Assembly (NCBI GenBank): GCA_963841385.1
Contig: CAWJCO010000002.1
Coordinates: forward strand, 361,172 to 425,171
Length of the DNA: 64,000 bases
Reading direction: 5' to 3'
DNA from: an uncultured Chloroflexia bacterium
GTDB taxonomy: Bacteria; Chloroflexota; Dormibacteria; Aeolococcales; Aeolococcaceae
Shown piece after piece: positions 1 through 64,000 of this stretch; the first letter of the stretch is position 1; every line of letters begins with the position of its first letter. The notes beneath the pieces were generated by a model. The model worked only from the letters and a program-made list of their open reading frames with translations, had not been told where the DNA came from and did not search any database. The position numbers were made by a program, and so were the translations under genes.

Positions 1-231
1 GGGAGCTTCCGCGACCTTGGCGAGGCCTGCGGCGCGGCCGTCCGCCCGGAGGCTCGGTACGAGCCCTGCCTCGAGACGCACGCCGCCTACGAGGCCGCCT
101 ACCGGCTCTACATCGAGCTGTTCGACAGTCTCCGCTCGCTGTTTCGATGGGCCGAGCCGCCGCTCGCGGCGCCGGAGGGCGCCAGCCGGCCGGCCTCTCT
201 CCGTCAAGGGTCTCGGGAGGAAGTCACGTGA
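1..231 (+). CDS. FGGY-family carbohydrate kinase (xylulokinase-like), C-terminal fragment
   Basis: Frame 1 reads GSFRDLGEACGAAVRPEARYEP...HAAYEAAYRLYIELFDSLRSLF..., the typical FGGY kinase C-terminal helix. Its TGA (229-231) overlaps the next gene's GTG (GTGA). Not in the ORF track because it is truncated by the window edge. Confidence 0.7.
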   Translation, partial: GSFRDLGEACGAAVRPEARYEPCLETHAAYEAAYRLYIELFDSLRSLFRWAEPPLAAPEGASRPASLRQGSREEVT

Positions 232-1616
232 CCACGCAACCGAAGATCGGCGTGCTGACCATGGCGCTGCTCGAAGACGCCTACAACAAGACCGCCCACA
301 TGCGCCCGGCAGCGACCGAGACGGCGCGTGGCGTGGCCAGGGCGCTGGAACCGTACGGCACGGTGGTGCACCCCGGCCTGGTGGAGGACGAGGAGCAGGC
401 CGCCGCCGCGGCGCGCCAGTTCAACGCCGAGGGCGTCGACATCATCGTCGCCATGGAGCTCGCCTACACCAAGGGGCTGGTCCCCGCACGCTGCTTCCTC
501 GACACCACCGCCCCGGTGCTGGTCTGGAACACGCAGCAGATCGGCCGTCTCCAGGAGGGGGACGGCTTCGACGTGATAATGCTCAACTCGGGGATGGCCG
601 GCATGCCCGAGCTGACCGCGGCCCTGATCCGCACCGGCCGGGAGTTCTCGCTGGTCACCTCGCGGTTCGACGACCCCGAAGGTCGGGAGAAGCTCGCTCG
701 GGTGATCCAGGCCGCGGGGGTGCGCCGCCGCCTGCGCAGCGCCAAGGTGGGCCTGGTGGGCCATCCCTTCGAGGGGATGACCGATCTCATGTTCGACGCC
801 GTGGCGCTGCGCCAGTCGGTCGGCCCCGCACTCTGGCCGGTCGAGCCGGAGGCGGTGGCGGTGCGCTTCGGCGAGATCCCCCAGGCCGAGGTCGACGCGC
901 TGGTCGCATCCGAGCGGGCGCGCTACCACGTCGAGATGGAGGCGGAGCTCTTCGAACGGTCGGTCCGGCTGGCGCTCGCGCTGGAGTCGGTGGCCCGCGA
1001 GCAGAAGCTCGACGCCTTCACCGCCTTCGACCAGGTCTGGCTGAGCGATCCCCGGGTGGGGGTCATCCCCTCCTACGGGACCGGCCGCCTCTGCGAGGTC
1101 GGCATCCCGGCGGCACCCGAGGGCGACGTCACCACCGCGATCTCCCAGCTGGTCATGCAGGAGCTGGCCGGCCAGGCCACCACCCTCGAGAACTACGTCA
1201 TCGACTTCGACGACAACGCGGTGATGTTCTCCCACGACGGCCACGGCAACCCGGCGCTGGGGACGTCCGGAGCGGTCGCGGTCAAGCACTCCATCTACTA
1301 CAGGGGGGTGCACGGGTACGGAGCCGGCTTCGAGTTCGTCTACGAGCCGGGACCGATCACCAACCTGGCGATCGTCACCGTGGGCGACAACCGCTGGCGG
1401 TTCGTGATCTCGGAGGGGCAGCTCCTGCCCATGGAGCCGCGGCCCATCTCGGCACCCCAGGCCCTCTTCCGGCACGACACGCTGGCCGTCGACGAGTGGT
1501 GCGATGCGTGGCTCCGGGCCGGGGCTCCGCACCACATGGGGGCGGCGCGTGGACGCTGGACCCGGCAGCTCCTCGAGCTGGCCCGGATGCAGAAGATCGA
1601 GGCTGTGGTCGTGTGA
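228..1616 (+). CDS. L-arabinose/L-fucose isomerase-family sugar isomerase
   Basis: GTG at 228 after a GGGAGG RBS. AraA/FucI-like motifs: EGDVTTA, ENY..DFDDNAVMFSHDG, W..AGAPHH. Lies in a sugar operon. Confidence 0.8.
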   Translation: MTTQPKIGVLTMALLEDAYNKTAHMRPAATETARGVARALEPYGTVVHPGLVEDEEQAAAAARQFNAEGVDIIVAMELAYTKGLVPARCFLDTTAPVLVWNTQQIGRLQEGDGFDVIMLNSGMAGMPELTAALIRTGREFSLVTSRFDDPEGREKLARVIQAAGVRRRLRSAKVGLVGHPFEGMTDLMFDAVALRQSVGPALWPVEPEAVAVRFGEIPQAEVDALVASERARYHVEMEAELFERSVRLALALESVAREQKLDAFTAFDQVWLSDPRVGVIPSYGTGRLCEVGIPAAPEGDVTTAISQLVMQELAGQATTLENYVIDFDDNAVMFSHDGHGNPALGTSGAVAVKHSIYYRGVHGYGAGFEFVYEPGPITNLAIVTVGDNRWRFVISEGQLLPMEPRPISAPQALFRHDTLAVDEWCDAWLRAGAPHHMGAARGRWTRQLLELARMQKIEAVVV

Positions 1617-1701
1617 TGAACCAGCTGCCAGGTTGGTGCCGGTGCCGTCCGCGTCTGGCGAGGCCGGGCGGGTGGGCTGGCTGCGGGCCGGGTGGACAGC
1701 C

Positions 1702-2475
1702 ATGGCCAGCCTGACGCCGGCACGCGCACGCCGGGACAGCATCACCAGGCTGCTCGAGGACGGGGGCAGGGTCAGCGTCACCGCCCTGACGGCTCAGTTC
1801 GGGGTCACCCAGACGTCCATCCGGCACGACCTCACCGTCCTGGAGGAGGTGGGGAAGCTGCGCCGCGTCCGCGGCGGCGCGGTCAGCGCCCGGAGGCTCA
1901 CACCACCGTCTGCGGCGATCGAGCGCGCCCGTGAGAACCTGGCGGAGAAGAGGCGAATCGGGGGGTTGGCCGCAACCCTGGTTCGGACCGGCGATGTGGT
2001 CCTCTTCGACTCCGGTTCCACGGTGCTCCAGGTGGTGACCAGCATCCCGGCGCCGCAGCGGATCACCGTGGTCACCCACTCACTGCAGGTGATGGAGGAG
2101 GTGGGTACGTGGGACTACCCGCACCTCATCTGCCTGGGCGGCCTGTACCTGAGAGAGCACCAGTCGTGGGTGGGACCGCTGACCCTGCTCAACCTCCGCG
2201 ACCTCACCGGAGACATCGCCTTCCTGGGCTGCGACGGGCTGACGGTCGAAGGTGGGATGACCACCGCGGACATGCTGGTCGCCGAGGTCGGAGCGGCGCT
2301 GGCCGCGCGTGCCCGCCGGGTGGTCGTCGTCGCCGACGCCACCAAGCTGGGACGGGCGGGGTTCACACCCTTCGTGACCCTCGATGCCATCAACGTGCTG
2401 GTCACCGACGAGCGTGCCGATCCCGGCATCGTGGCCCGGATCCGGGAGATGGGGATCGAGGTGCTGCTGGCATGA
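1702..2475 (+). CDS. DeoR/GlpR family transcriptional regulator
   Basis: HTH ...FGVTQTSIRHDLTVLEE.GKLRRVRGGA; sensor domain EKRRIG, FDSGST, VADATKLG. Confidence 0.92.
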   Translation: MASLTPARARRDSITRLLEDGGRVSVTALTAQFGVTQTSIRHDLTVLEEVGKLRRVRGGAVSARRLTPPSAAIERARENLAEKRRIGGLAATLVRTGDVVLFDSGSTVLQVVTSIPAPQRITVVTHSLQVMEEVGTWDYPHLICLGGLYLREHQSWVGPLTLLNLRDLTGDIAFLGCDGLTVEGGMTTADMLVAEVGAALAARARRVVVVADATKLGRAGFTPFVTLDAINVLVTDERADPGIVARIREMGIEVLLA

Positions 2476-2677
2476 TCCCCATCCGCTCTTGGGTTGGACT
2501 CCACAGGTCGCGGCGCGAGAGCCGCGCGGATTTGGCGGCGGGCATGTCAAGGAGGGTGATGCTGGGTGAAACGCGCACGGGGGGCTTCAAGGTCGTTTTC
2601 CGGGTCTTCGGCCGGCTGGGTTCAGATGAGGGGCGTCGCACAACGCCCCTTCCGATGACGAATACGGGGAGCTAGTT

Positions 2678-3997
2678 ATGACAGGCAACTCGACACGAGG
2701 GCTGATGGGGCGGCTGAGCCGCTTCGGCGCGGTCGCAGTGGGCACGGCCCTGCTGCTGACGGCGTGCGGCTCGGGCGGCTCGGGGTCGCAGGTGACCCTC
2801 ACGCTCTGGCAGAACTACGGCACCGAGTCCAACGCCACCGCAACCACGAACTTGGTCAAGGCATTTGAAAAGCTGCATCCCGACATCCACATCAACGTCG
2901 TGGCGCAGCCGGCCGACAACTACTTCGCGCTGCTTCAGGCTGCCGCCATCTCCAAGACCGGCCCGGACCTCGCGGTCATGTGGACCGGTCTCTTCACCCT
3001 CCAGTACGACAGCTACTTGCAGAACCTGAAGTCGTATATCCCGCAGAGCGACCTCTCCAACATGCTGGGGATGCAATGGGTGGCCCCGGGATTCAACACC
3101 TCCAACGGGGCGTACGTCATACCCCTGGAGGACCAGTTCTACATCGGCTTCTACAACAAGTCGCTGTTCACCAAGGCGGGCATCACCCAGGTCCCGCAGA
3201 ACTGGACTGAGCTGATGACGGACTGCGCGCTCTTCAAGGCGATGGGGACCAACTGCCTCTACTACGGGGCCGACACCCAGGCGCTCGGGGCGGAGTTCTA
3301 CCCCTACTACGATCTCAGCTACCTGATGATCGGTGCGCTGGGAGTTTCCCAGTGGGAGCAGCTCTACAATGGCCAGCTCTCCTGGACGGATCCCACCGTC
3401 GAGGCTCAGCTGACCAAGTGGGCGGCTCTCCACGCGGACGGCTACACCAACTCCAACGTGATCAGCTCGGGCAACTCGTTGATCGCGCTCGAGAAGGGTC
3501 AGACCGCCATGATCGTCGATGGCAACTGGGACACCGAAACCCTGTACCAGTCGATGGGCAGCAACCTGGGGACCTTCGTGCCGCCCTACTCGGACACGTC
3601 GATCAATGGCGTGGTCCAGTACCCGGGCGACGGGTACTCGATGACCACCTACTCGCAGCACAAGACCCAGGCGGCCGAGTTCCTCCAGTTCCTCACCACC
3701 AGCCAGGCGGCGACCGTCATCGACCAGAGCGGTCTGATCCCGGACCTGAGCGGGTCGACGTCGTCGAACCCGGTCAACCAGGACATGCTGAACTTCGCCG
3801 CCCAGGACGGGATGACGCCCTACCCGATGCTCGACAACGTGACCCAGGTCGGCGTGGTGAACGAGGGGAGCAAGGTGCTTCCGCAGCTCCTGGCCGGGCA
3901 GATCAGCGTCGCCACGGCGGCCCAGGACCTGGAGCAGGCGTGGCAGGCCCTGCCGGCAGGGCAGCGCAGCTCGACGTGGGCCAGCTATAAGGCGTAG
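2678..3997 (+). CDS. Carbohydrate ABC transporter substrate-binding lipoprotein
   Basis: Lipobox LLTAC; SBP_bac_1-like features (AFEKLHPDIHIN, GPDL, FYNKSLF.KAGI, GQTAMIVDGNW). Confidence 0.93.
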   Translation: MTGNSTRGLMGRLSRFGAVAVGTALLLTACGSGGSGSQVTLTLWQNYGTESNATATTNLVKAFEKLHPDIHINVVAQPADNYFALLQAAAISKTGPDLAVMWTGLFTLQYDSYLQNLKSYIPQSDLSNMLGMQWVAPGFNTSNGAYVIPLEDQFYIGFYNKSLFTKAGITQVPQNWTELMTDCALFKAMGTNCLYYGADTQALGAEFYPYYDLSYLMIGALGVSQWEQLYNGQLSWTDPTVEAQLTKWAALHADGYTNSNVISSGNSLIALEKGQTAMIVDGNWDTETLYQSMGSNLGTFVPPYSDTSINGVVQYPGDGYSMTTYSQHKTQAAEFLQFLTTSQAATVIDQSGLIPDLSGSTSSNPVNQDMLNFAAQDGMTPYPMLDNVTQVGVVNEGSKVLPQLLAGQISVATAAQDLEQAWQALPAGQRSSTWASYKA

Positions 3998-4009
3998 TTC
4001 CTCCTGAAG

Positions 4010-4052
4010 GGTTGGGTGGGGCGGCCGCCGCGGCGGCCCGCCCCACCCAACC
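4010..4052 (+). terminator. GC-rich stem-loop after the SBP gene (mRNA stabiliser/attenuator)
   Basis: GGTTGGGTGGGGCGG (4010-4024) is the exact reverse complement of CCGCCCCACCCAACC (4038-4052). It sits between the SBP and permease genes, a usual position in CUT1 operons. Confidence 0.65.
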
Positions 4053-4153
4053 AGCGGGACCCCGGAATGTCGAACCGGCCACAGGTGGGCGGCGGCCCTG
4101 GCCGGTCGGGAGATGAATCGTCCGCCGCTAACATGGGAAGCGAAAGAAGCCAG

Positions 4154-5095
4154 ATGGCAGAGGCAGAGGTCGAGGCGGTTGGGGTCCGGTCCTCGCCGCG
4201 CGAGGGCCGAAAGCGCGGCCGCAGGGCGTCCGGGATCGCGCGCCAGCGAGGGCGTGCCGGCATCGTGCTGACCCTCCCGGCCTTCGCCGTGGTCGTGGCC
4301 CTGCTGATCATCCCCATCGGCGAGGCCGTCTACTACAGCATGACCAACTGGGACGGCATCACCGCCCAGTGGGTGGGGCCGCGCACCTATCTCGACCTCT
4401 TCCAGAGCCCGACCTTCTGGCGGGTCCTCGAGAACAACGGGCTCCTGCTGCTGGCGCTTCCGATCGCCGTCTTCATCCCGCTGGTGATCGCCGGCATGCT
4501 CCACGAGCACGTCTGGGGTTGGAAGGTCTTCCGATCCCTCATCTTCCTGCCCACGGCCGTCTCATGGGTGGTGATCGGCATCGTCGCGATGCAGGTGTTC
4601 GCGGCGAACGGGACGGTCAACTCCCTGCTGGGCGCCCTGGGCCTGAAGTCGCTGGAGATCAACTTCCTGGGCTTCGAATACAGCGCCCTCGGGGCGGTGG
4701 CCGTCACCTTCATCTGGTCGATGGTCGGCACCAACACCATCATCTTCCTGACCGGGATGTCGACCATCGACCCGGCCATCTACGAGGCCGCACGGCTGGA
4801 TGGAGCCGGACGGCTGATGGTCTTCCGCCACATCACCCTCCCGCTTCTCAAGCGCTACTTCCAGTTCGGGTTCGTGATCACCACCATCAGCGCCTTCACC
4901 GGCCTCTTCAGCCTGATCTTCATCATGACCGAGGGTGGCCCCGGGTACGGGACCACGACCCTGGAGTTCTTCGTCTATCAGCAGGCGTTCGCCGTCGGGG
5001 CATTCGGAACCGGGGCCACCGTGGGCATCGTGCTGCTGGTGATCATCTTCGGGGTGAACCTCCTGCAGATGCGGATCCTGCGCGGTGAGACGTAG
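4154..5095 (+). CDS. Carbohydrate ABC transporter permease (MalF-like)
   Basis: Multiple TM helices; EAA loop IYEAARLDGA; MTEGGPGYGT. Confidence 0.93.
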   Translation: MAEAEVEAVGVRSSPREGRKRGRRASGIARQRGRAGIVLTLPAFAVVVALLIIPIGEAVYYSMTNWDGITAQWVGPRTYLDLFQSPTFWRVLENNGLLLLALPIAVFIPLVIAGMLHEHVWGWKVFRSLIFLPTAVSWVVIGIVAMQVFAANGTVNSLLGALGLKSLEINFLGFEYSALGAVAVTFIWSMVGTNTIIFLTGMSTIDPAIYEAARLDGAGRLMVFRHITLPLLKRYFQFGFVITTISAFTGLFSLIFIMTEGGPGYGTTTLEFFVYQQAFAVGAFGTGATVGIVLLVIIFGVNLLQMRILRGET

Positions 5096-5108
5096 TGGGA
5101 GTGGGGAG

Positions 5109-6011
5109 ATGACCGTCGAGGGTGAGACCGCGGCCGCGCCGCTCCAGGCCGCGAGTCGCGAGCGGGCAGCGACCCGACGGGGTCGACCCACCCTGGCGCG
5201 CCGGCTGCGGAGGGATCCCGGGGCGGTGATCATGTTCTTTGTGCTGATCGTGGTCTGCATCGTGATGCTGTACCCGTTCGCCTTCATGATCATCAACTCG
5301 CTCCGCACCGAGACCCAGTACCTCAACGGGAGCGGCTTCTCCACGTCGAGCTGGATCGGGCTCTTCAACGCTCTGCCGGTGGGCTCGGAGCTGCTCAACT
5401 CCACGCTCATCTGCGCGGGGTCGATCGCGATCATCCTGATCGGCTCGAGCGCGGCGGGGTTCGCGTTCGCCAAGCTCCACTACCGCCGTCAGAACGTGAT
5501 CTTCCTCGGGATCATCGGCAGCATGATGATCCCGGTGCAGTCGATCATCATCCCGGAATACGTCAATCTCAGCAACCTCGGCCTGGTCAACAACTACCTC
5601 GCCCCGATCCTGGTGTACTCGGCTCTGGGCATGCCGTTTGCCACCTTCCTGATGACGGTGTTCTTCCGCGGCCTGCCCGACGAGCTGATCGAGGCGGCGC
5701 TGTGCGACGGCTTCGGCTACGTGGGCGTCTTCTGGCGCATCGCGGTCAGGATGGCCGCTCCGGCGCTGGCGACCGTCACCGTCCTGCAGTTCATCCAGAT
5801 CTGGGACGACCTCCTGGTCGCGCTCCTCCTCCTGCAGGAGCCGGCCAACCGGACCATCACGGTGGGGCTTGGGGTCATCTCATCCGGTCGTGCGGTCAGT
5901 ATCCCCGCGCTGATGGCGGGATCCCTGATCAGCGCCCTCCCGGCGATCATCGTGTACCTGATCTTCCAGCGCTATCTCATCTCGGGCCTCACCATGGGGG
6001 TAAGTCGCTGA
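5109..6011 (+). CDS. Carbohydrate ABC transporter permease (MalG-like)
   Basis: TM helices; LPDELIEAALCDG; C-terminal FQRYLISGLTMG. Confidence 0.93.
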   Translation: MTVEGETAAAPLQAASRERAATRRGRPTLARRLRRDPGAVIMFFVLIVVCIVMLYPFAFMIINSLRTETQYLNGSGFSTSSWIGLFNALPVGSELLNSTLICAGSIAIILIGSSAAGFAFAKLHYRRQNVIFLGIIGSMMIPVQSIIIPEYVNLSNLGLVNNYLAPILVYSALGMPFATFLMTVFFRGLPDELIEAALCDGFGYVGVFWRIAVRMAAPALATVTVLQFIQIWDDLLVALLLLQEPANRTITVGLGVISSGRAVSIPALMAGSLISALPAIIVYLIFQRYLISGLTMGVSR

Positions 6012-6099
6012 TGGGTGGGAGGCAGGTGAGCTCGTTGCCGGTGGGGAGCCGGTCCATTCGCTGCTGGCCATATCCACGGCCGGAGCCAGGGGAGTACAG

Positions 6100-7317
6100 A
6101 TGGCGACAGTAGAGCTGGACGCGGTCAGCAAGGTGTACCCCAACGGCGTGGAGGCGGTCCAGAGCGTGAGCCTCGAGATCGGCGACGGGGAGCTGATGGT
6201 CCTGGTCGGCCCCTCGGGCTGCGGCAAGACCACCGTGCTGCGGATGGTGGCCGGCCTCGAGGAGATCTCGGATGGGGAGGTGCGCATCGGGGGCCGGGTG
6301 GTGAACGACGTCTCCCCGAAGGACCGGGACATCGCCATGGTCTTCCAGAACTACGCGCTCTATCCGCACATGACGGTGGCCCAGAACATCGGCTTCGGGC
6401 TCAAGATGCGCCGGCTGTCCAGGGCCGAGGTCGAGCTCAAGGTGCGCAGCACGGCCAAGATGCTCGGTCTCGGCCAGTGGCTGGATCGGAAGCCGGCGCA
6501 GCTCTCGGGCGGGCAGCGACAGCGGGTCGCCATGGGGCGCGCCATCGTGCGCGAGCCGAAGGTGTTCCTGATGGACGAGCCGCTGAGCAACCTGGACGCC
6601 AAGCTGCGCGTGCAGATGCGCGCCGAGGTCTCCCGGATCCAGCGGCGGCTGGGAGTCTCGATGCTCTACGTCACCCATGATCAGACCGAGGCCATGACCA
6701 TGGGTGACCGCGTGGCCGTGCTGCTGGGCGGCGTGCTCCAGCAGTGCGCGGCGCCCCAGGTGCTGTACGAGCGACCCATCAACATCTTCGTGGCCGCGTT
6801 CATCGGCTCGCCGGCGATGAATATGTACGAGGGCGGGCTCACCCCGGATGGGACGGCCGTCAGCCTCGGCTCCCAGCGGCTGGAGCTCTCCGAGGAGGTG
6901 CGCAGGACGCGACCGGCGCTCGCCGCCCGCCGGGGCAAGGGGGTTGTGGTGGGGATCCGCCCGGAGCACATCTCCGCCGCCGGGCCAGGGGACGCCGCGG
7001 TGCTGCAGGGCGATGTCGAGCTGCTCGAGGCCCTGGGGTCGGAGTTGCTGGTGCACTTCAGCCTGGACGCGCCCTTCGCTCAGGTCCCGGGGGCGTCGAC
7101 CGGGAGCCGCGACGGCCAGCCGGACGGGGACGATTCGGGTACGACCAGCTCGACCTGGGGTGTCGCCCGGGTGGACTCGGGGACCCGGATCGCGGTCGGC
7201 GAGCGGGCCGGCTTCGCCGTCCGCGCCGGCTCGATGCACTTCTTCGACCCGGACACGGGCATGGCGATCTGGGATGAGACGCCGGGCGCCGGCAGCGCCC
7301 AGATGCCCGCCTCCTGA
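6100..7317 (+). CDS. Sugar ABC transporter ATP-binding protein (MalK/MsiK-like)
   Basis: Walker A GPSGCGKT, signature LSGGQRQR, Walker B FLMDEPLSNLD, YVTHDQ; C-terminal TOBE domain. Confidence 0.95.
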   Translation: MATVELDAVSKVYPNGVEAVQSVSLEIGDGELMVLVGPSGCGKTTVLRMVAGLEEISDGEVRIGGRVVNDVSPKDRDIAMVFQNYALYPHMTVAQNIGFGLKMRRLSRAEVELKVRSTAKMLGLGQWLDRKPAQLSGGQRQRVAMGRAIVREPKVFLMDEPLSNLDAKLRVQMRAEVSRIQRRLGVSMLYVTHDQTEAMTMGDRVAVLLGGVLQQCAAPQVLYERPINIFVAAFIGSPAMNMYEGGLTPDGTAVSLGSQRLELSEEVRRTRPALAARRGKGVVVGIRPEHISAAGPGDAAVLQGDVELLEALGSELLVHFSLDAPFAQVPGASTGSRDGQPDGDDSGTTSSTWGVARVDSGTRIAVGERAGFAVRAGSMHFFDPDTGMAIWDETPGAGSAQMPAS

Positions 7318-7392
7318 CCTGCGATGAACGCACCTCGCGCCAGCCGCGAGCTGGCCCTCGCCACCCCGCCACCTCGGAGGAGAGATTCCCAG

Positions 7393-7890
7393 ATGTCCGT
7401 CTACCACGAGTCGTTCCAGATCCAGTCAGACCGGCTCCCCACCTTCCACGATGTCACGCCTCATGCGCAGGAGGCGCTGGCGCGCTCCGGGATCAGGGAC
7501 GGCATCCTGATGGTGTACTCGCAGCACACCACCTGCAGCGTCCTGATCCAGGAGGAGTCGCACGACGTCAACTACTGGGGCACCCCGCTCCTGATGCAGG
7601 ACCTGGTGAACGTCTTCGAGCGTCTGGTCCCCACCTGCCGGACCGAGGGACAGTATCTGCATCCCGGGCCGAAGCACATCGAGGTCGCGGTCTCCACGCT
7701 GCATGAGCAGGCGGCCTGGGGGTTGAACACCGACGCGCACCTGAGGTCGGTGATGCTGGGGCGCTCGGAGAGCGTGCCCGTCATCGAGGGCTCGATGGCG
7801 CTGGGAGAGTTCGGACGGTTCTGGTTCGTCGACTTCGACCAGGTGCGAGCCCGTGAGCGGACGGTCCGCATCCAGATCGTCGGAGAGTAG
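7393..7890 (+). CDS. YjbQ/UPF0047 family protein
   Basis: HTTCSVLIQE, N.DAHLRS..LG.S, LGEFG....DFD..R.R motifs of UPF0047. Confidence 0.88.
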   Translation: MSVYHESFQIQSDRLPTFHDVTPHAQEALARSGIRDGILMVYSQHTTCSVLIQEESHDVNYWGTPLLMQDLVNVFERLVPTCRTEGQYLHPGPKHIEVAVSTLHEQAAWGLNTDAHLRSVMLGRSESVPVIEGSMALGEFGRFWFVDFDQVRARERTVRIQIVGE

Positions 7891-7895
7891 GCACC

Positions 7896-8636
7896 GTGTA
7901 CCGGGGGCTGGAGATCACGCCGCCCTTCTTCGAGCTGGGGCCGAAGGGCTACATGTTCGGCCCCGAGATGCTCCGGCTGTCAATCCGTGCCGACGAGCTG
8001 AGCCGCGAGTACGAGGTGCAGATCATCATCGACCCCCAGTACGTGGACATACCGCTCATCGCCCAGCGGGTTGAGCGAGCCCTGGTGTTCGCCCCGCACA
8101 TGGATTCACTGGAGCCGGGGCGTGGGCAGGGCGCCGTGCTCCCCGAAGCGCTCAAGGCGGCGGGCGCGGTGGGCGTCGTCCTGAATCACGTCGAGCGCCG
8201 GCTGACCCGAGAGCAGCTGGCCCTGACCATCCGCCGCGCCGACCAGGTCGGGCTCGCGACCGTCGCCTGCTCCGACGATGTCGAGAGCGCGGTGTCGATC
8301 GCCGAGCTGGCACCCAATGTGATCGTCGTGGAGTCGCCGGAGCTGATCGGGGCCGGCAGCGCCGCTGATCGTGGGAACGCGGCGATCGGGGACATCAACC
8401 GCGCCATCTGGCGGGTCAATCCGGAGATCCGGGTGGTCCACGGGGCGGGCATCGGCTGCGCTCGTGACGTGTTCGACGTCATGGCGGCGGGGGCCCAGGG
8501 AACCGGGTCGAGCAGCGGGGTCTGCACGGCTCCGGACCCGGAGGCGATGTTGGGAGAGATGGTCAGGGCGACGCGCGACGGATGGGACGCGTGCCATCGA
8601 GGGACGCGTGCCCTTGAGAGGGTGACCGAGGTCTGA
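7896..8636 (+). CDS. Triosephosphate isomerase-like protein (short, archaeal-type, atypical)
   Basis: GAVLPEALKAAGAVGVVLNHVER, VESPELIG, GAGI, GTGSSSG. The N-terminal Lys motif reads ELGPKGY instead of NxK. Confidence 0.85.
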   Translation: MYRGLEITPPFFELGPKGYMFGPEMLRLSIRADELSREYEVQIIIDPQYVDIPLIAQRVERALVFAPHMDSLEPGRGQGAVLPEALKAAGAVGVVLNHVERRLTREQLALTIRRADQVGLATVACSDDVESAVSIAELAPNVIVVESPELIGAGSAADRGNAAIGDINRAIWRVNPEIRVVHGAGIGCARDVFDVMAAGAQGTGSSSGVCTAPDPEAMLGEMVRATRDGWDACHRGTRALERVTEV

Positions 8637-8727
8637 CCACGACCCGGGGCCCGGACCTGACAGGGCCTGCACGCGTGCCGACCCCGCCCTGCCACAATCC
8701 CGGAGGTTTGGAGGCCGGAGGCTGAGC

Positions 8728-9504
8728 GTGACCACGGCAAAGGCGCGACGCGATCTCATCGCGAGGATGATCGAGGGGCGCGAAAGTCTCAGTGTGGCCG
8801 AACTGATGGCTCAGTTCAATGTCACCGACACCTCGATCCGCCATGACCTGACCATCCTCGAGGAGCAGGGCAAGCTCCGCCGCGTTCATGGCGGCGCGGT
8901 GAGCAGGCCGACAGCCCAGGTGAACGGCCTCTTCGCCCGCCGAGCTCGCGAGAATACGGCCCAGAAGAGGCGCATCGGGCTGGCGGCGGCCGGCCTGGTG
9001 CAGGCCGGCAACGCCGTCTTCTTCGACTCGGGCTCGACCGTGGTGGAGGTCGCGGCGCACCTCCCGGGGATCCTGCGCTCGTCACGCTCGATCACCATGG
9101 TCACCCACTCGCTGCCGGTGATCCAGGAGGTCGGAAGCTGGGAACAGTCCCATCTGATCTGTCTGGGGGGGCTGTACCTGCCCGACTACCAGGCCGTGGT
9201 GGGGCCGGTGACCCTGGCCGATCTGCGCGAGCTCAGTGCCGACATCGCCTTCCTGGGGTGCGACGGTCTGACCGTCGAGGGCGGGCTGAGCACGCCCCAC
9301 ATGCTCATCGCCGAGGTCGGTGCGGCGATGGCCGCCCGGGCTCGCCGGGTGGTGGTCGTCGCCGACTCGACCAAGCTGGGCCGGGCCGGGTTCACGCCCA
9401 TCGTCGGCCTGGAGGCTGTCAGCGTTCTGGTCACCGACCGGGATGCCCACCCCGATCAGACCGCCCAGATTCGCGACCTGGGCATCGAGGTGGTGCTGGC
9501 CTGA
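8728..9504 (+). CDS. DeoR/GlpR family transcriptional regulator (paralog of 1702-2475)
   Basis: TSIRHDLTILEEQGKLRRVHGGA; FDSGST; long stretches nearly identical to the first DeoR. Confidence 0.92.
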   Translation: MTTAKARRDLIARMIEGRESLSVAELMAQFNVTDTSIRHDLTILEEQGKLRRVHGGAVSRPTAQVNGLFARRARENTAQKRRIGLAAAGLVQAGNAVFFDSGSTVVEVAAHLPGILRSSRSITMVTHSLPVIQEVGSWEQSHLICLGGLYLPDYQAVVGPVTLADLRELSADIAFLGCDGLTVEGGLSTPHMLIAEVGAAMAARARRVVVVADSTKLGRAGFTPIVGLEAVSVLVTDRDAHPDQTAQIRDLGIEVVLA

Positions 9505-10690
9505 CCGCAGCGTCCACGGACCTGCTGACATCCACGGTGACCACGTCCGGCGCGGTGACCGCCAACCCTCCGGAGGGCACGATCAACCACGTTCCCGCGT
9601 CCGGGCCCGAGGCGCCGGCCATGGCCGCGGCGCAGTCGGCGGCGGCGCGGCGCTCGACCAGGGCCATGGCGCTGCCGCCGAAGCCGGCACCCACCAGACG
9701 GGCCCCGTGGCAGCCCGGAACGCGGCGCGCCGCGGCCGTCATCTCATCCAGGCGCCGGGTGCTCACCCCGCAGTCGGCGCGCAGGGACGCATGGCTCTCG
9801 TTCATGAGGACCCCCAGGCGGTGGACGTCGCCCGACTCCAGGGCGGCCACCGCCGCATCGGTGCGGCCGGTCTCGGTGGCGATGTGCCGCCCCGCCGCCC
9901 GCAGCTCGGCCGGCAGCTCACCCCAGCGGTCCCCGATCTCCTGACAGCCGGTCACCCCGAGGGCCGCGCAGGCGCGCTCGGCCAACCGGCGGCGGGCTCG
10001 GTACCCGGATCCCTGGACGTCGTGGCGCTCGTCGCTGCTCGCCACCAGCAGCCCCACCTCGGGCCAGGGCCAGGGAATGTTGGTGCGGAAGCCGGTGGAG
10101 CAGTCGAGGAGGAGCACCGCACCGGCGCGACCGTGCACCACCGCCAGCGGATCGAGGTCGCCACACGGCACGCCGACGATCTCCCGCTCACCGGTCAGCG
10201 CCGCCCTCACCAGGTCGTCGGCGGTGAGCCAGGCGCCGGCCAGGCGGAGCATCGCCACCAGGCTGGCGGTCATGAGGGCGGCGGACGAGCTGAGGCCCGA
10301 CGAGCGCGGGATCCGGCTGGCCACGCCGATCTCCAGGGGCGGCAGGGGAACCCCGAACCTGCCCAGGGCGGACGCGGCGGCGAAGACGCGGTCGCCGATG
10401 TCCCCCGCCATCGAGGGCGCGCCGCGCTCCACCCGCTCGCCGTCGCTGACCACGCGCCAGCTGCGGTCGGCCGCCGGACGCACCGCCACCGCGAGGGTCA
10501 GGTCGATGGCCGCGCACAGGACCCGGCCGCCCACGTAGTCGACGTGCTCGCCGACCACCGTGATCCGGCCCGGCGCCGTCCCGCAGGCGACCGCGGGACC
10601 GGCTCCGAAAGCCGCCTCGAGCTCGCCGGTCGCAGCCGTCTCCAGCTCGCCCGGAGTCGCAGCCCGCGAGCTCGACTCGTTCACACCCAT
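9431..10690 (-). CDS. galK: Galactokinase (GHMP kinase family)
   Basis: PGRITVVGEHVDY, PRSSGLSSSAA, MNESHASLR, GARLVGAGFGG. Its 3' end overlaps the convergent DeoR gene by 74 bp. Confidence 0.85.
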   Translation of the reverse strand: MGVNESSSRAATPGELETAATGELEAAFGAGPAVACGTAPGRITVVGEHVDYVGGRVLCAAIDLTLAVAVRPAADRSWRVVSDGERVERGAPSMAGDIGDRVFAAASALGRFGVPLPPLEIGVASRIPRSSGLSSSAALMTASLVAMLRLAGAWLTADDLVRAALTGEREIVGVPCGDLDPLAVVHGRAGAVLLLDCSTGFRTNIPWPWPEVGLLVASSDERHDVQGSGYRARRRLAERACAALGVTGCQEIGDRWGELPAELRAAGRHIATETGRTDAAVAALESGDVHRLGVLMNESHASLRADCGVSTRRLDEMTAAARRVPGCHGARLVGAGFGGSAMALVERRAAADCAAAMAGASGPDAGTWLIVPSGGLAVTAPDVVTVDVSRSVDAAVRPAPPRCPGRESGRSDRGGHPGR

Positions 10691-10778
10691 GGCGGCGCCC
10701 CAGGTTAGCTCACGCCGCCGGGACCGGCTCCACGTTCACGATCGCCGGGCCGGCTCACGTTGACATCGATCGCCGCTC

Positions 10779-12503
10779 TCAGCGAGACCAGATCGCGGCC
10801 AACTCGGGGCCGAGCCGGACGGTGCCGCCTGCGCACGCGGCGTCGCCGGTCATCGCCAGGATCCGCGCCCCCGCCCATCCCGGCGCCGGGGCGTCCACGG
10901 GCTCCGGGCCGAGGTTGGCGCCGATCAGGTGGTCGCCGCGCTCGACGACGACCCACGGGGATCCCGCCTCGCTGATCACCCGGCTCTCGCGGAAGTCCCC
11001 ACAGCCGAGCCCGGGATGCTTGCGCCGGAGCCGGATCAGCGTGCGATACCAGTCCAGCATGGCCGCGTGAGCCGGGTGGTACCGCTCCTCCCAGCGGAGC
11101 CGCGACGCCGCGAACGTGGATTCCGCCTGCGGATCGGGGACCTCGGCCGGGTCCCAGCCGAGCCCCGCGCACTCTGCCCGCCGGCCCGCGGTGATCCTGC
11201 GCCCGAGCTCGGGCTCGTGGTCCGAGAAGTAGAGGAAGGGTGTGCTCGCCGCCCACTCCTCCCCGGCGAAGAGGAGGGGGACGTACGGGGAGGTGAGCAG
11301 GAGCAGGGCCGCCACGCGCAGCCGCGGCGGGGTGGTCAGCCGGCTGAGCCGCTCCCCGGGGGCCCGGTTGCCCACCTGGTCGTGGTTCTGGAGGCAGACC
11401 ACGAAGTTCTCGCCGCCGGTGCCGGCCGGCTCGCGCCCGTGCCGGCGGTCGCGACTGGTCGAATGCTGTCCGGTGTAGAGGTAGGGCGAGCTGAGCGCCC
11501 TGACCACGTCCGGCCAGCCGTGGAAGTCCCCGTAGTAGCCGGAGCGCTCGCCGGTCAGGGCCACGTGGAGCGCGTGGTGGAAGTCGTCGGCCCAGTGGGC
11601 GGTCGCGCCCCACCCGCCCCGGGTACGCGGCCACACCCCCCGCGGGTCGTTGCGATCCGTCTCCAGGATCAGCCACAGCCGCCTGCCCAGCTCAGCCTCC
11701 AGAGCCTCCACCGTCTCGGCCAGCTCCTCCACGATGTGCCGGGCCGACTCGTCGTGGATCGCATGCACGGCGTCGAGGCGCAGGCCGTCGAGGTGGAAGT
11801 CGCGCAGCCACCGTCGCGCGCTCTCGGTCACGAAGTCGCGGACCCCGTCACTGCCCGGGCCGTCGAAGTTGACCGCGGACCCCCAGGGGGTCCGGTGGTT
11901 GTCGGTGAAGTAGGGGCCGAACTGATCGAGGTGGTTGCCGGCCGGCCCGACGTGGTTGTAGACGGCGTCGAGGATCACCGCCAGGCCCCGCCGGTGGCAG
12001 GCGTCGACCAGCCGGCGCAACCCGTGGGGGCCGCCGTAGGCGGCGCGGACGGCGTAGAGGTCGGCCCCGTCGTAGCCCCACCCCCACCGGCCGGGGAACT
12101 CGGCGACCGGCATCAGCTCGACCGCGGTGACCCCCAGGCCGGTGAGGTGGTCGAGTCGCCGGACCAGCCCCTCGAAGGTCCCCTCGGGGCTGAACGTGCC
12201 CACGTGCAGCTCGTAGACGATCGCGTCCCGGAACGGCGGCGCCGACCACCCAGCGTCGGTCCACGCGAACCCGTCGTCCACCAGCTCCGAGACCCCCTCG
12301 ACCCCGTCGGGCTGGAACGGAGAGCGAGGGTCGGGCAGCGGGGGGCCGCCGTCGAGGCTCACCCGGTAGCGCAGACCGGGGACCAGGCGTGCGCTCTCGA
12401 GCTGGAAGCAGCCGTCCCCCGCGCGCTTCATGGCGAGGCGCTCGCCGCCCTCGAGCACCAGCTCGGCGCGCTCGGCCCGCGGGGCCCAGACCCTCCGGCG
12501 CAT
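10779..12503 (-). CDS. treZ: Malto-oligosyltrehalose trehalohydrolase (GH13)
   Basis: Starts MRRRVWAPRAE at 12503. YELHVGTF, WGYDG, DAVYNH.GP.GN, DGLRLDAVHAI, QNHDQVGNR motifs. Confidence 0.95.
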   Translation of the reverse strand: MRRRVWAPRAERAELVLEGGERLAMKRAGDGCFQLESARLVPGLRYRVSLDGGPPLPDPRSPFQPDGVEGVSELVDDGFAWTDAGWSAPPFRDAIVYELHVGTFSPEGTFEGLVRRLDHLTGLGVTAVELMPVAEFPGRWGWGYDGADLYAVRAAYGGPHGLRRLVDACHRRGLAVILDAVYNHVGPAGNHLDQFGPYFTDNHRTPWGSAVNFDGPGSDGVRDFVTESARRWLRDFHLDGLRLDAVHAIHDESARHIVEELAETVEALEAELGRRLWLILETDRNDPRGVWPRTRGGWGATAHWADDFHHALHVALTGERSGYYGDFHGWPDVVRALSSPYLYTGQHSTSRDRRHGREPAGTGGENFVVCLQNHDQVGNRAPGERLSRLTTPPRLRVAALLLLTSPYVPLLFAGEEWAASTPFLYFSDHEPELGRRITAGRRAECAGLGWDPAEVPDPQAESTFAASRLRWEERYHPAHAAMLDWYRTLIRLRRKHPGLGCGDFRESRVISEAGSPWVVVERGDHLIGANLGPEPVDAPAPGWAGARILAMTGDAACAGGTVRLGPELAAIWSR

Positions 12504-15069
12504 CAATCGCGCTCCAGCAGTGCCACCGGGAACCCGTCGAGGAGCTCGGAGACGCGAACCTCCCCCTGCCACGGCGCACCGCCCATCAGGTTGACCCAGC
12601 GGCCCTCGGGCAGCTCGACCGAGGTGTCGCCCCAGTCGCTCCCCAGTCCGATCACCAGCCGGGGCACGATGGTGACCGCTCCGGGGTCCGCCCCGCGGGC
12701 AAAGGCGACGGCGTGGTCGCGTCGCGCCCCGTGAACCGGGAGGGGGAGGTAGTCGCCGCGCTCGCCGAAGAGCTCGGGGCGACGGCGGCGCAGGTCGAGG
12801 GCGGTGTGGACGGTGAGCAGCTTGGTGCGGCCGTCGGCGTCCCCGGCGACCGCCGGCGGGCGGCTCCGCTCCAGCCGGTCCAGCAGCCGGCGGCGCTTCT
12901 GGTAGTCGACCGGGCGGCGGTTGTCGGGGTCGACGAGGTCGAGCTGCCAGAGCTCGGTGCCCTGGTAGGTGTCGGGGACGCCCGGCGAGGTCAGGCGGAG
13001 CAGGGTCATGGCCAGCGAGGTCACCCGTCCCGGCTCCACCAGCCGGGCGACGAGGTGGCTCAGCTCGGCGACCAGCGCGGCGTCCTCGAGGAGTGCCCGC
13101 ACCAGCTCGGCGAGCGCCTTCCGGTAGCCGCTGTCGGGCTCGATCCAGGAGGTCCGCTGCTTGGCTTCGGAGGACGCCTTGAGCATGTACTCGGTGAGCC
13201 GGCCGGCGTCGATCGGCCAGGCCCCGACCATGGTCTGGAAGAGCAGCTCCGACATGGTGCGGCCCGGCATTCCCGCGCGGAAGGCCTCGGCGTGGCTCTC
13301 CCGCCAGCGGCGGGTCAGGACCGGCCAGGCCGCGGCGATCTCGGAGAGCAGGTAGAGGCGCGCCCGCACGTCCTCGCCGCGCTTGCTGTCGTGGGTGGCG
13401 GTGGCGAGTAGGGAGCGGGGCCACCGCCGCTGCCGCTCGTGGTTGGCGGCGTGGAACTCCGCCACCCCGACGGCCGGGTGCCGTGGCGACGCACCGACCT
13501 CGCAGGCGGCGCTCAGCACCGGGAAGCGGTAGAAGGCCGTGTCCTCCACTCCCTTGGCCTGCACCACGGTGCTGACCTGCTGAAGGCGCAGCACGAAGTC
13601 GTGCTCCAGCCCGGGATCACGGGGCTCCAGCAGGAGGGCCCCCATCAGCTCAAGGGTTTCGGCGTCGCCGCCGCTGGCACCCGCGCGGCGGAGGGCGGCG
13701 CAGATCCGCGCCCGGTCGGAGGGATCGGGCTCGGCGTCGGCAGCGTCGACGTAGGTCCGGTAGACGTCCAGGCCCAGCAGGTACTCGACCACCCCGGTGC
13801 GCAGCCGGTCGGACGCGCCAGACAGCTCCTCCCGGGCCCGGTCGCGGCAGACCGCGCCGAGCATGCGCACCAGCCGGTCGACGTTGGGCCGGAGCGTTCC
13901 GTCCATCACCTCGAGCTTGGCGTGCCGGGTGATCTCCTCGAAGTCGTCGGGGTGCCCGGTGGCCTCGGCCCAGCTCTGGCGGAGCGCCACCCAGCCCGCC
14001 GGGTCGATGAACAGGCCGCCGGCGAGGGCGCCGAACTCATAGCCGGTGGTGCCGTCGACCGGCCAGGCGTCGGGCAGCGCCTCGTCGTGGGCGAGGATCT
14101 TCTCGACCCAGAGCCCGCTATCGGGGTGCCGCCGGCGCATCCGCTCCAGGTAGGCCCGGGGCTGGCGCAGGCCGTCGATGTGGTCGACCCGGACCGCGTC
14201 CACGTCGCCACGATCCAGCAGCGCGTCGACCATCACGTGGGTGGCATCCAGCACCTCGGGGTCCTCGACCCGGACCCCGACCAGCGACGTGATGTCGAAG
14301 AAGTTGCGGTAGTTCATCACCGTGGCCGCCTCGTGCCAGTCGGTCAGTGCGTAGTTCTGTTCGTCCAGCAGGCCGCGCAGGGCGTCGGGGTCGCGGTTCC
14401 AGCGCTCGAGAGGCTCGGTCAGGGCAATGGCCTCGGCGTCGTCGAACGCCGCGAGCCGCTGCGCCATCTCGTCGCTGGCGGCCATCCGCTCCTCGGCGAG
14501 CTCCGCGTCGTGGATCCGCTCGGCGAGGCCGGCCAGCTCCGTGCCCGCGAGCACCGTGGGAAGGGTCTCCCGCGAGAGCGGCAGCCGGCTGTCGCCGTGG
14601 GCCACCACCACCCCGGAGTCTGTGACCAGCTGGACCAGCCGCTGCTCCAGGGCCTCGTCGAGGGACCGGTCCAGGAGCGGAGCCATGACCCGCCCCCGAA
14701 CCAGCGGATGGTCCCAGTTGATGTCGAAGTAGCGGGCGAAGGGGCTGCTCCGCCCCGCCACCAGCACGTCCCACCACCAGCGGTTGCGCCGGTCCGCGAC
14801 CGACATGTGGTTGGGGACGATGTCGAGGAGGATCCGGAGTCGCCGGTCCCCGGCGGCGTCGACCAGGGCGCGGAAGCCGCCCTCGCCCCCCAGGTCGTCG
14901 GAGATGCGGGTGGGGTCGACCACGTCGTACCCGTGCGACGAGCCCTGGGCGGCCTGGAGGATGGGCGAGCAGTAGAGGTGGCTGACCCCGAGGCCGGTCA
15001 GGTAGTCGAGGCTGGCGGTGAGCTCCTCGAAGCCGAAGCCCGGACCGAGCTGGACCCGGTAGGTCGCTC

Positions 15070-15073
<4 letters not shown>
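12503..15073 (-). CDS. treY: Malto-oligosyltrehalose synthase
   Basis: GTG start VRATYRVQL. GSSHGYDVVD, DIVPNHM, RVDHIDGL, VEKIL, GTTGYE, ATHDSKRGED, LVDPDNRRPVDY motifs. Confidence 0.95.
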
Positions 15074-17226
<2,153 letters not shown>

Positions 17227-17859
17227 GGTCTCCTCCTGATCGAGCCCTGCGGTCACGCCACGCGCCCGCGCCAGCCCGGCCGCCGCTCTCCGGTTGGGAT
17301 CGCGTGGACGCAGATCCGGGTCAGATTCTCACACCGCGGGCGCTGCGTGACCTCGCCCGCGGCGGCCGGCCGACTGGCCATTAACATACTGCTATTGATA
17401 TCATATTATCTGATAACGATGGCTGGGCAGATCACCTCCGGGCCACGGCTCTCGGCGTCATCGGCGGCCTGAGATGCTGGTCCTCGCCGTGGTTGTCAAG
17501 GGCCTGATCGGCGGCACCCTGGTGACCCTGGCCTGGGCCATCCTGGTCGGTCTGGGGTGCTGATGCGCTGAGACGGCCACCCCGCCGCCGGTGCGCCAAC
17601 CGCCCCGCCCACCCACGGCGTCGACGGCAGCCCTCTGTCGGGGCACTTGACGCGCACCCCTTACTGGCCAAAGATGTCGGTACGCTGCCGTACATACGGG
17701 CGGCAAGCTTCGTGGTCGTCAGAGAGCCTGTTCCGTCCGAGAGCCTGCTTGGTTAGAGAGTTCCGTGTCTCAGGCGCCATCTGGGTGAGCGCTTTCGAGG
17801 GAGGGGATGTCGCGCTACCTCGATACGGCTCGTCTTGCCGCGCAGGTCGCGTCAATTCC

Positions 17860-18030
17860 CGGGTCGCCCAGGTCCTCAGGAATCTCATCGACAACGCCGT
17901 CAAGTAGTCGCCCCGGGGTGGGGAGATCGACATCAGCTGGGAGGCCGACGCCCAGCGCGTTCGCACCCGGGTCCGGGACCGCGGCGTGGTCTCGGACCCG
18001 GCCAGCTTCCGTGCTCTTCACCCGCCCCAG
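17860..18030 (+). pseudogene. Sensor histidine kinase HATPase_c remnant
   Basis: Reads QVLRNLIDNAVK*SPRGGEIDISWEADAQRVRTRVRDRG: N box with TAG (17905-17907) where Tyr is expected, then the G1 box. An LFTR (F-box-like) segment follows in another frame. No upstream H-box domain. Confidence 0.7.
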
Positions 18031-18186
18031 CAGTCTGGTGACCCCGGGAGGCGAGCCACATCCCACCCTCCCGCCTCGCGCCGTGGCGCTCCCCAGCCCC
18101 TCGGGCGGCCTGCCCCGGTGGGAAGGGGGCGCGGGCGCCCATAGTGATAGAATAGCTATCATAATTAGTGGTAGCAGCTAAGGCGG

Positions 18187-18714
18187 ATGACAATGCGAAT
18201 TGCCTGCCCTCTGACCAGCGACTTCGCGGACTCGGAGTTCGGCGTCCCGTACCGCGCCTTCCGCGAGGCCGGTCATGAGGTCGTCGTGGTGGGGACGGAG
18301 CCGGGCGAGCAGATGAAGGGTCTGCAGGGCGAGGAGATCGCCCAGGCCGCCCTCGGCGTCGAATGTGCGCGGCCGGACGAGTTCGACGCGCTGTTCGTCC
18401 CCGGGGGTTACTCCCCTGACCACCTGCGCGCGGACCCGCGGTTCCTGCAGTTCCCCCGCGCCTTCGCGGATGCCGACAAGCCGATCCTGGCGATCTGCCA
18501 CGGGCCCCAGCTCCTGAGCAGCGCCGACGCCATCCGGGGACGGCGCCTGACCGCCTGGCGCACCGTCCAGCGGGACCTCGAGCGGATGGGGGAGAGGGTG
18601 ACCGATTCCACCGTGGTTGTCGACGGCCAGTTGGTCACCTCGCGCCAGCCGGACGATCTCGACGCTTTCGTCCGCGAGAGCCTCCGCACCCTCAGCATCG
18701 TGGCTCAGCGATGA
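18187..18714 (+). CDS. PfpI/DJ-1 family type 1 glutamine amidotransferase-like protein (YraA/YhbO-like)
   Basis: F.DSE, FDALFVPGGYSPDHLR, AICHGPQLL, LVTSRQPDDL. Confidence 0.92.
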   Translation: MTMRIACPLTSDFADSEFGVPYRAFREAGHEVVVVGTEPGEQMKGLQGEEIAQAALGVECARPDEFDALFVPGGYSPDHLRADPRFLQFPRAFADADKPILAICHGPQLLSSADAIRGRRLTAWRTVQRDLERMGERVTDSTVVVDGQLVTSRQPDDLDAFVRESLRTLSIVAQR

Positions 18715-18941
18715 GCCGCGAGCCTCGCGCACCGATCGAGGACGGTGCCGGAGAGCCTCGCGCGGCGATCGGGGACCGTGGCGGCGACCTGGCGAGCGAC
18801 GGCGCCCGCGAAGCGGGCGATGCCGTCTGCTGGCTCCATCTGGTCTGCCCCGCATGCGGGGAGCTGGGAGGCCATCTCCCGAGCTGCCGGGTCGCGGCCG
18901 AGATGGCCGGCGGTCAGAGACGCGCGGAAGACCCGCCGTAG
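18711..18941 (+). CDS. Small Cys/His-rich hypothetical protein
   Basis: ATGA overlap with the PfpI gene. GDAVCWLHLVCPACG...HLPSC is a putative metal-binding motif. Confidence 0.55.
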   Translation: MSREPRAPIEDGAGEPRAAIGDRGGDLASDGAREAGDAVCWLHLVCPACGELGGHLPSCRVAAEMAGGQRRAEDPP

Positions 18942-19051
18942 ACGGTCATCGGGTTGGTCAACCCTGGGGGGCCGGGACGTGGGTCACCGAACGCCCGCTG
19001 GTCGACCACCTCCGGATCCGCGCGCGGGCGGTTGACGTTCAGCCGCAGGTC

Positions 19052-20002
19052 TCAGCGGCCAGCCCTGCCGGCCGGATGCTCGGCGTCCGCCGCGGCCACC
19101 GCCTCCCTGACCGCCGGGACCACCTCCTCGGCCCAGCGCGCGAGCCCGGCTGCGGTGAGGATGCCTCCCGGCTCGCGGTAGACGAAGCCGCTGGCGCCGT
19201 GCTCGAGCACGGCACCGGTGAGCTCCTCCACCCACTGCTCCACCGAGCCGCCGGTCCAGCGTCCATCCCCGTCCCGCGTCGAGGTGGGGGCGGAGTCGCT
19301 GATGGCGCCTGCGAAGTTGAAGACGCTGATGACGTCCGTCGGGTCGCGACCCGCTGCGCTCGCGGCCTCATCGATCAACGGCCTCTGCTCCCGGTACTGG
19401 GGGCTGAGCCAGTCCGCGCCTCCGCTGGGCATCCATCCGTCGGCCAGGCGCCCGGTCACGGCGAGCGACCGGGGTCCACGCGACCCGGTCCAGATCGGCG
19501 GCGTGGCCACGGGCGCGGGCTCGAGGCCCGACACCGTGTAGAAGCGGCCGGCGAACTCCACCGGCTCTCCGCCTCCGGAAAGCGCCCGAATCAGCTCGAT
19601 GGCCTCCTCCATGGCGCTCACCGATTCCCCGGGAGTGAGCCGCGGCACCCCCAGCTTGACGATCGAGTCCCACATGCCTCCCGCGCCGATGCCGAGCACC
19701 ACACGACCTCCGGAGAGGGCGGACAGCGAGGTGATGGCATGGGCGAGCACTGGCGCCGGCCGGCTCGGCAGGTTGGTGACAGTCACCGCGCCGTGGATGC
19801 GCGACGTGGCGCCGAGCAGGAAGGCGAGGCCGGAGTAGGCGTCGATGCGGTTGGCCAGGTACGGGTGGTCGGCAAGGGTGAAGAGGTCGAGGCCGCTCTC
19901 GTCCGCAAGCACGGCCCGCTCGTGGATCCCCCGCGTCTGGGCGAGGTCGGCGCCGGACCAATCACCGAGGCTCACTCCGAACAGCAGCTTGCGTCCCGGC
20001 AC
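19052..20002 (-). CDS. LLM class flavin-dependent oxidoreductase
   Basis: GAGGAG RBS before the GTG at 20002. ADHPY, LSGGRVVLGIGAG, PPIW.G..GPR, GRLADGW motifs. Confidence 0.88.
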   Translation of the reverse strand: MPGRKLLFGVSLGDWSGADLAQTRGIHERAVLADESGLDLFTLADHPYLANRIDAYSGLAFLLGATSRIHGAVTVTNLPSRPAPVLAHAITSLSALSGGRVVLGIGAGGMWDSIVKLGVPRLTPGESVSAMEEAIELIRALSGGGEPVEFAGRFYTVSGLEPAPVATPPIWTGSRGPRSLAVTGRLADGWMPSGGADWLSPQYREQRPLIDEAASAAGRDPTDVISVFNFAGAISDSAPTSTRDGDGRWTGGSVEQWVEELTGAVLEHGASGFVYREPGGILTAAGLARWAEEVVPAVREAVAAADAEHPAGRAGR

Positions 20003-20239
20003 TGGTGCGCTCCTCCTCGCTGGCGGCCTCCCCGTCCGCCCCCAAGTGGAAAGGCTATCCGAGATCTTCGGAGCGGCGCTCATCCACTACCTGGGCCGGG
20101 CTGCTGTCCCTCCAGCCCGAGGCCGGCGCCCGACGAACCGTCGCCGGCCATGGCCGGGGGACGTCCTAAGGGTTGGCAAGCCGTGGAGAGCTGCGGTCGA
20201 TCCTGCCCTCCGCCCGACGCGGTAGGGTGAATTCACGGC

Positions 20240-20728
20240 ATGGACACGAGCCATAACGCGCCCATCACACCGGAATTGGCCAGCCCCGCCGACGCCCCGG
20301 CCCTACGCGCTCTCTACGCCGCCGGAGGCTGGCGGCCCCAGTCCCGCTCCGTGCAGGAGCTCAAGGAGCGCATCGGCCACGGCGAGGTTGCCCTTCTCCG
20401 CGAGGACGGCCGGGTGGTGGCCAGCGTTGCCGTCACTTGGGAGGACTCCGTGTGCTGGGGAGCGGCCGGCCGTGACGGCACAGCCGGCTACGTCCACGCC
20501 CTGGTCCGGGACCGGGAACGGACCGCCTCGGGGCTCGGGCTCCGGCTCCTCGTCTGGGCCGAGAACCGGATCGTCGCCCGGGGCCGGCACCTCAGCCGCC
20601 TCGACACCGTCGCCGAGCGGACCCCCCTTCTCCGCTATTACCAGGCTCACGGCTACCGCATGGTCGACACCCGCACCTACCGCTGGGCCGCGCATGCCCT
20701 CACCCTCTTCGAGAGGCGGCTCCCATAG
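20240..20728 (+). CDS. GNAT family N-acetyltransferase
   Basis: YVHALVR...SGLGLRLL.WAE, RLD.......L.RYY...GY (GNAT motifs A/B). Confidence 0.82.
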   Translation: MDTSHNAPITPELASPADAPALRALYAAGGWRPQSRSVQELKERIGHGEVALLREDGRVVASVAVTWEDSVCWGAAGRDGTAGYVHALVRDRERTASGLGLRLLVWAENRIVARGRHLSRLDTVAERTPLLRYYQAHGYRMVDTRTYRWAAHALTLFERRLP

Positions 20729-20899
20729 GGCCGGCCACCAGCGCGGCCTCGGGCCGGGTCCGCATCGTGATCCGGCCAGAGATCCGACCGAGTGAGGGGT
20801 CGTCCCTGGGGGGTTGCCTGATCAATTGACGAGGTTGGTCGGTCCGATGCGACCGGCCGCACGCGGCCCGATCTACCCGCTGCCGTCGGGTGGCCCCCG

Positions 20900-21928
20900 T
20901 CATCGGCGCCCCGCCTGATCGGGCGGGGACGACGCGCCAGGCTCCCCGCCGGCCCTCAGGAGGGTGATCGGCTGCCAGAGCATGGCCAGCAGCACCACCG
21001 CCCAGACCGCGAAGCCGGCCCAGGTCCAGATGCGGGCAAATTGGTTGATCGGGGGGATCCCGAGCGTGGTGCCGACGGCGAAGCTGCAGGCGGCGTACAT
21101 CGCGACCGGGAAGACCGTGGACCACCGCTGCACCTCATAGGAGCCGCGTGGCGAGATCAGCTCGGTGACGAGCAGGACGGGCAGCCAGCAGGCGGCGGCG
21201 ACCCAGAGGACCAGGGCCGCGCCTCGGAGGGCGGTTCCCCCGCCCAGCAGGTGCAGCGTGCTCGCCGCCTGCGCCGCCTCCGCGCAGGCCAGTGCTGAGA
21301 TGGCGAGGGCTCCGCCCGCCACCCACTGGTCACCCCTGCCGGCCAGGAGCTGGTGGAGGTCGAAGCGCCAGATGACGAAGCCGTAGAGGCCGACGCCGAG
21401 GGTCAGCGGGACGACGCTCGCGAACACCAGCCACCCCGCGTGGCCGGTCACGCCCAGCGTGGCGAGGAGGACCGCCAGCGACTCTGTCGAGACGCAGAGC
21501 AGAAAGGAGGCGCCCACGGTCGGGGTCACCCGGTGGCGCAGCTGCGGCCCCAGCAGCCCGAGCCACAGCAGCACGGCCAGGATCAGCAGGACCGCTCCCG
21601 CCCATCGCCATCCGAGCAGCGTGAGCCGGGTCCCGAGGACCGCGGTACCCGCCACCGAGGAGAGCCCGGCGGGACCGCCTTCAGCGGCTGGGAACAGCTG
21701 GCGGCGCCGGAACATCTGGTCGCCGCGGAGCAGGCCGAGGAGAGCCCAGGCGAGACCCGCGACGGCCACCGTAACCAGGGAGAGTAGCTTCTCGCCGGTC
21801 ATCTCCAGGTCGATGGAGACGATCCCGCTGCCCATCACCACCGCACCCGATCCCGCGGGGATCGCCCCGGCGACCCGGGCGAGCCCCGATGCGGCCGGGA
21901 GCTCCTGATCGTTGACCGAGGACGTCAT
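20900..21928 (-). CDS. Tellurite resistance/C4-dicarboxylate (TDT/SLAC1) family transporter
   Basis: AVVMGSGIVS, GDQWVAGGALAIS, WSTVFP..MYA; about 10 TM helices. Confidence 0.85.
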   Translation of the reverse strand: MTSSVNDQELPAASGLARVAGAIPAGSGAVVMGSGIVSIDLEMTGEKLLSLVTVAVAGLAWALLGLLRGDQMFRRRQLFPAAEGGPAGLSSVAGTAVLGTRLTLLGWRWAGAVLLILAVLLWLGLLGPQLRHRVTPTVGASFLLCVSTESLAVLLATLGVTGHAGWLVFASVVPLTLGVGLYGFVIWRFDLHQLLAGRGDQWVAGGALAISALACAEAAQAASTLHLLGGGTALRGAALVLWVAAACWLPVLLVTELISPRGSYEVQRWSTVFPVAMYAACSFAVGTTLGIPPINQFARIWTWAGFAVWAVVLLAMLWQPITLLRAGGEPGASSPPDQAGRR

Positions 21929-22012
21929 CGGCATCCCGAGAGTAGCCGCGGGGGGGCCGGCCCGGTCAGGGACAGCACCCGGCCACGCCCACACCGGGCT
22001 AGGATCATTGGG

Positions 22013-22567
<555 letters not shown>

Positions 22568-22628
22568 ACGCTCAGCGCCGGCGGGCCGCCCGCGTGGGCT
22601 CCGAGCGCCTTCCGGCGTGGCTCCGCCC

Positions 22629-23549
22629 ATGACCGCGCCGGCGCGGACTCTCCGCGTTGCCGTCGCCCAGTACCCGCCGCGCATCGGCGACCCGGAGGGC
22701 AACCGGACGGCGGCCGTCGCATGGGTGGAGGCGGCCGCGGCCGAGGGCGCCCAGCTCGTCGTCCTCCCCGAGCTCGCCTCCTCCGGGTATGTCTTCAGCG
22801 GCGAGGAGGAGGCCGCCGCGCTCGCCGAGGACGCCGACTCGGGAGGGACCGTTGCCGCCCTGGTCGAGGTCTGCCGCCGCCGCGACCTGCACGTGGTGGC
22901 CGGGTTGGCCGAGCAGGGCGACGGCTGCCGCCACAACAGCGCCGTGGTCCTCGGGCCCGCGGGCCGGCTGGCCACCTACCGCAAGCTCCACCTCTTCTAC
23001 GACGAGCAGTCCTGGTTCCAGCCGGGGCAGGAGGTCGTGGTCGTCGACCTCCCCACGGCCCGGGTCGGGGTCGCCATCTGCTACGACCTCTGGTTCCCCG
23101 AGCTCGCCCGCGCCCTCGCCCTCCGCGGGGCCGAGGTGATCGCCGTCCCGACCAATTGGGTCGCCTCCTTCCGGCGGCGCCACCACGACGAGCACGGGTA
23201 CTGCCAGGGCGACATCATGGCCATGGCCGCGGCGGCCGCCAACGGGACCCCGGTCGCCTGCGCCGACCGGGTGGGGGAGGAGCGGGGGGTGACCTTCCTC
23301 GGGGCGTCGATCATCGTGGGGCCCGACGGCTGGCCGCTGGCCGGCCCGGCCAGCCCCGATGGCGAGCAGCTGCTGGTCGCCGACCTCGACCTGGACGCGG
23401 TGGAGCGCGCCCGCTGGCGCACCCCGCGCAACCACCTCCTCCGCGACCGCCGGCCCGACCTCTACGCGAGCGCGCCGCCGCCCGAGGTCCGGGGCCGCGC
23501 CTCGGCCGCGCCCGGCGACAGCCCGCGAGCCGGCGGCACGCCCGGGTGA
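22629..23549 (+). CDS. Carbon-nitrogen hydrolase (nitrilase superfamily)
   Basis: Catalytic triad contexts LPEL, YRKLHLF, ICYDLWFPE; C-terminal DRRPDLY. Confidence 0.92.
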   Translation: MTAPARTLRVAVAQYPPRIGDPEGNRTAAVAWVEAAAAEGAQLVVLPELASSGYVFSGEEEAAALAEDADSGGTVAALVEVCRRRDLHVVAGLAEQGDGCRHNSAVVLGPAGRLATYRKLHLFYDEQSWFQPGQEVVVVDLPTARVGVAICYDLWFPELARALALRGAEVIAVPTNWVASFRRRHHDEHGYCQGDIMAMAAAAANGTPVACADRVGEERGVTFLGASIIVGPDGWPLAGPASPDGEQLLVADLDLDAVERARWRTPRNHLLRDRRPDLYASAPPPEVRGRASAAPGDSPRAGGTPG

Positions 23550-23737
23550 CAACGGGAGACCGCGCTCCCCCCATCCCCTCTGTGGCCGTGCCGGTCCTGT
23601 GTGCCCGTGCCCTTTCACCCCCTCCTCACCGTGGGGGAACATGATATAGTCACTATAAGGTGATGTGATAGTTAGCTTATTGGGTCAGGGGAGCCGGTGT
23701 TCCGCTCCCGCCCGTGGCATCACCCGGGAGGTCGCGC

Positions 23738-23893
23738 ATGCTCGCTCTGCTCCTCTTCCTCCTGCTGGTGCTCGTCCTCTTCGGGGTGGGCACGGCAGCT
23801 CACCTGCTCTGGTGGATCGCGATCATCCTGCTGGTGGTCTGGGCGGTCGGGTTCCTGGCGCGTCCACGCGGGGGCCGCTGGTACTACTGGTGA
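23738..23893 (+). CDS. Small two-TM hydrophobic protein (51 aa)
   Basis: GGGAGG RBS; MLALLLFLLLVLVLFGVGTAAHLLWWIAIILLVVWAVGFLARPRGGRWYYW. Below the ORF-track cutoff. Resembles actinobacterial small 'hydrophobic proteins'. Confidence 0.75.
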   Translation: MLALLLFLLLVLVLFGVGTAAHLLWWIAIILLVVWAVGFLARPRGGRWYYW

Positions 23894-24018
23894 TCAGCGC
23901 CTGATTCAATCCGTCCCCAGGGCCGGGGCATTCCCTCAGGCCCGCCGGTATGGGCTGACACCCCGTCTGCCCCGCCGGCGACGGCCGGATACCATGGTCG
24001 ATCTGGTACATTGGTACC

Positions 24019-24279
24019 ATGATCACAGTCGAGCGGGTACAGACGGGCGTCCGGATGGAGCGCCGGATGGTCAAGGTCCTCAAGGGCCTGGCCGAGTATC
24101 TCGACATCTCTCTGGGGGACCTGCTCGAGGGCATCGTGCTCCACGCCTTCGAGCAGAAGGTCCCCTTCAGCGATGCAACCCTGGTGGTCGTCGGCCGGCT
24201 CAAGGAGGTGTACGGGCTGGACCTCACGGCCGCCGACAGCCACCAGCTCACCAGCCTCGACGACGGAGGTGTGAGATGA
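24019..24279 (+). CDS. Putative ribbon-helix-helix DNA-binding protein
   Basis: RVQTGVRMERRMVKVLKGLAEYLDISLGDLLEGIVLHAF has a beta-strand plus two helices pattern. ATGA overlap with the next gene. Confidence 0.7.
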   Translation: MITVERVQTGVRMERRMVKVLKGLAEYLDISLGDLLEGIVLHAFEQKVPFSDATLVVVGRLKEVYGLDLTAADSHQLTSLDDGGVR

Positions 24280-24737
24280 CCAATTGCGCGCACGTGCAGG
24301 TGACCGGCAGCTTCCCGGTGGCCCTGCCCCCGGATGAGGCCTTCCCCCTCTTCACCGCCCGCGTCGAAGGGTCGTGGGTGGATGGTTGGGACCCGCAGTT
24401 CCCCAGCCCGACGGCGGACGACACCGAGCCGGGGACGGTCTTCACGACGGCCCATGGGCCGCACGGGACCACCTGGATGGTGGTGCGCCGCGAGGGCCGC
24501 CGGCTGATCGCGTACAGCGCGACGAGCCCCGGCGATCGTGCGTCGCTGATCACCATTGCGCTCGAGCCGTCCGGGGCGGGCACCGCAGTCACGGTGACCC
24601 ACGACGTCACGGCGCTCGCCCCCACGGAGAATGCCGGGGTCCAGGCGCTCGCTGACGGCTACGCCGAGTACCTGGATGGCTGGCGGGACCGCATCGTCCG
24701 CCGCGGGGTCCCGGCCCTGCTGGCCGGACGCTCCTGA
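24276..24737 (+). CDS. SRPBCC/START-like domain protein
   Basis: GGAGG RBS; PPDEAFPLFT...W..GWDP, PGTVFTT, C-terminal helix Y..YL..W. Confidence 0.7.
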   Translation: MTNCAHVQVTGSFPVALPPDEAFPLFTARVEGSWVDGWDPQFPSPTADDTEPGTVFTTAHGPHGTTWMVVRREGRRLIAYSATSPGDRASLITIALEPSGAGTAVTVTHDVTALAPTENAGVQALADGYAEYLDGWRDRIVRRGVPALLAGRS

Positions 24738-24854
24738 CCGTCCTCGCCGACCCAGGGGCCTCCGACGGAGGCAGATAATCGGCGCATGGGATCCGATCGT
24801 TCCGGGTGGGGCAGAGCCGGCGAGCAGCCCAGCCGGGGGCTGGGCACGGCGGCG

Positions 24855-25769
24855 GTGCTCCGCCACACGCTCCTCTGGGCATCCCGGCGACGCGGCGTGC
24901 AGCAGGTGGTCTCCCGTTCCCCGCTGACCCGCCGGCTGGTCCGCCGCTTCGTGGCCGGCGAGGGCCTGGGTGGCGCGGTCAGCGTGGTCCGGACACTGAC
25001 GGGAGATGGTCTCGCGGTCACCATCGACCATCTGGGGGAGGACACCCAGGACGCTGCGGACGCGCGGGCGGCCGTTGCCGTCTACCGCGCGCTGATCGAG
25101 CGGCTGGCCGCCGAGGATTTGACACCGCGGGCCGAGGTGTCGCTCAAGCTCTCCGCGCTCGGCCAGGGCGTGGACGCGGAGCTGGCCTTCGAGAATGCCC
25201 TCGAGGTCTGCCGGGCTGCGGCGGCGGCGAGGATCGCGGTGACCCTCGACATGGAGGACCACGCCACCACCGATTCGACGCTCGAGATCGGCCGCCGGCT
25301 GCGGGTGGAGCATCCCTCGACCGGCCTGGTGATCCAGGCATCGCTGCGCCGCTCCGAGGACGACTGCCGCGCCCTCGCCCATCCTGGCTCGCGCGTCCGG
25401 CTCTGCAAGGGCGCCTACCAGGAGCCGGTGGCGCTGGCCTGGCAGGGCCGCAACGAGATCCGCGTCGCGTACCTCCGCTGCCTGCGGATCCTGCTCGAGG
25501 GCGGCGCCACGCCCCTCATCGCCACCCACGACCCGGCCCTGATCGATGCCTGCCACCGGCTCATCGCCGCACGCGGCGACGGCATCGCGCACGAGCACCA
25601 GATGCTGTTCGGGGTACGCGGCGACGAGCAGGTCCGGCTGGTCGCCGCCGGGGAGGAGGTCCGCATCTACGTGCCCTTCGGTGAGCGGTGGTATCCGTAC
25701 CTGATGCGCCGGATGGCCGAGCGGCCGGCCAACCTGGCCCTGGTGCTGCGCGCGCTGGCGAGCGGCTGA
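24855..25769 (+). CDS. Monofunctional proline dehydrogenase
   Basis: RRFVAGE, DHLGE, SLKLSALG, LDMED, RLCKGAY.E, ATHD, QMLFG, YVPFG..WYPYLMRRMAERPAN. Start is uncertain (24786 or 24855). Confidence 0.93.
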   Translation: MLRHTLLWASRRRGVQQVVSRSPLTRRLVRRFVAGEGLGGAVSVVRTLTGDGLAVTIDHLGEDTQDAADARAAVAVYRALIERLAAEDLTPRAEVSLKLSALGQGVDAELAFENALEVCRAAAAARIAVTLDMEDHATTDSTLEIGRRLRVEHPSTGLVIQASLRRSEDDCRALAHPGSRVRLCKGAYQEPVALAWQGRNEIRVAYLRCLRILLEGGATPLIATHDPALIDACHRLIAARGDGIAHEHQMLFGVRGDEQVRLVAAGEEVRIYVPFGERWYPYLMRRMAERPANLALVLRALASG

Positions 25770-25801
25770 TCGCCGGCCGCCGGGCGGCATAATCCCGAGG
25801 G

Positions 25802-26473
25802 ATGAGCACGAGGGAGGGCGCGATCCGGGTCTCGTTGGAGACGGGGTCCCGGCTCTCCTTCGCCTCGGCGCTGGACTGGCCGGGCTGGTCCCGTTCCGGG
25901 CGCGGCGACGAGGCGGCCGTGGAGACGCTCCGCGCCTACGCGCCGCGCTACGCGCCCGTGGCGGCCGATGCCGGCCTGGAACCACCCGACCCGGCGAGGG
26001 TCGAGATCGTGGAGCGGCTCGCCGGCTCGGGAACGACCGACTTCGGGGCTCCCGGCACCGCCGGGCAGCTGGACCGCGAGCCGCTCACCGAGCCCGAGGC
26101 AGCGCGGCTGGTCCGCATCCTCAAGGCCGGCTGGGCATTCTTCGACAGGGTGGTCGCCGGCGCTCCGTCCATCCTCCGCAAGGGGCCCCGCGGCGGGGGG
26201 CGGGACCGCGACGTGATCGTCGATCACGTCGTCGGCGCCGAGGTGGAGGCGTACGCGCGGAAGCTGGGCATCCGGCTCCCCCGGCCGGCCTGGGATGACC
26301 TGGGCGCCCGGGCCAGGGAGCGCGAGGCCATCGCGGCCGCTCTGCGAGCGGCGGGCGGTGCTCAGCCTTCGGAGCCGGTCGCGGCGAGGGGCTGGGCCCC
26401 GCGCTACGCGGCCCGGCGGATCGGCTGGCACGTGCTCGACCACGCCTGGGAGATCGAGGACCGGAGCGTCTGA
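25802..26473 (+). CDS. Conserved hypothetical protein (DinB-like C-terminus)
   Basis: FASALDWPGW.RSG, LRKGPRGGGRDRD.I..HV, RRIGWHVLDHAWEIED. Typical high-GC codon usage. Confidence 0.75.
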   Translation: MSTREGAIRVSLETGSRLSFASALDWPGWSRSGRGDEAAVETLRAYAPRYAPVAADAGLEPPDPARVEIVERLAGSGTTDFGAPGTAGQLDREPLTEPEAARLVRILKAGWAFFDRVVAGAPSILRKGPRGGGRDRDVIVDHVVGAEVEAYARKLGIRLPRPAWDDLGARAREREAIAAALRAAGGAQPSEPVAARGWAPRYAARRIGWHVLDHAWEIEDRSV

Positions 26474-26544
26474 GGGGCCCGTTCCGCAGGGTGGCCCACG
26501 GCTCGACACCGGTTGAGCGGGCTCGCGAGCAGCCGACGGCCCGA

Positions 26545-26656
26545 GGTGCCGCGAAACTGCGCGGGCACGGGGGGCGCCGGTGGTGCCGGGAAACTGCGCG
26601 AGCAGGGAGGGAGCCGGCGGTGCCGTTAACCAGTTAAGGACATCTTCGTCCTTAAC
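26545..26656. repeat. 37-bp imperfect tandem repeat (x2) followed by a 9-bp palindrome
   Basis: Units 26545-26581 and 26582-26618 (GGTGCCG.GAAACTGCGCG.GCA.GG.GGG.GCCGG.), a partial third unit, then GTTAAGGAC-ATCTTC-GTCCTTAAC (26633-26656). Confidence 0.7.
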
Positions 26657-26764
26657 CACCCTGGAGGGTGAGAGGTGCCGGATGGAAGTCGCCCCGATCG
26701 GGCAACCGGGTGGCCGAGCACTGAGCACGGCGTCATCCGCGCCGGCCGGCCCCTGAGCGCGGCG

Positions 26765-27046
26765 TCACCGCGCCGTGAGGCTTCCCTTCGACACGTAGTC
26801 GAAGAAGCGCTCGGTGGTCCCTTCCGCCGTCCAGGCGGCGCGCAGCCGGGTCCGCCGCTCCTCCCGTCGCAGCGCCGAGAGCAGGTCGCGGTTGAGCTCG
26901 CGGGCGCTTTCGCCAGTGAGCTCAATCTCGATGTGGAAGCCGTCTTGCGTCGCCGTGACCCCGGTGGGGAGCAGTCGGTCCATCACCGGGCGAATGCGCT
27001 CGGGGTCGTCGCTGCTCACGTCGGCGACGAGGCGGAAGATCGGCAT
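26765..27046 (-). CDS. Hypothetical protein
   Basis: MPIFRLVADVSSDDP...GESARELNRDLLSALRREERRTRLRAAWT....ERFFDYV; protein-like C-terminal part of ORF 26765-27490. Confidence 0.65.
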   Translation of the reverse strand: MPIFRLVADVSSDDPERIRPVMDRLLPTGVTATQDGFHIEIELTGESARELNRDLLSALRREERRTRLRAAWTAEGTTERFFDYVSKGSLTAR

Positions 27047-27155
27047 CACGGCGGAGGGTACACGCTTGCGACGAGGCGGGTGGAGGTAAGGGGGAATGGC
27101 CGCCAGGAGGGCGTGGCCGTCAGGTCGGCCGTGGCCGCCAGGGGTTCCGGCTGTC

Positions 27156-27578
27156 TTAGAAGGGCCCCGTGGTCGCGAACCCGACGACGAGCAGCACCGC
27201 TGCGGTGACGTTCCCGGCCAGGAGCGCCCGCCACGATCGATTCGGCACCCGGCCCAGCGCGTAGATGGAGAGCAGACCGAGTGCGACCAGTGGAAGGCCG
27301 ATCGAGAACGCGCCCAGGATGCCGAGCACCAGCCCGCCGACGGTGGTGAACCCGTATGCGAAGGAGCGGACTCCGGGTGGCGCGACCAACAGGCCGGCCA
27401 GGCCCAGGCCGCCGAGGGCGGCGATGAACGAGGCCACGAAGAAGACGCGGCTGTCGGCCGGCCCGCCTTGCTCGTACAGGGCGACCGCATAGGCGGCCTC
27501 GTCGGCCACCGCGATGACCACGACGAAGAGGCCTGACAGCGTGCTCGGCCTCGTCCGACGCGGGGAGACGGCGGACAT
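27156..27578 (-). CDS. Hypothetical membrane protein
   Basis: Four to five hydrophobic segments; LGILGAFSIGLPL. Confidence 0.65.
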   Translation of the reverse strand: MSAVSPRRTRPSTLSGLFVVVIAVADEAAYAVALYEQGGPADSRVFFVASFIAALGGLGLAGLLVAPPGVRSFAYGFTTVGGLVLGILGAFSIGLPLVALGLLSIYALGRVPNRSWRALLAGNVTAAVLLVVGFATTGPF

Positions 27579-27611
27579 CCTCACCAGGTTACGCGGACCA
27601 TCGTCCTCCGG

Positions 27612-27824
27612 CTACGGCGCGGCCTCACCCGCCTCCCGGGGCGGCCGGCCCCGGCGGGGCAGGGGGCCCGCGCCGGACGGCAGCCGCCCGGCCGCCTCCA
27701 GCCCCCGCCGGAGAATGAACTCGATCTGTGCATTGCTGCTGCGCAGCTCGTCGGCGGCCCACCGCGCCATGGCGTCGTGGACGGCCGGGTCGAGCCTCAG
27801 CAGGATGCTCTTGCGTTCGGCCAC
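27612..27824 (-). CDS. Arc-like RHH DNA-binding protein, SPFH-associated
   Basis: [39 protein letters not shown], the small protein typically encoded downstream of SPFH genes. Confidence 0.85.
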
Positions 27825-27858
27825 CGGGTCAGAACCCCACCATCCCCTGGCGTCGAGA

Positions 27859-28803
27859 TCACTGGTACAGGGTGCCCGCGTTGACGATGGGCTGGGTGTT
27901 CTGCTCGCTGCAGAGGACCACCAGCAGGTTAGAGACCATCGCCGCCTTGCGCTCCTGGTCCAGCTCCACGATCTCGCGCTCCTCGAGCTTGGCGAGCGCC
28001 AGCTCCACCATGCCCACGGCGCCTTCCACGATCGTCTTGCGGGCGGCGACCACGGCGCTCGCCTGCTGCCGGCGCAGCATCGCCTGGGCGATCTCGGGGG
28101 CGAAGGAGAGGCGGGTGAGCCGCGATTCAATGATCCTCACCCCCGCGGGGGCCACTCTCTCGGCGATCTCCGCGGTGAGCTGTGTGGTGATCTCGGTCGC
28201 GTTCTGGCGCAGCGAGAGCTGGCCGTCCTGGTGGGCGTCGTAAGGGTGGGTGCTGGCCACATGCCGGACCGCTGTCTCGGTCTGGATGTCGACGAACCTG
28301 GCGAAGTCGTCGACGTCGTAGAGGGCCTGGGCGGTGTCCTCCACCTGCCAGACGACCACCGCGGCGATCTCGATTGGGTTGCCGTCGGCATCGTTGACCT
28401 TGGCCACCTGGGTCTCGTAGTTGCGGATCCGGGTGGAGACCTTGCGCCGCTCGGTGAAGGGGTTCACCCAGATCAGCCCTGGCTTCCGGACGGTGCCGAC
28501 GTAGCGGCCGAACAGCTGCACCACCCGGGCCTCCCCCGGGACCACCTGGGTGAGCCCGTGGAAGGCGACCGCGTCGCAGATGATGACGAGCACCCCGACG
28601 CCGATCAGGATGCCGACGGCCGGCTCGCCTCCGCCGGGCCGGTTGGCGAACAGCCCGCAGAAGACGAACAGGCCGGCACACAGAAGCGCCACCACGCTGA
28701 TCAGGGTGAGCGCGCGCATGCCGCGAGCGGCTGTCTTGGCGCGCTCTTTCATGGCCGCCCGTGCGGCCTGCAGGCCCTCGGTGCGGGTGGGGTCGGTGGT
28801 CAC
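27859..28803 (-). CDS. SPFH/Band 7 domain membrane protein
   Basis: GGAGGAAGG RBS; [59 protein letters not shown]. Confidence 0.92.
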
Positions 28804-28844
28804 GGTCCTTCCTCCGAAAATGGCCGCCCGCGCGGCCTGGATTG

Positions 28845-28865
28845 ATGCTAGCATACTGATATCAG
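28845..28865. promoter_or_regulatory. Tandem palindromic operator in the divergent SPFH/ABC promoter
   Basis: ATGCTAGCAT (28845-28854) and CTGATATCAG (28856-28865) are both perfect 10-bp palindromes. Confidence 0.55.
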
Positions 28866-28886
28866 ATTTACCAGGAGGAGCTGAAC

Positions 28887-29840
28887 GTGGCCGAGCCGGT
28901 GCTGGAGATCGACCGGTTGTCGAAGCGCTACGGGAGCGTCCTGGCCCTGGACGAGGTGAGCTTCGAGCTCGGGGCGGGCGAGCTGTTCGGCTTCGTCGGG
29001 CCCAATGGCGCCGGCAAGACGTCCACCATGCGCATCGTCCTCGGCGTGCTGGCCGCGGACAGCGGGGCGGTCCGCTGGCGGGGCCAGCCGATCAGCTTCG
29101 CCACGCGGCGACGGATCGGCTACATGCCCGAGGAGCGCGGGCTCTACCCGAGCATGGGGGTGACCGAGCAGCTCGTCTATCTCGCCGAGCTGCACGGCAT
29201 GCGGGCCCCCGCCGCCCACGCCGCGGCGGCCCACTGGCTGGAGCGGCTCGGCCTCGGCGATCGGGGTGGCGAGCAGCTCCAGAAGCTGAGCCAAGGGAAC
29301 CAGCAGCGGGTTCAGCTCGCCGCCGCGCTGCTCTACTCCCCCGACCTGCTGGTCCTCGACGAGCCCTTCTCCGGGCTCGACCCGGTGGCCGTGGACGTGA
29401 TGAGCGCGGTGCTCCGCGAGCAGGCGGACGCCGGGATCTCAGTCCTCTTCTCCAGCCATCAGCTCGACCTGGTCGAGCAGCTCTGTGACCGGGTTGGGAT
29501 CATCAGTGCCGGCCGGATGCTGGCGGTCGGCTCGGTGGCCGAGCTGCGCGCCGGATCGGCTCCCCGCTACTGGGTCGACGCGCCCGACGCCCCCGCCGGC
29601 TGGGTGGAGTGGGTGCCCGGAGCCACGCTGATCCGCCAGGAGGATTCGCGCGTGCTGGTCGAGCTGGCCGCGCCGGCGGGCGATCAGTCCCTGCTCCAGG
29701 TCGCGCTCACCACCGGGCCGGTCCACGAGTTCCGCCGGGACCTGCCATCACTCACCGATCTCTTCCGCAGCGTGGTGGCCGAGGAGCCCGGCCCGAGCGG
29801 CGCCACCGCCCAGCGCGACATCGAGGAGGCCGCATCATGA
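28887..29840 (+). CDS. ABC-2 type transporter ATP-binding protein
   Basis: GPNGAGKT, GYMPEERGLY, LSQGNQQR, LDEPFSGLDP, SSH. Confidence 0.93.
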   Translation: MAEPVLEIDRLSKRYGSVLALDEVSFELGAGELFGFVGPNGAGKTSTMRIVLGVLAADSGAVRWRGQPISFATRRRIGYMPEERGLYPSMGVTEQLVYLAELHGMRAPAAHAAAAHWLERLGLGDRGGEQLQKLSQGNQQRVQLAAALLYSPDLLVLDEPFSGLDPVAVDVMSAVLREQADAGISVLFSSHQLDLVEQLCDRVGIISAGRMLAVGSVAELRAGSAPRYWVDAPDAPAGWVEWVPGATLIRQEDSRVLVELAAPAGDQSLLQVALTTGPVHEFRRDLPSLTDLFRSVVAEEPGPSGATAQRDIEEAAS

Positions 29841-31093
29841 GCAACGCCGCCCCCGACAGTTCCGGGCTGAGCCCCCGGCGCGCTGTCTACCTGATCGCGC
29901 GGCGCGAGTTCGCCACCCGCATCCGCGGCAAGGTCTTCGTCATCGGAACGGTCGTCGCCGTCGCCCTGCTCGCCTTGTACGCCGTGCTGCAGCTGGCGGT
30001 CATCGACAGGATCAACACGACGACGACCTTCAAGGTCGGTTTCTCCGGCCCCGCCACGGCGCTTGCCCAGCCGCTCGAGGCGGCGTCCCCGTCGCTCGGG
30101 TTCAAGGTGCACGTGAGCGACATCGCAACCGAGGCGCGGGGCCGATCGGAGGTCCGCGCCGGCAGCCTGGACGCCCTCGTGGAGGGCACCCCCGGCGCTC
30201 CCCAGGTGGTGGTCAAGACCGGGATCGACCCCACCCTGCAGGCCGCGCTGGTCTCGCTGTCCAAACAGCATGTGCTCTCCACCGACCTGAGCGCGGCGGG
30301 GCTCAGCCCGGCGACCGTCGAGGGCCAGATCAACGCCGTCGCGCTGGGGGTCGACACCCTCCAACCGGCGACCGCCGCCCAGCTGCAGGGGCCGATCATC
30401 GGCTTCGTCATGGCCTTTGCCCTCTACATCTTCATCGGCATCTACGGGGGGGTGATCGGGCAGGGGGTGGTGGCCGAGAAGGCGAGCCGGGTGGTGGAGA
30501 TCCTGCTCTCCACGGTGAGGCCGGGGCAGCTCCTGCTCGGCAAGGTGATCGGGATCGGGTTGGTGGGGCTGCTCCAGCTCGGCATCATCGCCCTCTGCGG
30601 GCTGCTCTTCACTGTGCCCACCGGCGTGCTGGCCCTGCCCGGCGCGGCGATCGGGGCGGTCCTGATCGGGGTGATGTGGTTCGCGCTCGGATTCATCCTC
30701 TACGCGCTGATGCTCGCCGCCACCGCGTCACTGGTCTCCCGGGTCGAGGAGGTGAGCAGCGCGACCGTGCCCGTCACCATGCTGATGGTCGTCACCTGGC
30801 TGCTCGCCTACGTCGTGGCCATCCCGGCCATCGACGCGGTGACCGGGGGTGGCGCGGCGTCGCACGGGCTGGCCACGCTCACCACGGTGCTCTCGCTGAT
30901 CCCGCCGTTCACCCCGGTGCTGATGTCGATCCGCATGGCCGCCGGGGGGGTGCCGCTCTGGCAGGGGCTGCTCGCGCTGGTGCTGGTGCTCGCCAGCATC
31001 GGCGGGGTCACCTGGCTGGGCGCGCGCATCTACGCCAACTCCGTGCTCCGCTTCGGGGCCCGGATCAGGATCCTGGACGCGCTCCGGCGCTGA
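29837..31093 (+). CDS. ABC-2 type transporter permease (NatB/YhaP-like)
   Basis: ATGA overlap; IARREF, VVAEKASRVVEILLSTVRP..LLLGKV.G, IPPF.P. Confidence 0.9.
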   Translation: MSNAAPDSSGLSPRRAVYLIARREFATRIRGKVFVIGTVVAVALLALYAVLQLAVIDRINTTTTFKVGFSGPATALAQPLEAASPSLGFKVHVSDIATEARGRSEVRAGSLDALVEGTPGAPQVVVKTGIDPTLQAALVSLSKQHVLSTDLSAAGLSPATVEGQINAVALGVDTLQPATAAQLQGPIIGFVMAFALYIFIGIYGGVIGQGVVAEKASRVVEILLSTVRPGQLLLGKVIGIGLVGLLQLGIIALCGLLFTVPTGVLALPGAAIGAVLIGVMWFALGFILYALMLAATASLVSRVEEVSSATVPVTMLMVVTWLLAYVVAIPAIDAVTGGGAASHGLATLTTVLSLIPPFTPVLMSIRMAAGGVPLWQGLLALVLVLASIGGVTWLGARIYANSVLRFGARIRILDALRR

Positions 31094-31184
31094 GGCCCGA
31101 GGCCGTCCCGGCCGCGCCGCCCGTCTGCCCGCCGATGGCGAGCCGCCGCACCCCGCCAACCGCTCAGCGGATAATCGCCGCGCC

Positions 31185-32144
31185 GTGAGCACCGCCCCTG
31201 ACGAGTGGACCTTCCACGTCGACCACCTGGTGAAGCACTTCGGCACGGTGGCCGCCAACGACGGCATCACGCTGCAGGTAGAGCCCGGTGAGGTGTACGG
31301 GCTGCTCGGTCCCAACGGCGCGGGCAAGTCGACGCTCGTCAAGCAGACCATCGGCCTGCTCAAGCCGACCTCGGGGCGGATCACCCTCGGCCGCTGGGAC
31401 TTGGTCGAGAACCCCGACGCCGCCCGCCAGCTCTGCTCCTACCTGCCCCAGGCGCAGATGCCGATCAACTCCTTCCGCCTGCGCGAGGCCATCGAGCTGG
31501 CCGGCCGGATCCGCGGCGCCGAGATCGGCCGGGTCCGCCGCCGGACCGACGAGCTCATCGAGGCGCTCGAGCTCGGCGAGTGGAGCAGGACCCTGGGCGC
31601 CCGTCTCTCGGGTGGCGTCAAGCGGCTGGTGGGCTTCTGCATGGCGACCATCTCCCCCGGCCACCTGGTCATCCTCGACGAGCCGACCAATGACGTCGAC
31701 CCCCTGCGCCGCCGGCTGCTCTGGAACGAGATCCGGGCCCTCGGGGCGCACGGCTGCTCGGTGCTCCTGGTCACCCACAACGTCCTCGAGGCGGAGAAGG
31801 CCGTCGACCGGCTGGCTCTGATCGCGAGCGGCCGCCTCGTGGCGGAGGGAACGCCGTCCTCCCTCAAGGAGGCGGACCGGGCTCAGCTGCGCCTGCAGGT
31901 GATGCTGGTGCCGGGAGCGGAGACGCCCGCGCAGCCGGGGTGGGCGGGCCCGCCGGTCCGCGTCGGCAACAACCTGGTCACCACCATCGCCGAGAGCGAC
32001 GCGCCCTCCGGCATCACCTGGGCCGCCGGCCTCATCGACTCCGGTGTCGCCGAGGAGTACGCGCTCGGGGCCAGCACCCTCGAGGATGCCTACATCCGGC
32101 TGACCTCCGACATCCCGGTCGACGGTCTCCATGGCGACGAGTGA
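31185..32144 (+). CDS. ABC transporter ATP-binding protein
   Basis: GPNGAGKST, LSGGVKR, ILDEPTNDVDP, VTH. Confidence 0.93.
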   Translation: MSTAPDEWTFHVDHLVKHFGTVAANDGITLQVEPGEVYGLLGPNGAGKSTLVKQTIGLLKPTSGRITLGRWDLVENPDAARQLCSYLPQAQMPINSFRLREAIELAGRIRGAEIGRVRRRTDELIEALELGEWSRTLGARLSGGVKRLVGFCMATISPGHLVILDEPTNDVDPLRRRLLWNEIRALGAHGCSVLLVTHNVLEAEKAVDRLALIASGRLVAEGTPSSLKEADRAQLRLQVMLVPGAETPAQPGWAGPPVRVGNNLVTTIAESDAPSGITWAAGLIDSGVAEEYALGASTLEDAYIRLTSDIPVDGLHGDE

Positions 32145-32928
32145 CGTCGCGGGCCTGATCCTTCCCTTCGGCACCGTCCAGGGTGGCGTACGGCGGTCGC
32201 TCCGCGACTACGGCTCGATGGTCCGCTGGCACCTCGCCGGCCTGCGGATGTGGCTCGTGCTGCTCGGCTCGGTGCAGGCCCTTTCCGGCGTCGGTTTCGT
32301 GCTCGGCATCTCGCTCTTCTTCAGCCGCATACCGACGAGCGCCGCGCTCTTCGTCTCGACCGGCGTGCCGGTCATCAACCTGGTCATGGTGGGGCTCGTC
32401 TTTGGCCCCCAGCTGGTGGCCAGCCAGCGCACCGCCGGCAGCTACGACTATCTGCGGACCCTGCCGATCAGCCGCGCGGTCACCGCCGCCGCCTGGTACA
32501 CCGTGTGCCTCATCAGCGGCATCCCGGCGGTGATCGTCTCGCTGGTCGTGGCCCAGCTCCGCTACGACCTGCCCCTCCACATCTCGCTGATGATCGTCCC
32601 CGCCGTCCTGCTCACCTGCCTCACCGGCACCATGCTGGGCTACGCCCTCGGCCACGCCGTCGGCAATCCGATGGTCACCCAGCTGATCTCCCAGATGCTG
32701 GTCTTCATCATCTTCGGCTTTGCCCCGATCCTCTACCCGATCCAGCAGATGCCGGGCTGGCTTGCCGACCTCAACTGGTGGTTTCCCTTTCGCCACATGG
32801 CGGTGGTGATGCGCGCCGCGCTCACCTCATCGGCGGACCCGGCGGTGCCCACGGCTTACGCGGTGATCGGGGTCTGGGCAGTCGTCGCGGCGGCACTCGC
32901 CGGCTGGTCGCTGGGGCGGCGGCCGTGA
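32131..32928 (+). CDS. ABC-2 type transporter permease
   Basis: Six TM helices; DYLRTLP; FAPILYP..QMPGWL. Confidence 0.88.
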   Translation: MATSDVAGLILPFGTVQGGVRRSLRDYGSMVRWHLAGLRMWLVLLGSVQALSGVGFVLGISLFFSRIPTSAALFVSTGVPVINLVMVGLVFGPQLVASQRTAGSYDYLRTLPISRAVTAAAWYTVCLISGIPAVIVSLVVAQLRYDLPLHISLMIVPAVLLTCLTGTMLGYALGHAVGNPMVTQLISQMLVFIIFGFAPILYPIQQMPGWLADLNWWFPFRHMAVVMRAALTSSADPAVPTAYAVIGVWAVVAAALAGWSLGRRP

Positions 32929-33734
32929 CCGGACTGGTGACCTCGGCGAGGCTCACCCAGCCCCTCCGGCCGCGCGGCGAGCTGCGCTCCGGGTTCCCGT
33001 ACTGGCTGGGCAGCTTCCGCGCCATGCTCCGTTACGACTGGGGGCGGCTGCGCCCGTGGGTCGGCATGATGGTGGTGATCCAAACCCTGATGGGGGCCGG
33101 GATGGTGCTGATGTACGGCTTCTTCTACCCGTCGATAACCCCGGAGCGGGCCCTCTACATCGCGACCGGGGCGCCCACGCTGGCCCTGATACCGCTGGGC
33201 TTGGTGATGGTGCCCAACGGGGTGATGCAGGACAAGCTGCAGGGGACCTTCGACTACGTCTGGTCGCTGCCGACGCGGCGGAGCGCACAGATGCTCTCGA
33301 CATTCACCCTCTACACCGTGATGGCGCTGCCGGGCACGGTGCTGGCCCTGCTGGTGGCGACCTGGCGCTACGGGGTGCATCTCTCGCTCTCTCCGATCCT
33401 GCTCCCCGCCGTGCTGCTCTGCGCCCTGATGTCGGTCACCGTCGGATACGCCCTGGCCCTCGCCATCCCGAACCCACTGGTGACCAACGTCATCGTCAAC
33501 GCGCTCATCTTCGTGGTGCTGCTCTTCTCGCCGATCGTCTACCCGGCGTCGCAGCTCCCCGGCTGGCTCTTCGACGTCCACCGGGTGCTCCCCTTCGAGA
33601 GCATGGCCCAGGTGATGCGGGCCGGCCTCGCCAACGGGCTCGCGACCGACGTGGGGGTCTCGTTCATCGTGCTGGGCGCGTGGACCCTGGCCGGCTGCGC
33701 GGCGGCCGCGTGGGTGGTGGGCCGGCGCCACTGA
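32925..33734 (+). CDS. ABC-2 type transporter permease
   Basis: GTGA overlap; GTFDYVWSLP; FSPIVYP.SQLPGWL. Paralog of the preceding permease. Confidence 0.88.
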   Translation: MTGLVTSARLTQPLRPRGELRSGFPYWLGSFRAMLRYDWGRLRPWVGMMVVIQTLMGAGMVLMYGFFYPSITPERALYIATGAPTLALIPLGLVMVPNGVMQDKLQGTFDYVWSLPTRRSAQMLSTFTLYTVMALPGTVLALLVATWRYGVHLSLSPILLPAVLLCALMSVTVGYALALAIPNPLVTNVIVNALIFVVLLFSPIVYPASQLPGWLFDVHRVLPFESMAQVMRAGLANGLATDVGVSFIVLGAWTLAGCAAAAWVVGRRH

Positions 33735-33736
33735 GC

Positions 33737-34384
33737 TCAGCCCTCCGGGGCCTCCGCCCAGAGCACGACGTCGATGCGGGGCTCGCCGGTGTCCGAGCCC
33801 TGGCTGCGCTCGCGGCGTTCCAGGAGCAGGGTGCGCAGGCCGGGGAGCGCGTGCCGCAGCACCTCCTCGGTGTAGAGGAGTTCGGGGTCGGAGGGACCCG
33901 GGCATCCCAGCGAGTTGAGATGGTGCCCGACCAGGAGGAGGTGACCGCCGGGGGCGACGGCGCGGGCGGCGTCACGGAGCATCGCCGCCCGCTGCTCGGG
34001 CGCCGGATGGATGTTGGCGATCAGCACCAGTTCGTACGGGTCGCCCCGGCTGAGGAACGCCCCGATGTCGGAGTGGACGGCGGCGACGCGCAGCCCCTCC
34101 ACGGCCGCTCCGGCACGCACCCTCTCCAGGGCGACCGAGGAGCCGTCGACGGCGGTGACGTCCCATCCTTGGCGGGCCAGCCAGAGGCTGTTGCGTCCCT
34201 CGCCGGCGCCCAGATCCACCGCCCGCCCCGGCTGGAGCGGGGTGGCCAGCTCCACCAGGGCGGGGTCGGGCTCGGTCGTGAAGAGCCGCTCGACCGCCGC
34301 GTACCTCTCGTCCCAGGTCTCCTGACGCTCGACGGTGCCACCTCCCTCCGGTGGCTGGGGACGCTCTCGGTCGCCGTCGGCCAC
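33737..34384 (-). CDS. Class I SAM-dependent methyltransferase
   Basis: WDERY, AVDLGAGEGRNSLWLA..GW.VTAVD.S, APGGHLLLVGH. Start is approximate. Confidence 0.88.
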   Translation of the reverse strand: MADGDRERPQPPEGGGTVERQETWDERYAAVERLFTTEPDPALVELATPLQPGRAVDLGAGEGRNSLWLARQGWDVTAVDGSSVALERVRAGAAVEGLRVAAVHSDIGAFLSRGDPYELVLIANIHPAPEQRAAMLRDAARAVAPGGHLLLVGHHLNSLGCPGPSDPELLYTEEVLRHALPGLRTLLLERRERSQGSDTGEPRIDVVLWAEAPEG

Positions 34385-34386
34385 GG

Positions 34387-35574
34387 TCAGCCGTCCACGC
34401 AGGCGCCGTCGCCCACCGCGACGGTGCGCCCCTGAGCGGCCCGGACGTCGGAGCTGATGTCCGAGGTCGCCAGCGCGTACCCCTCGTCGGAGGTGGTCGT
34501 GCTCATCGCGAAGGTGACCCCGATGACCTGGCCGTCGAGGTCGACCAGCGGGCCCCCCGAGTCCCCGGGGATGACGTCGGCCGAGACCACCACCGTCTCG
34601 CGGGTGAGGTAGCCGGAGTAGTAGATGTTCCAGGTGGAGGCGTCCTCGGTGCCGCGCACGGCCGCCGCGACCGTCGCCTCGGACCCGCCCTGCGGGTAGC
34701 CGATCACCGCCGCCTGGGTCCCCGCCGCGGGGTAGGCGCTGGCGATCGGGAGCGGGGACATCCCGAGCCCGGGGACCTCCAGGATGGCGACGTCGACGTT
34801 GGGGTCGAAGAGCACGACCTGGGCGGAGAGCGGCTGCCGCCCGGGGGGCTGCACGGTCTGGCTGTACGAGCCGGCGACCACGTGGGCGTTGGTCAGCATC
34901 AGGTCGTCGCCCACCGGCCACGCCGAGCCGGCCACCGCACCGCCCGGGCCCCCGCAGCCGTACGCGATCACCCGGGAGACGTCCGCCTCGGCGGCCCGGA
35001 CCCCGGCGGTGTCGGTGCTGGCCGGCAGGGGCTCGACAGGCAGCGACGGCATCAGCCCGCTGAAGGGGTTGGGGAGGTCGCTGTTCTGGAGGAACTCCTG
35101 CACCTTGGCGAGGAAGGCGGGGGGCTGGGGGGCGATGGTGAGCAGGGCCCGCTCGATCGCCGAGCCGTTGATCTGGGTGTTGACCACGCTCAACGAGCTG
35201 TTGGCGAAGGTGTAGCCGAGGAACCAGGCGACGAATAGGACGCCCAGACAGCTCGAGATGCTGCCCGCCACCGAGTCCCAGGTGGCCAGCCGGGTCTTGA
35301 GAGTGTGCACCCGGGCCCGGTACCCCAGGGTGCTGCCCAGCCCCTCGATGACCAGGATGGCCGCGATGAAGATGCCGGCGGCGATCAGCGGCTCGTCGGC
35401 GCTCCCGGGATGGGGCGAGAAGAACCGGGTGAGGGGAGGGGCGATCAGGGCACCGACCAGGGCGCCCACGACCAGCCCGATCATGGCCAGCCCGCCCCAG
35501 GTGAAGCCGCGGCGGTACCCGGAGAAGGAGAGGGCCAGGATCAGGAGCACGATCAGGGCGTCGAGGATGTCCAT
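34387..35574 (-). CDS. MarP-family membrane serine protease (CvpA-like TM domain plus trypsin-like domain)
   Basis: N-terminal TM domain (GYRRG); catalytic contexts TNAHVV, DVAIL, PGDSGGPL. Confidence 0.9.
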   Translation of the reverse strand: MDILDALIVLLILALSFSGYRRGFTWGGLAMIGLVVGALVGALIAPPLTRFFSPHPGSADEPLIAAGIFIAAILVIEGLGSTLGYRARVHTLKTRLATWDSVAGSISSCLGVLFVAWFLGYTFANSSLSVVNTQINGSAIERALLTIAPQPPAFLAKVQEFLQNSDLPNPFSGLMPSLPVEPLPASTDTAGVRAAEADVSRVIAYGCGGPGGAVAGSAWPVGDDLMLTNAHVVAGSYSQTVQPPGRQPLSAQVVLFDPNVDVAILEVPGLGMSPLPIASAYPAAGTQAAVIGYPQGGSEATVAAAVRGTEDASTWNIYYSGYLTRETVVVSADVIPGDSGGPLVDLDGQVIGVTFAMSTTTSDEGYALATSDISSDVRAAQGRTVAVGDGACVDG

Positions 35575-35774
35575 CCGCTCCGGAGTCTGACGGGTTGGGA
35601 CGGGGTCAAGCCGGCCGGTGGAGTGTTCGGTGGGCGCGGTGGGGGTGGTCGGCGCGGACGCGGCGTTACCCAGTTCGGAGTCGGCCGAGTTTGCCGTCAG
35701 GAGCGTGGGGCCTCATGCTGGGCGGTGCGGCTCCACGGCACACGCCTGGCGCAACGCTGCTCTGAGGAGTTCCC

Positions 35775-36032
35775 ATGGCTGACGTCGTCCGTGTCCACGT
35801 CCACAACGGCCTCAACCGCGAGTATGCGGCGACCAACTTCTCCCTCTCTCCTCACGGGCTGACGATCACCCGCCCGCGTTCGGATGGACAGCCTGGCGAG
35901 GAGATCGTGGCCGTCTTCGACCACGGCAAGTTCGACTGGGCGGAGCGTGTCCCCGAGGGGACGCCGCTCGCGGAGGAGCTGACCCCCTTCGACGCCTCTG
36001 AGCTCGGTCGAGCCAGCCGCAACAAGCCGTGA
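35775..36032 (+). CDS. Hypothetical protein
   Basis: GAGGAG RBS; protein-like 85-aa ORF with high-GC codon usage. Confidence 0.6.
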   Translation: MADVVRVHVHNGLNREYAATNFSLSPHGLTITRPRSDGQPGEEIVAVFDHGKFDWAERVPEGTPLAEELTPFDASELGRASRNKP

Positions 36033-36096
36033 CCTCGGACCGCCGCGACCCGGGGGCCCCGCGCCCCCCTGGTGGGTGCCCTATTCTCTAGGGCAT

Positions 36097-36172
36097 CGGG
36101 GCGTGGCGCAGCCGGTAGCGCGCTTGCTTTGGGAGCAAGAGGTCCCCAGTTCGAGTCTGGGCGCCCCGACCA
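36097..36172 (+). tRNA. tRNA-Pro (anticodon TGG)
   Basis: Acceptor stem CGGGGCG/CGCCCCG, D arm GCGC/GCGC, anticodon arm CTTGC-TTTGGGA-GCAAG, T arm CCCAG-TTCGAGT-CTGGG, encoded CCA end. Confidence 0.97.
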
Positions 36173-36450
36173 GCAGGTCATCTGGCCGTCGGTTTTGAAT
36201 TCACCTGGTGCACTTGCTTCGGTGTTGTCTGGGCCAAGCCGGGCCCCGAAGTGGATCCCGAGAAAAGCGCAGGTAGATTTACCGTATCCGCGGGGAAGCA
36301 AGCGACGTAAATCGTATTGGTAAAGCCCCTTTGAACGCGGTTTGATAGGCGATGTGACGAGGCATGTCTCTGCACGTAGTAAGCGAATCACTATTGCGTA
36401 ATCCTCCAGAAAGCGCTATGGTAGGTTTCCACAGGCAAGCGAGGTAACCC

Positions 36451-37404
36451 ATGCCCCGAAAGCTCGCCGTCGTCGCGCCGCCGGCACCGACCGCCCTGGA
36501 GCGCTCGGTGGGCGACTACCTGGCCAGCGTCGGGGCGCGGGGGCTCTCGCCACGCACCCTCGACCACTACGAGGGCGTCCTCCGGCGAATCCTCCTGCCG
36601 TTCCTGATCGAGCAGGGGATCACGGCGCCGGACGAGATCACCCAGCGGGTGCTCGATCGGCTAAGCACCCATCTCCTCGATGAGGGCGGTGCCCGGGGAG
36701 CCCTGAGCCGCCACTCCGTCGCCACCTACCTCCGGGCCATCGGCCACTACCTCAGCTGGTGCCGTAAGGAGGGGGAGCTGACCACAGCGGCCAAACCTCA
36801 GCCCATCAAGGTGCCCCGCCGGGTCCTGATCACCCTCACCCGCGAGCAGATTCGGGCCATGGAGAACGCCGCCACCAACGAGCGGGACAAGCTGGTCGTA
36901 CGGGTGCTCGCGGATACGGGAGTCCGGCTCGGGGAGCTCCTCGGGCTCACCACTGGCGACCTAGTCGAGCAGGGGCGTCTTCGGTTCCTGAAGGTCGTGG
37001 GCAAGGGGTCGCGCGAGCGGCTCGTGGCCCTCACTCCGGCGCTGTTCAGCCGCCTGCGCCGCTTCATCAACCACACCCGGCCCGAAGACGCCGCCACCGA
37101 CCGCGTCTTCGTCACCCTGCGCCGCAGCCGGATGACCGGTCAGTACGAGCCGCTCGACCCGCGGAGTGTCCAGACGATGGTGGGCGCCCTTGCCCGCCGG
37201 GCGGGGGTCACCGACCGCCCGACCAACCCCCACGCGTTCCGCCACGCGTTCGCGACCTTTGCGCTGCGCCGCGGCATGAACGCGGTCGCCCTCCAGCAGA
37301 TCCTCGGCCACGCCGACCTGACCATGATCTCGGGCACCTACTCGCATCTGGTGCCGGCCGACACGGCGCAGGCGATGATGGCGCTGCTACGGGCAGAGGA
37401 GTGA
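36451..37404 (+). CDS. Tyrosine recombinase/integrase
   Basis: GAGG RBS; N-terminal core-binding domain; catalytic TGVRLGE (R), GKG (K), HAFRH, LGH, TYSHL (Y). Confidence 0.93.
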   Translation: MPRKLAVVAPPAPTALERSVGDYLASVGARGLSPRTLDHYEGVLRRILLPFLIEQGITAPDEITQRVLDRLSTHLLDEGGARGALSRHSVATYLRAIGHYLSWCRKEGELTTAAKPQPIKVPRRVLITLTREQIRAMENAATNERDKLVVRVLADTGVRLGELLGLTTGDLVEQGRLRFLKVVGKGSRERLVALTPALFSRLRRFINHTRPEDAATDRVFVTLRRSRMTGQYEPLDPRSVQTMVGALARRAGVTDRPTNPHAFRHAFATFALRRGMNAVALQQILGHADLTMISGTYSHLVPADTAQAMMALLRAEE

Positions 37405-38248
37405 GGGGTCCTGTTGGGGCGGCAAGACTTAGGGCCACACCTTTGGCCGGTGTTGACGCTGGTAAGCTCGCTCGAGGTGCGCGAGATCAGTCCCCAGGTA
37501 GGGTGATCACTGCAATGCCGAAATTGGCCGCGAACCTAGGCCGGGAGAAGGTCCGGCTCGGCTTCGCCCTGAACCCCTATGCCCTCCGGCAGCATCCGAG
37601 TTGTAGATGTCGCATTCGGGGACGTGCCGCAGCCGACAGGGCGGGCCGAACCGCACTACATCTCTCCGTGGAGAACGCATCTCGGGCTCGTCGACCCCTT
37701 CAGCCTGCCGCCTGGTTTGCTTCAGCGATGCGGTGCCAGACCTTCTGGACAAGTTCAGCTTTGGAAGGGTGGAGCCGGTGCAACTTTCGGTGAGTCACAA
37801 CCTGTATCTGGACTTCTTGGGTCCCTGTATCTGGGCCCGGCGGGCCAGGGGCAGGCACCAGGACGCGAAGGTGTCGTCTCTGACCCTACCCCTTGGGCGA
37901 CGCGCGGCGGAGCCGGAGGTAAGAGCTAGCGTTGGGGCTCGGAGGGGTCGCGGTGAGGAATCGCGCGGCGGCCCTGACGCGGTGCCTCCCGCGGTGGACC
38001 ACGTGCCGTACACGTGGGAACAGATCCGACCTCGCTAGGCGTGGAACCCTCGCTGCGCAGCGCGGGTCGCCACGGGGGATCGCCGCTCCACCCGCTGCTC
38101 CGCCTCGTTCTTGATCATCGGCTCGCGAGGCATGGCTGCGATGGCGCCCAACAACGGCGTGGGCGCTACGCATTGGCCGGCGGCTTCTTACACGCTTGCG
38201 CAGGGCGGCAGGCGGGGATCGTGAAGTTCACGCAGCCGCTGCACGAGC

Positions 38249-38773
38249 TCAGCGAGTTTGTTGGGGCGTGGGGATATGGTCGGCGTGCAGCCGTCGCCGC
38301 TCTAGCAAGAGAGCGGCGAGTTGATCTGCGGCCGCTTCGGGATCATCGTGCTCCCAGACACGAAACGGGGTCCATCCCGCTTCGCGAAGCCGGGCGTCGG
38401 TGTCGGCATCGCGTTCCCGAGTCCGCGCGATCTTAACCCGCCACCAGTCGGCATTCGATTTCGGCCACCCAATATGAGCGGGACATCCATGCCAGAAGCA
38501 ACCATCGACAAAGACGGCAACCCTAGTGCCGGGGAAGACCAAGTCTGCCTGACGCCGGAAGTCCGCGAGAGGGCGTCGGTGGACGCGATACCGGAAGCCG
38601 CGGCGGTACACAGCGGATCGAAAGGCGAGTTCGACGAGCGTATCCCACGAGGGTTGGCGCCTGAGCCGTGCGCTAGCCTTGGGCGACGAGGGCACGGGCC
38701 CACGCTGTGTCTTGAGATCGCCCAACCCACGTCGGCCTAGGGCTCGCACGCTCTGCGGGAGGGCATCCATCAT
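38249..38773 (-). CDS. vsr: Very short patch repair endonuclease
   Basis: DT..E, GFRYR, ADLVF, AVFVDGCFWHGCP.H, W..KI......D, GW...RVWEH. ATGA overlap with the 5mC methyltransferase. Confidence 0.93.
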   Translation of the reverse strand: MMDALPQSVRALGRRGLGDLKTQRGPVPSSPKASARLRRQPSWDTLVELAFRSAVYRRGFRYRVHRRPLADFRRQADLVFPGTRVAVFVDGCFWHGCPAHIGWPKSNADWWRVKIARTRERDADTDARLREAGWTPFRVWEHDDPEAAADQLAALLLERRRLHADHIPTPQQTR

Positions 38774-39882
38774 GCTGCCCGCCGGCTCGGATCCACCGCG
38801 GTGGGGGTAGATTGGCTAACTCCGGCCAGATCATCGACGCGTCCGCCGATGAGCTCCATTATTACCCGAGCCATAACCGGCGACACGCTATTGCCGATCA
38901 TCCGAAAACTATGCCAGCGCGTTGGATGAAACCGGAAGGAGTCGGGGAAGCCCTGCAAGCGTGCCGCCTCGCGGACAGTGATGACACGGTCCTCATCGGG
39001 ATGAATTGGCCGTACAGACTGGTGCTTACCGTGGTCGGCACCGGTACCAGCGCAGAGGGTCGGGCATTGGCCATCCCATGACAAGCGGGCGTGCCGACCT
39101 ACGGCGTCCCGGCCTCCCGGTGGCACGGAACCGAATCGCCTACGTACCGCTTTCGAGTGCTCGGTCCGTGCGTGACCGGTGAACAGGCCTGTCGGTGAGC
39201 GCAACCGAGACGCGTATCGCGATGGGCGACCGGGGCTGGCGATCTTCCACTCGTCGAAGCCATCGGCCATGCCAACGAAGCGCGCCCTCTGGAGATCAGA
39301 AACGGCTGCCTGAACGGTGGCGGCGGAGCTCTTCGCGGCAATGAGATCCGCCATTCGAAGCGGCGTACAACGGCTGCGCTGGAAGCCAAACACGAAGAGA
39401 CGCGGGCGTGTGGTGGCCGCCCCGAAATCAGCCGCGTCAAGGATGATCGGCCCTAGCACGTCATACGTTCCCGGGAGCAGATTGAGGCCTTCCTCGAGGA
39501 AGCGCCGCGAGCCCGCGTAACCCAGTCCCTTCACGTTCTCCATGACGAAGAACGCGGGGGCTAACTCCGACACGAGCCGGAAGAAGTGACCAAGCAACGA
39601 CCGACGGGGATCGTCTTCCCTCCGTTGCCCTATCTCGCTGAACGCTTGACAGGGTGGTCCACCCAAGACCCCCAGGACTGGTCCGCCGGCTTTGGCCTCA
39701 ATGTCCGCGCCGACGAGTCTTGCGACATCGGCAATCCAAAGTTCGGTCGACGGGTGATTGCAGGAGAACGTGGAAGTCAGTACGCGGTCCATATCGACTG
39801 CCAAACGCGGCGGAAGTCCCGCCTGGGCGGATCCGAGTGAGAGACCGCCGCACCCACAGAAGAGGTCTATTAGTAGCGCCAT
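38770..39882 (-). CDS. DNA (cytosine-5)-methyltransferase
   Basis: Motif I DLFCGCGG, IV GGPPCQ, VI MENV, VIII TRPR, IX TVREAARLQGFP, X IGNSV. Confidence 0.95.
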   Translation of the reverse strand: MALLIDLFCGCGGLSLGSAQAGLPPRLAVDMDRVLTSTFSCNHPSTELWIADVARLVGADIEAKAGGPVLGVLGGPPCQAFSEIGQRREDDPRRSLLGHFFRLVSELAPAFFVMENVKGLGYAGSRRFLEEGLNLLPGTYDVLGPIILDAADFGAATTRPRLFVFGFQRSRCTPLRMADLIAAKSSAATVQAAVSDLQRARFVGMADGFDEWKIASPGRPSRYASRLRSPTGLFTGHARTEHSKAVRRRFGSVPPGGRDAVGRHARLSWDGQCPTLCAGTGADHGKHQSVRPIHPDEDRVITVREAARLQGFPDSFRFHPTRWHSFRMIGNSVSPVMARVIMELIGGRVDDLAGVSQSTPTAVDPSRRAA

Positions 39883-39887
39883 GGGAG

Positions 39888-40838
39888 CTATGCGTTGATC
39901 TGGGCGAACGTGGGGTAATACAAGTAGTAGGTCTCGAAGGCTCTGATCTGATCGTCCTCGAGATCAAAGCCCAGCCGCCGTACAGAGGCCCGTGAGAGGC
40001 GGCGGGATCGCGGAAGCTCTGCCTGAAGGGCGCTAACCTCGCGAAGTGTGAGGAGCGGAGCCGCAACCGGAATCTGGGGCATGCTTGGCCAGTCATGGCC
40101 AGCAACGTCCGCCTCGACAGCGGGGCGCGCGGCTCGTGCGGGTAGTACTCCCCCGACGGTGATCATCGGCGTGCTGTCGCGGTAAAGGACCCGGAACGCC
40201 TTTACCAGTCCGGCGGGCTGGCCAGCGTTGGCGGCGCACGCCACCATGTAGTCGAGAAGCAGGTCGGCAAGGAGCCGCTGCGTCGGCTCGATCCCCTGAC
40301 AGTCATCGAGGGTTAGGTCATCTGGGACGACGGAGCCGAAGAGGGTTCTCAAGCGCTGAGGCCGCTGTGCCGGCCTATCTGCAATCCGACGTTCGGCCGC
40401 CCTGACCGTGACGAGGACGACGCTATTGGGCGGGGCGCGTTCGATGACGAGGCGTACGTCGTCGAGCTTATCCTCGGATACATCGTCGTCGTAGTCCAAC
40501 CACACGAGCCATGGCCTCAGGGACATCTGTGGATCAGCACACAGGCGGGGAAGCACGTCACGTGAGGAACCCGTTTCGACGCGGACGGTCCGGTATGGCC
40601 GATTGAACTGAGCGCGTCGTGCTCCGATATCGTCCTCTTCGATCGAAACCATGTCGCGAACACGGAGGAGTCGGTGAGCCAGGCTGAAGTCAGTGAACCA
40701 GATGGATCCAAAGCCTACATAGGCCCACCTATTCAGGTCGAGCACGCCTTGAAGACGGCGGAGACCATCGAAGACTAAGCTCCGCTGGATGGCCTTGTTG
40801 GGTCTGAGGCTGAAGTTGACGACGTTGAAGGACGGCAC
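39888..40838 (-). CDS. Uncharacterised SAM-dependent methyltransferase-fold protein
   Basis: N-terminal NFSLRPNK.I.R; motif I-like YVGFGSIWFTDF, motif II-like SIEEDD, motif IV-like VWLDYD; YRDSTPM.TVGG; C-terminal YY.YYPTF. Matches my recollection of the 'putative O-methyltransferase' family found beside GHKL ATPases. Confidence 0.65.
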   Translation of the reverse strand: MPSFNVVNFSLRPNKAIQRSLVFDGLRRLQGVLDLNRWAYVGFGSIWFTDFSLAHRLLRVRDMVSIEEDDIGARRAQFNRPYRTVRVETGSSRDVLPRLCADPQMSLRPWLVWLDYDDDVSEDKLDDVRLVIERAPPNSVVLVTVRAAERRIADRPAQRPQRLRTLFGSVVPDDLTLDDCQGIEPTQRLLADLLLDYMVACAANAGQPAGLVKAFRVLYRDSTPMITVGGVLPARAARPAVEADVAGHDWPSMPQIPVAAPLLTLREVSALQAELPRSRRLSRASVRRLGFDLEDDQIRAFETYYLYYPTFAQINA

Positions 40839-40840
40839 GG

Positions 40841-42213
40841 TCAGTCCCCGCCCACGAGTTCATGATATGTGTAGTCAAAGGACTGGATACCAACGTCCCG
40901 GTAGGTGAGGTTGACATCGCCGAGGGGACTCGGCGAGTTTATGGACGCGACGCAGTGGCATCGAGTAGTTGATGTGTGCCACACGTACCTTCGGGGTGGT
41001 GCTCAGTGTCGGAAGAACGAGCGTGGCTTGCTCAGGGATATCGAAGATCGAGCGCGGCTGAGCCTCGTTCTCCTTGGCCTTGGCCTCCGGGAGGGCTTGC
41101 TTGCGCGCGTTTGTGTAATCAATCCAGGCTCGGGAGGCATCACGCATATGCTGACGGGCGTGTAGGAATAGGTCGGTGGAGGCGTCGACGCTCCTCTTCG
41201 TGGTCGTCAGGGGCAGCAGAGTTGGATCGTCTGCTGAGAAGAGGACGAGCCCGATGAAGCCGGCGTACTGGGGATGCCATCTCGGCCAGTCGTCGGTGCC
41301 CCAGCCGGAGAGCTCGGTACGGTCGGCTGCGACAACGATGCGACCGTTGCACGCGACGTACCAGCCGGAGCGGTCCTCGGAGCGGATGGCTTCGTCCGGT
41401 CCGACGTCGTCAGGGGGTGGTGACACCATGCCTGCAAGCACTTCGACGTCGACGGGCGTCCCCTGTGACGCGTCGGAGTACGTCTTCCGAATGGGGACAA
41501 AGTCTTGACTGTGACGGAAGTCAAGTTGCCAGGAGGGGAGCGGGCGGTCGTTGACGGTAATGCGGAGTCCCTGCCTAAGGTAGAGGGCGTAGTCGCGGGC
41601 GATAGTGCGACGAAGCCCGAGGACGAAAGCCGGGTTTCCGAACGCCGTGGATGTCTCGGGGTGCAGCTGTTGGACCGTGATCACGACGCCGTCCTGAGGA
41701 AGAGGGCGATCAGGCTCAAGGTCGAAGTCCCAGTCACGGCGTGTATCGGCCAACCACGAGGGAACGTCGATCGGGACGCGGAAAGAGTTCTCGAGGATGG
41801 TTGGGAGGCGTGTAGGTGCTGCGGATCATGACGTCAGCGCCCATCTTGAAGACGGCGCGCTTCATACCAATGCCATAGACGCCGATGGCGTAGCGCTCGG
41901 GCTTATCGGTCTCCTTCCGGCCGAAGGTGAAGGCGTAGTCCGCGGCGTCGTCCAGGGTGATGCCTCCACAGTTGTCCTTAATGTCGAATCTCGTAGGGGT
42001 TGCCGTGACCACGATGTGATACGGAGAGAGGTCGGCCGACGCGTCGAGACTAGGGCGGCTGCTACCTTGGCGTCGCCACGCGCTGTCGACGCTATTGTCG
42101 ATGAGGTCGAGGATACAATCCTGCAGTGAGATGTCGCGGGTGACCATGCGAACGAAGAAGGCCTTCGTAGGGTTCGCGTCGGCTTTCCTGTTGTGAGTCG
42201 GTGCGAGGGTCAT
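40841..42213 (-). pseudogene. GHKL (MutL/MORC-like, HATPase_c_3 plus S5) ATPase with two +1 frameshifts
   Basis: N box LDLIDNSVD, G1 DNCGGI, G2 IGVYGIGMK; S5 region GWYVACNGRIV, LPLTTTKR. The frame shifts near 41800 and at the G4 run 40925-40928; the restored C-terminus is LGDVNLTYRDVGIQSFDYTYHELVGGD* ending at 40841. The 1373-nt span equals 457 codons plus 2 nt. Confidence 0.85.
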
Positions 42214-42673
42214 GGGAGGGCGGCGTGGTCGCGGCCACGGCTCTTCGATGGCAGGGGTGGGGGTGGTGGGTCAGGCAAGAGGGTGGGGGAGACGGCCCTC
42301 CGGAGCGTCTCGGCGCTTTCGCGCCCTTCGATACTTTTCATGCGCCTGCGGGAGGGAAGCGGGATGAGGTCAAGTGGCCGTTTAGCCGGGGCCGGAGATG
42401 CCGGCGGGCTGGTATACAGCATCGTGCGAGAGAGTTCACGGCGTGGATTGGTAGGCAGCCTGGCGAAAGCCTACACCGTCGCCCGCCCGTTTGGCGGGGG
42501 GGCTGGTACTGCCGTTGCGTGACGGGTGGGAGCTTGAGATCAGGACCGCCGGCCGTGTTGAGCGTGGCACCCGAGCAGCAAACTCCAGGAGTTGTTCCGC
42601 TCCCCCGCGATCGTTGCATCCAACCCGGGGGGCGGTCAGTCCCGGCCTTCCGTTCCTGAAACGGGCTGGGGGT

Positions 42674-43456
42674 TCAAGCTGCTCCCATGGCTCGCCTGAG
42701 CGTCCCCAAGCGAAGAAGGTCGTCGATATGTGCCCTTAGACCCAGCGCGATGTCGGTCCCGCGAAGTAGGACACCAACCTCCAAGTTGCGAGCCGATCCT
42801 CGCTCAGTGAGGTTGGCGCTGGTGATGAACGCCGTGCTCCCGTCCACCAGGACGAGCTTGGCGTGGAGGGAGCCGCCACTCGGCGACCGTTCGTGGGACG
42901 GCCAATGCAGTTGTTCGACCGGCAGGCCGCGAAGCACTCGACCCGGATCACCACGGAAGCCCGGGTTGTCAGCGGGGTCCTCGGCGAGGACGACGACGTG
43001 GACCCCGCGGCCCGATGCTTCGACCAAGGCCTCGCGAAGCTCCTCATACATCTGGAGGGCGAAGGTGACCAGCAGCACCTCTTCGTGTGCCTCGCTGATG
43101 AGCTGAAGTAGGACCTGCTCGGTGCGTCGGGCGTGGAGGGCGCCACTGCTCGGGCCGCTCACTACCAGCTCGACCTCGCTCGAACGGCGGGCGGAGGCGT
43201 GGGCGTGGGCTGCTGCCGCCACCGCGGTACCGACAGTCAGCCCAGTTACCTCAGGACATGAGCGCCAGCTTGCGAGTAGCTGATCGACCGCCGCAGCGAA
43301 CGGCGCCGTCGGGATGAGCGCCGCGATCGACACCGCTTCGTCGGGGGACCTCGCCTCGTCGAGGGCACGGCCGAGTCGCTCTGCCTGAGCTGGAGGGAGG
43401 CTCCGGGCCGCAAGGACCGCGGCTTCCAGTAGCTGGCGCGGTGGCCACTCGGTCAC
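42674..43456 (-). CDS. drmC: DISARM phospholipase D-like nuclease DrmC
   Basis: VELVVSGP, RRTEQVL, HKD motif LHAKLVLVD....ITSANLT, NLEVGV. Follows drmB. Confidence 0.9.
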   Translation of the reverse strand: MTEWPPRQLLEAAVLAARSLPPAQAERLGRALDEARSPDEAVSIAALIPTAPFAAAVDQLLASWRSCPEVTGLTVGTAVAAAAHAHASARRSSEVELVVSGPSSGALHARRTEQVLLQLISEAHEEVLLVTFALQMYEELREALVEASGRGVHVVVLAEDPADNPGFRGDPGRVLRGLPVEQLHWPSHERSPSGGSLHAKLVLVDGSTAFITSANLTERGSARNLEVGVLLRGTDIALGLRAHIDDLLRLGTLRRAMGAA

Positions 43457-43527
43457 CGTGTCCACGGATCGCCTACTGCTCGTGAGGGAGGTGCTACCGG
43501 GCTCACGATTGTGCGCTTCTCCATTGG

Positions 43528-45447
43528 TCAGCCGGCCGGTGACCCGAGCAGCGCCTCGAGTGCCACATCGCCATCCGGGTCGAGCGACACCACCAGGCCC
43601 CGGTCGAGGAACCGGTTCCCGTTCTCGCAAGTAGTCTCTGAGGCGAAGAGGCAAGCGTGGCATGCGGCGGCGTGGAGCGCGTCCTCGGTGGCCAGCGGCA
43701 CGTGCTCAGCGCAAAGCGGATCGGACGAGCAGCGCTGCGCGTGCTGGAAGGCGGCCTCGAGGATGGGGGCGAGGCGGTGAGGCTCGGCGAGCCGGACCAG
43801 CCCTCCGAGGGTCCCTTCGCTATCGGTCGCGGCAGTGTACAGGAGAATTCCGGCTCGCTCCGGGTCGCTCTTCCCATAGATCCGCTCCCGGATGCTCGCC
43901 GCCGAGTAGCCGCACTCCAGGGCGATCTCACGGACCAGCAGGTGAGCCAGGGTGTGAAGGAGGAGGTAGCGATCCCCGGGCCACCGTTCATGGGGATCAC
44001 CCTCCAGGCCGCGATTTGCCCTCCATCGCGGGTAAGCGTCGCGCAGCGCCTGAAGACGCCAACTCTTGGCCGCTCGCGCTTCCCACCTCCGGACCACGTC
44101 GGGGCGCAGAACGAGGAAGATGCCCTCTCCATGGGTGACGGCGGCTGGAACCCAGTTGGTGTCGCCACGGCTGATCGGGGCTCGCCGTGCCCCGTCGATC
44201 CGCCCCCACTCTGGGGCCTCGACGCGAGTGAACCCGACCAGAGCCCTGGTCTCGCGGAGCCGGCCGATCTGGACTACGCGATCGAGAAGCCCGGCCCATC
44301 GCTCCGGAACCGCCACCTCGCGGGCGGTGAAGTCCGGATCGTCGCGGCGCGCTCCCCGGTCGACAAGGACCTCGTACTCGCGCGCGAGCAGGTCGACCGG
44401 CTCAGCGGGCACCGCCTCATCCTCCCGCTCTCGCTGCCGGACCACCTCTGCCTGGATGAGCTCGAAGGGGAACGTTTGCCCCAGCTCGCGCAGTTCAGGG
44501 TGGGTCTGCAGCGCGTAGCGGAGGACCAGCTGGTCCGCCGCGCCGCGCAGGAGCGCCCAGCGATGCTCGACCGCTGTCGCCAGGTCCCCGGCCGCGCTTG
44601 GGATGTAAAGGGCGCTCTCCACCAGACCGAACCACTGGTTCGACGCCCCGAGGACCATGGTCCTCACCGTCTCCGGACACCCGTCTTCGAAAAGGGCGAG
44701 GTGAGGGTGCCGACCCCGACACCCGGGGAGAGCACCACGCTCCGGCACGCGGTGGTGGCGCAGGGCGTCTCGCATGGTGCGCTGGGCTCCGCAGCTGCAG
44801 CGGAGGGTGACCATGGAACCGACCGTCGACCCCGGGTCCTCCATCCGCAGCCTGCCCTCTGGGCCGTCGGGGCACACCGTCGCCTGGTGGGTGTATTCAA
44901 GGTACGGGAAGTCATCGAGGTGGCCGGCGGCACAGACGAGGACGAACCGGGCCGGGATTGCGGTCGGCGGCTTAGAGCTCCGATTTCCCGGGGGCAGTCC
45001 CGGGCATTCCGAATGCACGAACCTCGCCTCGTCGGGCCGGTACGGATTGCGGTTATCGAGGCGGAAGGGGCGGTCGCCGTCAGCGCTGAGGCCGGCGAGA
45101 AGGTTGCAGCGGGTACAGCGCATCCAGCGGGGGAACGGGGCGACCGGAATCCCCACGCGGTTTGCCTCGGCGACGTCGTGCGGATCGTCGGCGCCTCGCC
45201 AGGGTGGCTGACGGAGATGGCGAACCTGAGGCCCGAGCACCTGGCGGACCCGCTGTAGGAGACGTGGCTCGGTCAGCTCCGGCAGCTCGGCGTAGCGATG
45301 GTCCCAGTACTCCAGTCCCCTGATGACGACGGTGAGGTGGGGGAGATCGACGATCGCGCCGACACCGTCCGAGTAGAGAAGTGCGTTGGGGCGGAGACTT
45401 CCCACTCTGCGGTTGGGGCGCGGGTCGGGCGCGGGTCCGATCATCAT
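43528..45447 (-). CDS. drmB: DISARM DUF1998 protein DrmB
   Basis: RP..L....GVGAIVDLP, FPRWMRC..C, RFVLVC..GHLDDFP, GEGIF, LHTLAHLL, CGYSAASIRERIY, DSEGTLGGL, CSSDPLC, AACHAC....ETTCE. Confidence 0.93.
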   Translation of the reverse strand: MMIGPAPDPRPNRRVGSLRPNALLYSDGVGAIVDLPHLTVVIRGLEYWDHRYAELPELTEPRLLQRVRQVLGPQVRHLRQPPWRGADDPHDVAEANRVGIPVAPFPRWMRCTRCNLLAGLSADGDRPFRLDNRNPYRPDEARFVHSECPGLPPGNRSSKPPTAIPARFVLVCAAGHLDDFPYLEYTHQATVCPDGPEGRLRMEDPGSTVGSMVTLRCSCGAQRTMRDALRHHRVPERGALPGCRGRHPHLALFEDGCPETVRTMVLGASNQWFGLVESALYIPSAAGDLATAVEHRWALLRGAADQLVLRYALQTHPELRELGQTFPFELIQAEVVRQREREDEAVPAEPVDLLAREYEVLVDRGARRDDPDFTAREVAVPERWAGLLDRVVQIGRLRETRALVGFTRVEAPEWGRIDGARRAPISRGDTNWVPAAVTHGEGIFLVLRPDVVRRWEARAAKSWRLQALRDAYPRWRANRGLEGDPHERWPGDRYLLLHTLAHLLVREIALECGYSAASIRERIYGKSDPERAGILLYTAATDSEGTLGGLVRLAEPHRLAPILEAAFQHAQRCSSDPLCAEHVPLATEDALHAAACHACLFASETTCENGNRFLDRGLVVSLDPDGDVALEALLGSPAG

Positions 45448-48400
45448 CCGGCTTCCACGACGGTGCGGGCCGCGATTACTCCCATCTCGTCCACCATCAG
45501 GGGCTCGTCAGTCTCTTGGGCATCGCCGTCGGTGACGGGCTCCGGTGGGGGAGGAAGGACCCACGCTGGCCGCTCGCGGACCTCTTCAGCCGCAACCTCG
45601 ATGAGAAGGTTGACCTCGGGCTCCACGTCACGCAGCGACCACGGCACCGACCAGCGCTCCCACCGGCCGGGCGCGGTCTCGAGGAGGGGAACCATGCCAT
45701 CCGCGCTCCGCGAGTAGGTGAGATGGCCCGCTTCGAGCCCGCGCCGTCGACGGTCCCAGTCGTCGAGGAGCTCGCGGCAGCGACGGCGCAGCTCCTCGGC
45801 GCTCTCCACATCGGAGGTGACGTCATGGGCACGAGCGCTGATCCATTCGATCGCCGCCGCGACATCGGCGTCGCCTGCGGTTACCCCGTGGGCGCCGGTC
45901 TCTACCTCGATGTCGGCGCGGGCGTGACGGATCGCGGAGACGAGCACGCCGACCAGCCCGCGATCAAGGGCGCGCTCAGCGAAGGGGGTGGCGGAGAGCG
46001 GCTCGACCCGGGCGTAGGCGGTGGCGTGGAAGTGCCCGAAGGTCTCGAAGTGAGCCAGATCTCGGGGCCGAGCCCAGTTGGCGATGGTCACGACCAGTCC
46101 GGGCCGCGAGGGGTCGCGGCCGATCCGGCTCGTCGCCTGGATGTACTCAGCGGTCGACTTCGGCTGACCGGTCACCACCATGAGGCCGAGGCGGGGGATG
46201 TCGACCCCAACCTGGAGCATGCTCGTCGAGAGCACGATGTCGACGGGAAGGGCGTCGGGTGCGTGCCGGGGGAGCGTGTCGAGGGCGGCTCGCACCTCTC
46301 TCTGTTGGTCCGTACCTCCTGAGCGGCGCCTGCGCAGCAGCGCCAACCTCTGCTCCCGGGCCGCCGTCGAGTCGATGCCGGGATCGAAGCTGAGCTCGAG
46401 TGCCCCGAGAGCCCTGGTGATCTCCTGACTGGAGATGCGCGAGGTTAGCTCACGCACCTCCGGCGCCGGCCGATTGCGGAGCCCGCGGCGGTGCTGCTGG
46501 CGTAGCCGGGTGGCGATGTCGTCGTCTACGAGCCGACGCATCCCGGCCAGCTCGGTCCGCGACGAGAAGTAGTCGACGAGTGTCATGTAGGGGTCAGCTA
46601 CCTCTCCGTGCTCATCGAAGAGGAGTTGGGCTGCCGCGAGCAGGATCTGGGCGACGCGGATCTGGACCTGCTTGAGGCGCTGGCCATGGGGACAGACCCC
46701 CACGTAGCGTCGCCCGGGATGTGCCGCGTCGACTGCCACCTGGCGCGAAAAGAACGTCTCGCCGGCATCGAGAACGGGCGGCGGGAAGATCGCGACCTCA
46801 CGGTCGAAGATGGCGTGGACCTGTTCGCTGGCCCTCCTTACGGTGGCGGTGGAGGCGACTACCTTGGGGCGTACGCTCCGTTCGCCGACGACCCACGAGG
46901 AAAGCCGGTCGACGGCGGCCTCGTACAGGGCGACCATCGTGCCAAGCGCGCCGGAGATCAGGTGCAGTTCGTCTTGGATAATGAGGTCGGGGGGGCGCAA
47001 TGGGAGGCACCGTTCGGGTTGAGTCGCCGGCCACGGCCCGCGCCGGGGGTGACGCCCGCGGCACTCGGTGCGCCCGGTGAGGTCGTCGTGCTGGTACCCG
47101 TGGCGAGCGCAGATGGTGGTAGTGCGGCCGAAGAGGAGCCCTGTGTACCCGCGCAACGGAAGCTGGGCGAACTTGTCGACGGTTCCGATGAGCAGGCTGG
47201 GGCAGAGGCGGAAGATCTCCTCGTCAACGGTGACGGCCGGGATTCCCTCGCCCCACCTCGCCGACTGACGGCGCGAGAAGGGACAGGTGCCGTCAGGGTC
47301 ACCGCACCAAATGAGCGTGCGGCGGCGGTCGTCGTCGCAGTCGACGTCCTGTCCGGGCCGCAGCTCGCGGGCGCACCAGGGGCAGCGCAGGAGCTGGACG
47401 GGGTTGTTGGTGGGCGTGTTGGCGTATTGGTGGCGGAGGGCAGTCACGGCTAGGCGGGCGTCCTCGTACCAGTTAGGGGCAACCTGCGCCCCGACCCAGA
47501 GGCCAACCCGGAAGGGGACATCCCCCCACGGGTTGGAAGACCCGTCCGCCTCCGCGGCAAGGGCCGCCTCGCGGCGGAGCTGCTCGCACGCGCACATGAG
47601 GGTCGCGGCGCGCTGGTATTGCTGCGCGGTGAGGAGGCGTAGGGTGTAGCGCATCATGGCCGCGATACCGGCGCCGCCGTCTCGGGCTTGGTCGCCCTCG
47701 CCCACCACCCCGTGAAGACGACGGATCGCGACGGCGTAGGCAACGAGGCCTAGGTAGGCCTCGGTCTTGCCGCCGCCAGTGGGGAAGAAGAGCAGGTCGA
47801 CGACTCCCGGACCATCTTCGGCTGCGGCCTGGGCTCGGTCGGGATGGGTGGGGTCGGTGAGCGACGGCAGGTTGAGGAGGACGAATGCGAGCTGGAAGGG
47901 TCGCCACGAATGTCGGCGCGGCTCGTCGACCTCGTGCTCCGCCTCCGCGAGTGGGATCTCCGGACGCTCGCGGCGGAGAGACGCGATCTCGGTATGGACG
48001 CGCTGCAGCGCCATAGCCCGATTGGCGAACCGCCACGCCTCCCAGGCCCGGTCATCGCGAGCGAGGAGGTCGATCCCAGCCTCGATCCGTGCCGCCGCCC
48101 GGCGGGCATGGTGGATGTGGTGGTTCGCGATGTTGGCATGCCCTTCCAGGTTCGGGTCACTCTCGAGTTGCGCCTCCTGCGCGTCAAGCCAGCCCTGGTA
48201 ACCGTCGACGAGAGGGCGCAGCCCCGCGATCACGGCGGATCGTTGGCCCGTGACGAGGGTGTCCATGTCGAGGATGGCGGGGTCAAGGCCCGGGAACTCC
48301 GAGGGGTCGGGGGCCACGGTCTGAGCGATGTCAAAGGTCGGGAGCCACGTGGTAGTGAGGCGCCAGGCCCGCTGTTCTCCCGGCCTCTGATCGGCGTCGA

Positions 48401-49232
48401 CGGCGACGTTGCGGCCGACCGCGAACTCCCGGCAGGCGCGATACAGGAGATCGAGGCCGCGGCGCTCGGCGTCCGCCGAAGGGCCGGTGTCGCTGGCACC
48501 CAGATGAGAGGGGTCGTTGTGGGGAAGGAAGGCCGCCGACGATCCGTCGGGGGCGGTGACGGTGAGCCGGGACTGGTAGAGGCGGGCCTCGTCGCGGTTG
48601 TGCTCCGGTTCGGTCTGGAAGTTGACGAGGGCGAGGTCGATGATCCGCACGCGTCCCCTGAGCCGCGTCCGGGAGCGGAGCAGCACGTGGGTATGACTGG
48701 GGTCAGGCACGATCGTCGCCTCTCCTCGGGTCAGGTCCAGGTCGACCCCACCACCGGCTTCCGATCGGCGCCAGACGCGACGAGGACGGCCGGCGTCGGT
48801 GAGCTGCTGTGAGGAAGGGGCGACCTCGTACCGCCCCCACGCGGCCTCGACGCGCAGCCCGGTGACCAAGGAGTTGACGCTAAAGGAGAGGCCCAGGGAC
48901 GCCGGCATCATGGAGCCTGCCACCGCGGCAGCATTGATGTCCGCGGAGCTTTCCCCTGTGCCGTCCTCCGCTGGCGTGTCGTCGATCAGCTCCGCCTCGA
49001 GAGGGGTACGGGCCGGGGAGAGGACGCCGACAATGTACCGCTCAGAGGGTGTGGACCCATACGGGAGCTCCTCGTCGGGGCCGAGCCACGGTCCCAGGAG
49101 ATCTCGGGAGAGGTACTGCGCCAACTCGTCGCGCACCTGCCGGGATGTCCAGGGAGGCTGAGCGATGGTTGCACGCTGAAGCGGCAGTTCACCATCAACG
49201 GCGTCGAGCGGGAGCCCGGCCGACTGGGTCAC
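45444..49232 (-). CDS. drmA: DISARM SF2 helicase DrmA
   Basis: WRPFQLAF, FPTGGGKTEAY, MRYTLRLLT.QQ, TVDKFA, PPDLIIQDELHLI, ASTAT, VGVDIPRLG, EYIQATSRIGR. Confidence 0.93.
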   Translation of the reverse strand: MTQSAGLPLDAVDGELPLQRATIAQPPWTSRQVRDELAQYLSRDLLGPWLGPDEELPYGSTPSERYIVGVLSPARTPLEAELIDDTPAEDGTGESSADINAAAVAGSMMPASLGLSFSVNSLVTGLRVEAAWGRYEVAPSSQQLTDAGRPRRVWRRSEAGGGVDLDLTRGEATIVPDPSHTHVLLRSRTRLRGRVRIIDLALVNFQTEPEHNRDEARLYQSRLTVTAPDGSSAAFLPHNDPSHLGASDTGPSADAERRGLDLLYRACREFAVGRNVAVDADQRPGEQRAWRLTTTWLPTFDIAQTVAPDPSEFPGLDPAILDMDTLVTGQRSAVIAGLRPLVDGYQGWLDAQEAQLESDPNLEGHANIANHHIHHARRAAARIEAGIDLLARDDRAWEAWRFANRAMALQRVHTEIASLRRERPEIPLAEAEHEVDEPRRHSWRPFQLAFVLLNLPSLTDPTHPDRAQAAAEDGPGVVDLLFFPTGGGKTEAYLGLVAYAVAIRRLHGVVGEGDQARDGGAGIAAMMRYTLRLLTAQQYQRAATLMCACEQLRREAALAAEADGSSNPWGDVPFRVGLWVGAQVAPNWYEDARLAVTALRHQYANTPTNNPVQLLRCPWCARELRPGQDVDCDDDRRRTLIWCGDPDGTCPFSRRQSARWGEGIPAVTVDEEIFRLCPSLLIGTVDKFAQLPLRGYTGLLFGRTTTICARHGYQHDDLTGRTECRGRHPRRGPWPATQPERCLPLRPPDLIIQDELHLISGALGTMVALYEAAVDRLSSWVVGERSVRPKVVASTATVRRASEQVHAIFDREVAIFPPPVLDAGETFFSRQVAVDAAHPGRRYVGVCPHGQRLKQVQIRVAQILLAAAQLLFDEHGEVADPYMTLVDYFSSRTELAGMRRLVDDDIATRLRQQHRRGLRNRPAPEVRELTSRISSQEITRALGALELSFDPGIDSTAAREQRLALLRRRRSGGTDQQREVRAALDTLPRHAPDALPVDIVLSTSMLQVGVDIPRLGLMVVTGQPKSTAEYIQATSRIGRDPSRPGLVVTIANWARPRDLAHFETFGHFHATAYARVEPLSATPFAERALDRGLVGVLVSAIRHARADIEVETGAHGVTAGDADVAAAIEWISARAHDVTSDVESAEELRRRCRELLDDWDRRRRGLEAGHLTYSRSADGMVPLLETAPGRWERWSVPWSLRDVEPEVNLLIEVAAEEVRERPAWVLPPPPEPVTDGDAQETDEPLMVDEMGVIAARTVVEAG

Positions 49233-52200
49233 ACCGTGCCATCCACGAAGAGCTCTCCCTGGGGTGAGCTGGGAGAAGTCATGCGGTGACTGCGGCTGCC
49301 CCTCCGAGCCGTCCCGGATCTCTGTTCCACCGCCCAGCGCTCGTGGTTCAGCTCAAGGAGGCGGTCCAAGACCTCGCGCTGCACCGCGGGGGCGACCGTC
49401 CAGCGCGCGCCCTGGCGGGTCTCGTGGTGGCCGTGCCCAAGGGTAAGGTCGTCCCAGCCATATGAGGAACACGCCGCCTCATCGACAGCGACGTGGATCT
49501 GTCGGAGGTTCTCGACCTCCGGGTCTCGGATCCGGGGATCGTGCATGAGGTTATACGTAGCAGTGAGGCCGAGTTCGCGGTCGAGCATGAGGGCGCGCCG
49601 CCCGCGCTCGAGCTGATCACCAACGAAACGGAGCGGGGCAGTCATCGGCGGGAGTGGGAAGGTCTCAAATACGTCAGACTTCGAATAGCGGAGGTCCCCC
49701 TTCAGGGTCGATGCGCGTGCTATAGCCCACCAGTAATGAAGCGAGCTGGATAGTAGGGCTAGCATGGCGGGGTCATCGGTCGTAAAGACGATGAGCGTTT
49801 GCTGAAACACCTGACGGGCGGAGACGAGGTGCGGCATTAGCGTCTTACTGGTCTGAGCGATCACCAGAACCCGCTCAAGACCGCTGATGTGCTCGTACAG
49901 CTCTGACCGCGGTGCCCAGTATTGCCACCAACAGTCGATGATGCGCTGATACCGTTGCGGATCCAGTTCTTTGCGCTCCGGCTTCACCCTATTCTGTACC
50001 CATTCCCAGGGTTCATGGTAAGTCGCGGCTTCCGCCTGAGATCTGAGTTGAAAGTCGATGACCCATCGCGAGCCAATTCCGAGAGGAGACTGTAGAAGAT
50101 CTTGTCCACCTAGGAATGGCCGAAGCACCTCGGCATTGCGCGGATCGTCCACGATCATTGTCTCGGCGTCGTGTGGGGAAACGGTAAAACCGATGCCATG
50201 CAAGACGCTGCCCTCGAACGCCGCGTGCTCGTTGGCCCGCAGTCTTCTCGACCGCCAATCAGTCCGCCCCGTTGGAGCTAAGCTTGGACTGATGGAGTGC
50301 ACTCGCTCGCCGTCGAGCATACTAACCACTGAGGTAGTCCGCTGTGGCGCCGATAAGCAGACGATTGCGAAATGCACGACGGCGCTTCGGCTTGGCCAGC
50401 GCTCGCTCTTGACGGCACTGTAGATTCGCCAGCCTTGGTCATGGAGCTGATCGAGACCGATTTCGCGACTATCTCCTTGAGCCACTGTGTTCGTCGCAAG
50501 CAGACCCAGAATAGCGCTTGGATGAGCGATGCGAGCGGCCTGCAAGAAGAAGAATGCCACGAGATCAGGTCGCTTCGCCCTCTTACCGTAGGCTACTGCA
50601 TCCCGCAGGTGGGTGCGATACTCTCCGCCAAGTATGCCACTGATATCACCGCCTCCGAGGTACGGCGGGTTACCGATCACGGCGTCGAACCCGGGGTGGT
50701 CGCCCTGGAAGACCTCGGGGAAGAGGAGCGGAAAGTGCGCGGGTCGCCGGACACTCCGCGATCGGTCAGTCAGGACGAATGAAACCTGCTCCTCCAGCGT
50801 GGCTGTGTCGGTGCTCGCCCTCCTGCTGTACGCCTCGGCGAGCTGCACCGCGAGGTCGTAGCTTCCCGCCGAGCCACCGCGAAGACTCGCCGCCGAAAGG
50901 GCGTCGGCGATGCGGGCGAGCCAACTCGTCACTTCCCGCGCCTGGTCGAGGAGGCGGCCCTTGTCCTCCGCGGAACGCACGTCGATCATGGGGATCCCGG
51001 TGATCTGCCGGCGGAGCTGCGCCGCTTCGCCGATGAGGCGGCCGACGTCACCCGGCCAGAGCGGCAGGCGGTCGTTGCGAACCTCGCCCGCGCGTGAGGT
51101 CATGGAGAGGTTGACCAGCTGGTCTGCGCTGGTGATGCCCAACAGGCTGTCACCGACCGCGATGCGGTCGTCCAGGAAGGTAAAGGGGCGGCTGCGGTCC
51201 AGGGTTACGAGCCACAGCGAGAGTTTGCACATCTCAACCGCCATGGGGTTGATGTCTACCCCGTAGATGCAGTGGTCGACGATCGCGCGGCGCGCGTCCA
51301 GCTCCTGGGCTGCGGCCGCTCGGTCGGTGACCTCCACGAGGAGACCCTCGTGCAAGGCACGGGACTCGATGAGCCGCGCTGCCAGATAGCGGGTGGCGGC
51401 GACCAGGAAGGCGCCGCTCCCCGCAGCAATGTCGATGACTCGGAGCGCGAGGATCTCGTCGGGCGGGCGCAGGCGCCAGGCGGCGCGGTCCTCGGTGTCG
51501 AGCGGCCCGGGCGCGTACACAAGTGGTTCGAGGGCGCCGACCACCACCCGCTCGGCGAGGGCTCGCGGGGTGTACACGGTGCCGGTGTGCGCGCGGTAGT
51601 CGCTCTCGGTCAGGTAGAGGCTGAGCGGCGGGTACACGACCGGGAGTTCGCGCGGGTCGCGGCGGAGCAGCCGGCCGAACGGGAGGATAGCCCGCGCGGC
51701 GGCCTCGTCGCCGCCGCAGGCCTCGAGCACCGCCCGCCACAGGCTGTCGTCGGCCTCGGCGAGGATCGCCTTTAGGATGGATGCCTCGCTGCGTCGGCCC
51801 GCCGAGCTGTCGGTGAGCGGCGCGAGCCAGCCGGCAAACTCCTCCGGTCCCTCCTCCAGCTTGAGCTCCATCTCACGCAGCGCCAGCTCCGGGCCGTCGC
51901 GCTCCCCACGCGAGTCGCTGGCGACGCCGAGCACCCAGTCGTCCGAGCGCATCGCGTCTTCGCCGATCAACCCCTCGTAGACGTAGCCGATCTGCTCGAC
52001 GTCGAGCTGCCGGAAGGAGATGCGCCGGCGCTCGCGGCCGAACCGGAGCGTCTGCAAGGCCTCCATGGAATGCAGGAGGGTGCGGTCGTCGATCGCAAGC
52101 GGCGTCGCGCCATCGATGGGATCGCCCGCCGAGGCACGTCCCTCCAGCCAGGGGAAGCGGTCGGGATCGAAGAGGCTTCCACCGTAAGCGGGAAGTCCGA

Positions 52201-53296
52201 GGTCCTCGTGGCGGCTTCCGCGGTGGATCGCCCGGCTGGCAGCGAGGATGCGGTGCCAGGCCTGCGATGACCTTTCGAGTGCATCCTCTCCCATCTCGGT
52301 CGCCCGCGCGCGCAGCTCCGCTGCGAGGGTCGAGGCGGCGTACGCCTCCGAGTAGATGGGGTCGTCGAGCGGGAGAAGCCCCTGCTCCTCAGCGTAGAGG
52401 AGGAAGACCAGGCGCATGAGGATGGTGACCGCGGCCGCGTAGACGTCGCTGGGCTTCACGGAGTTGGGCAGAAGCCCCTGACGCTCACGTGCGCGCTGCT
52501 CGCTATCGAGCCGCCCGATGGTGGCGACCAGCATGTCGACCACTGCCTGGGACTGCTCCTTGAGGCGCTCAGTAATCTCCTCCTGGCGCTCGAGGCTGAG
52601 CCGCAGGAGGGCGGGGAGGGCACGCTCCTCCTCGACCCCGAAGAAGCGCTGCCGGCAGAGGAGGGCGTGGAAGGCCCGGAGCGTCTCCGACTCGTCGAAC
52701 CAGACGTGGCGGGTCCAGGCCACGGTGGTCACCGCCCCGCCGGGGAGGCAGACCAGCGCCCATTCGGTCCCGTCGGTGACAAGTCCGAGGGGGACCTCCT
52801 GGGAGCGAAGTGCGTGGGCGAGGCGATCAGCTGGGCTCGCCGTCCAGGCCGAGGACGCCGAGCGGCTCGTGGCGGTTCGCGCCGTGGCTCGGGTGCCCGG
52901 GGCCGTGATAAGGCCGAGGAGGGCGGGCTTCGCCCCGTCGGTTGGCAGTAGCGCGAAGTCGGGGCGGACCTCGGTAGCGTGCTCCGGGATCGGGGTGGTC
53001 AGCCCCGCGGGCAGGTCGCGGGCGAAGGCGAGGTGGTCTCCCCAGCCGAGGAAGTCGGCGAGGACAACTCGGAGGAAGGCGTCGCGGCTGCCGGGGCTGG
53101 CGTCAAGGAGCTCGCTGGCGTCGCGCAGCCGGGACACGGCGTCGCGGTCCAGCGCCGGAAGCCCCGTCGACCAGACGTCCTTGACCACTGGAGCTGCGAG
53201 GAAGGGGCCGTCGACAGCTATAAGGTCGAGCCAGTCCGCCCCAGATGCCGCTCGGCTGCGTCGGCTAGGCGTCGTCGTGACCCCTCGACCCCTCAT
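49229..53296 (-). CDS. drmMI: DISARM class 1 adenine DNA methyltransferase DrmMI (type IIG/Eco57I-like)
   Basis: DVEQIGYVYEGL, YTPR, motif I DIAAGSGAFL, IYGVDIN, motif IV GNPPY, C-terminal TRD, FETFP. Lies between drmD and drmA with overlapping start/stop codons. Confidence 0.9.
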   Translation of the reverse strand: MRGRGVTTTPSRRSRAASGADWLDLIAVDGPFLAAPVVKDVWSTGLPALDRDAVSRLRDASELLDASPGSRDAFLRVVLADFLGWGDHLAFARDLPAGLTTPIPEHATEVRPDFALLPTDGAKPALLGLITAPGTRATARTATSRSASSAWTASPADRLAHALRSQEVPLGLVTDGTEWALVCLPGGAVTTVAWTRHVWFDESETLRAFHALLCRQRFFGVEEERALPALLRLSLERQEEITERLKEQSQAVVDMLVATIGRLDSEQRARERQGLLPNSVKPSDVYAAAVTILMRLVFLLYAEEQGLLPLDDPIYSEAYAASTLAAELRARATEMGEDALERSSQAWHRILAASRAIHRGSRHEDLGLPAYGGSLFDPDRFPWLEGRASAGDPIDGATPLAIDDRTLLHSMEALQTLRFGRERRRISFRQLDVEQIGYVYEGLIGEDAMRSDDWVLGVASDSRGERDGPELALREMELKLEEGPEEFAGWLAPLTDSSAGRRSEASILKAILAEADDSLWRAVLEACGGDEAAARAILPFGRLLRRDPRELPVVYPPLSLYLTESDYRAHTGTVYTPRALAERVVVGALEPLVYAPGPLDTEDRAAWRLRPPDEILALRVIDIAAGSGAFLVAATRYLAARLIESRALHEGLLVEVTDRAAAAQELDARRAIVDHCIYGVDINPMAVEMCKLSLWLVTLDRSRPFTFLDDRIAVGDSLLGITSADQLVNLSMTSRAGEVRNDRLPLWPGDVGRLIGEAAQLRRQITGIPMIDVRSAEDKGRLLDQAREVTSWLARIADALSAASLRGGSAGSYDLAVQLAEAYSRRASTDTATLEEQVSFVLTDRSRSVRRPAHFPLLFPEVFQGDHPGFDAVIGNPPYLGGGDISGILGGEYRTHLRDAVAYGKRAKRPDLVAFFFLQAARIAHPSAILGLLATNTVAQGDSREIGLDQLHDQGWRIYSAVKSERWPSRSAVVHFAIVCLSAPQRTTSVVSMLDGERVHSISPSLAPTGRTDWRSRRLRANEHAAFEGSVLHGIGFTVSPHDAETMIVDDPRNAEVLRPFLGGQDLLQSPLGIGSRWVIDFQLRSQAEAATYHEPWEWVQNRVKPERKELDPQRYQRIIDCWWQYWAPRSELYEHISGLERVLVIAQTSKTLMPHLVSARQVFQQTLIVFTTDDPAMLALLSSSLHYWWAIARASTLKGDLRYSKSDVFETFPLPPMTAPLRFVGDQLERGRRALMLDRELGLTATYNLMHDPRIRDPEVENLRQIHVAVDEAACSSYGWDDLTLGHGHHETRQGARWTVAPAVQREVLDRLLELNHERWAVEQRSGTARRGSRSHRMTSPSSPQGELFVDGTV

Positions 53297-56200
53297 CGCG
53301 ACGACCCTCCGCGCGAGAGATGAACCACCGCGGCGGTGAAGACGAGGGCGGGCGTCGTCTCGTAGCGGCGGGCGATTGCCGCCATCTCGCGCTCCCGCTC
53401 CTCCGGGATGCGGTCGAGTCGCTCGCGCCAGGCCGCGGCGTCCTGTTCAAGCTGGGCACGCTCATCAGGCGCCTCGTCCGCTCGGAGGTCGGCGAAGGTG
53501 AGCTGGCGGATCGCGCCCAGGCGGGCGACCGCCGCCGAGAGGGAGGCTGCGAAGTCGTCGAGGAGGCGGTTGGTCCGCGCCTCGTCCTCGCTCCGCCGCC
53601 TCTCCAGGGCCCGTCCGAGGCTTCCCTCGCGCTCCTTGGCCCTCGCGTCGATAGCAGCCGTGAGCCGTGGCATCAGCTGCGGCCAGATCCGCGCCAGTTC
53701 GTCACGCATCGAAGGAGGTGCTGCCGACGGTGTGGCGTCCGGCCCGAGGGCCGCGTCGAGGAGCGAATCGAGCTCCTGAACACCAAGTCGGGTGAATGAG
53801 GTGCCCCGTAGGGAGCCACCGGCCGTGAACAGCTCCTCGTGGAGGCGGTTGCCATCGGCTCCGACGATCACCAGGCGGCAGTACGCGGCGAGTACGGCAT
53901 CGGTGAGCCGCCCGTCGGGGATCGTCAGCGCCGCGACGCGGGCGAGGTGCTGGCCGCTCCACACCTCCGCGCGGAGCAGCCGGGTAGCCATGGCCACTAG
54001 GGGGTGGTTGAGATGGGCGAGGACCAGGTCCTGGCGCGATGCTGCCACCTCGGGATCGAAGCTGATCCGGCGCCGCCCGTAGTCGCGATCCTCCAGCGCG
54101 GACGTGGTGCGTGTCCAGGAGCCGGTGAGCTGGGGGACACTCCAGACCTCCGCACCGGATACCCCGTCCGTCTCCGCCTGGAGCGAGGGCTGGCGGCCGA
54201 GATCCAGCCCGACCCGCACCACCCGCTCGATGTCCGCCGGCGAGCAGTGAAGCGCACGTTGCGACTCGCTCAGGCTGTCACGAAGGCGCTTGGCGTCCTG
54301 GCGCAGTGCCCGTTCGACCTTGAGCGCCTCGCGCGCTGCGGCGACGGGGACAACCTTCTCCGGATCGAAGCCGGCAAGGTCCTCGCCGAGCATCCTCGCC
54401 TCCACTGCGCGGGCGAGCACCGGGTTGACGCTTCCCAGGTCCTCGCGCATAGTCGCGACCTTCAGGGCAACGCGGGTCAGGAACTCGAGGTCGGCATCGT
54501 GGCTCTCGGCCCCCGCCGTGCGCCAGTGCGATCCGACGAAGTGGCGAATCTCGGGAGGGTGGTGCTGGCCGTAGCGGTCTATGCGTCCCGCGCGCTGCTC
54601 TAGGCGGTTGGGGTTGAACGGGATGTCGTAGTTGACCAGGCGATGGCAGTGGAGCTGGAGGTCGATCCCCTCGCTCGCTGTGTCGGTGGCGAGAAGGATG
54701 CGCACCGGGTGGCGATCGGGTGGCTTCTGGAAATCGTCCTTGGTCCGTTCGCGCTCCTCCTCATCCATGCCACCGTGGAGGAGGGCGAGGCGACCACCCT
54801 CAGCGAGCCCGTGCGCCTCAAGCAGACGCTGAAGCCAGTTCTGGGTGTCCCGATACTCAGTGAAGATCGCGACCCGCTCGTCGTTCCAGGCACCATCGGG
54901 GTCACCGCCGCGGCAGACCCCGCGCAGGTAGGCGATGAGGGCCTGGGCCTTGGCGTCGCTGCGCTCGGCGTGCTCGTCGGCCCAATGAAGGAGAGTAGTG
55001 AGTAGCTCGCGCTCCCCAGTACCCGGCGGCCCTGCCGATCGGGTCGCGGTGCCCGCAGCAGCCTCCTCTGCTGCCTCGAAGGACTCGTCGTCAGCCCAGT
55101 CCCCGAAGAGCAGGTCGCGGCGCTGCGTTTCGGTCCAGCTCCCGGAGAGGTCGCGGTCCTCGCTCGCCTCGGTGATCGCCCGGGCGTGAAGGCGCAGGGT
55201 GCGCGCGAATGCGAAGGGGCTAGAGAAGAGCCGCTTCTTGAGGAGAAGCGTGATGAGGTCAGCCGAGCGAGCCGCCTTGTCGTCACGTTTCGCCAGCCGC
55301 TGGTGGCGGGCCGCGGTGTAGTCGCGGAGCAGCCGATGTCCCTCGAGCTCGCGTTTCGGGTAGGTGACCGTGATCTCCTCCACGACCCGCGCGGGGTAGC
55401 GGGGGGCTCCGCCGGGGTCGGTGAGCTCGCTCTTCAGCCGGCGGATCAGCACCTGCTGGAGCGCCGACGCATTGGGCGCGACGCCGCGGGCGAAACGCTG
55501 CGGGTCCAGCATCGCCAGAAGCGCGGTCCACGACTCCTCGTAGCCGTTGTGAGGAGTAGCGGAGAGGAACATTCGGTGCTCGGCGCGGTCGGCGATCCGG
55601 TGCACCGCCCGCGTCTGCTGGCTGTCGATCGCGTACCTCCCGCGTCCGGGCGGGGCGCAGTGGTGCGCCTCGTCCACGATGAGCAGGTCGAGGGGATGCC
55701 GGTGGCTCAGTCCCTCCCCCTCGGCGAGGAGCTCCTCGATTAGCCGCTGGCAGCGACCGCCGCGCAACCAGGAGAGGCTGACGATCGTGCGCAAGTGGAC
55801 GCGGAACGGATTGGCGTGCAGTCCCCGCTCCTGGCGGACCTGGCGCAACTCGTCGGTGTCGACGATCTGGAAGTCGAGCCCGAAGCGAGTTGCCATCTCG
55901 TCCCGCCACTTGGTGGTGAGTGGGGCGGGGCAGACCACCATGATCCGACGGGCGCGATGGCGGAGGAGGAGCTCCTGAACGACTAGACCCGCCTCGACCG
56001 TCTTGCCGAGGCCGACGTCGTCGGCGATGAGGAGGTTGACCCGGGGGAGTCGCAGGGAGCGGATGAGCGGCTCGAGCTGGTAGTCCTCGATGGCGATCCC
56101 GGCTCGGAATGGGGCCTGAAGAACCAGGCTCTCTGCGTTGGTGACCGCTCCCCAGCGCAGCGCGTCCAGGAAGGCCCCGATGGCGGCCGGGTCGTCGAAA

Positions 56201-56469
56201 CGTCGCCGACTCGGGTCGGGGAGGGTGCCGGCCTCGAGGATGCGCCGGCCGGGTTCGACCTCCCAAAGGACGGAGATCTCCTCCCCGATCCCGTCGTCCT
56301 CAACTGAAGAGAGGCTGACGATGGTCTCCCCCTCCGTGCCGTCGCGGCTTCGGGGGTCGAGGGGGAGGTTGGAGTGGCGGACCTCGGTGACCAGCCAGTG
56401 GCGTCCACGGGCCACGACGAGGCCCCCCGGGTTGGGGATGGCAGAGCGGGAGGCGAGGCTCACGGTCAT
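53293..56469 (-). CDS. drmD: DISARM SNF2-like helicase DrmD
   Basis: LQAPFRAGI.IEDYQLEPL, LLIADDVGLGKTVEAG, VDEAH, LSATPHNGY, FTEYRDT, EGIDLQ, PFNPNRLEQR.GRIDRYGQ. Confidence 0.93.
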   Translation of the reverse strand: MTVSLASRSAIPNPGGLVVARGRHWLVTEVRHSNLPLDPRSRDGTEGETIVSLSSVEDDGIGEEISVLWEVEPGRRILEAGTLPDPSRRRFDDPAAIGAFLDALRWGAVTNAESLVLQAPFRAGIAIEDYQLEPLIRSLRLPRVNLLIADDVGLGKTVEAGLVVQELLLRHRARRIMVVCPAPLTTKWRDEMATRFGLDFQIVDTDELRQVRQERGLHANPFRVHLRTIVSLSWLRGGRCQRLIEELLAEGEGLSHRHPLDLLIVDEAHHCAPPGRGRYAIDSQQTRAVHRIADRAEHRMFLSATPHNGYEESWTALLAMLDPQRFARGVAPNASALQQVLIRRLKSELTDPGGAPRYPARVVEEITVTYPKRELEGHRLLRDYTAARHQRLAKRDDKAARSADLITLLLKKRLFSSPFAFARTLRLHARAITEASEDRDLSGSWTETQRRDLLFGDWADDESFEAAEEAAAGTATRSAGPPGTGERELLTTLLHWADEHAERSDAKAQALIAYLRGVCRGGDPDGAWNDERVAIFTEYRDTQNWLQRLLEAHGLAEGGRLALLHGGMDEEERERTKDDFQKPPDRHPVRILLATDTASEGIDLQLHCHRLVNYDIPFNPNRLEQRAGRIDRYGQHHPPEIRHFVGSHWRTAGAESHDADLEFLTRVALKVATMREDLGSVNPVLARAVEARMLGEDLAGFDPEKVVPVAAAREALKVERALRQDAKRLRDSLSESQRALHCSPADIERVVRVGLDLGRQPSLQAETDGVSGAEVWSVPQLTGSWTRTTSALEDRDYGRRRISFDPEVAASRQDLVLAHLNHPLVAMATRLLRAEVWSGQHLARVAALTIPDGRLTDAVLAAYCRLVIVGADGNRLHEELFTAGGSLRGTSFTRLGVQELDSLLDAALGPDATPSAAPPSMRDELARIWPQLMPRLTAAIDARAKEREGSLGRALERRRSEDEARTNRLLDDFAASLSAAVARLGAIRQLTFADLRADEAPDERAQLEQDAAAWRERLDRIPEEREREMAAIARRYETTPALVFTAAVVHLSRGGSSR

Positions 56470-56656
56470 CAGCGTCTCGACCGCGAGGGTAACTGTTCCA
56501 TGACGGCTCCGGGCACCTCCTCAGCGCTCCTGAGTTCAGACCCAGCCATCCGCTTACGGCAACGGCAAGAGGATGCCCCGCCCTGTACCACTGACCCATC
56601 GCATCTCTCCCGACCGAACCCTTCCCCGGAGGCCGCTACTGGGCGCTCAGGCACCG

Positions 56657-57778
56657 CTACAGCCCCAGGTAGCTAGAGGCGTTGTCCCGGTAGCGATCCC
56701 CTTCGCGGATGTAGCGGCGGACCATCTCCAGGCTGCGGTGGCCGGTCTGGCGCATGATCGCCCGCTCCGGCGCGCCCTGGGCGGCCGCCTCGGTGGCGAA
56801 GCCGCTCCGCAGGGAGTGACCGGCAACCTCGGTGGGGTCGAGGCCGGCTCGCTGGGCGGCGCGCTGGATCACCCGGGCGATCCCCTGGGGGCTGAGCCGC
56901 CCGGGAGCCAGCCGGCCGGCGGGGTGGCGTCGCGGTTGCCTCGCGGAGGGGCGGCCGCCGGGCAGCGTGCGGGGGAAGAGAGGATCCCCCCGGCCCGCTT
57001 CGGCGAGGAAGAGCCAGCGCTCCAGCGCCAGCACCGGGCAGGTCTCGGGATGCCGCCCGCGAGTGATGCCGATGGTGCGGCCCTCGCCGGCGGGATCGGT
57101 TTTGCCGCGGCGGATGAGCACGTCGACCCCCTGCTCGACGAAGCGGAGGTCGGAGACGTCCAGGGCGCTCAGTTCGCTGCGCCGCATCCCGGAGGCGAAG
57201 CCGAGCAGCAGCAGCGCCCGGTCGCGGACCGCGAGCAGGTCGTCCTCGGGGGTTGCCGCGAGCATGGCCCGGAGGGTGGCCAGGCGGATCGGGGTGACCT
57301 GGCGAGGGCGCGACCCGCGGGTGCGGGCCAGGCCGGCCATGGTCCGCCGCACGGACTCGGCCTGGGTGGAGGAGGGGAGGTGGCCGGCGGCCCGGTGCGC
57401 CTGGGAGATGGCGACCAGTCGGCGGCGCAGGGTCGACGTCGCGGCGCCCGCCTCGCTGCAGGCGGTGAGGTAGAGGGCGACGGTATCCGGTGCGGCAGGC
57501 AGGGCGGACAGCCCGAATCGCCGGCACCAGAGCTGGAAGGCGGCGAAGTCGCTCTGGTAGGCGCGCAGGGTGGCCTCGCTCTTGGAATTGCGGATGGTCT
57601 CGGCGGTCCTCTGGCGGAGCGCATCCAGCTGACGGGCGGCGCTCTCGGGGGTGGCCAGGTGGCTGGCGTCCAACCGGTCGCGGAGCGCGCCCGCGCGCGG
57701 CCGAGGCGTCGCGGACGGCCCCTCCAGACCGTCGGCACGGCTGGCGGAAGGGTGAGGGGTAGGTGGGCCTTGATGCAC
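56657..57778 (-). CDS. Cre-like tyrosine recombinase (resolvase-type)
   Basis: T.RAY.SD...F..WC, STL.RRL.AIS, RDRALLLLGFASGMRRSEL, RGKTD..GEG, CPV.AL..W, GHSLRSGF.T, QTGHRS, RRYIR. Start is uncertain. Confidence 0.92.
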   Translation of the reverse strand: MHQGPPTPHPSASRADGLEGPSATPRPRAGALRDRLDASHLATPESAARQLDALRQRTAETIRNSKSEATLRAYQSDFAAFQLWCRRFGLSALPAAPDTVALYLTACSEAGAATSTLRRRLVAISQAHRAAGHLPSSTQAESVRRTMAGLARTRGSRPRQVTPIRLATLRAMLAATPEDDLLAVRDRALLLLGFASGMRRSELSALDVSDLRFVEQGVDVLIRRGKTDPAGEGRTIGITRGRHPETCPVLALERWLFLAEAGRGDPLFPRTLPGGRPSARQPRRHPAGRLAPGRLSPQGIARVIQRAAQRAGLDPTEVAGHSLRSGFATEAAAQGAPERAIMRQTGHRSLEMVRRYIREGDRYRDNASSYLGL

Positions 57779-57802
57779 GATAAGTTCATATTATCGTGCA
57801 TC
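57772..57802. promoter_or_regulatory. lox/dif-like recombination site
   Basis: Perfect 12-bp inverted repeat GATGCACGATAA-[GTTCATA]-TTATCGTGCATC. AT-rich, with an asymmetric 7-bp spacer, at the 5' end of the recombinase gene. Confidence 0.75.
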
Positions 57803-58026
57803 TAAAGCGGCGGCTCCAGCGTTCCACTTTTCCGACCAGTGGGGCGGCGGGGATGTCCAGGGGGCAGCTCCAACTCAGTGAGCCCCCCGGATGCGTCGTG
57901 GCTAATCCATCTCCGTGCGTGAGTGTCGCGACGTGGGGCCCTATGGGCGTCCCAGCGACCGATGGCGTCGAGAGAGACCGTGACGTGGCGCGCCGGGAGC
58001 TCGCCAGTCGCTATCTCGTCACGTCG

Positions 58027-58935
58027 TTACATCGGGTTGGTCGCCGGCTCGCCGTAGGAAGCAGGTGGCCTCGCACCCGAGATCTCGCCGGCGAGGAAGG
58101 GCCGGAGTTTCTCATCGAGCTCCTCGAGGCTCGCCACCCCGAAGGCCTCCAGCGCCAGCACGGTGAGCCGGTATCGGTTGGCCCGTCGCCCCTGGCTGTC
58201 CCGAACCGCCGCGAGCAGCCCGGCATCCACCAGGCGACCGAGCAGGGTCTCGCAGTCTGCGCCGCGGAGCTCCTCGAGTTGGCGCCGGGTGGCCTCCCGG
58301 TGCCAGCCGACGAAGCCGAGGAGGGCCACCGCGTCCGCGGAGAGCGCGGCGTGGCGCTGCGCGGTCATCACCCTGCCCAGTGCCCGCAGGGCGGGCTCCG
58401 CAGTGGCCAGTGCGCCGAGCCGGATCTCGACGCTGTCCTCGGTGAGGCTCATCCCGCAGGCGGCCAGCCGAGACGCCACCTGGGGCAGTTGGTGGCGCAC
58501 CGCGCTCGTGGGGAGGCCGAGCGCGCCGGCGAGGTCGGTCAGGGCGACGCGTCCTCCGCACGCCCAGAGGCAGGCGGCCAGCCGGACCAGCTGGCTCTCG
58601 AGGCCCTCCACCGGCTCCGGTGGCCGCACCATCATCTCCACGGGCGCATCGAGACCAAGACCACGGCAGAGCCGTTCGAATGTGCGGACTGTGGGCAGCC
58701 GCCGACCGGATTCGATATCGCAGATGACCGTGTGGCTCACCCCGGTGCGACGCGAAGCCGCGCGGACGGAGAGGTGGAGTGTCTCCCGCCGAAGGCGGAG
58801 CTCGACGGCGAGCGGGCTGGGTGCGGCTGTGGCTTGCGGAGGCGAGGACCGGCTTGACGCTGCATCCTCTGACCCTGTTTTGGCCCCGATTTCCCCGCCA
58901 CCACGCGAGAGCTTGTCCGCAATCCCCCCCGTCAT
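58027..58935 (-). CDS. XRE-family HTH::ScpB (SMC kite, tandem winged-helix) fusion protein
   Basis: N-terminal LRLRRETLHLSVRAASRRTGVSHTVICDIESGRRLP (HTH_3). C-terminal LAACLWACGGRVAL.DLAGAL...LSADAVALLGFVGWHREATRRQLEELRG......L..LVDAGLL......GRRANRYRLT...LEAFGVASLEEL follows the ScpB consensus. Confidence 0.78.
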   Translation of the reverse strand: MTGGIADKLSRGGGEIGAKTGSEDAASSRSSPPQATAAPSPLAVELRLRRETLHLSVRAASRRTGVSHTVICDIESGRRLPTVRTFERLCRGLGLDAPVEMMVRPPEPVEGLESQLVRLAACLWACGGRVALTDLAGALGLPTSAVRHQLPQVASRLAACGMSLTEDSVEIRLGALATAEPALRALGRVMTAQRHAALSADAVALLGFVGWHREATRRQLEELRGADCETLLGRLVDAGLLAAVRDSQGRRANRYRLTVLALEAFGVASLEELDEKLRPFLAGEISGARPPASYGEPATNPM

Positions 58936-59199
58936 GGTCACCCCCGCCTTCCCATGTCGAGGCCGGGGCAGCTGGGTGCACTCACTCAAGCTCGATCATC
59001 GAGCGGATAGAGGCCCGCCAGCCAGCGGGTGTCACCACTCCAAGCGGCCGCGTGCGCCCACAGGGGGACGAAGCGGAGCTGATTCTGACCCCTGCCCCGG
59101 GTGCTGACCCGCGCATAGCCCCACCCTCAACTGGTTGCCTTCCCACTGTGCCACTGCCTGTCCGGGGGGCCTCGCTGAGGGCTCCGCGGCGCCTATCAG

Positions 59200-59607
59200 T
59201 CATCGGACGCACTCATCGTGGCCCCACCCATTACGTTCCAAGGCGTCCGCAGCAGCCTCAGCGGCGGGGCTTCCCGCCGGTATCGCTATCGATTCCTTGC
59301 ACCCTGAGCAGCGGAAGGTGACGCGATTCTCGGCTGCGCCCCGCTCGTACCCTGCTTGGAACCCCTCGTCGTACCCGGCCACGCGTCCCTTCCTCATGCC
59401 GTCCTGGTACCCGCGCTTCCGTGCCTCGCCGACATCCCCCTTGACGATGCCAAGTCCCTGCAGCATCAGCTGAGCCTTGGACAGCCCAGTTGCCGCACAG
59501 AGGCTGACCAACTCGTCGCGCGCGGCTCGGGGAATCCGCGCGCTGATCGTCGGATTCGCTACCTCATAACGTGCCCGGCTGGGTGGCTTGTGAGGCGCCC
59601 GCGTCAC
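59200..59607 (-). CDS. Hypothetical protein (RHH-like N-terminus, GxxxG repeat, CxxC/HxxC)
   Basis: GAGGGGGGA RBS; TISARIP....DEL...C...GLSKAQL; GYQDGMRKGRVAGYDEGFQAGYERG; CSGC...HDEC. Confidence 0.6.
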   Translation of the reverse strand: MTRAPHKPPSRARYEVANPTISARIPRAARDELVSLCAATGLSKAQLMLQGLGIVKGDVGEARKRGYQDGMRKGRVAGYDEGFQAGYERGAAENRVTFRCSGCKESIAIPAGSPAAEAAADALERNGWGHDECVR

Positions 59608-60259
59608 CGCTCCCCCCTCGGGGTGCGGCGCACGCCACCGTGCCCGCCATGCCGTACACCCGGTGGTTGACCACTGCGTTTACCCCTGTCGTTTACCATG
59701 TCCTGCACAACCTCCTACTGCGCGTGTCCCTCGCGCGCGCGCGCGTGGTGCACGCGTGGTGATGCCCGGCGGACATGACCGCCAGCCGCAGCGCCATTGC
59801 AACGCCACGCTTAGCGCTCAGGAAGCCGCGGAGCGCGGCCTCGAAACCGTCCCGATCTCCCGCGCAGGCGGCCTGGCAGAGCCCGCTCCAGGCGGGCTCA
59901 GGTCGGAGAAGCAGGCCGCCCCACCGGGGTTGCAGGTTCGCCATGGGATAGCTCATCGACCTCACCGGCGCGCTCCGGCCCGCCAGTTCTGGTCCATCGC
60001 AAGACCAGCGGAGAGGTGCGACGAGGGCGTCATCAGTTATCCGGAGGTGCTCATCCCCCCTGAGGGCGTCTATCCTCCAGCCCTGATCACCTTCCCAAAG
60101 GGGATGCGTATCTTGGGCCGGCAAACACCGCAGCCATCCGCTGGGTACTTCGATCTCGCTGGAGGTTACCGAGCCAGTTTCACCCGTGGACACGTCTATG
60201 CAGCCAGTAGTTCGAGAGCCACAGCGGCTCGCGCGCAGGTGACCTCCAGGACCTTTCCG

Positions 60260-60400
60260 GGGTTTCCTGGTTTCCTGGGTGTGGTGAAGCGCATTGATCG
60301 AGGGAGGCGAAACGTGATCGGTGAGATGGCTCGGGTGATGTTGGGACCTCCTTACCACCAGTTCCGGGACGGAGCACCGAGCCAGGAAACCAGGAAACCC
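60260..60400. repeat. 19-bp inverted repeat of tandem 9-mers; putative replication origin
   Basis: GGGTTTCCTGGTTTCCTGG (60260-60278) and its exact reverse complement CCAGGAAACCAGGAAACCC (60382-60400), immediately downstream of the helicase gene. Confidence 0.7.
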
Positions 60401-60421
60401 AGAGAAGGACACGTCGGCTAC

Positions 60422-61945
60422 CTACGCACTCGGCTCGGGCTCGTACCCTGGCGCGTACACGGTGGTCCCGAAGCGACCCGTGATCACCCCGGGGCGCCGA
60501 CCCTCGAGGACGCAACCCGGGAACCGCTCCCCGTACCGGTCGAGGAGGCGGTCACGCTCGTCCTGGGTCTTCACGCCGGCCACTCCACTGGCGAGGACGT
60601 CGCTGGCGGCGGCGTAATGCTCGGGACGGCGTTGAACCCACCCTCGAAGCTTGTCGACTCCCGCGTCAAGTCGGACGGTCGCCAGGTCAGCGGCGCTGGA
60701 GGGTTCGCCCGGGTCAACGGAGAGCGCGGCGGCGATCGCATGGTTCACCAGCGCGTACGCCCGCTCGACAGGCTCCGCACCCACCTCGGCCCCCGCCCCA
60801 CCCGCGACGTGCAAGATGAGGCTGAGCCGCGCAAGCTGGGACGTGGCCTTGGCGATCACTTCCTGACCGAGCGGTGAGACCCCCGGCGCCTGGAAGGCGC
60901 TCCTGAACGTCTCAGTCGCGCGGGCCATCGCCCTCTTGCCCGACGCGGAGAGGGTCAGGCGGCGAGTCTCAACCCGTGGGGGCCGGGGATCGTCCGGCTC
61001 CACGACGAGGCGGCGTGCCAGTTGTCGCCACCCGGCTTCGGTGTCGTCGGTGAGGCCGTGGTCAAAGCGAGGGGTCGCAAGCCCGGCGTCGGTGCGGTTG
61101 ACAAGGAGGAAGCGCGCCCCGAGGCCGTCCCCTCGGCCGAGTAGGTGCTTGAGCTTGGCGGGTTGTATGGAGCCGGTCACCGAGACCCGGGGACGTGCAA
61201 CGATGATTCGCTGGTCGAGGCGGTCGAACTGAAGAGCGCGGCCGTCCCATAGGGTCAGTAGTCGTGCGCCATCCGCGCCGCGGCCGGCCGGTTTGTACTG
61301 ATCAAGCCCACTCACCAGTCCGGTCAGCTCGGCGGCCTCGATGACAAGGCCAGTGCCCGCGTTCTCCATCAGCGGCTGGCGCAGGGATTCGAAGGTGATG
61401 TCAGCCGCCCGACAGCGACGCCGCAACGGCGGGGATGCCGCCTCGTCGTCGCCGAAGGGCAAGATGATGGAGCCAGCCCCACGCCGACCCCGCGACGGCG
61501 GGGGTGTAGCCTCGTCGTCCGCGCGATCGCGGCACCACTTCGCCACCTGGTGCTTGTCGTACGCCTCGCTCCAAGCGACCTCCAACTCGACGAGCGGGCG
61601 GGTCGCGAGGTCGAGGGCCGGTGTCTTGCCCGCGCCCGGGCTCGCGATTACCGCGGTGAAGAGCACTGCGGGGGCGACGAAGCCACGCACCACCTCCAGG
61701 TCGTAGCTGCCACCGATCGCGGCGGCAAGCACAGCAAGACCCGGAAGGGCAACCAGCTCGCCGGGGTACCCAAACGCGGCCTCGGCTGCCCGCGCCAGAT
61801 CGCGTAGGGCGCCTGGCAGGGCCTCGAAGGGATACGGCTGCAACTCGGAGCAACGCGTCCACTTGGCAGGCTCCGGCTCCGGGGACTGGGCACGGATGAC
61901 CTCAGCCCCGAGGTCTGCCCAGTCCCGCTGCCCCGCGGCGCTCAC
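60422..61945 (-). CDS. DUF3987/YfjI-like P-loop replicative helicase
   Basis: YPFEALP..L, L....IASPGAGKT, DIT.E.L, EL.GL...LDQY, LL.LWDG, VSVTGSIQP, DGLGARFL. Confidence 0.85.
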   Translation of the reverse strand: MSAAGQRDWADLGAEVIRAQSPEPEPAKWTRCSELQPYPFEALPGALRDLARAAEAAFGYPGELVALPGLAVLAAAIGGSYDLEVVRGFVAPAVLFTAVIASPGAGKTPALDLATRPLVELEVAWSEAYDKHQVAKWCRDRADDEATPPPSRGRRGAGSIILPFGDDEAASPPLRRRCRAADITFESLRQPLMENAGTGLVIEAAELTGLVSGLDQYKPAGRGADGARLLTLWDGRALQFDRLDQRIIVARPRVSVTGSIQPAKLKHLLGRGDGLGARFLLVNRTDAGLATPRFDHGLTDDTEAGWRQLARRLVVEPDDPRPPRVETRRLTLSASGKRAMARATETFRSAFQAPGVSPLGQEVIAKATSQLARLSLILHVAGGAGAEVGAEPVERAYALVNHAIAAALSVDPGEPSSAADLATVRLDAGVDKLRGWVQRRPEHYAAASDVLASGVAGVKTQDERDRLLDRYGERFPGCVLEGRRPGVITGRFGTTVYAPGYEPEPSA

Positions 61946-62832
61946 GCCGCCCCCTCCTCTGGCGGGACGAAGGCCTCAACCGAGATCCCCAGCCGGCGGG
62001 CGCGTCGCGCCAGGTCGACGGCCGCGTCGAGCCCCGGCGGGTCCGAGTCCGCCCAGATCTCGAGCCGGGTGAGGTCGCAGGGCAGCCCCAGCGCGGCAAC
62101 GCCCCGAGCCGAGCCGGCAGCCCAGACCGAGACTCCGCGAGCTTCCTGGACAGCGAGGCCCGTCTCGATGCCCTCCGCGACGGCAAGTCGCCCGTGGCTC
62201 GGCTCCCCGAGATGAACTGCTCCCCCGGCAACCCGCCCCAGGAAACGCTTGGGCGACCTCACCTCCGCCTTGCCCGAGCCAGAAGGGTCGAGGTAGGTAC
62301 GGTGCAGGCCCGTGACCGCGCCGTCCGGGCGCTGGAAGCGGGCGACCATCGCCGGGAGCCACCGCGTCGCCTCGGGAGGCGCACCGTAGCGGAGCCGCGG
62401 ATGCAGCCGCAGGGCGGTCGGAACGACTCCGGTGAGACCGCGAAATCGGAGGTAGGTGACAAGCCGCGGGTGGTTCGGCAACGCCTCCAACCACAGGTCG
62501 TCGATCAGCGCCGGGGTCACGCTCAGCCGGGTCGGGCGAACACTCCGCCACGCCCCGAGCTCGTCGCCCGTCAGCCGCTCGCGGAGGGTGGCCACCAGCG
62601 CATCGTGCTGGCACCCGGCGAAGCAGATCACGAGCGCCACCTGCTCCCCGGGCCGGACGGCGAGCGATGGCCGTCGGTCCCCGAGGCGCTGCCCATGGTC
62701 GGGCAGCGGACAGTGGGTCACGCCGAACCCGCGCCGCGCGGAGGTGACGCAAGGGCACCCCGGCCGCCGGCAGGAGAGGGCGTCGAGCACCCTGGCGGTG
62801 AGGCTATGCTGGTCGTGGGGACCGGTGTCCAC
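61942..62832 (-). CDS. Toprim-domain primase with N-terminal Zn finger
   Basis: CP...H....D..PSL, CFAGC, YL..RG, PAMVA, GLHRTYL, VAEGIETGLAV, IWADSD..G. Start is uncertain (62832 or 62862). Confidence 0.87.
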   Translation of the reverse strand: MDTGPHDQHSLTARVLDALSCRRPGCPCVTSARRGFGVTHCPLPDHGQRLGDRRPSLAVRPGEQVALVICFAGCQHDALVATLRERLTGDELGAWRSVRPTRLSVTPALIDDLWLEALPNHPRLVTYLRFRGLTGVVPTALRLHPRLRYGAPPEATRWLPAMVARFQRPDGAVTGLHRTYLDPSGSGKAEVRSPKRFLGRVAGGAVHLGEPSHGRLAVAEGIETGLAVQEARGVSVWAAGSARGVAALGLPCDLTRLEIWADSDPPGLDAAVDLARRARRLGISVEAFVPPEEGAA

Positions 62833-63121
62833 GCGCCGTCTCCCGCGCCTCCGAGGCTGCAACCTCGGGGGCGCCCGAACGTTGAGCGGGCCTCCTCGAT
62901 ACCTGCCCGGTGGGCGCGAGAAACTCGGCTCCTTCCAGTGGCGCGGTAGCTGCCAGAACCCTGGCGATGGCCCTCAGGGTGGTGAGCCCTAGCCTCCGGC
63001 GGTTGAGGGCGTGGCTGATGGTGGCCGGCGTCACTCGCGCAAGGGTGGCGAGTTGCTGGCCGTCCAGACCGCGTCGGGCCATCTCCTGGCGAAGCCTATC
63101 GGCGTCGATTGAAACGCCCAT
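62804..63121 (-). CDS. Small XRE/Cro-like HTH protein
   Basis: IDADRLRQEMARRGLDGQQLATLARVTPATISHAL; first gene of the replication operon. Confidence 0.7.
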   Translation of the reverse strand: MGVSIDADRLRQEMARRGLDGQQLATLARVTPATISHALNRRRLGLTTLRAIARVLAATAPLEGAEFLAPTGQVSRRPAQRSGAPEVAASEARETARGHRSPRPA

Positions 63122-63164
63122 GGACGGAGTATGCCAGCTTCGTGTTAGGGTAGAAGTTAGAAGA

Positions 63165-63884
63165 ATGAGGACTAAGTCTACTAACGCTAGCCGCTGGTGG
63201 GTCGACCCCACCGGGTCCGATTGGCTTCGGCAGGACCCCGACGACCGGTTCCGGCGGCTGTTATGGAGCATCACGGGCCGTGAAGGGCTTGTCGAGGTGG
63301 CTCCGCCGATACCGCTGCAGTGTCGGTACCTCGACACCCCCGCGGAGGTGGTGGCCGGCCGGGTCCCAAACGGGCTGGCGAGCGAGTACTACGCCGCGGA
63401 ATTCCGGCGCCAGATTGAGGCAGCGACGCTCCTACGCGTTGAGATCCAATACGTGATAGAGAGGCGGCCGACGGGTCCGAAGCTTGTTGGCGTCTGCAGG
63501 TCTGTCCGCTTCCTCCCTCCGCGCGACGGAGGCGAGATCACCCGGATCCCCAAGGTGCAGGTCGGTGATCTGATACGCAGGTATGTGAAGGACGTCTTCT
63601 TGCCCGGAGCCCCGGTCGAGCTCCCGAGGCGGTTTGGCGCCGAGAAATTGGCCCAGCTGCGCCGGGTCCGAGACGTCTGTGAGGCCGCCCCTGCTCGTCG
63701 CCAGGCGGCGGCGGTGGCGCGCGTCGAACTCTCGCACCACACCGGGGCGCGAATAAACCGGCTAGCTGCGGCTCGACAGCTCATTTGGGAGGCCAGGCAG
63801 GCTGGGCTTTTACCACCCGCCGGGACCGTACCTCCGCGGGACGTCTCCGTCGGGGGATCGGATTCGCCTGAATCGGGTGCATAG
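63165..63884 (+). CDS. Hypothetical protein, probable element regulator (C-terminal HTH-like region)
   Basis: Divergent from the HTH-primase operon across 43 bp. The C-terminus LRRV..V.......AAAVA......AARQLIWEARQAGLL recalls DUF6214-like regulators of actinobacterial elements (from memory). Confidence 0.5.
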   Translation: MRTKSTNASRWWVDPTGSDWLRQDPDDRFRRLLWSITGREGLVEVAPPIPLQCRYLDTPAEVVAGRVPNGLASEYYAAEFRRQIEAATLLRVEIQYVIERRPTGPKLVGVCRSVRFLPPRDGGEITRIPKVQVGDLIRRYVKDVFLPGAPVELPRRFGAEKLAQLRRVRDVCEAAPARRQAAAVARVELSHHTGARINRLAAARQLIWEARQAGLLPPAGTVPPRDVSVGGSDSPESGA

Positions 63885-64000
63885 TGAGCGTGACGAGCAG
63901 CGCGGTACCGGGTGCCGCCGCCTGCCGGGCGATGGGTCGCGCGGTAGGAGATAAGGGGTTTCAATTGGCCACCATCGAGGTCAAGGCGCCTACCGGCCCG

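Follow-up and report, generated by a model that had tools for sequence, protein, structure and literature searches.

A GHKL ATPase and a PF20553 methyltransferase-fold protein are encoded by a portable, translationally coupled gene pair associated with DNA modification modules

Gene content of the cassette and its surroundings

The window analyzed here is a stretch of 64,000 nucleotides from an uncultured Chloroflexia bacterium (GCA_963841385.1, CAWJCO010000002.1:361172-425171). Four genes lie back to back on its minus strand, encoding a MORC/Hsp90-like GHKL ATPase with an S5-type transducer domain and a helical C-terminal extension (40841-42213), a 316-aa protein of Pfam family PF20553 (Methyltransf_35; 39888-40838), a Dcm-type C5 cytosine DNA methyltransferase (38770-39882), and a Vsr very-short-patch repair endonuclease (38249-38773). 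A preliminary description of the sequence had reported four co-oriented, tightly packed genes, and the open reading frames agreed: the ATPase stop codon (TGA, 40841-40843) ends 2 nt before the GTG start of the PF20553 gene, the spacing from that gene to dcm is 5 nt, and dcm and vsr overlap by ATGA. The lower GC content reported for the cassette was also observed, with values of 0.62-0.65 over 38-42 kb versus about 0.69-0.75 in most of the window (1-kb bins).

The assignments of the last two genes as a 5mC methylase and Vsr were confirmed by Pfam and PADLOC profiles. Dcm matched PF00145 (E = 8.6e-49), TIGR00675 (125 bits, cut-off 100.65), and the PADLOC MTase_II model PDLC03326 (5.6e-89), and the FCGCGG, PPCQ, and ENV motifs were visible in its translation. 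Vsr matched PF03852 above the cut-off (E = 5.3e-15) and the PADLOC Vsr model (2.6e-11), while its TIGR00632 score of 97.4 bits fell just below the cut-off of 97.85. Dcm and Vsr are an ordinary cytosine-methylation and deamination-repair pair marking the host's own DNA. As previously described, no restriction endonuclease is present: Vsr was the only nuclease family detected across the four genes and the ORFs of the two flanking gaps, and a classical Type II restriction-modification system, which would have an endonuclease gene beside the methylase, was rejected.

Directly upstream of the cassette, where the preliminary description had placed DISARM, lies a complete class 1 DISARM operon (42674-56469, minus strand), all five genes of which matched PADLOC models: drmC (42674-43663; 1.4e-50, and 192.5 bits with NCBIfam DISARM_DrmC_I, cut-off 133), drmB (43528-45447; 2.5e-71), drmA (45444-49232; 5.9e-281), drmMI (49229-53296; E = 0), and drmD (53293-56469; E = 0). 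The 460 nt that separate drmC from the ATPase gene (42214-42673) contained ORFs without a Pfam match, no sigma-70-like or terminator-like site, and no Rfam family. On the other side of the cassette, a tRNA-Pro gene (36097-36172, plus strand; ARAGORN and Rfam tRNA) and a tyrosine integrase gene (36451-37404, plus strand; PF00589, E = 7e-28) likely form the edge of a mobile island that carries both DISARM and the cassette and includes the tRNA-Pro, integrases, and primase-like genes. A search of 36000-64000 for a directly repeated copy of the tRNA end found none.

The ATPase gene is probably intact

In the assembly, the ATPase frame is broken twice. Three-frame translation and tblastn with intact homologues placed the coding sequence in frames -2, -3, and -1, with changes near 41788 and 40924, both of which were apparent +1 insertions within short homopolymer runs. 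The extra base was absent from two of two covering metagenome runs at 41788 and likewise from two of two at 40924, in contigs at least 99% alike, at a depth of 2-3 and with one run that may be the source sample. When the two bases were removed, a single ATPase frame of 456 aa was obtained, which aligned without gaps to the intact homologue of locus L007 at 56% identity. Since the extra bases are missing from the contigs of other runs, the ATPase gene is probably intact, and both frameshifts resemble errors of assembly in a module that is probably intact in the window genome. The frameshift-repaired operon that had been proposed for heterologous expression is therefore probably not needed.

It could also be imagined that the cassette is a decaying remnant, with the ATPase gene a true pseudogene and Dcm-Vsr, perhaps together with the PF20553 protein, still functional. 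The two frameshifts in the assembled gene would fit this, as would the broken or short ATPase copies at L001, L003, L004, and L055. However, we consider it quite improbable, because none of the covering runs contains the additional base at either site (not final at that depth), the repaired frame aligns gap-free to an intact homologue, and both breaks have a homopolymer setting.

Motifs and fold of the GHKL ATPase

The N-terminal piece of the ATPase matched PF13589 (HATPase_c_3), and sequence matches to HtpG (3.4e-5) and MORC2 (1.4e-4) were obtained. Among 27 aligned ATPase sequences, D35, D38, N39, D42, D79, G83, G110, G113, G115, K117, and R118 were invariant, as were T336-T337-K338, and all 27 retained the GHKL motifs DxxDN..D, DNxxG, and GxxGxGxKR together with the lysine of the S5 'TTK' motif. 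This conservation suggests that the protein is competent as an ATPase. The model of the L007 homologue (pLDDT 86.5) matched Hsp90, TRAP1, MORC2, SMCHD1, and MORC3 in Foldseek with E values of 1e-14 to 1e-12, in alignments spanning 413-445 columns with a TM score of about 0.5. An S5-type transducer follows the GHKL domain, as judged from the fold alignment and the invariant TTK. Profile, motifs, and fold thus agree with the GHKL/MORC-like identity first proposed. In MutL and Hsp90 the general-base position of the N-box is Glu; here it is Asp, which counts against reading the protein as a clamp or restriction arm.

The PF20553 protein adopts a class I methyltransferase fold

The second protein of the pair matched PF20553 with an E value of 6.7e-87 (292.1 bits, cut-off 27), its residues 3-315 corresponding to positions 2-308 of the 309-position profile. 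It had been described as an uncharacterised Rossmann-fold protein; the SAM-methyltransferase fold was correct, but the protein belongs to a curated Pfam family. Its AF2 model (pLDDT 88) showed a class I SAM-methyltransferase fold with a small helical C-terminal domain. The best Foldseek match was Trm1 (3axs, E = 6.9e-7), which also led in VIA-align (Z 15.5, rmsd 3.8, 218 residues), followed by RlmI, RsmD, RsmH, RlmO, and HemK2-like proteins at Z of about 14. Only methyltransferases, all of class I, were present among the top Foldseek and VIA matches shown, indicating that the protein is not a known nuclease, a possibility that the preliminary description had left to be checked. The alignment with Trm1 extends into the C-terminal part of the model (model residues 7-309). 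Trm1, RsmD, and RlmI share the class I Rossmann methyltransferase fold with the PF20553 protein but differ from it in sequence (10-16% identity), and the protein had no match among solved methyltransferases at the sequence level. In addition, these enzymes act in RNA maturation, whereas the genomic context of PF20553 is DNA modification.

Residues invariant in the family include G42, G44, F48, D50, H55, E67, R75, N79, and W113-L-D-Y-D117. The class I hallmarks are present, namely a Rossmann-type fold of seven strands, a loop rich in glycine that follows strand 1 (G42, G44), and an acidic residue ending strand 2 (E67); this loop, E67, and the WLDYD ending strand 4 are retained down to 26% identity. 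Members of the family have a uniform length and strong conservation, with 2298 clusters, 1232 of them at E = 1e-30 or better. Amino-methyltransferases carry the catalytic motif (D/N/S)PP(Y/F/W), and C5 enzymes a PC motif. Considering that strand 4 has D-Y-D instead of either, catalysis by the PF20553 protein is uncertain.

The preliminary description had suggested that the pair may sense SAM status or install a second modification. If the protein had methyltransferase activity and the ATPase served as its motor, the pair might place a second self-mark or harmfully methylate invader DNA or cellular RNA, and its effector chemistry would be methyl transfer rather than clamping. The complete fold, with nucleic-acid base methyltransferases as nearest solved neighbours, the residues conserved across so divergent a range, and the uniformity of the family would be expected of such an enzyme. 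We nevertheless regard this as unlikely, given the departure of strand 4 from known catalytic motifs and the lack of a sequence-level match to solved methyltransferases; moreover, a second self-mark would leave the near-constant presence of a separate modification module, described below, unexplained.

The two genes are strictly paired, but their partners vary

The ATPase and PF20553 genes stood next to each other in each of the 69 related loci whose flanks were long enough, which indicates that the arrangement in the window is not due to chance. In a set of 56 loci found by motif, which is biased to close relatives and contains many metagenome bins whose gene breaks and neighbours may be wrong, the ATPase gene directly preceded the PF20553 gene in 55; the exception, L011, has an upstream flank of only 299 nt. 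The same adjacency was observed in 4/4 loci from the same phylum, 7/7 from further Bacteroidota, and 3/3 from further Pseudomonadota. In 42 of 52 loci, the ATPase stop and the PF20553 start shared 1 or 4 nt. The two genes are a portable, translationally coupled module. Complex prediction for the two proteins gave an ipSAE of 0.50, compared with 0.00 for the best control, and was graded as weak support: of 157 solved complexes, 116 passed the mark used, as did 2 of 215 mismatched pairs, and those passing at 0.60 or below comprised only 18 of the 157 solved complexes and both of the mismatches. The runs agreed in at least 86% of contacts, with partner pLDDT of at least 86.

Dcm homologues were found within 7 kb of the pair in 51 of the 56 motif-found loci. 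Their position, strand, and family varied, with about 35% or 55-60% identity to the Dcm of the window, and in 25/56 loci Dcm followed the pair on the same strand within 200 nt. Vsr was present in 32/56 loci and replaced by an HhH-GPD glycosylase at L048, and the next real gene cluster appeared in just 7/56. An HNH nuclease accompanied Dcm in some loci (cluster 18 in 4/56, L087, and L080), and an HNH_2 gene occurred in only a minority of related loci.

Unbiased family searches in three phyla yielded 17 loci, of which 12 were linked to Dcm, four to Dnd (L054, L079, L080, and L086), and one to an N6/N4 methylase (L085). At L079 and L080, the pair lies inside a co-oriented, overlapping DndC-DndD-DndE operon. 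At L081 and L082, it lies between drmMI and drmA of class 1 DISARM, and 3 of the 17 loci were in or beside such a system, indicating that placement next to DISARM recurs elsewhere and is not a mere accident of the window. The preliminary description had proposed 5mC as the mark of self for the pair. Since the same pair is joined to DndCDE phosphorothioation in 4/17 loci and to an N6/N4 methylase in 1/17, the sensed feature is not tied to 5mC across the family, and the proposal in its specific form is unsupported or too narrow. In a quick tree, the Dnd-linked copies formed their own clade (support 99).

The pair was present in 5/401, 8/401, and 4/401 sampled genomes of the three phyla, a sporadic distribution of about 1-2%, and in 0/17 sampled genomes of the window's own family. 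It is also mobile, as the accessory end of a Pf prophage contains the ATPase, PF20553, and Dcm genes.

That the island of the window also holds DISARM, and that Dcm differs between loci in where it lies and how it is oriented with respect to the pair, might suggest an independent system that stands beside methylases merely because defence genes cluster in islands. We give this very little credence: almost every locus has a modification gene directly beside the pair, in 25/56 loci a Dcm in close tandem, the gaps in the window are only a few nucleotides, and operons of overlapping genes, DndCDE and DISARM, enclose the pair at some loci.

Comparison with described systems

No model for the pair was found in PADLOC-DB v2, a check that the preliminary description had proposed, or in NCBIfam, and a literature search retrieved no description of it. 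The Mza system consists of MzaA-E, that is, the GHKL ATPase MzaB, Z1, DUF4420, AIPR, and Dcm, and thus resembles the cassette in having a GHKL ATPase gene and a C5 methylase gene in one operon. Divergent ATPase homologues gave weak N-terminal matches to MzaB (PADLOC 2.7e-7, NCBIfam 1.8e-7), but these scored only 28-30 bits (maximum 29.9) against an NCBIfam cut-off of 850, and the window's own pieces matched nothing, so identity with MzaB was rejected. The window genes matched only HATPase_c_3, Methyltransf_35, DNA_methylase, and Vsr, with no Z1, DUF4420, or AIPR. The distinction from Mza drawn earlier was therefore upheld, the ATPase being only a remote relative of MzaB.

Class 1 DISARM is likewise a modification-based defence whose killing step has no obvious nuclease. 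In addition to the linkage in the window, it encloses the pair at two loci. However, the gene set of class 1 DISARM in PADLOC and NCBIfam excludes the pair, and 69 of 71 related loci outside the window have no DISARM. Assignment of the cassette itself to DISARM was rejected, because the ATPase and PF20553 proteins matched no Drm model and Dcm was closer to the Type II model than to any DrmMII model (3e-42).

The HEF_HK/Response_reg_2 duplet (Bellieny-Rabelo et al. 2021, PMC8011034), as outlined in the cited passages, is also a two-gene unit, in which a protein with N-terminal HATPase_c_3 is joined by a small partner; close linkage to C5 methylases, Vsr, and at times HNH_2 is another shared feature. 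It differs in that the pair described here has a 316-aa methyltransferase-fold protein as partner, and it was rejected as an identity since neither HEF_HK (PF19191) nor Response_reg_2 (PF19192), nor a second HATPase_c, was found in the window proteins or in five intact ATPase homologues.

Among known systems, the predicted paraMORC restriction-modification operons come closest (Iyer, Abhiman and Aravind 2008, PMC2292703). According to the cited parts of that work, MORC/paraMORC proteins, like the ATPase, have an N-terminal GHKL domain carrying ATP-binding motifs, followed by an S5-type transducer and a conserved C-terminal extension; they too are encoded in operons with cytosine methylases, Vsr, and at times HNH nucleases, and are sporadic and laterally mobile in distribution. 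Unlike these operons, the pair has no helicase and mostly no nuclease partner, and its obligate methyltransferase-fold partner receives no mention in those parts, paraMORC1-5 being compared by description only.

Proposed role of the pair

Where consulted, the literature predicts that GHKL proteins of restriction-modification-like operons with Dcm and Vsr act in restriction (PMC2292703), a role still termed 'proposed' in 2026 (bioRxiv 10.64898/2026.09.30.754977). We give about an even chance (probability about 0.5) to the pair being an arm of a modification-based, restriction-modification-like defence that would act on DNA without the partner's mark. Several points speak against it. One pair can hardly sense the absence of 5mC, phosphorothioate, and N6/N4 methylation alike, and most loci have no nuclease or other recognisable killing domain. 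Furthermore, the HNH nuclease beside Dcm in some loci means that the pair could be an add-on to complete systems and not their restriction arm.

The pair may instead be an accessory or regulator on the modification or repair side, serving as a GHKL loader or matchmaker for Dcm, DndCDE, or DrmMI; in an alternative form, it would be a MutL-like activator of Vsr with PF20553 as the SAM-binding regulatory part. We hold this to be unlikely. In line with it, E. coli MutL interacts functionally with Vsr, as noted in the cited part of PMC2292703. The pair is always found beside modification enzymes, of differing chemistry, some of which already have a separate HNH nuclease, and it is embedded in otherwise complete DISARM and DndCDE operons. 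Yet Dcm, Dnd, and DISARM work without the pair in most genomes, and we know of no role for SAM as a cofactor in Dnd sulfur insertion. A Vsr-specific role does not fit, because Vsr is missing from many loci and replaced in one.

In a defence arm of the kind proposed, the ATPase and the PF20553 protein would form a complex. The ATPase could work on DNA as a dimeric clamp or matchmaker driven by ATP, as do MORC, MutL, and Hsp90-type GHKL proteins, and the PF20553 subunit would supply nucleic-acid binding and probably SAM binding. A dedicated nuclease would not be required in most loci. The separate clade of the Dnd-linked copies leaves room for clade-specific adaptation. The pair plugs into different modification modules, mostly C5 methylases, in some cases DndCDE, occasionally an N6/N4 methylase, and also class 1 DISARM.

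Cassette architecture and island setting

The cassette comprises four minus-strand genes in the window. The first, running from the ATG at 42213 to the TGA at 40841-40843, encodes a GHKL ATPase, the N-terminal piece of which matched HATPase_c_3 (PF13589, E 7.6e-11). It is followed by a gene for a 316-aa protein (GTG at 40838 to 39888) that matched Methyltransf_35, a 'putative O-methyltransferase' family (PF20553, E 6.7e-87), over its full length. The third gene (39882-38770) encodes a C5 cytosine methylase (DNA_methylase PF00145, E 8.6e-49; TIGR00675 above cut-off), and the fourth is vsr (38773-38249; PF03852, E 5.3e-15), whose TIGR00632 score of 97.4 bits was just below the cut-off of 97.85. 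The ATPase stop lies 2 nt from the PF20553 GTG, the PF20553 gene 5 nt from dcm, and the dcm stop overlaps the vsr start (ATGA). The GC content was 0.62-0.65 across 38-42 kb vs roughly 0.69-0.75 in the rest of the window. Hence, the preliminary description of four co-oriented, tightly packed, low-GC genes adjoining DISARM was borne out by the sequence, ORFs, family scans and GC content. It had also found no restriction endonuclease in the cassette, which held as well, and the cassette is therefore no classical Type II system.

Upstream of the cassette lies a class 1 DISARM operon with all five genes: drmD (53293-56469), drmMI (49229-53296), drmA (45444-49232), drmB (43528-45447) and drmC (42674-43663), the last being 460 nt away. 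Searches of this 460-nt gap 5' of the cassette detected no gene, no Rfam family, no promoter-like site and no credible terminator-like site. The drmB and drmC ORFs as listed share 136 nt (43528-43663); since the PADLOC and NCBIfam matches to drmC start at residues 77-86, its true start is probably downstream of the first ATG. Within drmMI (49000-51000), the GC content falls to 0.62-0.64, as low as in the cassette, the remaining DISARM genes being near 0.69-0.71.

Downstream of the cassette are a tyrosine integrase gene (36451-37404) and a tRNA-Pro gene (36097-36172). Beyond DISARM, the minus strand encodes a second tyrosine recombinase/integrase (56657-57778), an HTH plus ScpB-like protein (58027-58989), a DUF3987 protein (60422-61945) and a DUF7146/Toprim protein (61942-62862). 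Together, these genes make the stretch look like an integrated mobile island and suggest that one or two such elements carry the defence genes; a search for a direct repeat at the far end of the island found none. The nearest relatives of the PF20553 protein (57-61% identity) come from other phyla, which, together with the low GC content, points to lateral acquisition of the cassette.

Integrity of the ATPase gene

Alignment of intact homologues revealed that the assembled ATPase gene spans three frames, -2 (residues ~1-150), -3 (~150-440) and -1 (the last 25). These two frameshifts favour the view that the cassette in this genome is a decayed remnant with a true ATPase pseudogene. Contigs with near-identical DNA from four public metagenome runs (X1-X4) were compared with the window over 40700-42300. 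One window base at 41788 was absent in both covering runs (X1 and X2), and one at 40924 was likewise absent in both (X2 and X3), at a depth of just 2-3 and with one run possibly being the window's own source sample; X1 and X3 span one place each, and X4 neither. When both bases were deleted in a script, a single 456-aa frame was obtained, and its 447-residue alignment with the intact homologue of a related locus, L007, showed 56% identity and zero gaps. Because the extra bases were missing in all covering runs, the restored frame was gap-free and both positions were within short homopolymer runs, the frameshifts are read as probable assembly errors. The ATPase gene is thus probably intact in the organism, and decay into a pseudogene is very unlikely.

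Predicted structures of the ATPase and the PF20553 protein

The ATPase fold was judged from a model of the intact L007 homologue (pLDDT 86.5), which aligned over more than 400 columns with Hsp90, TRAP1, MORC2, SMCHD1 and MORC3 (E 1e-14 to 1e-12, TM about 0.5). At the sequence level, the matches were HtpG and MORC2. The GHKL motifs and the 'TTK' lysine of the second domain were invariant in 27/27 ATPase sequences, and the residue four before the Mg-binding Asn was Asp in all 27. Helices make up the last ~110 residues, which terminate in a conserved acidic tail; judged by its helical secondary structure, this C-terminal part appears to contain no nuclease domain.

The AlphaFold model of the PF20553 protein was confident (pLDDT 88). 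Class I SAM methyltransferases alone were among the matches listed by Foldseek against the PDB, the best being the tRNA methyltransferase Trm1 (3axs, E 6.9e-7). A separate all-against-all structural search also found Trm1 (Z 15.5, rmsd 3.8, 218 residues, model range 7-309), followed by RlmI-, RsmD-, RsmH-, RlmO- and HemK2-like enzymes with Z about 14. These matches indicate that the predicted fold is that of a methyltransferase rather than a nuclease, in line with the earlier view that this SAM-fold protein is not a known nuclease. Residues invariant among relatives down to 26% identity include the N-terminal S..YSLR..K, G42, G44, F48, D50, H55, E67, R75 and N79, as well as W113-L-D-Y-D117, Y218, D220 and T226. 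Placed on the predicted strands, they fit a SAM pocket in which strand 1 is followed by a glycine loop and strand 2 by an acidic residue. Such a pocket speaks for the alternative that the PF20553 protein actively methylates as a second enzyme, to protective or toxic effect, whereas the strand-4 motif, unlike the known catalytic motifs of DNA or RNA methyltransferases, speaks against it; we consider this alternative quite unlikely.

When solved structures were searched with a profile of the PF20553 alignment, no credible sequence-level match emerged. The family comprises 2298 clusters at 50% identity, 1232 of them at E 1e-30 or better, and among the best 150 listed of these 2298 clusters, lengths were mostly about 300-360 residues. 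No fused, longer forms were found in a search that its own tool rated as weak evidence.

Strict pairing of the two genes

Scanning one genome per species by motif, an approach biased to close relatives, yielded 56 loci. As assessed by tblastn and all-against-all clustering, the ATPase gene was directly upstream of the PF20553 gene in 55 of them, the exception having no flank. It also adjoined the PF20553 gene in 14/14 loci newly fetched from a family search of three phyla, and the ATPase stop overlapped the PF20553 start by 1 or 4 nt in 42/52 loci.

Complex prediction for the two proteins gave an ipSAE of 0.50 vs 0.00 for the best of three controls, rated by the tool as 'weak support'. Among solved complexes, 116/157 attained the mark, as did 2/215 mismatched pairs; at an ipSAE of 0.60 or under, those that did so were just 18 of the 157 solved complexes and both passing mismatches. 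The prediction runs agreed in at least 86% of contacts, with a partner pLDDT of at least 86. Because gene order provides a strong prior, we take this score as modest support for binding between the ATPase and the PF20553 protein.

Modification partners and mobility of the pair

A Dcm homologue was present in 51/56 motif-found loci: downstream on the same strand in 27, upstream on the same strand in 12 and on the other strand in 12, with none in 5. The Dcm family differed between loci, identity to the window Dcm being about 35% in some and about 55-60% in others. Vsr was found in 32/56 loci, and no other real gene cluster was common to more than 7, an HNH_2 nuclease occurring in 4. In one locus (L048), an HhH-GPD glycosylase gene (7912-8694) between the PF20553 and Dcm genes replaces Vsr and presumably provides an alternative T:G mismatch repair partner of the methylase. 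A prophage locus of this set (L052), the downstream flank of which is missing, has a ParB-N6/N4 methylase nearby.

For an unbiased set, the Pfam family was searched in even samples of three phyla. It was found in 5/401 genomes of the window's phylum (0/17 in the window's family), 8/401 of the phylum of L054 and 4/401 of the phylum of L010. Among the resulting 17 loci, 12 had a C5 methylase, 4 had the phosphorothioation genes DndC/DndD/DndE (L054, L079, L080 and L086), and 1 had an N6/N4-type methylase (L085). Set beside these counts, a merely coincidental location of the pair near methylases is extremely improbable.

The pair of L079 and L080 is embedded in an overlapping dnd operon. Just before the ATPase gene, at the usual place of DndE, these loci encode a protein of 522-528 aa (L079:6475-8040, L080:5542-7125), the N-terminus of which matches DndE weakly and the remainder of which corresponds to the C-terminal ATPase part of DndH/HerA-type models (a DndE fusion). 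In L054, the region upstream of the Dnd-linked pair (2426-5664) encodes an SMC-type ATPase resembling PbeC/LmuB (731 aa) and a 348-aa protein with a Schlafen AlbA_2 domain, which may form a separate defence unit or be additional partners.

Class 1 DISARM was involved in 3/17 unbiased loci. In the window the cassette follows drmC; in L081 and L082, drmMI and drmA flank the pair, and the operon is headed by Dcm or Vsr. No DISARM proteins were found beside the cassette in the 56 motif-found loci (one weak SNF2/methylase match, L029) or in the 4 further same-phylum loci. In L082, drmD (16177-19325) is divided between two ORFs (639 and 395 aa), owing either to a break or to misassembly. A quick maximum-likelihood tree of 68 PF20553 proteins placed the window copy within a 47-row Dcm-linked clade with members from Pseudomonadota, Acidobacteriota and other groups (support 100), well away from L081 and L082; on this tree, the DISARM neighbourhood arose at least twice, independently. 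The four Dnd-linked copies formed one clade (support 99).

In the filamentous Pseudomonas prophage PfAC20 (L066, PP058144.1), the ATPase, PF20553 and cytosine methylase genes are at the accessory end (280-3711). A second, short cytosine-methylase gene is located at 5438-6082. In the available excerpt of its description, a 'cytosine methyltransferase' alone was noted, as an incomplete system (PMC11878078). A plasmid collection gave two matches, both partial and weak. Among cultured carriers of related loci are Novosphingobium lentum NBRC 107847 (L028), Mesorhizobium sophorae ICMP 19535 (L024), Sphingomonas sp. Leaf242 (L041) and Guyparkeria hydrothermalis R3 (L044).

Altogether, the pair is strictly paired, translationally coupled, mobile and almost always beside DNA-marking enzymes, and the type of mark changes between clades. 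The cassette in the window is a real, well-delimited instance of this widespread candidate system.

Comparison with known systems

The closest known kind is the paraMORC group, and the cassette ATPase has the MORC/paraMORC architecture. According to the excerpt at hand, MORC/paraMORC GHKL+S5 ATPases were predicted in 2008 in RM systems with cytosine methylases and Vsr, and a clamp- or matchmaker-type role was proposed (PMC2292703). Unlike in the paraMORC operons as covered by that excerpt, where such a partner goes unmentioned, a methyltransferase-fold protein belongs to the cassette. The role was still called proposed in the accessible part of a 2026 preprint (10.64898/2026.09.30.754977).

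Identity with Mza was rejected: the MzaB match was far below cut-off, and family scans and neighbour clustering confirmed the absence of Z1, DUF4420 and AIPR genes on which the preliminary description had based its distinction. The pair is not the HEF_HK/Response_reg_2 duplet either, a parallel two-gene set that the consulted portion of its source likewise ties to Dcm and Vsr (PMC8011034). Although adjoining a DISARM operon, the cassette is outside its gene set. As predicted for a novel pair, neither PADLOC-DB v2 nor NCBIfam has a model for the ATPase pieces, the intact homologues or the PF20553 protein, the matches being weak N-terminal ones to MzaB. For an Atlas lead (PP_RS20740/PF28273, score 0.92), the one literature match was unrelated.

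In the full-text literature searched, no paper named PF20553/Methyltransf_35, none linked phosphorothioation to GHKL, HATPase or MORC, and queries on MORC/MutL/GHKL, RM and Vsr returned just general paraMORC, Tiamat and Shedu work. The links of the pair to Dnd phosphorothioation and to an N6/N4 methylase, the independent origin of its DISARM neighbourhood and the read support for a probably intact copy are new here.

Proposed function

We propose, with a probability of roughly 0.5, that the pair is the arm of a modification-based defence that acts on unmarked DNA, with a clamp ATPase and a nucleic-acid-binding PF20553 subunit. Dcm, Dnd or another methylase would mark self DNA, Vsr or a glycosylase would repair T:G damage arising from 5mC, and the ATPase/PF20553 complex would act on DNA without the mark. 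By analogy with MORC/paraMORC of RM-like operons, the ATPase may be a dimeric ATP-gated clamp or matchmaker, and the PF20553 subunit would supply nucleic-acid binding and probably SAM binding too. However, the pair has no recognisable killing activity, and it seems implausible that one pair senses the absence of such different marks. An HNH nuclease is also beside Dcm in a minority of loci, and the pair could be an add-on. Next to these objections stands a role as an accessory of modification or repair, which we hold to be unlikely.

Another, bolder reading, which we regard as doubtful, makes the pair a universal nuclease-free plug-in restriction effector for any DNA-marking module (5mC, phosphorothioate, N6/N4 or DISARM) that neutralises unmarked DNA uncut. 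This might occur through ATP-driven MORC-like clamping or compaction that blocks replication and transcription, or through aberrant SAM-dependent alkylation by the Trm1-like subunit. Such an effector would be a prokaryotic counterpart of eukaryotic MORC-type silencing of foreign DNA.

For annotation, methylases adjoining the pair should not be labelled 'orphan' or 'incomplete R-M', as in the excerpted account of PfAC20 (PMC11878078). Should the pair prove to be a defence effector, current defence finders would be missing a widespread system, with 2298 clusters at 50% identity, which would illustrate how modification-based immunity can operate when no nuclease is recognisable; the same question arises for DISARM. 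As the marks to which it attaches differ chemically, the pair is well suited to studies of how DNA without a mark is recognised, and its MORC/Hsp90-like ATPase is relevant to the proposal that MORC silencing in eukaryotes has a bacterial origin.

Follow-up and report, generated by a model that had tools for sequence, protein, structure and literature searches.

A candidate recombination module that pairs a Cre/TnpS-type tyrosine recombinase with an XRE HTH–ScpB-like fusion protein in an uncultured Chloroflexia bacterium

Introduction

Tyrosine recombinases act on core sites in which inverted arms surround a spacer of 6-8 bp; in loxP, the geometry is 13-8-13. Few of these enzymes need a separate helper. 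In the SMC-ScpAB complex, it is the central part of the kleisin ScpA to which canonical ScpB binds.

Two described systems come closest to the locus reported here. In the Tn4651-type transposons of the Tn3 family, including that of pWW0, TnpS and TnpT are encoded by divergent genes with an intergenic site, rst, that consists of an inverted-repeat core and further conserved elements overlapping the promoters (PMC7157771). In the TnpI/IRS systems of Tn4430 and Tn5401, a core inverted repeat and accessory motifs lie directly upstream of the tyrosine recombinase gene, where they include the promoters and so provide for autoregulation (PMC7157771). There, the accessory repeats are bound by the recombinase, which needs no separate helper.

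Here we analyze a locus in a 64-kb window (the whole stretch of DNA under study) from a 2.18-Mb genome assembly. It encodes a tyrosine recombinase related to Cre and, we presume, to TnpS, with a perfect palindrome at its start, and a neighboring protein in which an XRE-type helix-turn-helix (HTH) is joined to an ScpB-like domain. As in TnpS/TnpT-rst, the family to which the locus belongs combines a Cre-like recombinase with a divergently encoded DNA-binding helper of ~300 aa. The pWW0 helper is composed of KfrA_N and a coiled coil, whereas that of the window is composed of HTH_31 and SMC_ScpB, and the fusion-family profile showed no homology to the pWW0 helper (hhalign probability ~0.1%). TnpS and TnpT belong to a Tn3-family transposon with TnpA, whereas no Tn3-type transposase was found among the Pfam-scanned ORFs of the window and of loci L005, L016, L019, L021, L030-L032 and L044, a scan that covered part of the ORFs in those loci. 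In addition, the known genes are divergent, whereas the pair in the window is co-oriented. In contrast to TnpI/IRS, the locus has, next to its site, the gene for a separate conserved protein.

Results

The proposed module occupies the following positions in the window.

56657-57778, minus strand: Cre/TnpS-like tyrosine recombinase, 373 aa (Pfam; Cre, XerD and pWW0 matches)
57772-57802, no strand assigned: proposed core recombination site, a perfect 12-7-12 palindrome (repeat searches, relatives)
57820-57837, plus strand: conserved 18-nt box CGTTCCACTTTTCCGACC, candidate accessory or operator site (conservation in relatives)
57851-59012, approximate ends, no strand assigned: inverted segment with the fusion gene and a promoter-like region (blastn orientation, homology breaks)
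58027-58989, minus strand: fusion gene, putative helper or regulator (Pfam, PDB sequence and fold matches)

The recombinase is predicted to be catalytically intact. Its ORF begins with a GTG at 57778, and the product matches Phage_integrase (E 1.3e-21) and a SAM-like N-domain in Pfam. Both Cre and XerD align with it over the full length, its aa 55-361 corresponding to residues 24-329 of Cre (E 2e-11). The two-domain fold and the R-K-H-R-H/W-Y catalytic set of tyrosine recombinases are both present; in an alignment of 26 sequences, R199, H321, R324, H347 and Y356 are invariant and K226 is nearly so. The protein is also homologous to the integrase encoded at 30642-31613 of pWW0 (29% identity over 319 aa, E 3e-27), the gene of which is divergent from that of a DNA-binding protein. 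The pWW0 record labels these products “site-specific integrase” and “DNA-binding protein”; we take them to be TnpS and TnpT, an assumption that fits their lengths and layout. Recombinases of this family are common on plasmids, mostly in a single copy (1113 places in 1052 records), and relatives are labelled integrase in their source records.

The core site reads GATGCACGATAA-GTTCATA-TTATCGTGCATC and is perfect in both arms. None of 100 shuffles matched it. It is the sole perfect inverted repeat with arms of at least 12 and a spacer of 5-9 in the window, against an expectation of 0.07 from 30 Markov-1 shuffles, and it occurs once in the assembly: no second copy was found in the window with up to three mismatches, or in the assembly with up to two mismatches to a shorter pattern. 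The initial annotation had described a perfect 12-7-12 palindrome between the two genes. The palindrome stands, with the qualification that its left arm includes the recombinase GTG start, so that the site is not strictly intergenic. The core also contains, on the recombinase-sense strand, the motif GATAAT as a possible -10 element. Its geometry fits a tyrosine recombinase target and it would presumably be used by the enzyme encoded here. The site resembles loxP of phage P1 in its symmetric arms, asymmetric spacer and position beside the recombinase gene, and the enzyme has the catalytic residues expected of a Cre-like protein. It differs in that its geometry is 12-7-12, that it overlaps the start of the gene itself, and that there is a conserved partner gene.

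Comparison with other loci suggests that the core tracks the recombinase rather than the helper, because a Rubrobacter plasmid that encodes a 42%-identical recombinase and lacks the fusion gene has a similar repeat, CGATAA-TATAAAC-TTATC, 22 nt upstream of the enzyme. This was the one case of a comparable palindrome near the start among seven plasmid-borne recombinase homologues examined. Relatives of the module have homologous but imperfect cores at the equivalent position, and the more distant locus L011 has a perfect 12-7-12 palindrome of its own, with another sequence. On an Alicyclobacillus plasmid, a 299-aa gene upstream of and co-oriented with a recombinase homologue was considered as a partner candidate; it was rejected, as it neither resembles the fusion protein nor matches a Pfam family.

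A gap of 17 nt separates the core from the 18-nt box on its right. Sixteen related loci and the window share the box, with 0-3 mismatches and at this spacing; the sequence of the gap is not conserved. The box is similar between L011 and the window, yet the recognition-helix residues differ. A centromere-like array was considered and rejected, given that the box is present in a single copy per module. In relatives, a -10-like TATCAT lies ~9 nt before the ATG; a promoter and terminator scan of this 70%-GC DNA yielded nothing useful.

The fusion ORF has a TTG start at 58989, which gives a 320-aa product. An alternative ATG at 58935, preceded by a G-rich stretch and identical to the end coordinate adopted in the initial annotation, gives a 302-aa protein. 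That annotation had identified an XRE HTH fused to an ScpB-like domain, and Pfam, PDB sequence matches and structure comparison all bear this out. The protein matches HTH_31 (E 2.5e-12, aa 60-115) and HTH_3 (E 2.4e-8), and the Pfam, pLDDT and fold evidence agree on a Cro/C1-type HTH as in XRE-family regulators. The SMC_ScpB domain (PF04079) is matched over profile positions 3-159 of 160 (E 5.8e-14, aa 137-293). The score of 52.4 bits exceeds the Pfam cut-off of 27.4. In a comparison with the canonical ScpB of the host on the Pfam model, the protein reaches 54.5 bits, far below the 155.4 bits of the host ScpB; likewise, the protein scores 33.9 bits with the NCBIfam equivalog TIGR00281, below its threshold of 89.2. 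A PDB sequence search retrieved the ScpB chains 3w6j_B, 4i98_B and 2z99_A. In the AlphaFold model (mean pLDDT 74), an HTH is followed by two winged helices, with pLDDT >90 in the HTH region (aa 60-110). The best nine matches of this model in the PDB by Foldseek are all ScpB chains, with the JetB chain 8as8_C further down the list (E 1.7e-2), and the HTH structurally matches the HTH_3 regulators C-proteins, HipB and the P22 c2 repressor. The protein has a double winged-helix domain homologous to that of ScpB, as judged by Pfam, PDB sequence and fold. It differs from ScpB of SMC-ScpAB in its N-terminal XRE HTH, in its location away from scpA, and in its linkage to a recombinase on mobile DNA.

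The family of the fusion protein comprises 38 proteins when clustered at 90%; with clustering at 50%, 40 representatives have E<=1e-30. Its distribution is rare and patchy: five genomes out of 401 from the phylum have it, and neither of the two other genomes of the genus does. The N-terminal 50 residues of the window protein are unlike those of its relatives. No relative was found when the family alignment was searched against IMG/VR or the protein against the plasmids in PLSDB.

Neither scpA nor smc is present in the window, as the initial annotation had stated, nor do they lie just outside it as partners. The sole ScpA match of the host genome, its canonical ScpB and an SMC hinge match are all on contig C4, where scpA, at 256509-257123, and the 155-bit ScpB occur together; the window is on C2. 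The description of the fusion gene as an orphan holds insofar as there is no adjacent kleisin or SMC gene, but is wrong in that the host keeps a canonical scpAB-smc set elsewhere. The fusion gene is a second ScpB copy and, unlike canonical ScpB, is neither adjacent to scpA nor the only one in its genome. Three carrier genomes have one scpA each, distant from the module, and no kleisin or SMC gene was found beside the fusion gene in any locus among the ORFs scanned.

The association with a recombinase recurs in relatives. Loci from other records were counted as informative if identity to the fusion protein reached 55% and the upstream flank measured 600 nt or more. In 14 of 18 such loci, a neighboring recombinase gene lies upstream of and divergent from the fusion gene; these 14 fall into about four distinct sequence groups and are not independent, many being near-duplicates from similar peat samples. 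The neighborhood check thus bore out a recurrent linkage with the recombinase and a lox-like site: the intergenic region of relatives contains the lox-like core and the conserved 18-nt box. Pairs of the two genes were also seen at 37-39% identity (L011). The remaining four informative loci have no recombinase, and paralogues of the fusion gene are found in tandem (L006, L018-L020, L030) and beside unrelated genes. Because of the loci without a recombinase and the tandem paralogues, the fusion gene can, it appears, act apart from the recombinase.

The divergent layout with an intergenic site is absent from the window. Here, the recombinase is downstream of and co-oriented with the fusion gene; the initial annotation had reported this order correctly and had stressed it. 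It is an exception, and the sole co-oriented case, all relatives being divergent. According to blastn orientation, the segment with the fusion gene is inverted relative to every relative that holds both genes. Homology to L026, L037 and L016 stops at ~57850 and resumes on the opposite strand at ~59030-59012, and the helper gene of the window is displaced from the box. Logan contigs from the public peat-metagenome runs X1 and X2 bridge the new inversion junctions; the window arrangement alone was seen in these contigs, which cannot show minority forms. An inversion by crossover in the palindrome was considered and rejected, as homology to relatives continues through the palindrome and box to ~57850.

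In relatives, the gene order is ParA/ParB_N, recombinase, site, fusion gene, ParA-like gene, RHH, XRE, CHAP and VirB4/TraG-like ATPase. The module is hence flanked by parAB on one side and by conjugation genes on the other, and its carriers look like conjugative elements. They occur in uncultured bacteria from peat, represented by Dormibacterota-like, Chloroflexota and Actinomycetota MAGs. Locus L005 lies within a 1.5-Mb contig, where ~8.6 kb of cargo is flanked by two direct copies of a segment with the site, the box and the 5' portion of the fusion gene. Homologous recombination explains this duplication equally well as insertion at the site, because it extends ~480 bp past the site at ~98% identity.

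The window itself contains neither a ParA-like gene nor conjugation genes near the module. Instead, the module is accompanied by the following features.

36097-36172, plus strand: tRNA-Pro, island boundary (ARAGORN)
36451-37404, plus strand: second tyrosine integrase, island boundary (Pfam Phage_integrase, E 7e-28)
42674-56469, minus strand: class 1 DISARM genes drmD, drmMI, drmA, drmB and drmC, neighboring cargo outside the module (PADLOC and NCBIfam equivalog)
59200-59607, minus strand: 135-aa protein, upstream and co-directional (homologue adjoins the module in L037)
60422-61945, minus strand: DUF3987 helicase-like protein, upstream and co-directional (Pfam, PHROGs)
61942-62862, minus strand: DUF7146 and Toprim primase, upstream and co-directional (Pfam, PHROGs)

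GC content drops past 36 kb, and 27 nt from the 5' portion of the tRNA-Pro gene are repeated at the contig end, 46.9 kb further on. The module of the window is a rearranged copy inside this ~47-kb tRNA-Pro island, which has its own integrase and carries DISARM along with further defence genes; the module may thus be what remains of a captured element, or a part of one that was put to new use. The DISARM operon is complete and directly downstream of the recombinase; drmD starts only 187 nt past the recombinase stop. Both the island and the operon were absent from the initial annotation. Neither the recombinase nor the fusion gene shows the recurrent linkage to drm genes expected of a DISARM accessory: neither was found within ~1.5 kb of DrmD in 29 loci from other genomes of the phylum, and no relative of the module carries DISARM. 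At the distant locus L006, a fusion-like gene lies 9 kb from drmD.

Discussion

We consider it moderately likely that the locus is a module for resolution-type recombination that belongs to a mobile element and has a novel type of helper or regulator. Its parts would be the Cre/TnpS-type recombinase, the cognate 12-7-12 core, which would overlie the start and promoter of the recombinase itself, and the family-specific XRE HTH::ScpB-like partner. The partner would bind the adjacent box and intergenic DNA. Once bound, it may repress both divergent promoters, or it may serve as an accessory factor that limits recombination to resolving multimers or cointegrates of the circular form of the element. 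By analogy, partner and recombinase would parallel TnpT with TnpS at rst in Tn4651. We infer the assignment of each protein to its DNA element, resolution as the reaction, and contact between helper and recombinase. The initial annotation had proposed a resolution or maintenance cassette with an accessory factor; this proposal fits the parAB and conjugation context and the likeness to the presumed TnpS of pWW0, and is partly supported.

An alternative interpretation is that the fusion protein is an ordinary XRE repressor, with winged helices for dimerisation or sensing; the palindrome would be its operator and the recombinase would merely be controlled, leaving no accessory role. Placed over a promoter, the palindrome would suit an operator of the HTH protein just as well as a core site. 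The HTH assignments and the structural likeness to known repressors agree with this, as do the position of palindrome and box over or between two divergent promoters (TATCAT in relatives, GATAAT in the core) and the occurrence of the gene without a recombinase or, as paralogues, beside unrelated genes. However, with 31 bp and arms of 12 perfectly matched bases, the site exceeds the usual length of XRE operators; a similar core precedes the plasmid recombinase that lacks a fusion gene; and in L011 the core sequence differs along with its recombinase. We regard the repressor interpretation as possible, though unlikely. It is rather improbable that the recombinase serves to integrate the element, with the palindrome as an attP-like site and the fusion protein as a regulator or directionality factor. 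The integrase labels in source records and the presence of some elements in large contigs would suit such a role, and the direct duplication in L005 is what insertion at the site would yield. Against this, the site is intact and internal, with element genes on both sides, in the window and all relatives; the island in the window has another integrase beside tRNA-Pro; and the L005 duplication has the alternative explanation given above.

The ScpB-like domain might also bind a kleisin, either host ScpA or JetA of Wadjet, and so act as a condensin loader at box and site or as a decoy kite against SMC-based plasmid restriction. Homology to ScpB is genuine and spans the whole Pfam model, the top structural matches are ScpB chains with JetB lower in the list, and the protein is borne on conjugative or mobile DNA. 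Nonetheless, its scores fall well short of both the equivalog threshold and the host ScpB, no kleisin or SMC gene adjoins it among the scanned ORFs, the single scpA of each of the three carrier genomes lies elsewhere, and its strongest conserved neighbor is a recombinase rather than an SMC component. A kleisin-binding role is accordingly highly improbable, and the decoy kite or condensin tether of the initial annotation gained nothing from the analysis. A bolder version, in which a working kite on the box recruits host ScpA and SMC or titrates a Wadjet or SMC kleisin, coupling condensin loading or restriction escape to dimer resolution on a conjugative element, is likewise very unlikely. Lastly, the cassette could be read as a regulatory or phase-variation switch for the downstream DISARM operon, since the minus strand encodes drmD-drmC as well as the recombinase and the fusion gene, with a short gap before drmD, and L006 offers a distant juxtaposition. 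The lack of linkage at the 29 DrmD loci, the lack of a second site in window or genome for inversion, and module relatives without DISARM all count against such a switch; it is largely refuted by the lack of linkage and we deem it extremely unlikely.

A literature search for ScpB or ScpB-like domains with XRE or helix-turn-helix and tyrosine recombinase found no relevant report in titles and abstracts. Should the ScpB-like domain still bind ScpA, a mobile element would thereby encode a kite with sequence specificity; to our knowledge, no sequence-targeted kite was known before. The locus also documents how parts of a conjugative element came to lie in a tRNA island that bears DISARM. In addition, the enzyme, the 31-bp core, the 18-nt box and the helper constitute a compact and testable unit from phyla without genetic tools. 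If the reading as a resolution-type module is true, mobile DNA would have recruited a condensin kite domain into a protein that binds DNA sequence-specifically, and the TnpS/TnpT class would gain a second, unrelated type of helper.

Sequence analysis of the fusion protein, recombinase and palindrome

The initial annotation described an XRE-HTH::ScpB fusion and a Cre-like recombinase flanking a perfect 12-7-12 palindrome, with scpA and smc absent from the window. These observations are borne out. In Pfam, residues 60-115 of the fusion protein form an XRE HTH and residues 137-293 match ScpB over its full length, and the protein's sequence matches solved ScpB chains in the PDB. Its AlphaFold model has a pLDDT of 74 overall and >90 in the HTH. 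When this model was submitted to Foldseek, the nine best matches were ScpB chains and the N-terminal part resembled HTH_3 regulators, with other kites (ESCRT-II, JetB, MAGE) further down the list. The host scpA-scpB pair and smc are located on contig C4, away from the window contig C2. Cre and XerD align with the whole length of the recombinase, which retains R199, K226, H321, R324, H347 and Y356. The palindrome, GATGCACGATAA-GTTCATA-TTATCGTGCATC at 57772-57802, occurs once in the window and once in the assembly; no other perfect inverted repeat of this class is present in the 64 kb, where 0.07 are expected. The GTG opening the recombinase ORF falls in its left arm, and the spacer reads TATGAAC in the recombinase sense.

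Genomic context

The host assembly is 2.18 Mb and 68% complete. Genes surrounding the fusion gene are listed below, in minus-strand order until the tRNA gene; they include a complete class 1 DISARM operon.

Gene content around the fusion gene
61942-62862, minus: DUF7146+Toprim primase (Pfam/PHROGs)
60422-61945, minus: DUF3987 helicase-like protein
59200-59607, minus: 135-aa protein
58027-58989, minus: fusion gene
56657-57778, minus: tyrosine recombinase
53293-56469, minus: drmD
49229-53296, minus: drmMI
45444-49232, minus: drmA
43528-45447, minus: drmB
42674-43663, minus: drmC
36097-36172: tRNA-Pro gene
36451-37404: second tyrosine integrase, after tRNA-Pro

The window has a G+C content of ~70%, which falls past 36 kb. 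Beyond the window, 46.9 kb past the tRNA gene, the contig terminates in 27 nt that exactly repeat the tRNA-Pro 5' part (L042:18961-18987); the assembly seems to have broken there, at the second att/tRNA repeat of an island. The remaining content comprises a C5 methylase, a deaminase with an M78 peptidase, a CHAT protease and several IS elements. On the basis of the tRNA-Pro gene and integrase, the G+C drop, the terminal repeat and the defence-gene content, the fusion gene and recombinase sit within a defence-rich genomic island at tRNA-Pro.

A short way downstream of DISARM (38770-40838) are genes for the C5 cytosine methylase and a Methyltransf_35 protein (putative O-methyltransferase). Past the window end, possible defence genes encode a cytidine-deaminase-domain protein adjoining the M78 (IrrE-like) peptidase (L042:3302-5994) and the 1040-aa CHAT-domain protein (L042:14597-17719). 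At L042:6509-12480, a pair of IS256-type (Mutator family) transposase genes, each of 417 aa and inverted relative to one another, encloses IS1595- and IS30-type transposase genes in what looks like a composite transposon. The genome probably has a second DISARM system, given a further DrmD on C4 (334697-337804) that is 50% identical to that of the window.

Distribution and conservation of the module

The fusion family is a small one, with 38 proteins at 90% clustering and 40 cluster representatives at 50% (E<=1e-30). One member is named 'Candidatus Dormibacteria' in its source, and other loci derive from Chloroflexia and Actinomycetota MAGs and metagenome contigs. An N-terminal basic motif of the RRGRR type, missing from the window protein, is present in many family members. 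Across the phylum, 5 of 401 genomes contain the gene, and neither of the two other genomes of the genus does; queries against PLSDB and IMG/VR returned no relatives. Public runs that contain the window sequence carry the label peat metagenome, apart from one from freshwater sediment.

The suggested linkage between the two genes recurs in relatives. Among 18 informative loci (those from other records in which identity to the fusion protein reaches 55% or more and the upstream flank spans 600 nt or more), 14 have a recombinase homologue upstream of and divergent from the fusion gene with the core site and box between them, though these 14 are not independent and form about three sequence groups. 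Their recombinases are ~70% or ~47% identical to the window's, or belong to the same group as the window (L026, L037). L011 has a more distant pair, with identities of 37% and 39%. The homologue is absent from four informative loci (L006, L033, L035, L040). At L005, recombinase and fusion gene are 8.9 kb apart with inserted cargo between.

The right arm of the core, TTATCGTGCATC(C), persists in every group, in contrast to a degenerate left arm (TGCACGGGAA for the 70% group). At a fixed distance of 17 variable nucleotides past the core lies an 18-nt box, CGTTCCACTTTTCCGACC, followed in relatives by a -10-like TATCAT ~9 nt ahead of the fusion-gene ATG. The L026 palindrome differs from the window's by one mismatch, L011 has its own perfect 12-7-12 repeat (TATGTCCGGAAA-GGGAATC-TTTCCGGACATA), and the 47% group has a better 12-7-12 repeat directly beside the core position (AACTAGCGATAA-GCATCCC-TTATCACTAGTT). 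A circular Rubrobacter plasmid, the only one of seven inspected plasmid homologues with a core-like repeat upstream of the recombinase, carries GACCCTCGATAA-TATAAAC-TTATCCGGGGTC 22 nt upstream of a 42%-identical recombinase, with no fusion gene annotated within 5 kb. These core versions and the Rubrobacter arrangement suggest that the palindrome belongs to the recombinase; the box is more likely the target of the HTH protein.

Gene order in L016 and in the genome of L005 and L044 is ParA, ParB_N, one to three small genes, recombinase (-), site and fusion gene (+), continuing with a divergent ParA-like ATPase, RHH and XRE regulators, a CHAP hydrolase and a VirB4/TraG-like ATPase. This order identifies the neighbourhood in these relatives as a conjugative element's maintenance region. 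In several relatives, the divergent ParA/MinD-like ATPase gene overlaps the fusion-gene end (PHROG 164, E 1.2e-19).

ParA/MinD-like ATPase genes divergent from the fusion gene
L016:5424-6587
L031:121-1494
L032:787-1746
L005:10603-11871

Individual loci vary further. In L006 (Actinomycetota MAG), two or three fusion-like paralogues cluster (5653-6552 and 10053-11024) near a trypsin-STAND NTPase, GNAT and methyltransferase, with a drmD 9 kb off and no recombinase. A GNAT-like coding region between palindrome and recombinase at L011:2440-3790 may be fused to the recombinase. At L026:1-240, an IS3-family element (OrfA start visible) cuts the recombinase gene after ~12 codons, leaving palindrome and fusion gene intact. 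L005 contains direct ~98%-identical copies of the core, box, promoter and 5' half of the fusion gene (1220-1700 and 9818-10300), the second retaining just ~7 codons of a recombinase gene; the ~8.6 kb between them encodes a diverged ScpB-like paralogue and a 1582-aa RHS-repeat protein. This duplication looks like a cointegrate or an accretion of two related elements.

Rearrangement of the window copy

The co-orientation of recombinase and fusion gene is true of the window but of none of the 18 informative relatives, the 14 paired loci all being divergent. When any relative is aligned to the window, its recombinase and fusion gene match in opposite orientations. L026, L037 and L016 stay homologous through palindrome and box until ~57850; homology restarts on the opposite strand at ~59030-59012, where a similar promoter-like stretch ('GGCGG(G/A)CCTC ... 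GATGAT') lies ahead of TTG 58989. The ends of the inverted segment carry an imperfect inverted 16-mer (12/16 matching), so the crossover was not in the palindrome. Logan contigs from two metagenome runs span the junctions (57298-57933 in X1 record 4; 57777-58628 in X2 record 13; depth ~5-6), so the arrangement is not an artefact of MAG assembly alone, although the source sample may be among these runs. A ParA-like gene, parAB and conjugation genes are absent from the window.

Comparison with TnpS/TnpT and interpretation

The recombinase belongs to a large family: of the candidates scored, 3419 proteins reach E<=1e-20, and the family is found at 1113 places on 1052 PLSDB plasmids. On pWW0, a 'site-specific integrase' (30642-31613) is 29% identical to the window recombinase over 319 aa (E 3e-27), and its gene is divergent from that of a 332-aa 'DNA-binding protein' across a 180 bp gap. 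We take these proteins to be TnpS and TnpT of Tn4651. The pWW0 helper consists of KfrA_N and a coiled coil and, in contrast to the shared layout, has no profile similarity to the fusion protein. According to PMC7157771, TnpS and TnpT are a heteromeric resolvase of tyrosine recombinase and divergently expressed helper; the rst site between their genes combines a core pair (IR1-IR2) with a second one (IRa-IRb), and the analysed res sites carry promoters within them. Relatives of the window module share this layout of recombinase and divergent putative helper gene with the site between.

Other readings are less probable. That the fusion protein is a plain repressor is possible, if rather unlikely. 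It is improbable that the recombinase is an integrase and the palindrome its attP, since the palindrome is internal and unbroken, and the island encodes an integrase of its own. The proposals that the ScpB-like domain works with kleisin or SMC, as condensin tether or decoy kite, find no support and are very doubtful: neighbours scanned include no kleisin or SMC, each of three carrier genomes has one scpA located elsewhere, and the ScpB equivalog score is below threshold. A switch controlling DISARM is close to excluded because none of 29 DrmD loci shows the linkage and the site has no second copy.

The observation of fusion, recombinase and palindrome stands, and its interpretation is upheld in part. 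No published description of such a module was found in the literature, supplements aside. The most fitting description of the locus is a recombination module of the TnpS/Cre type whose helper or regulator is new and ScpB-derived.
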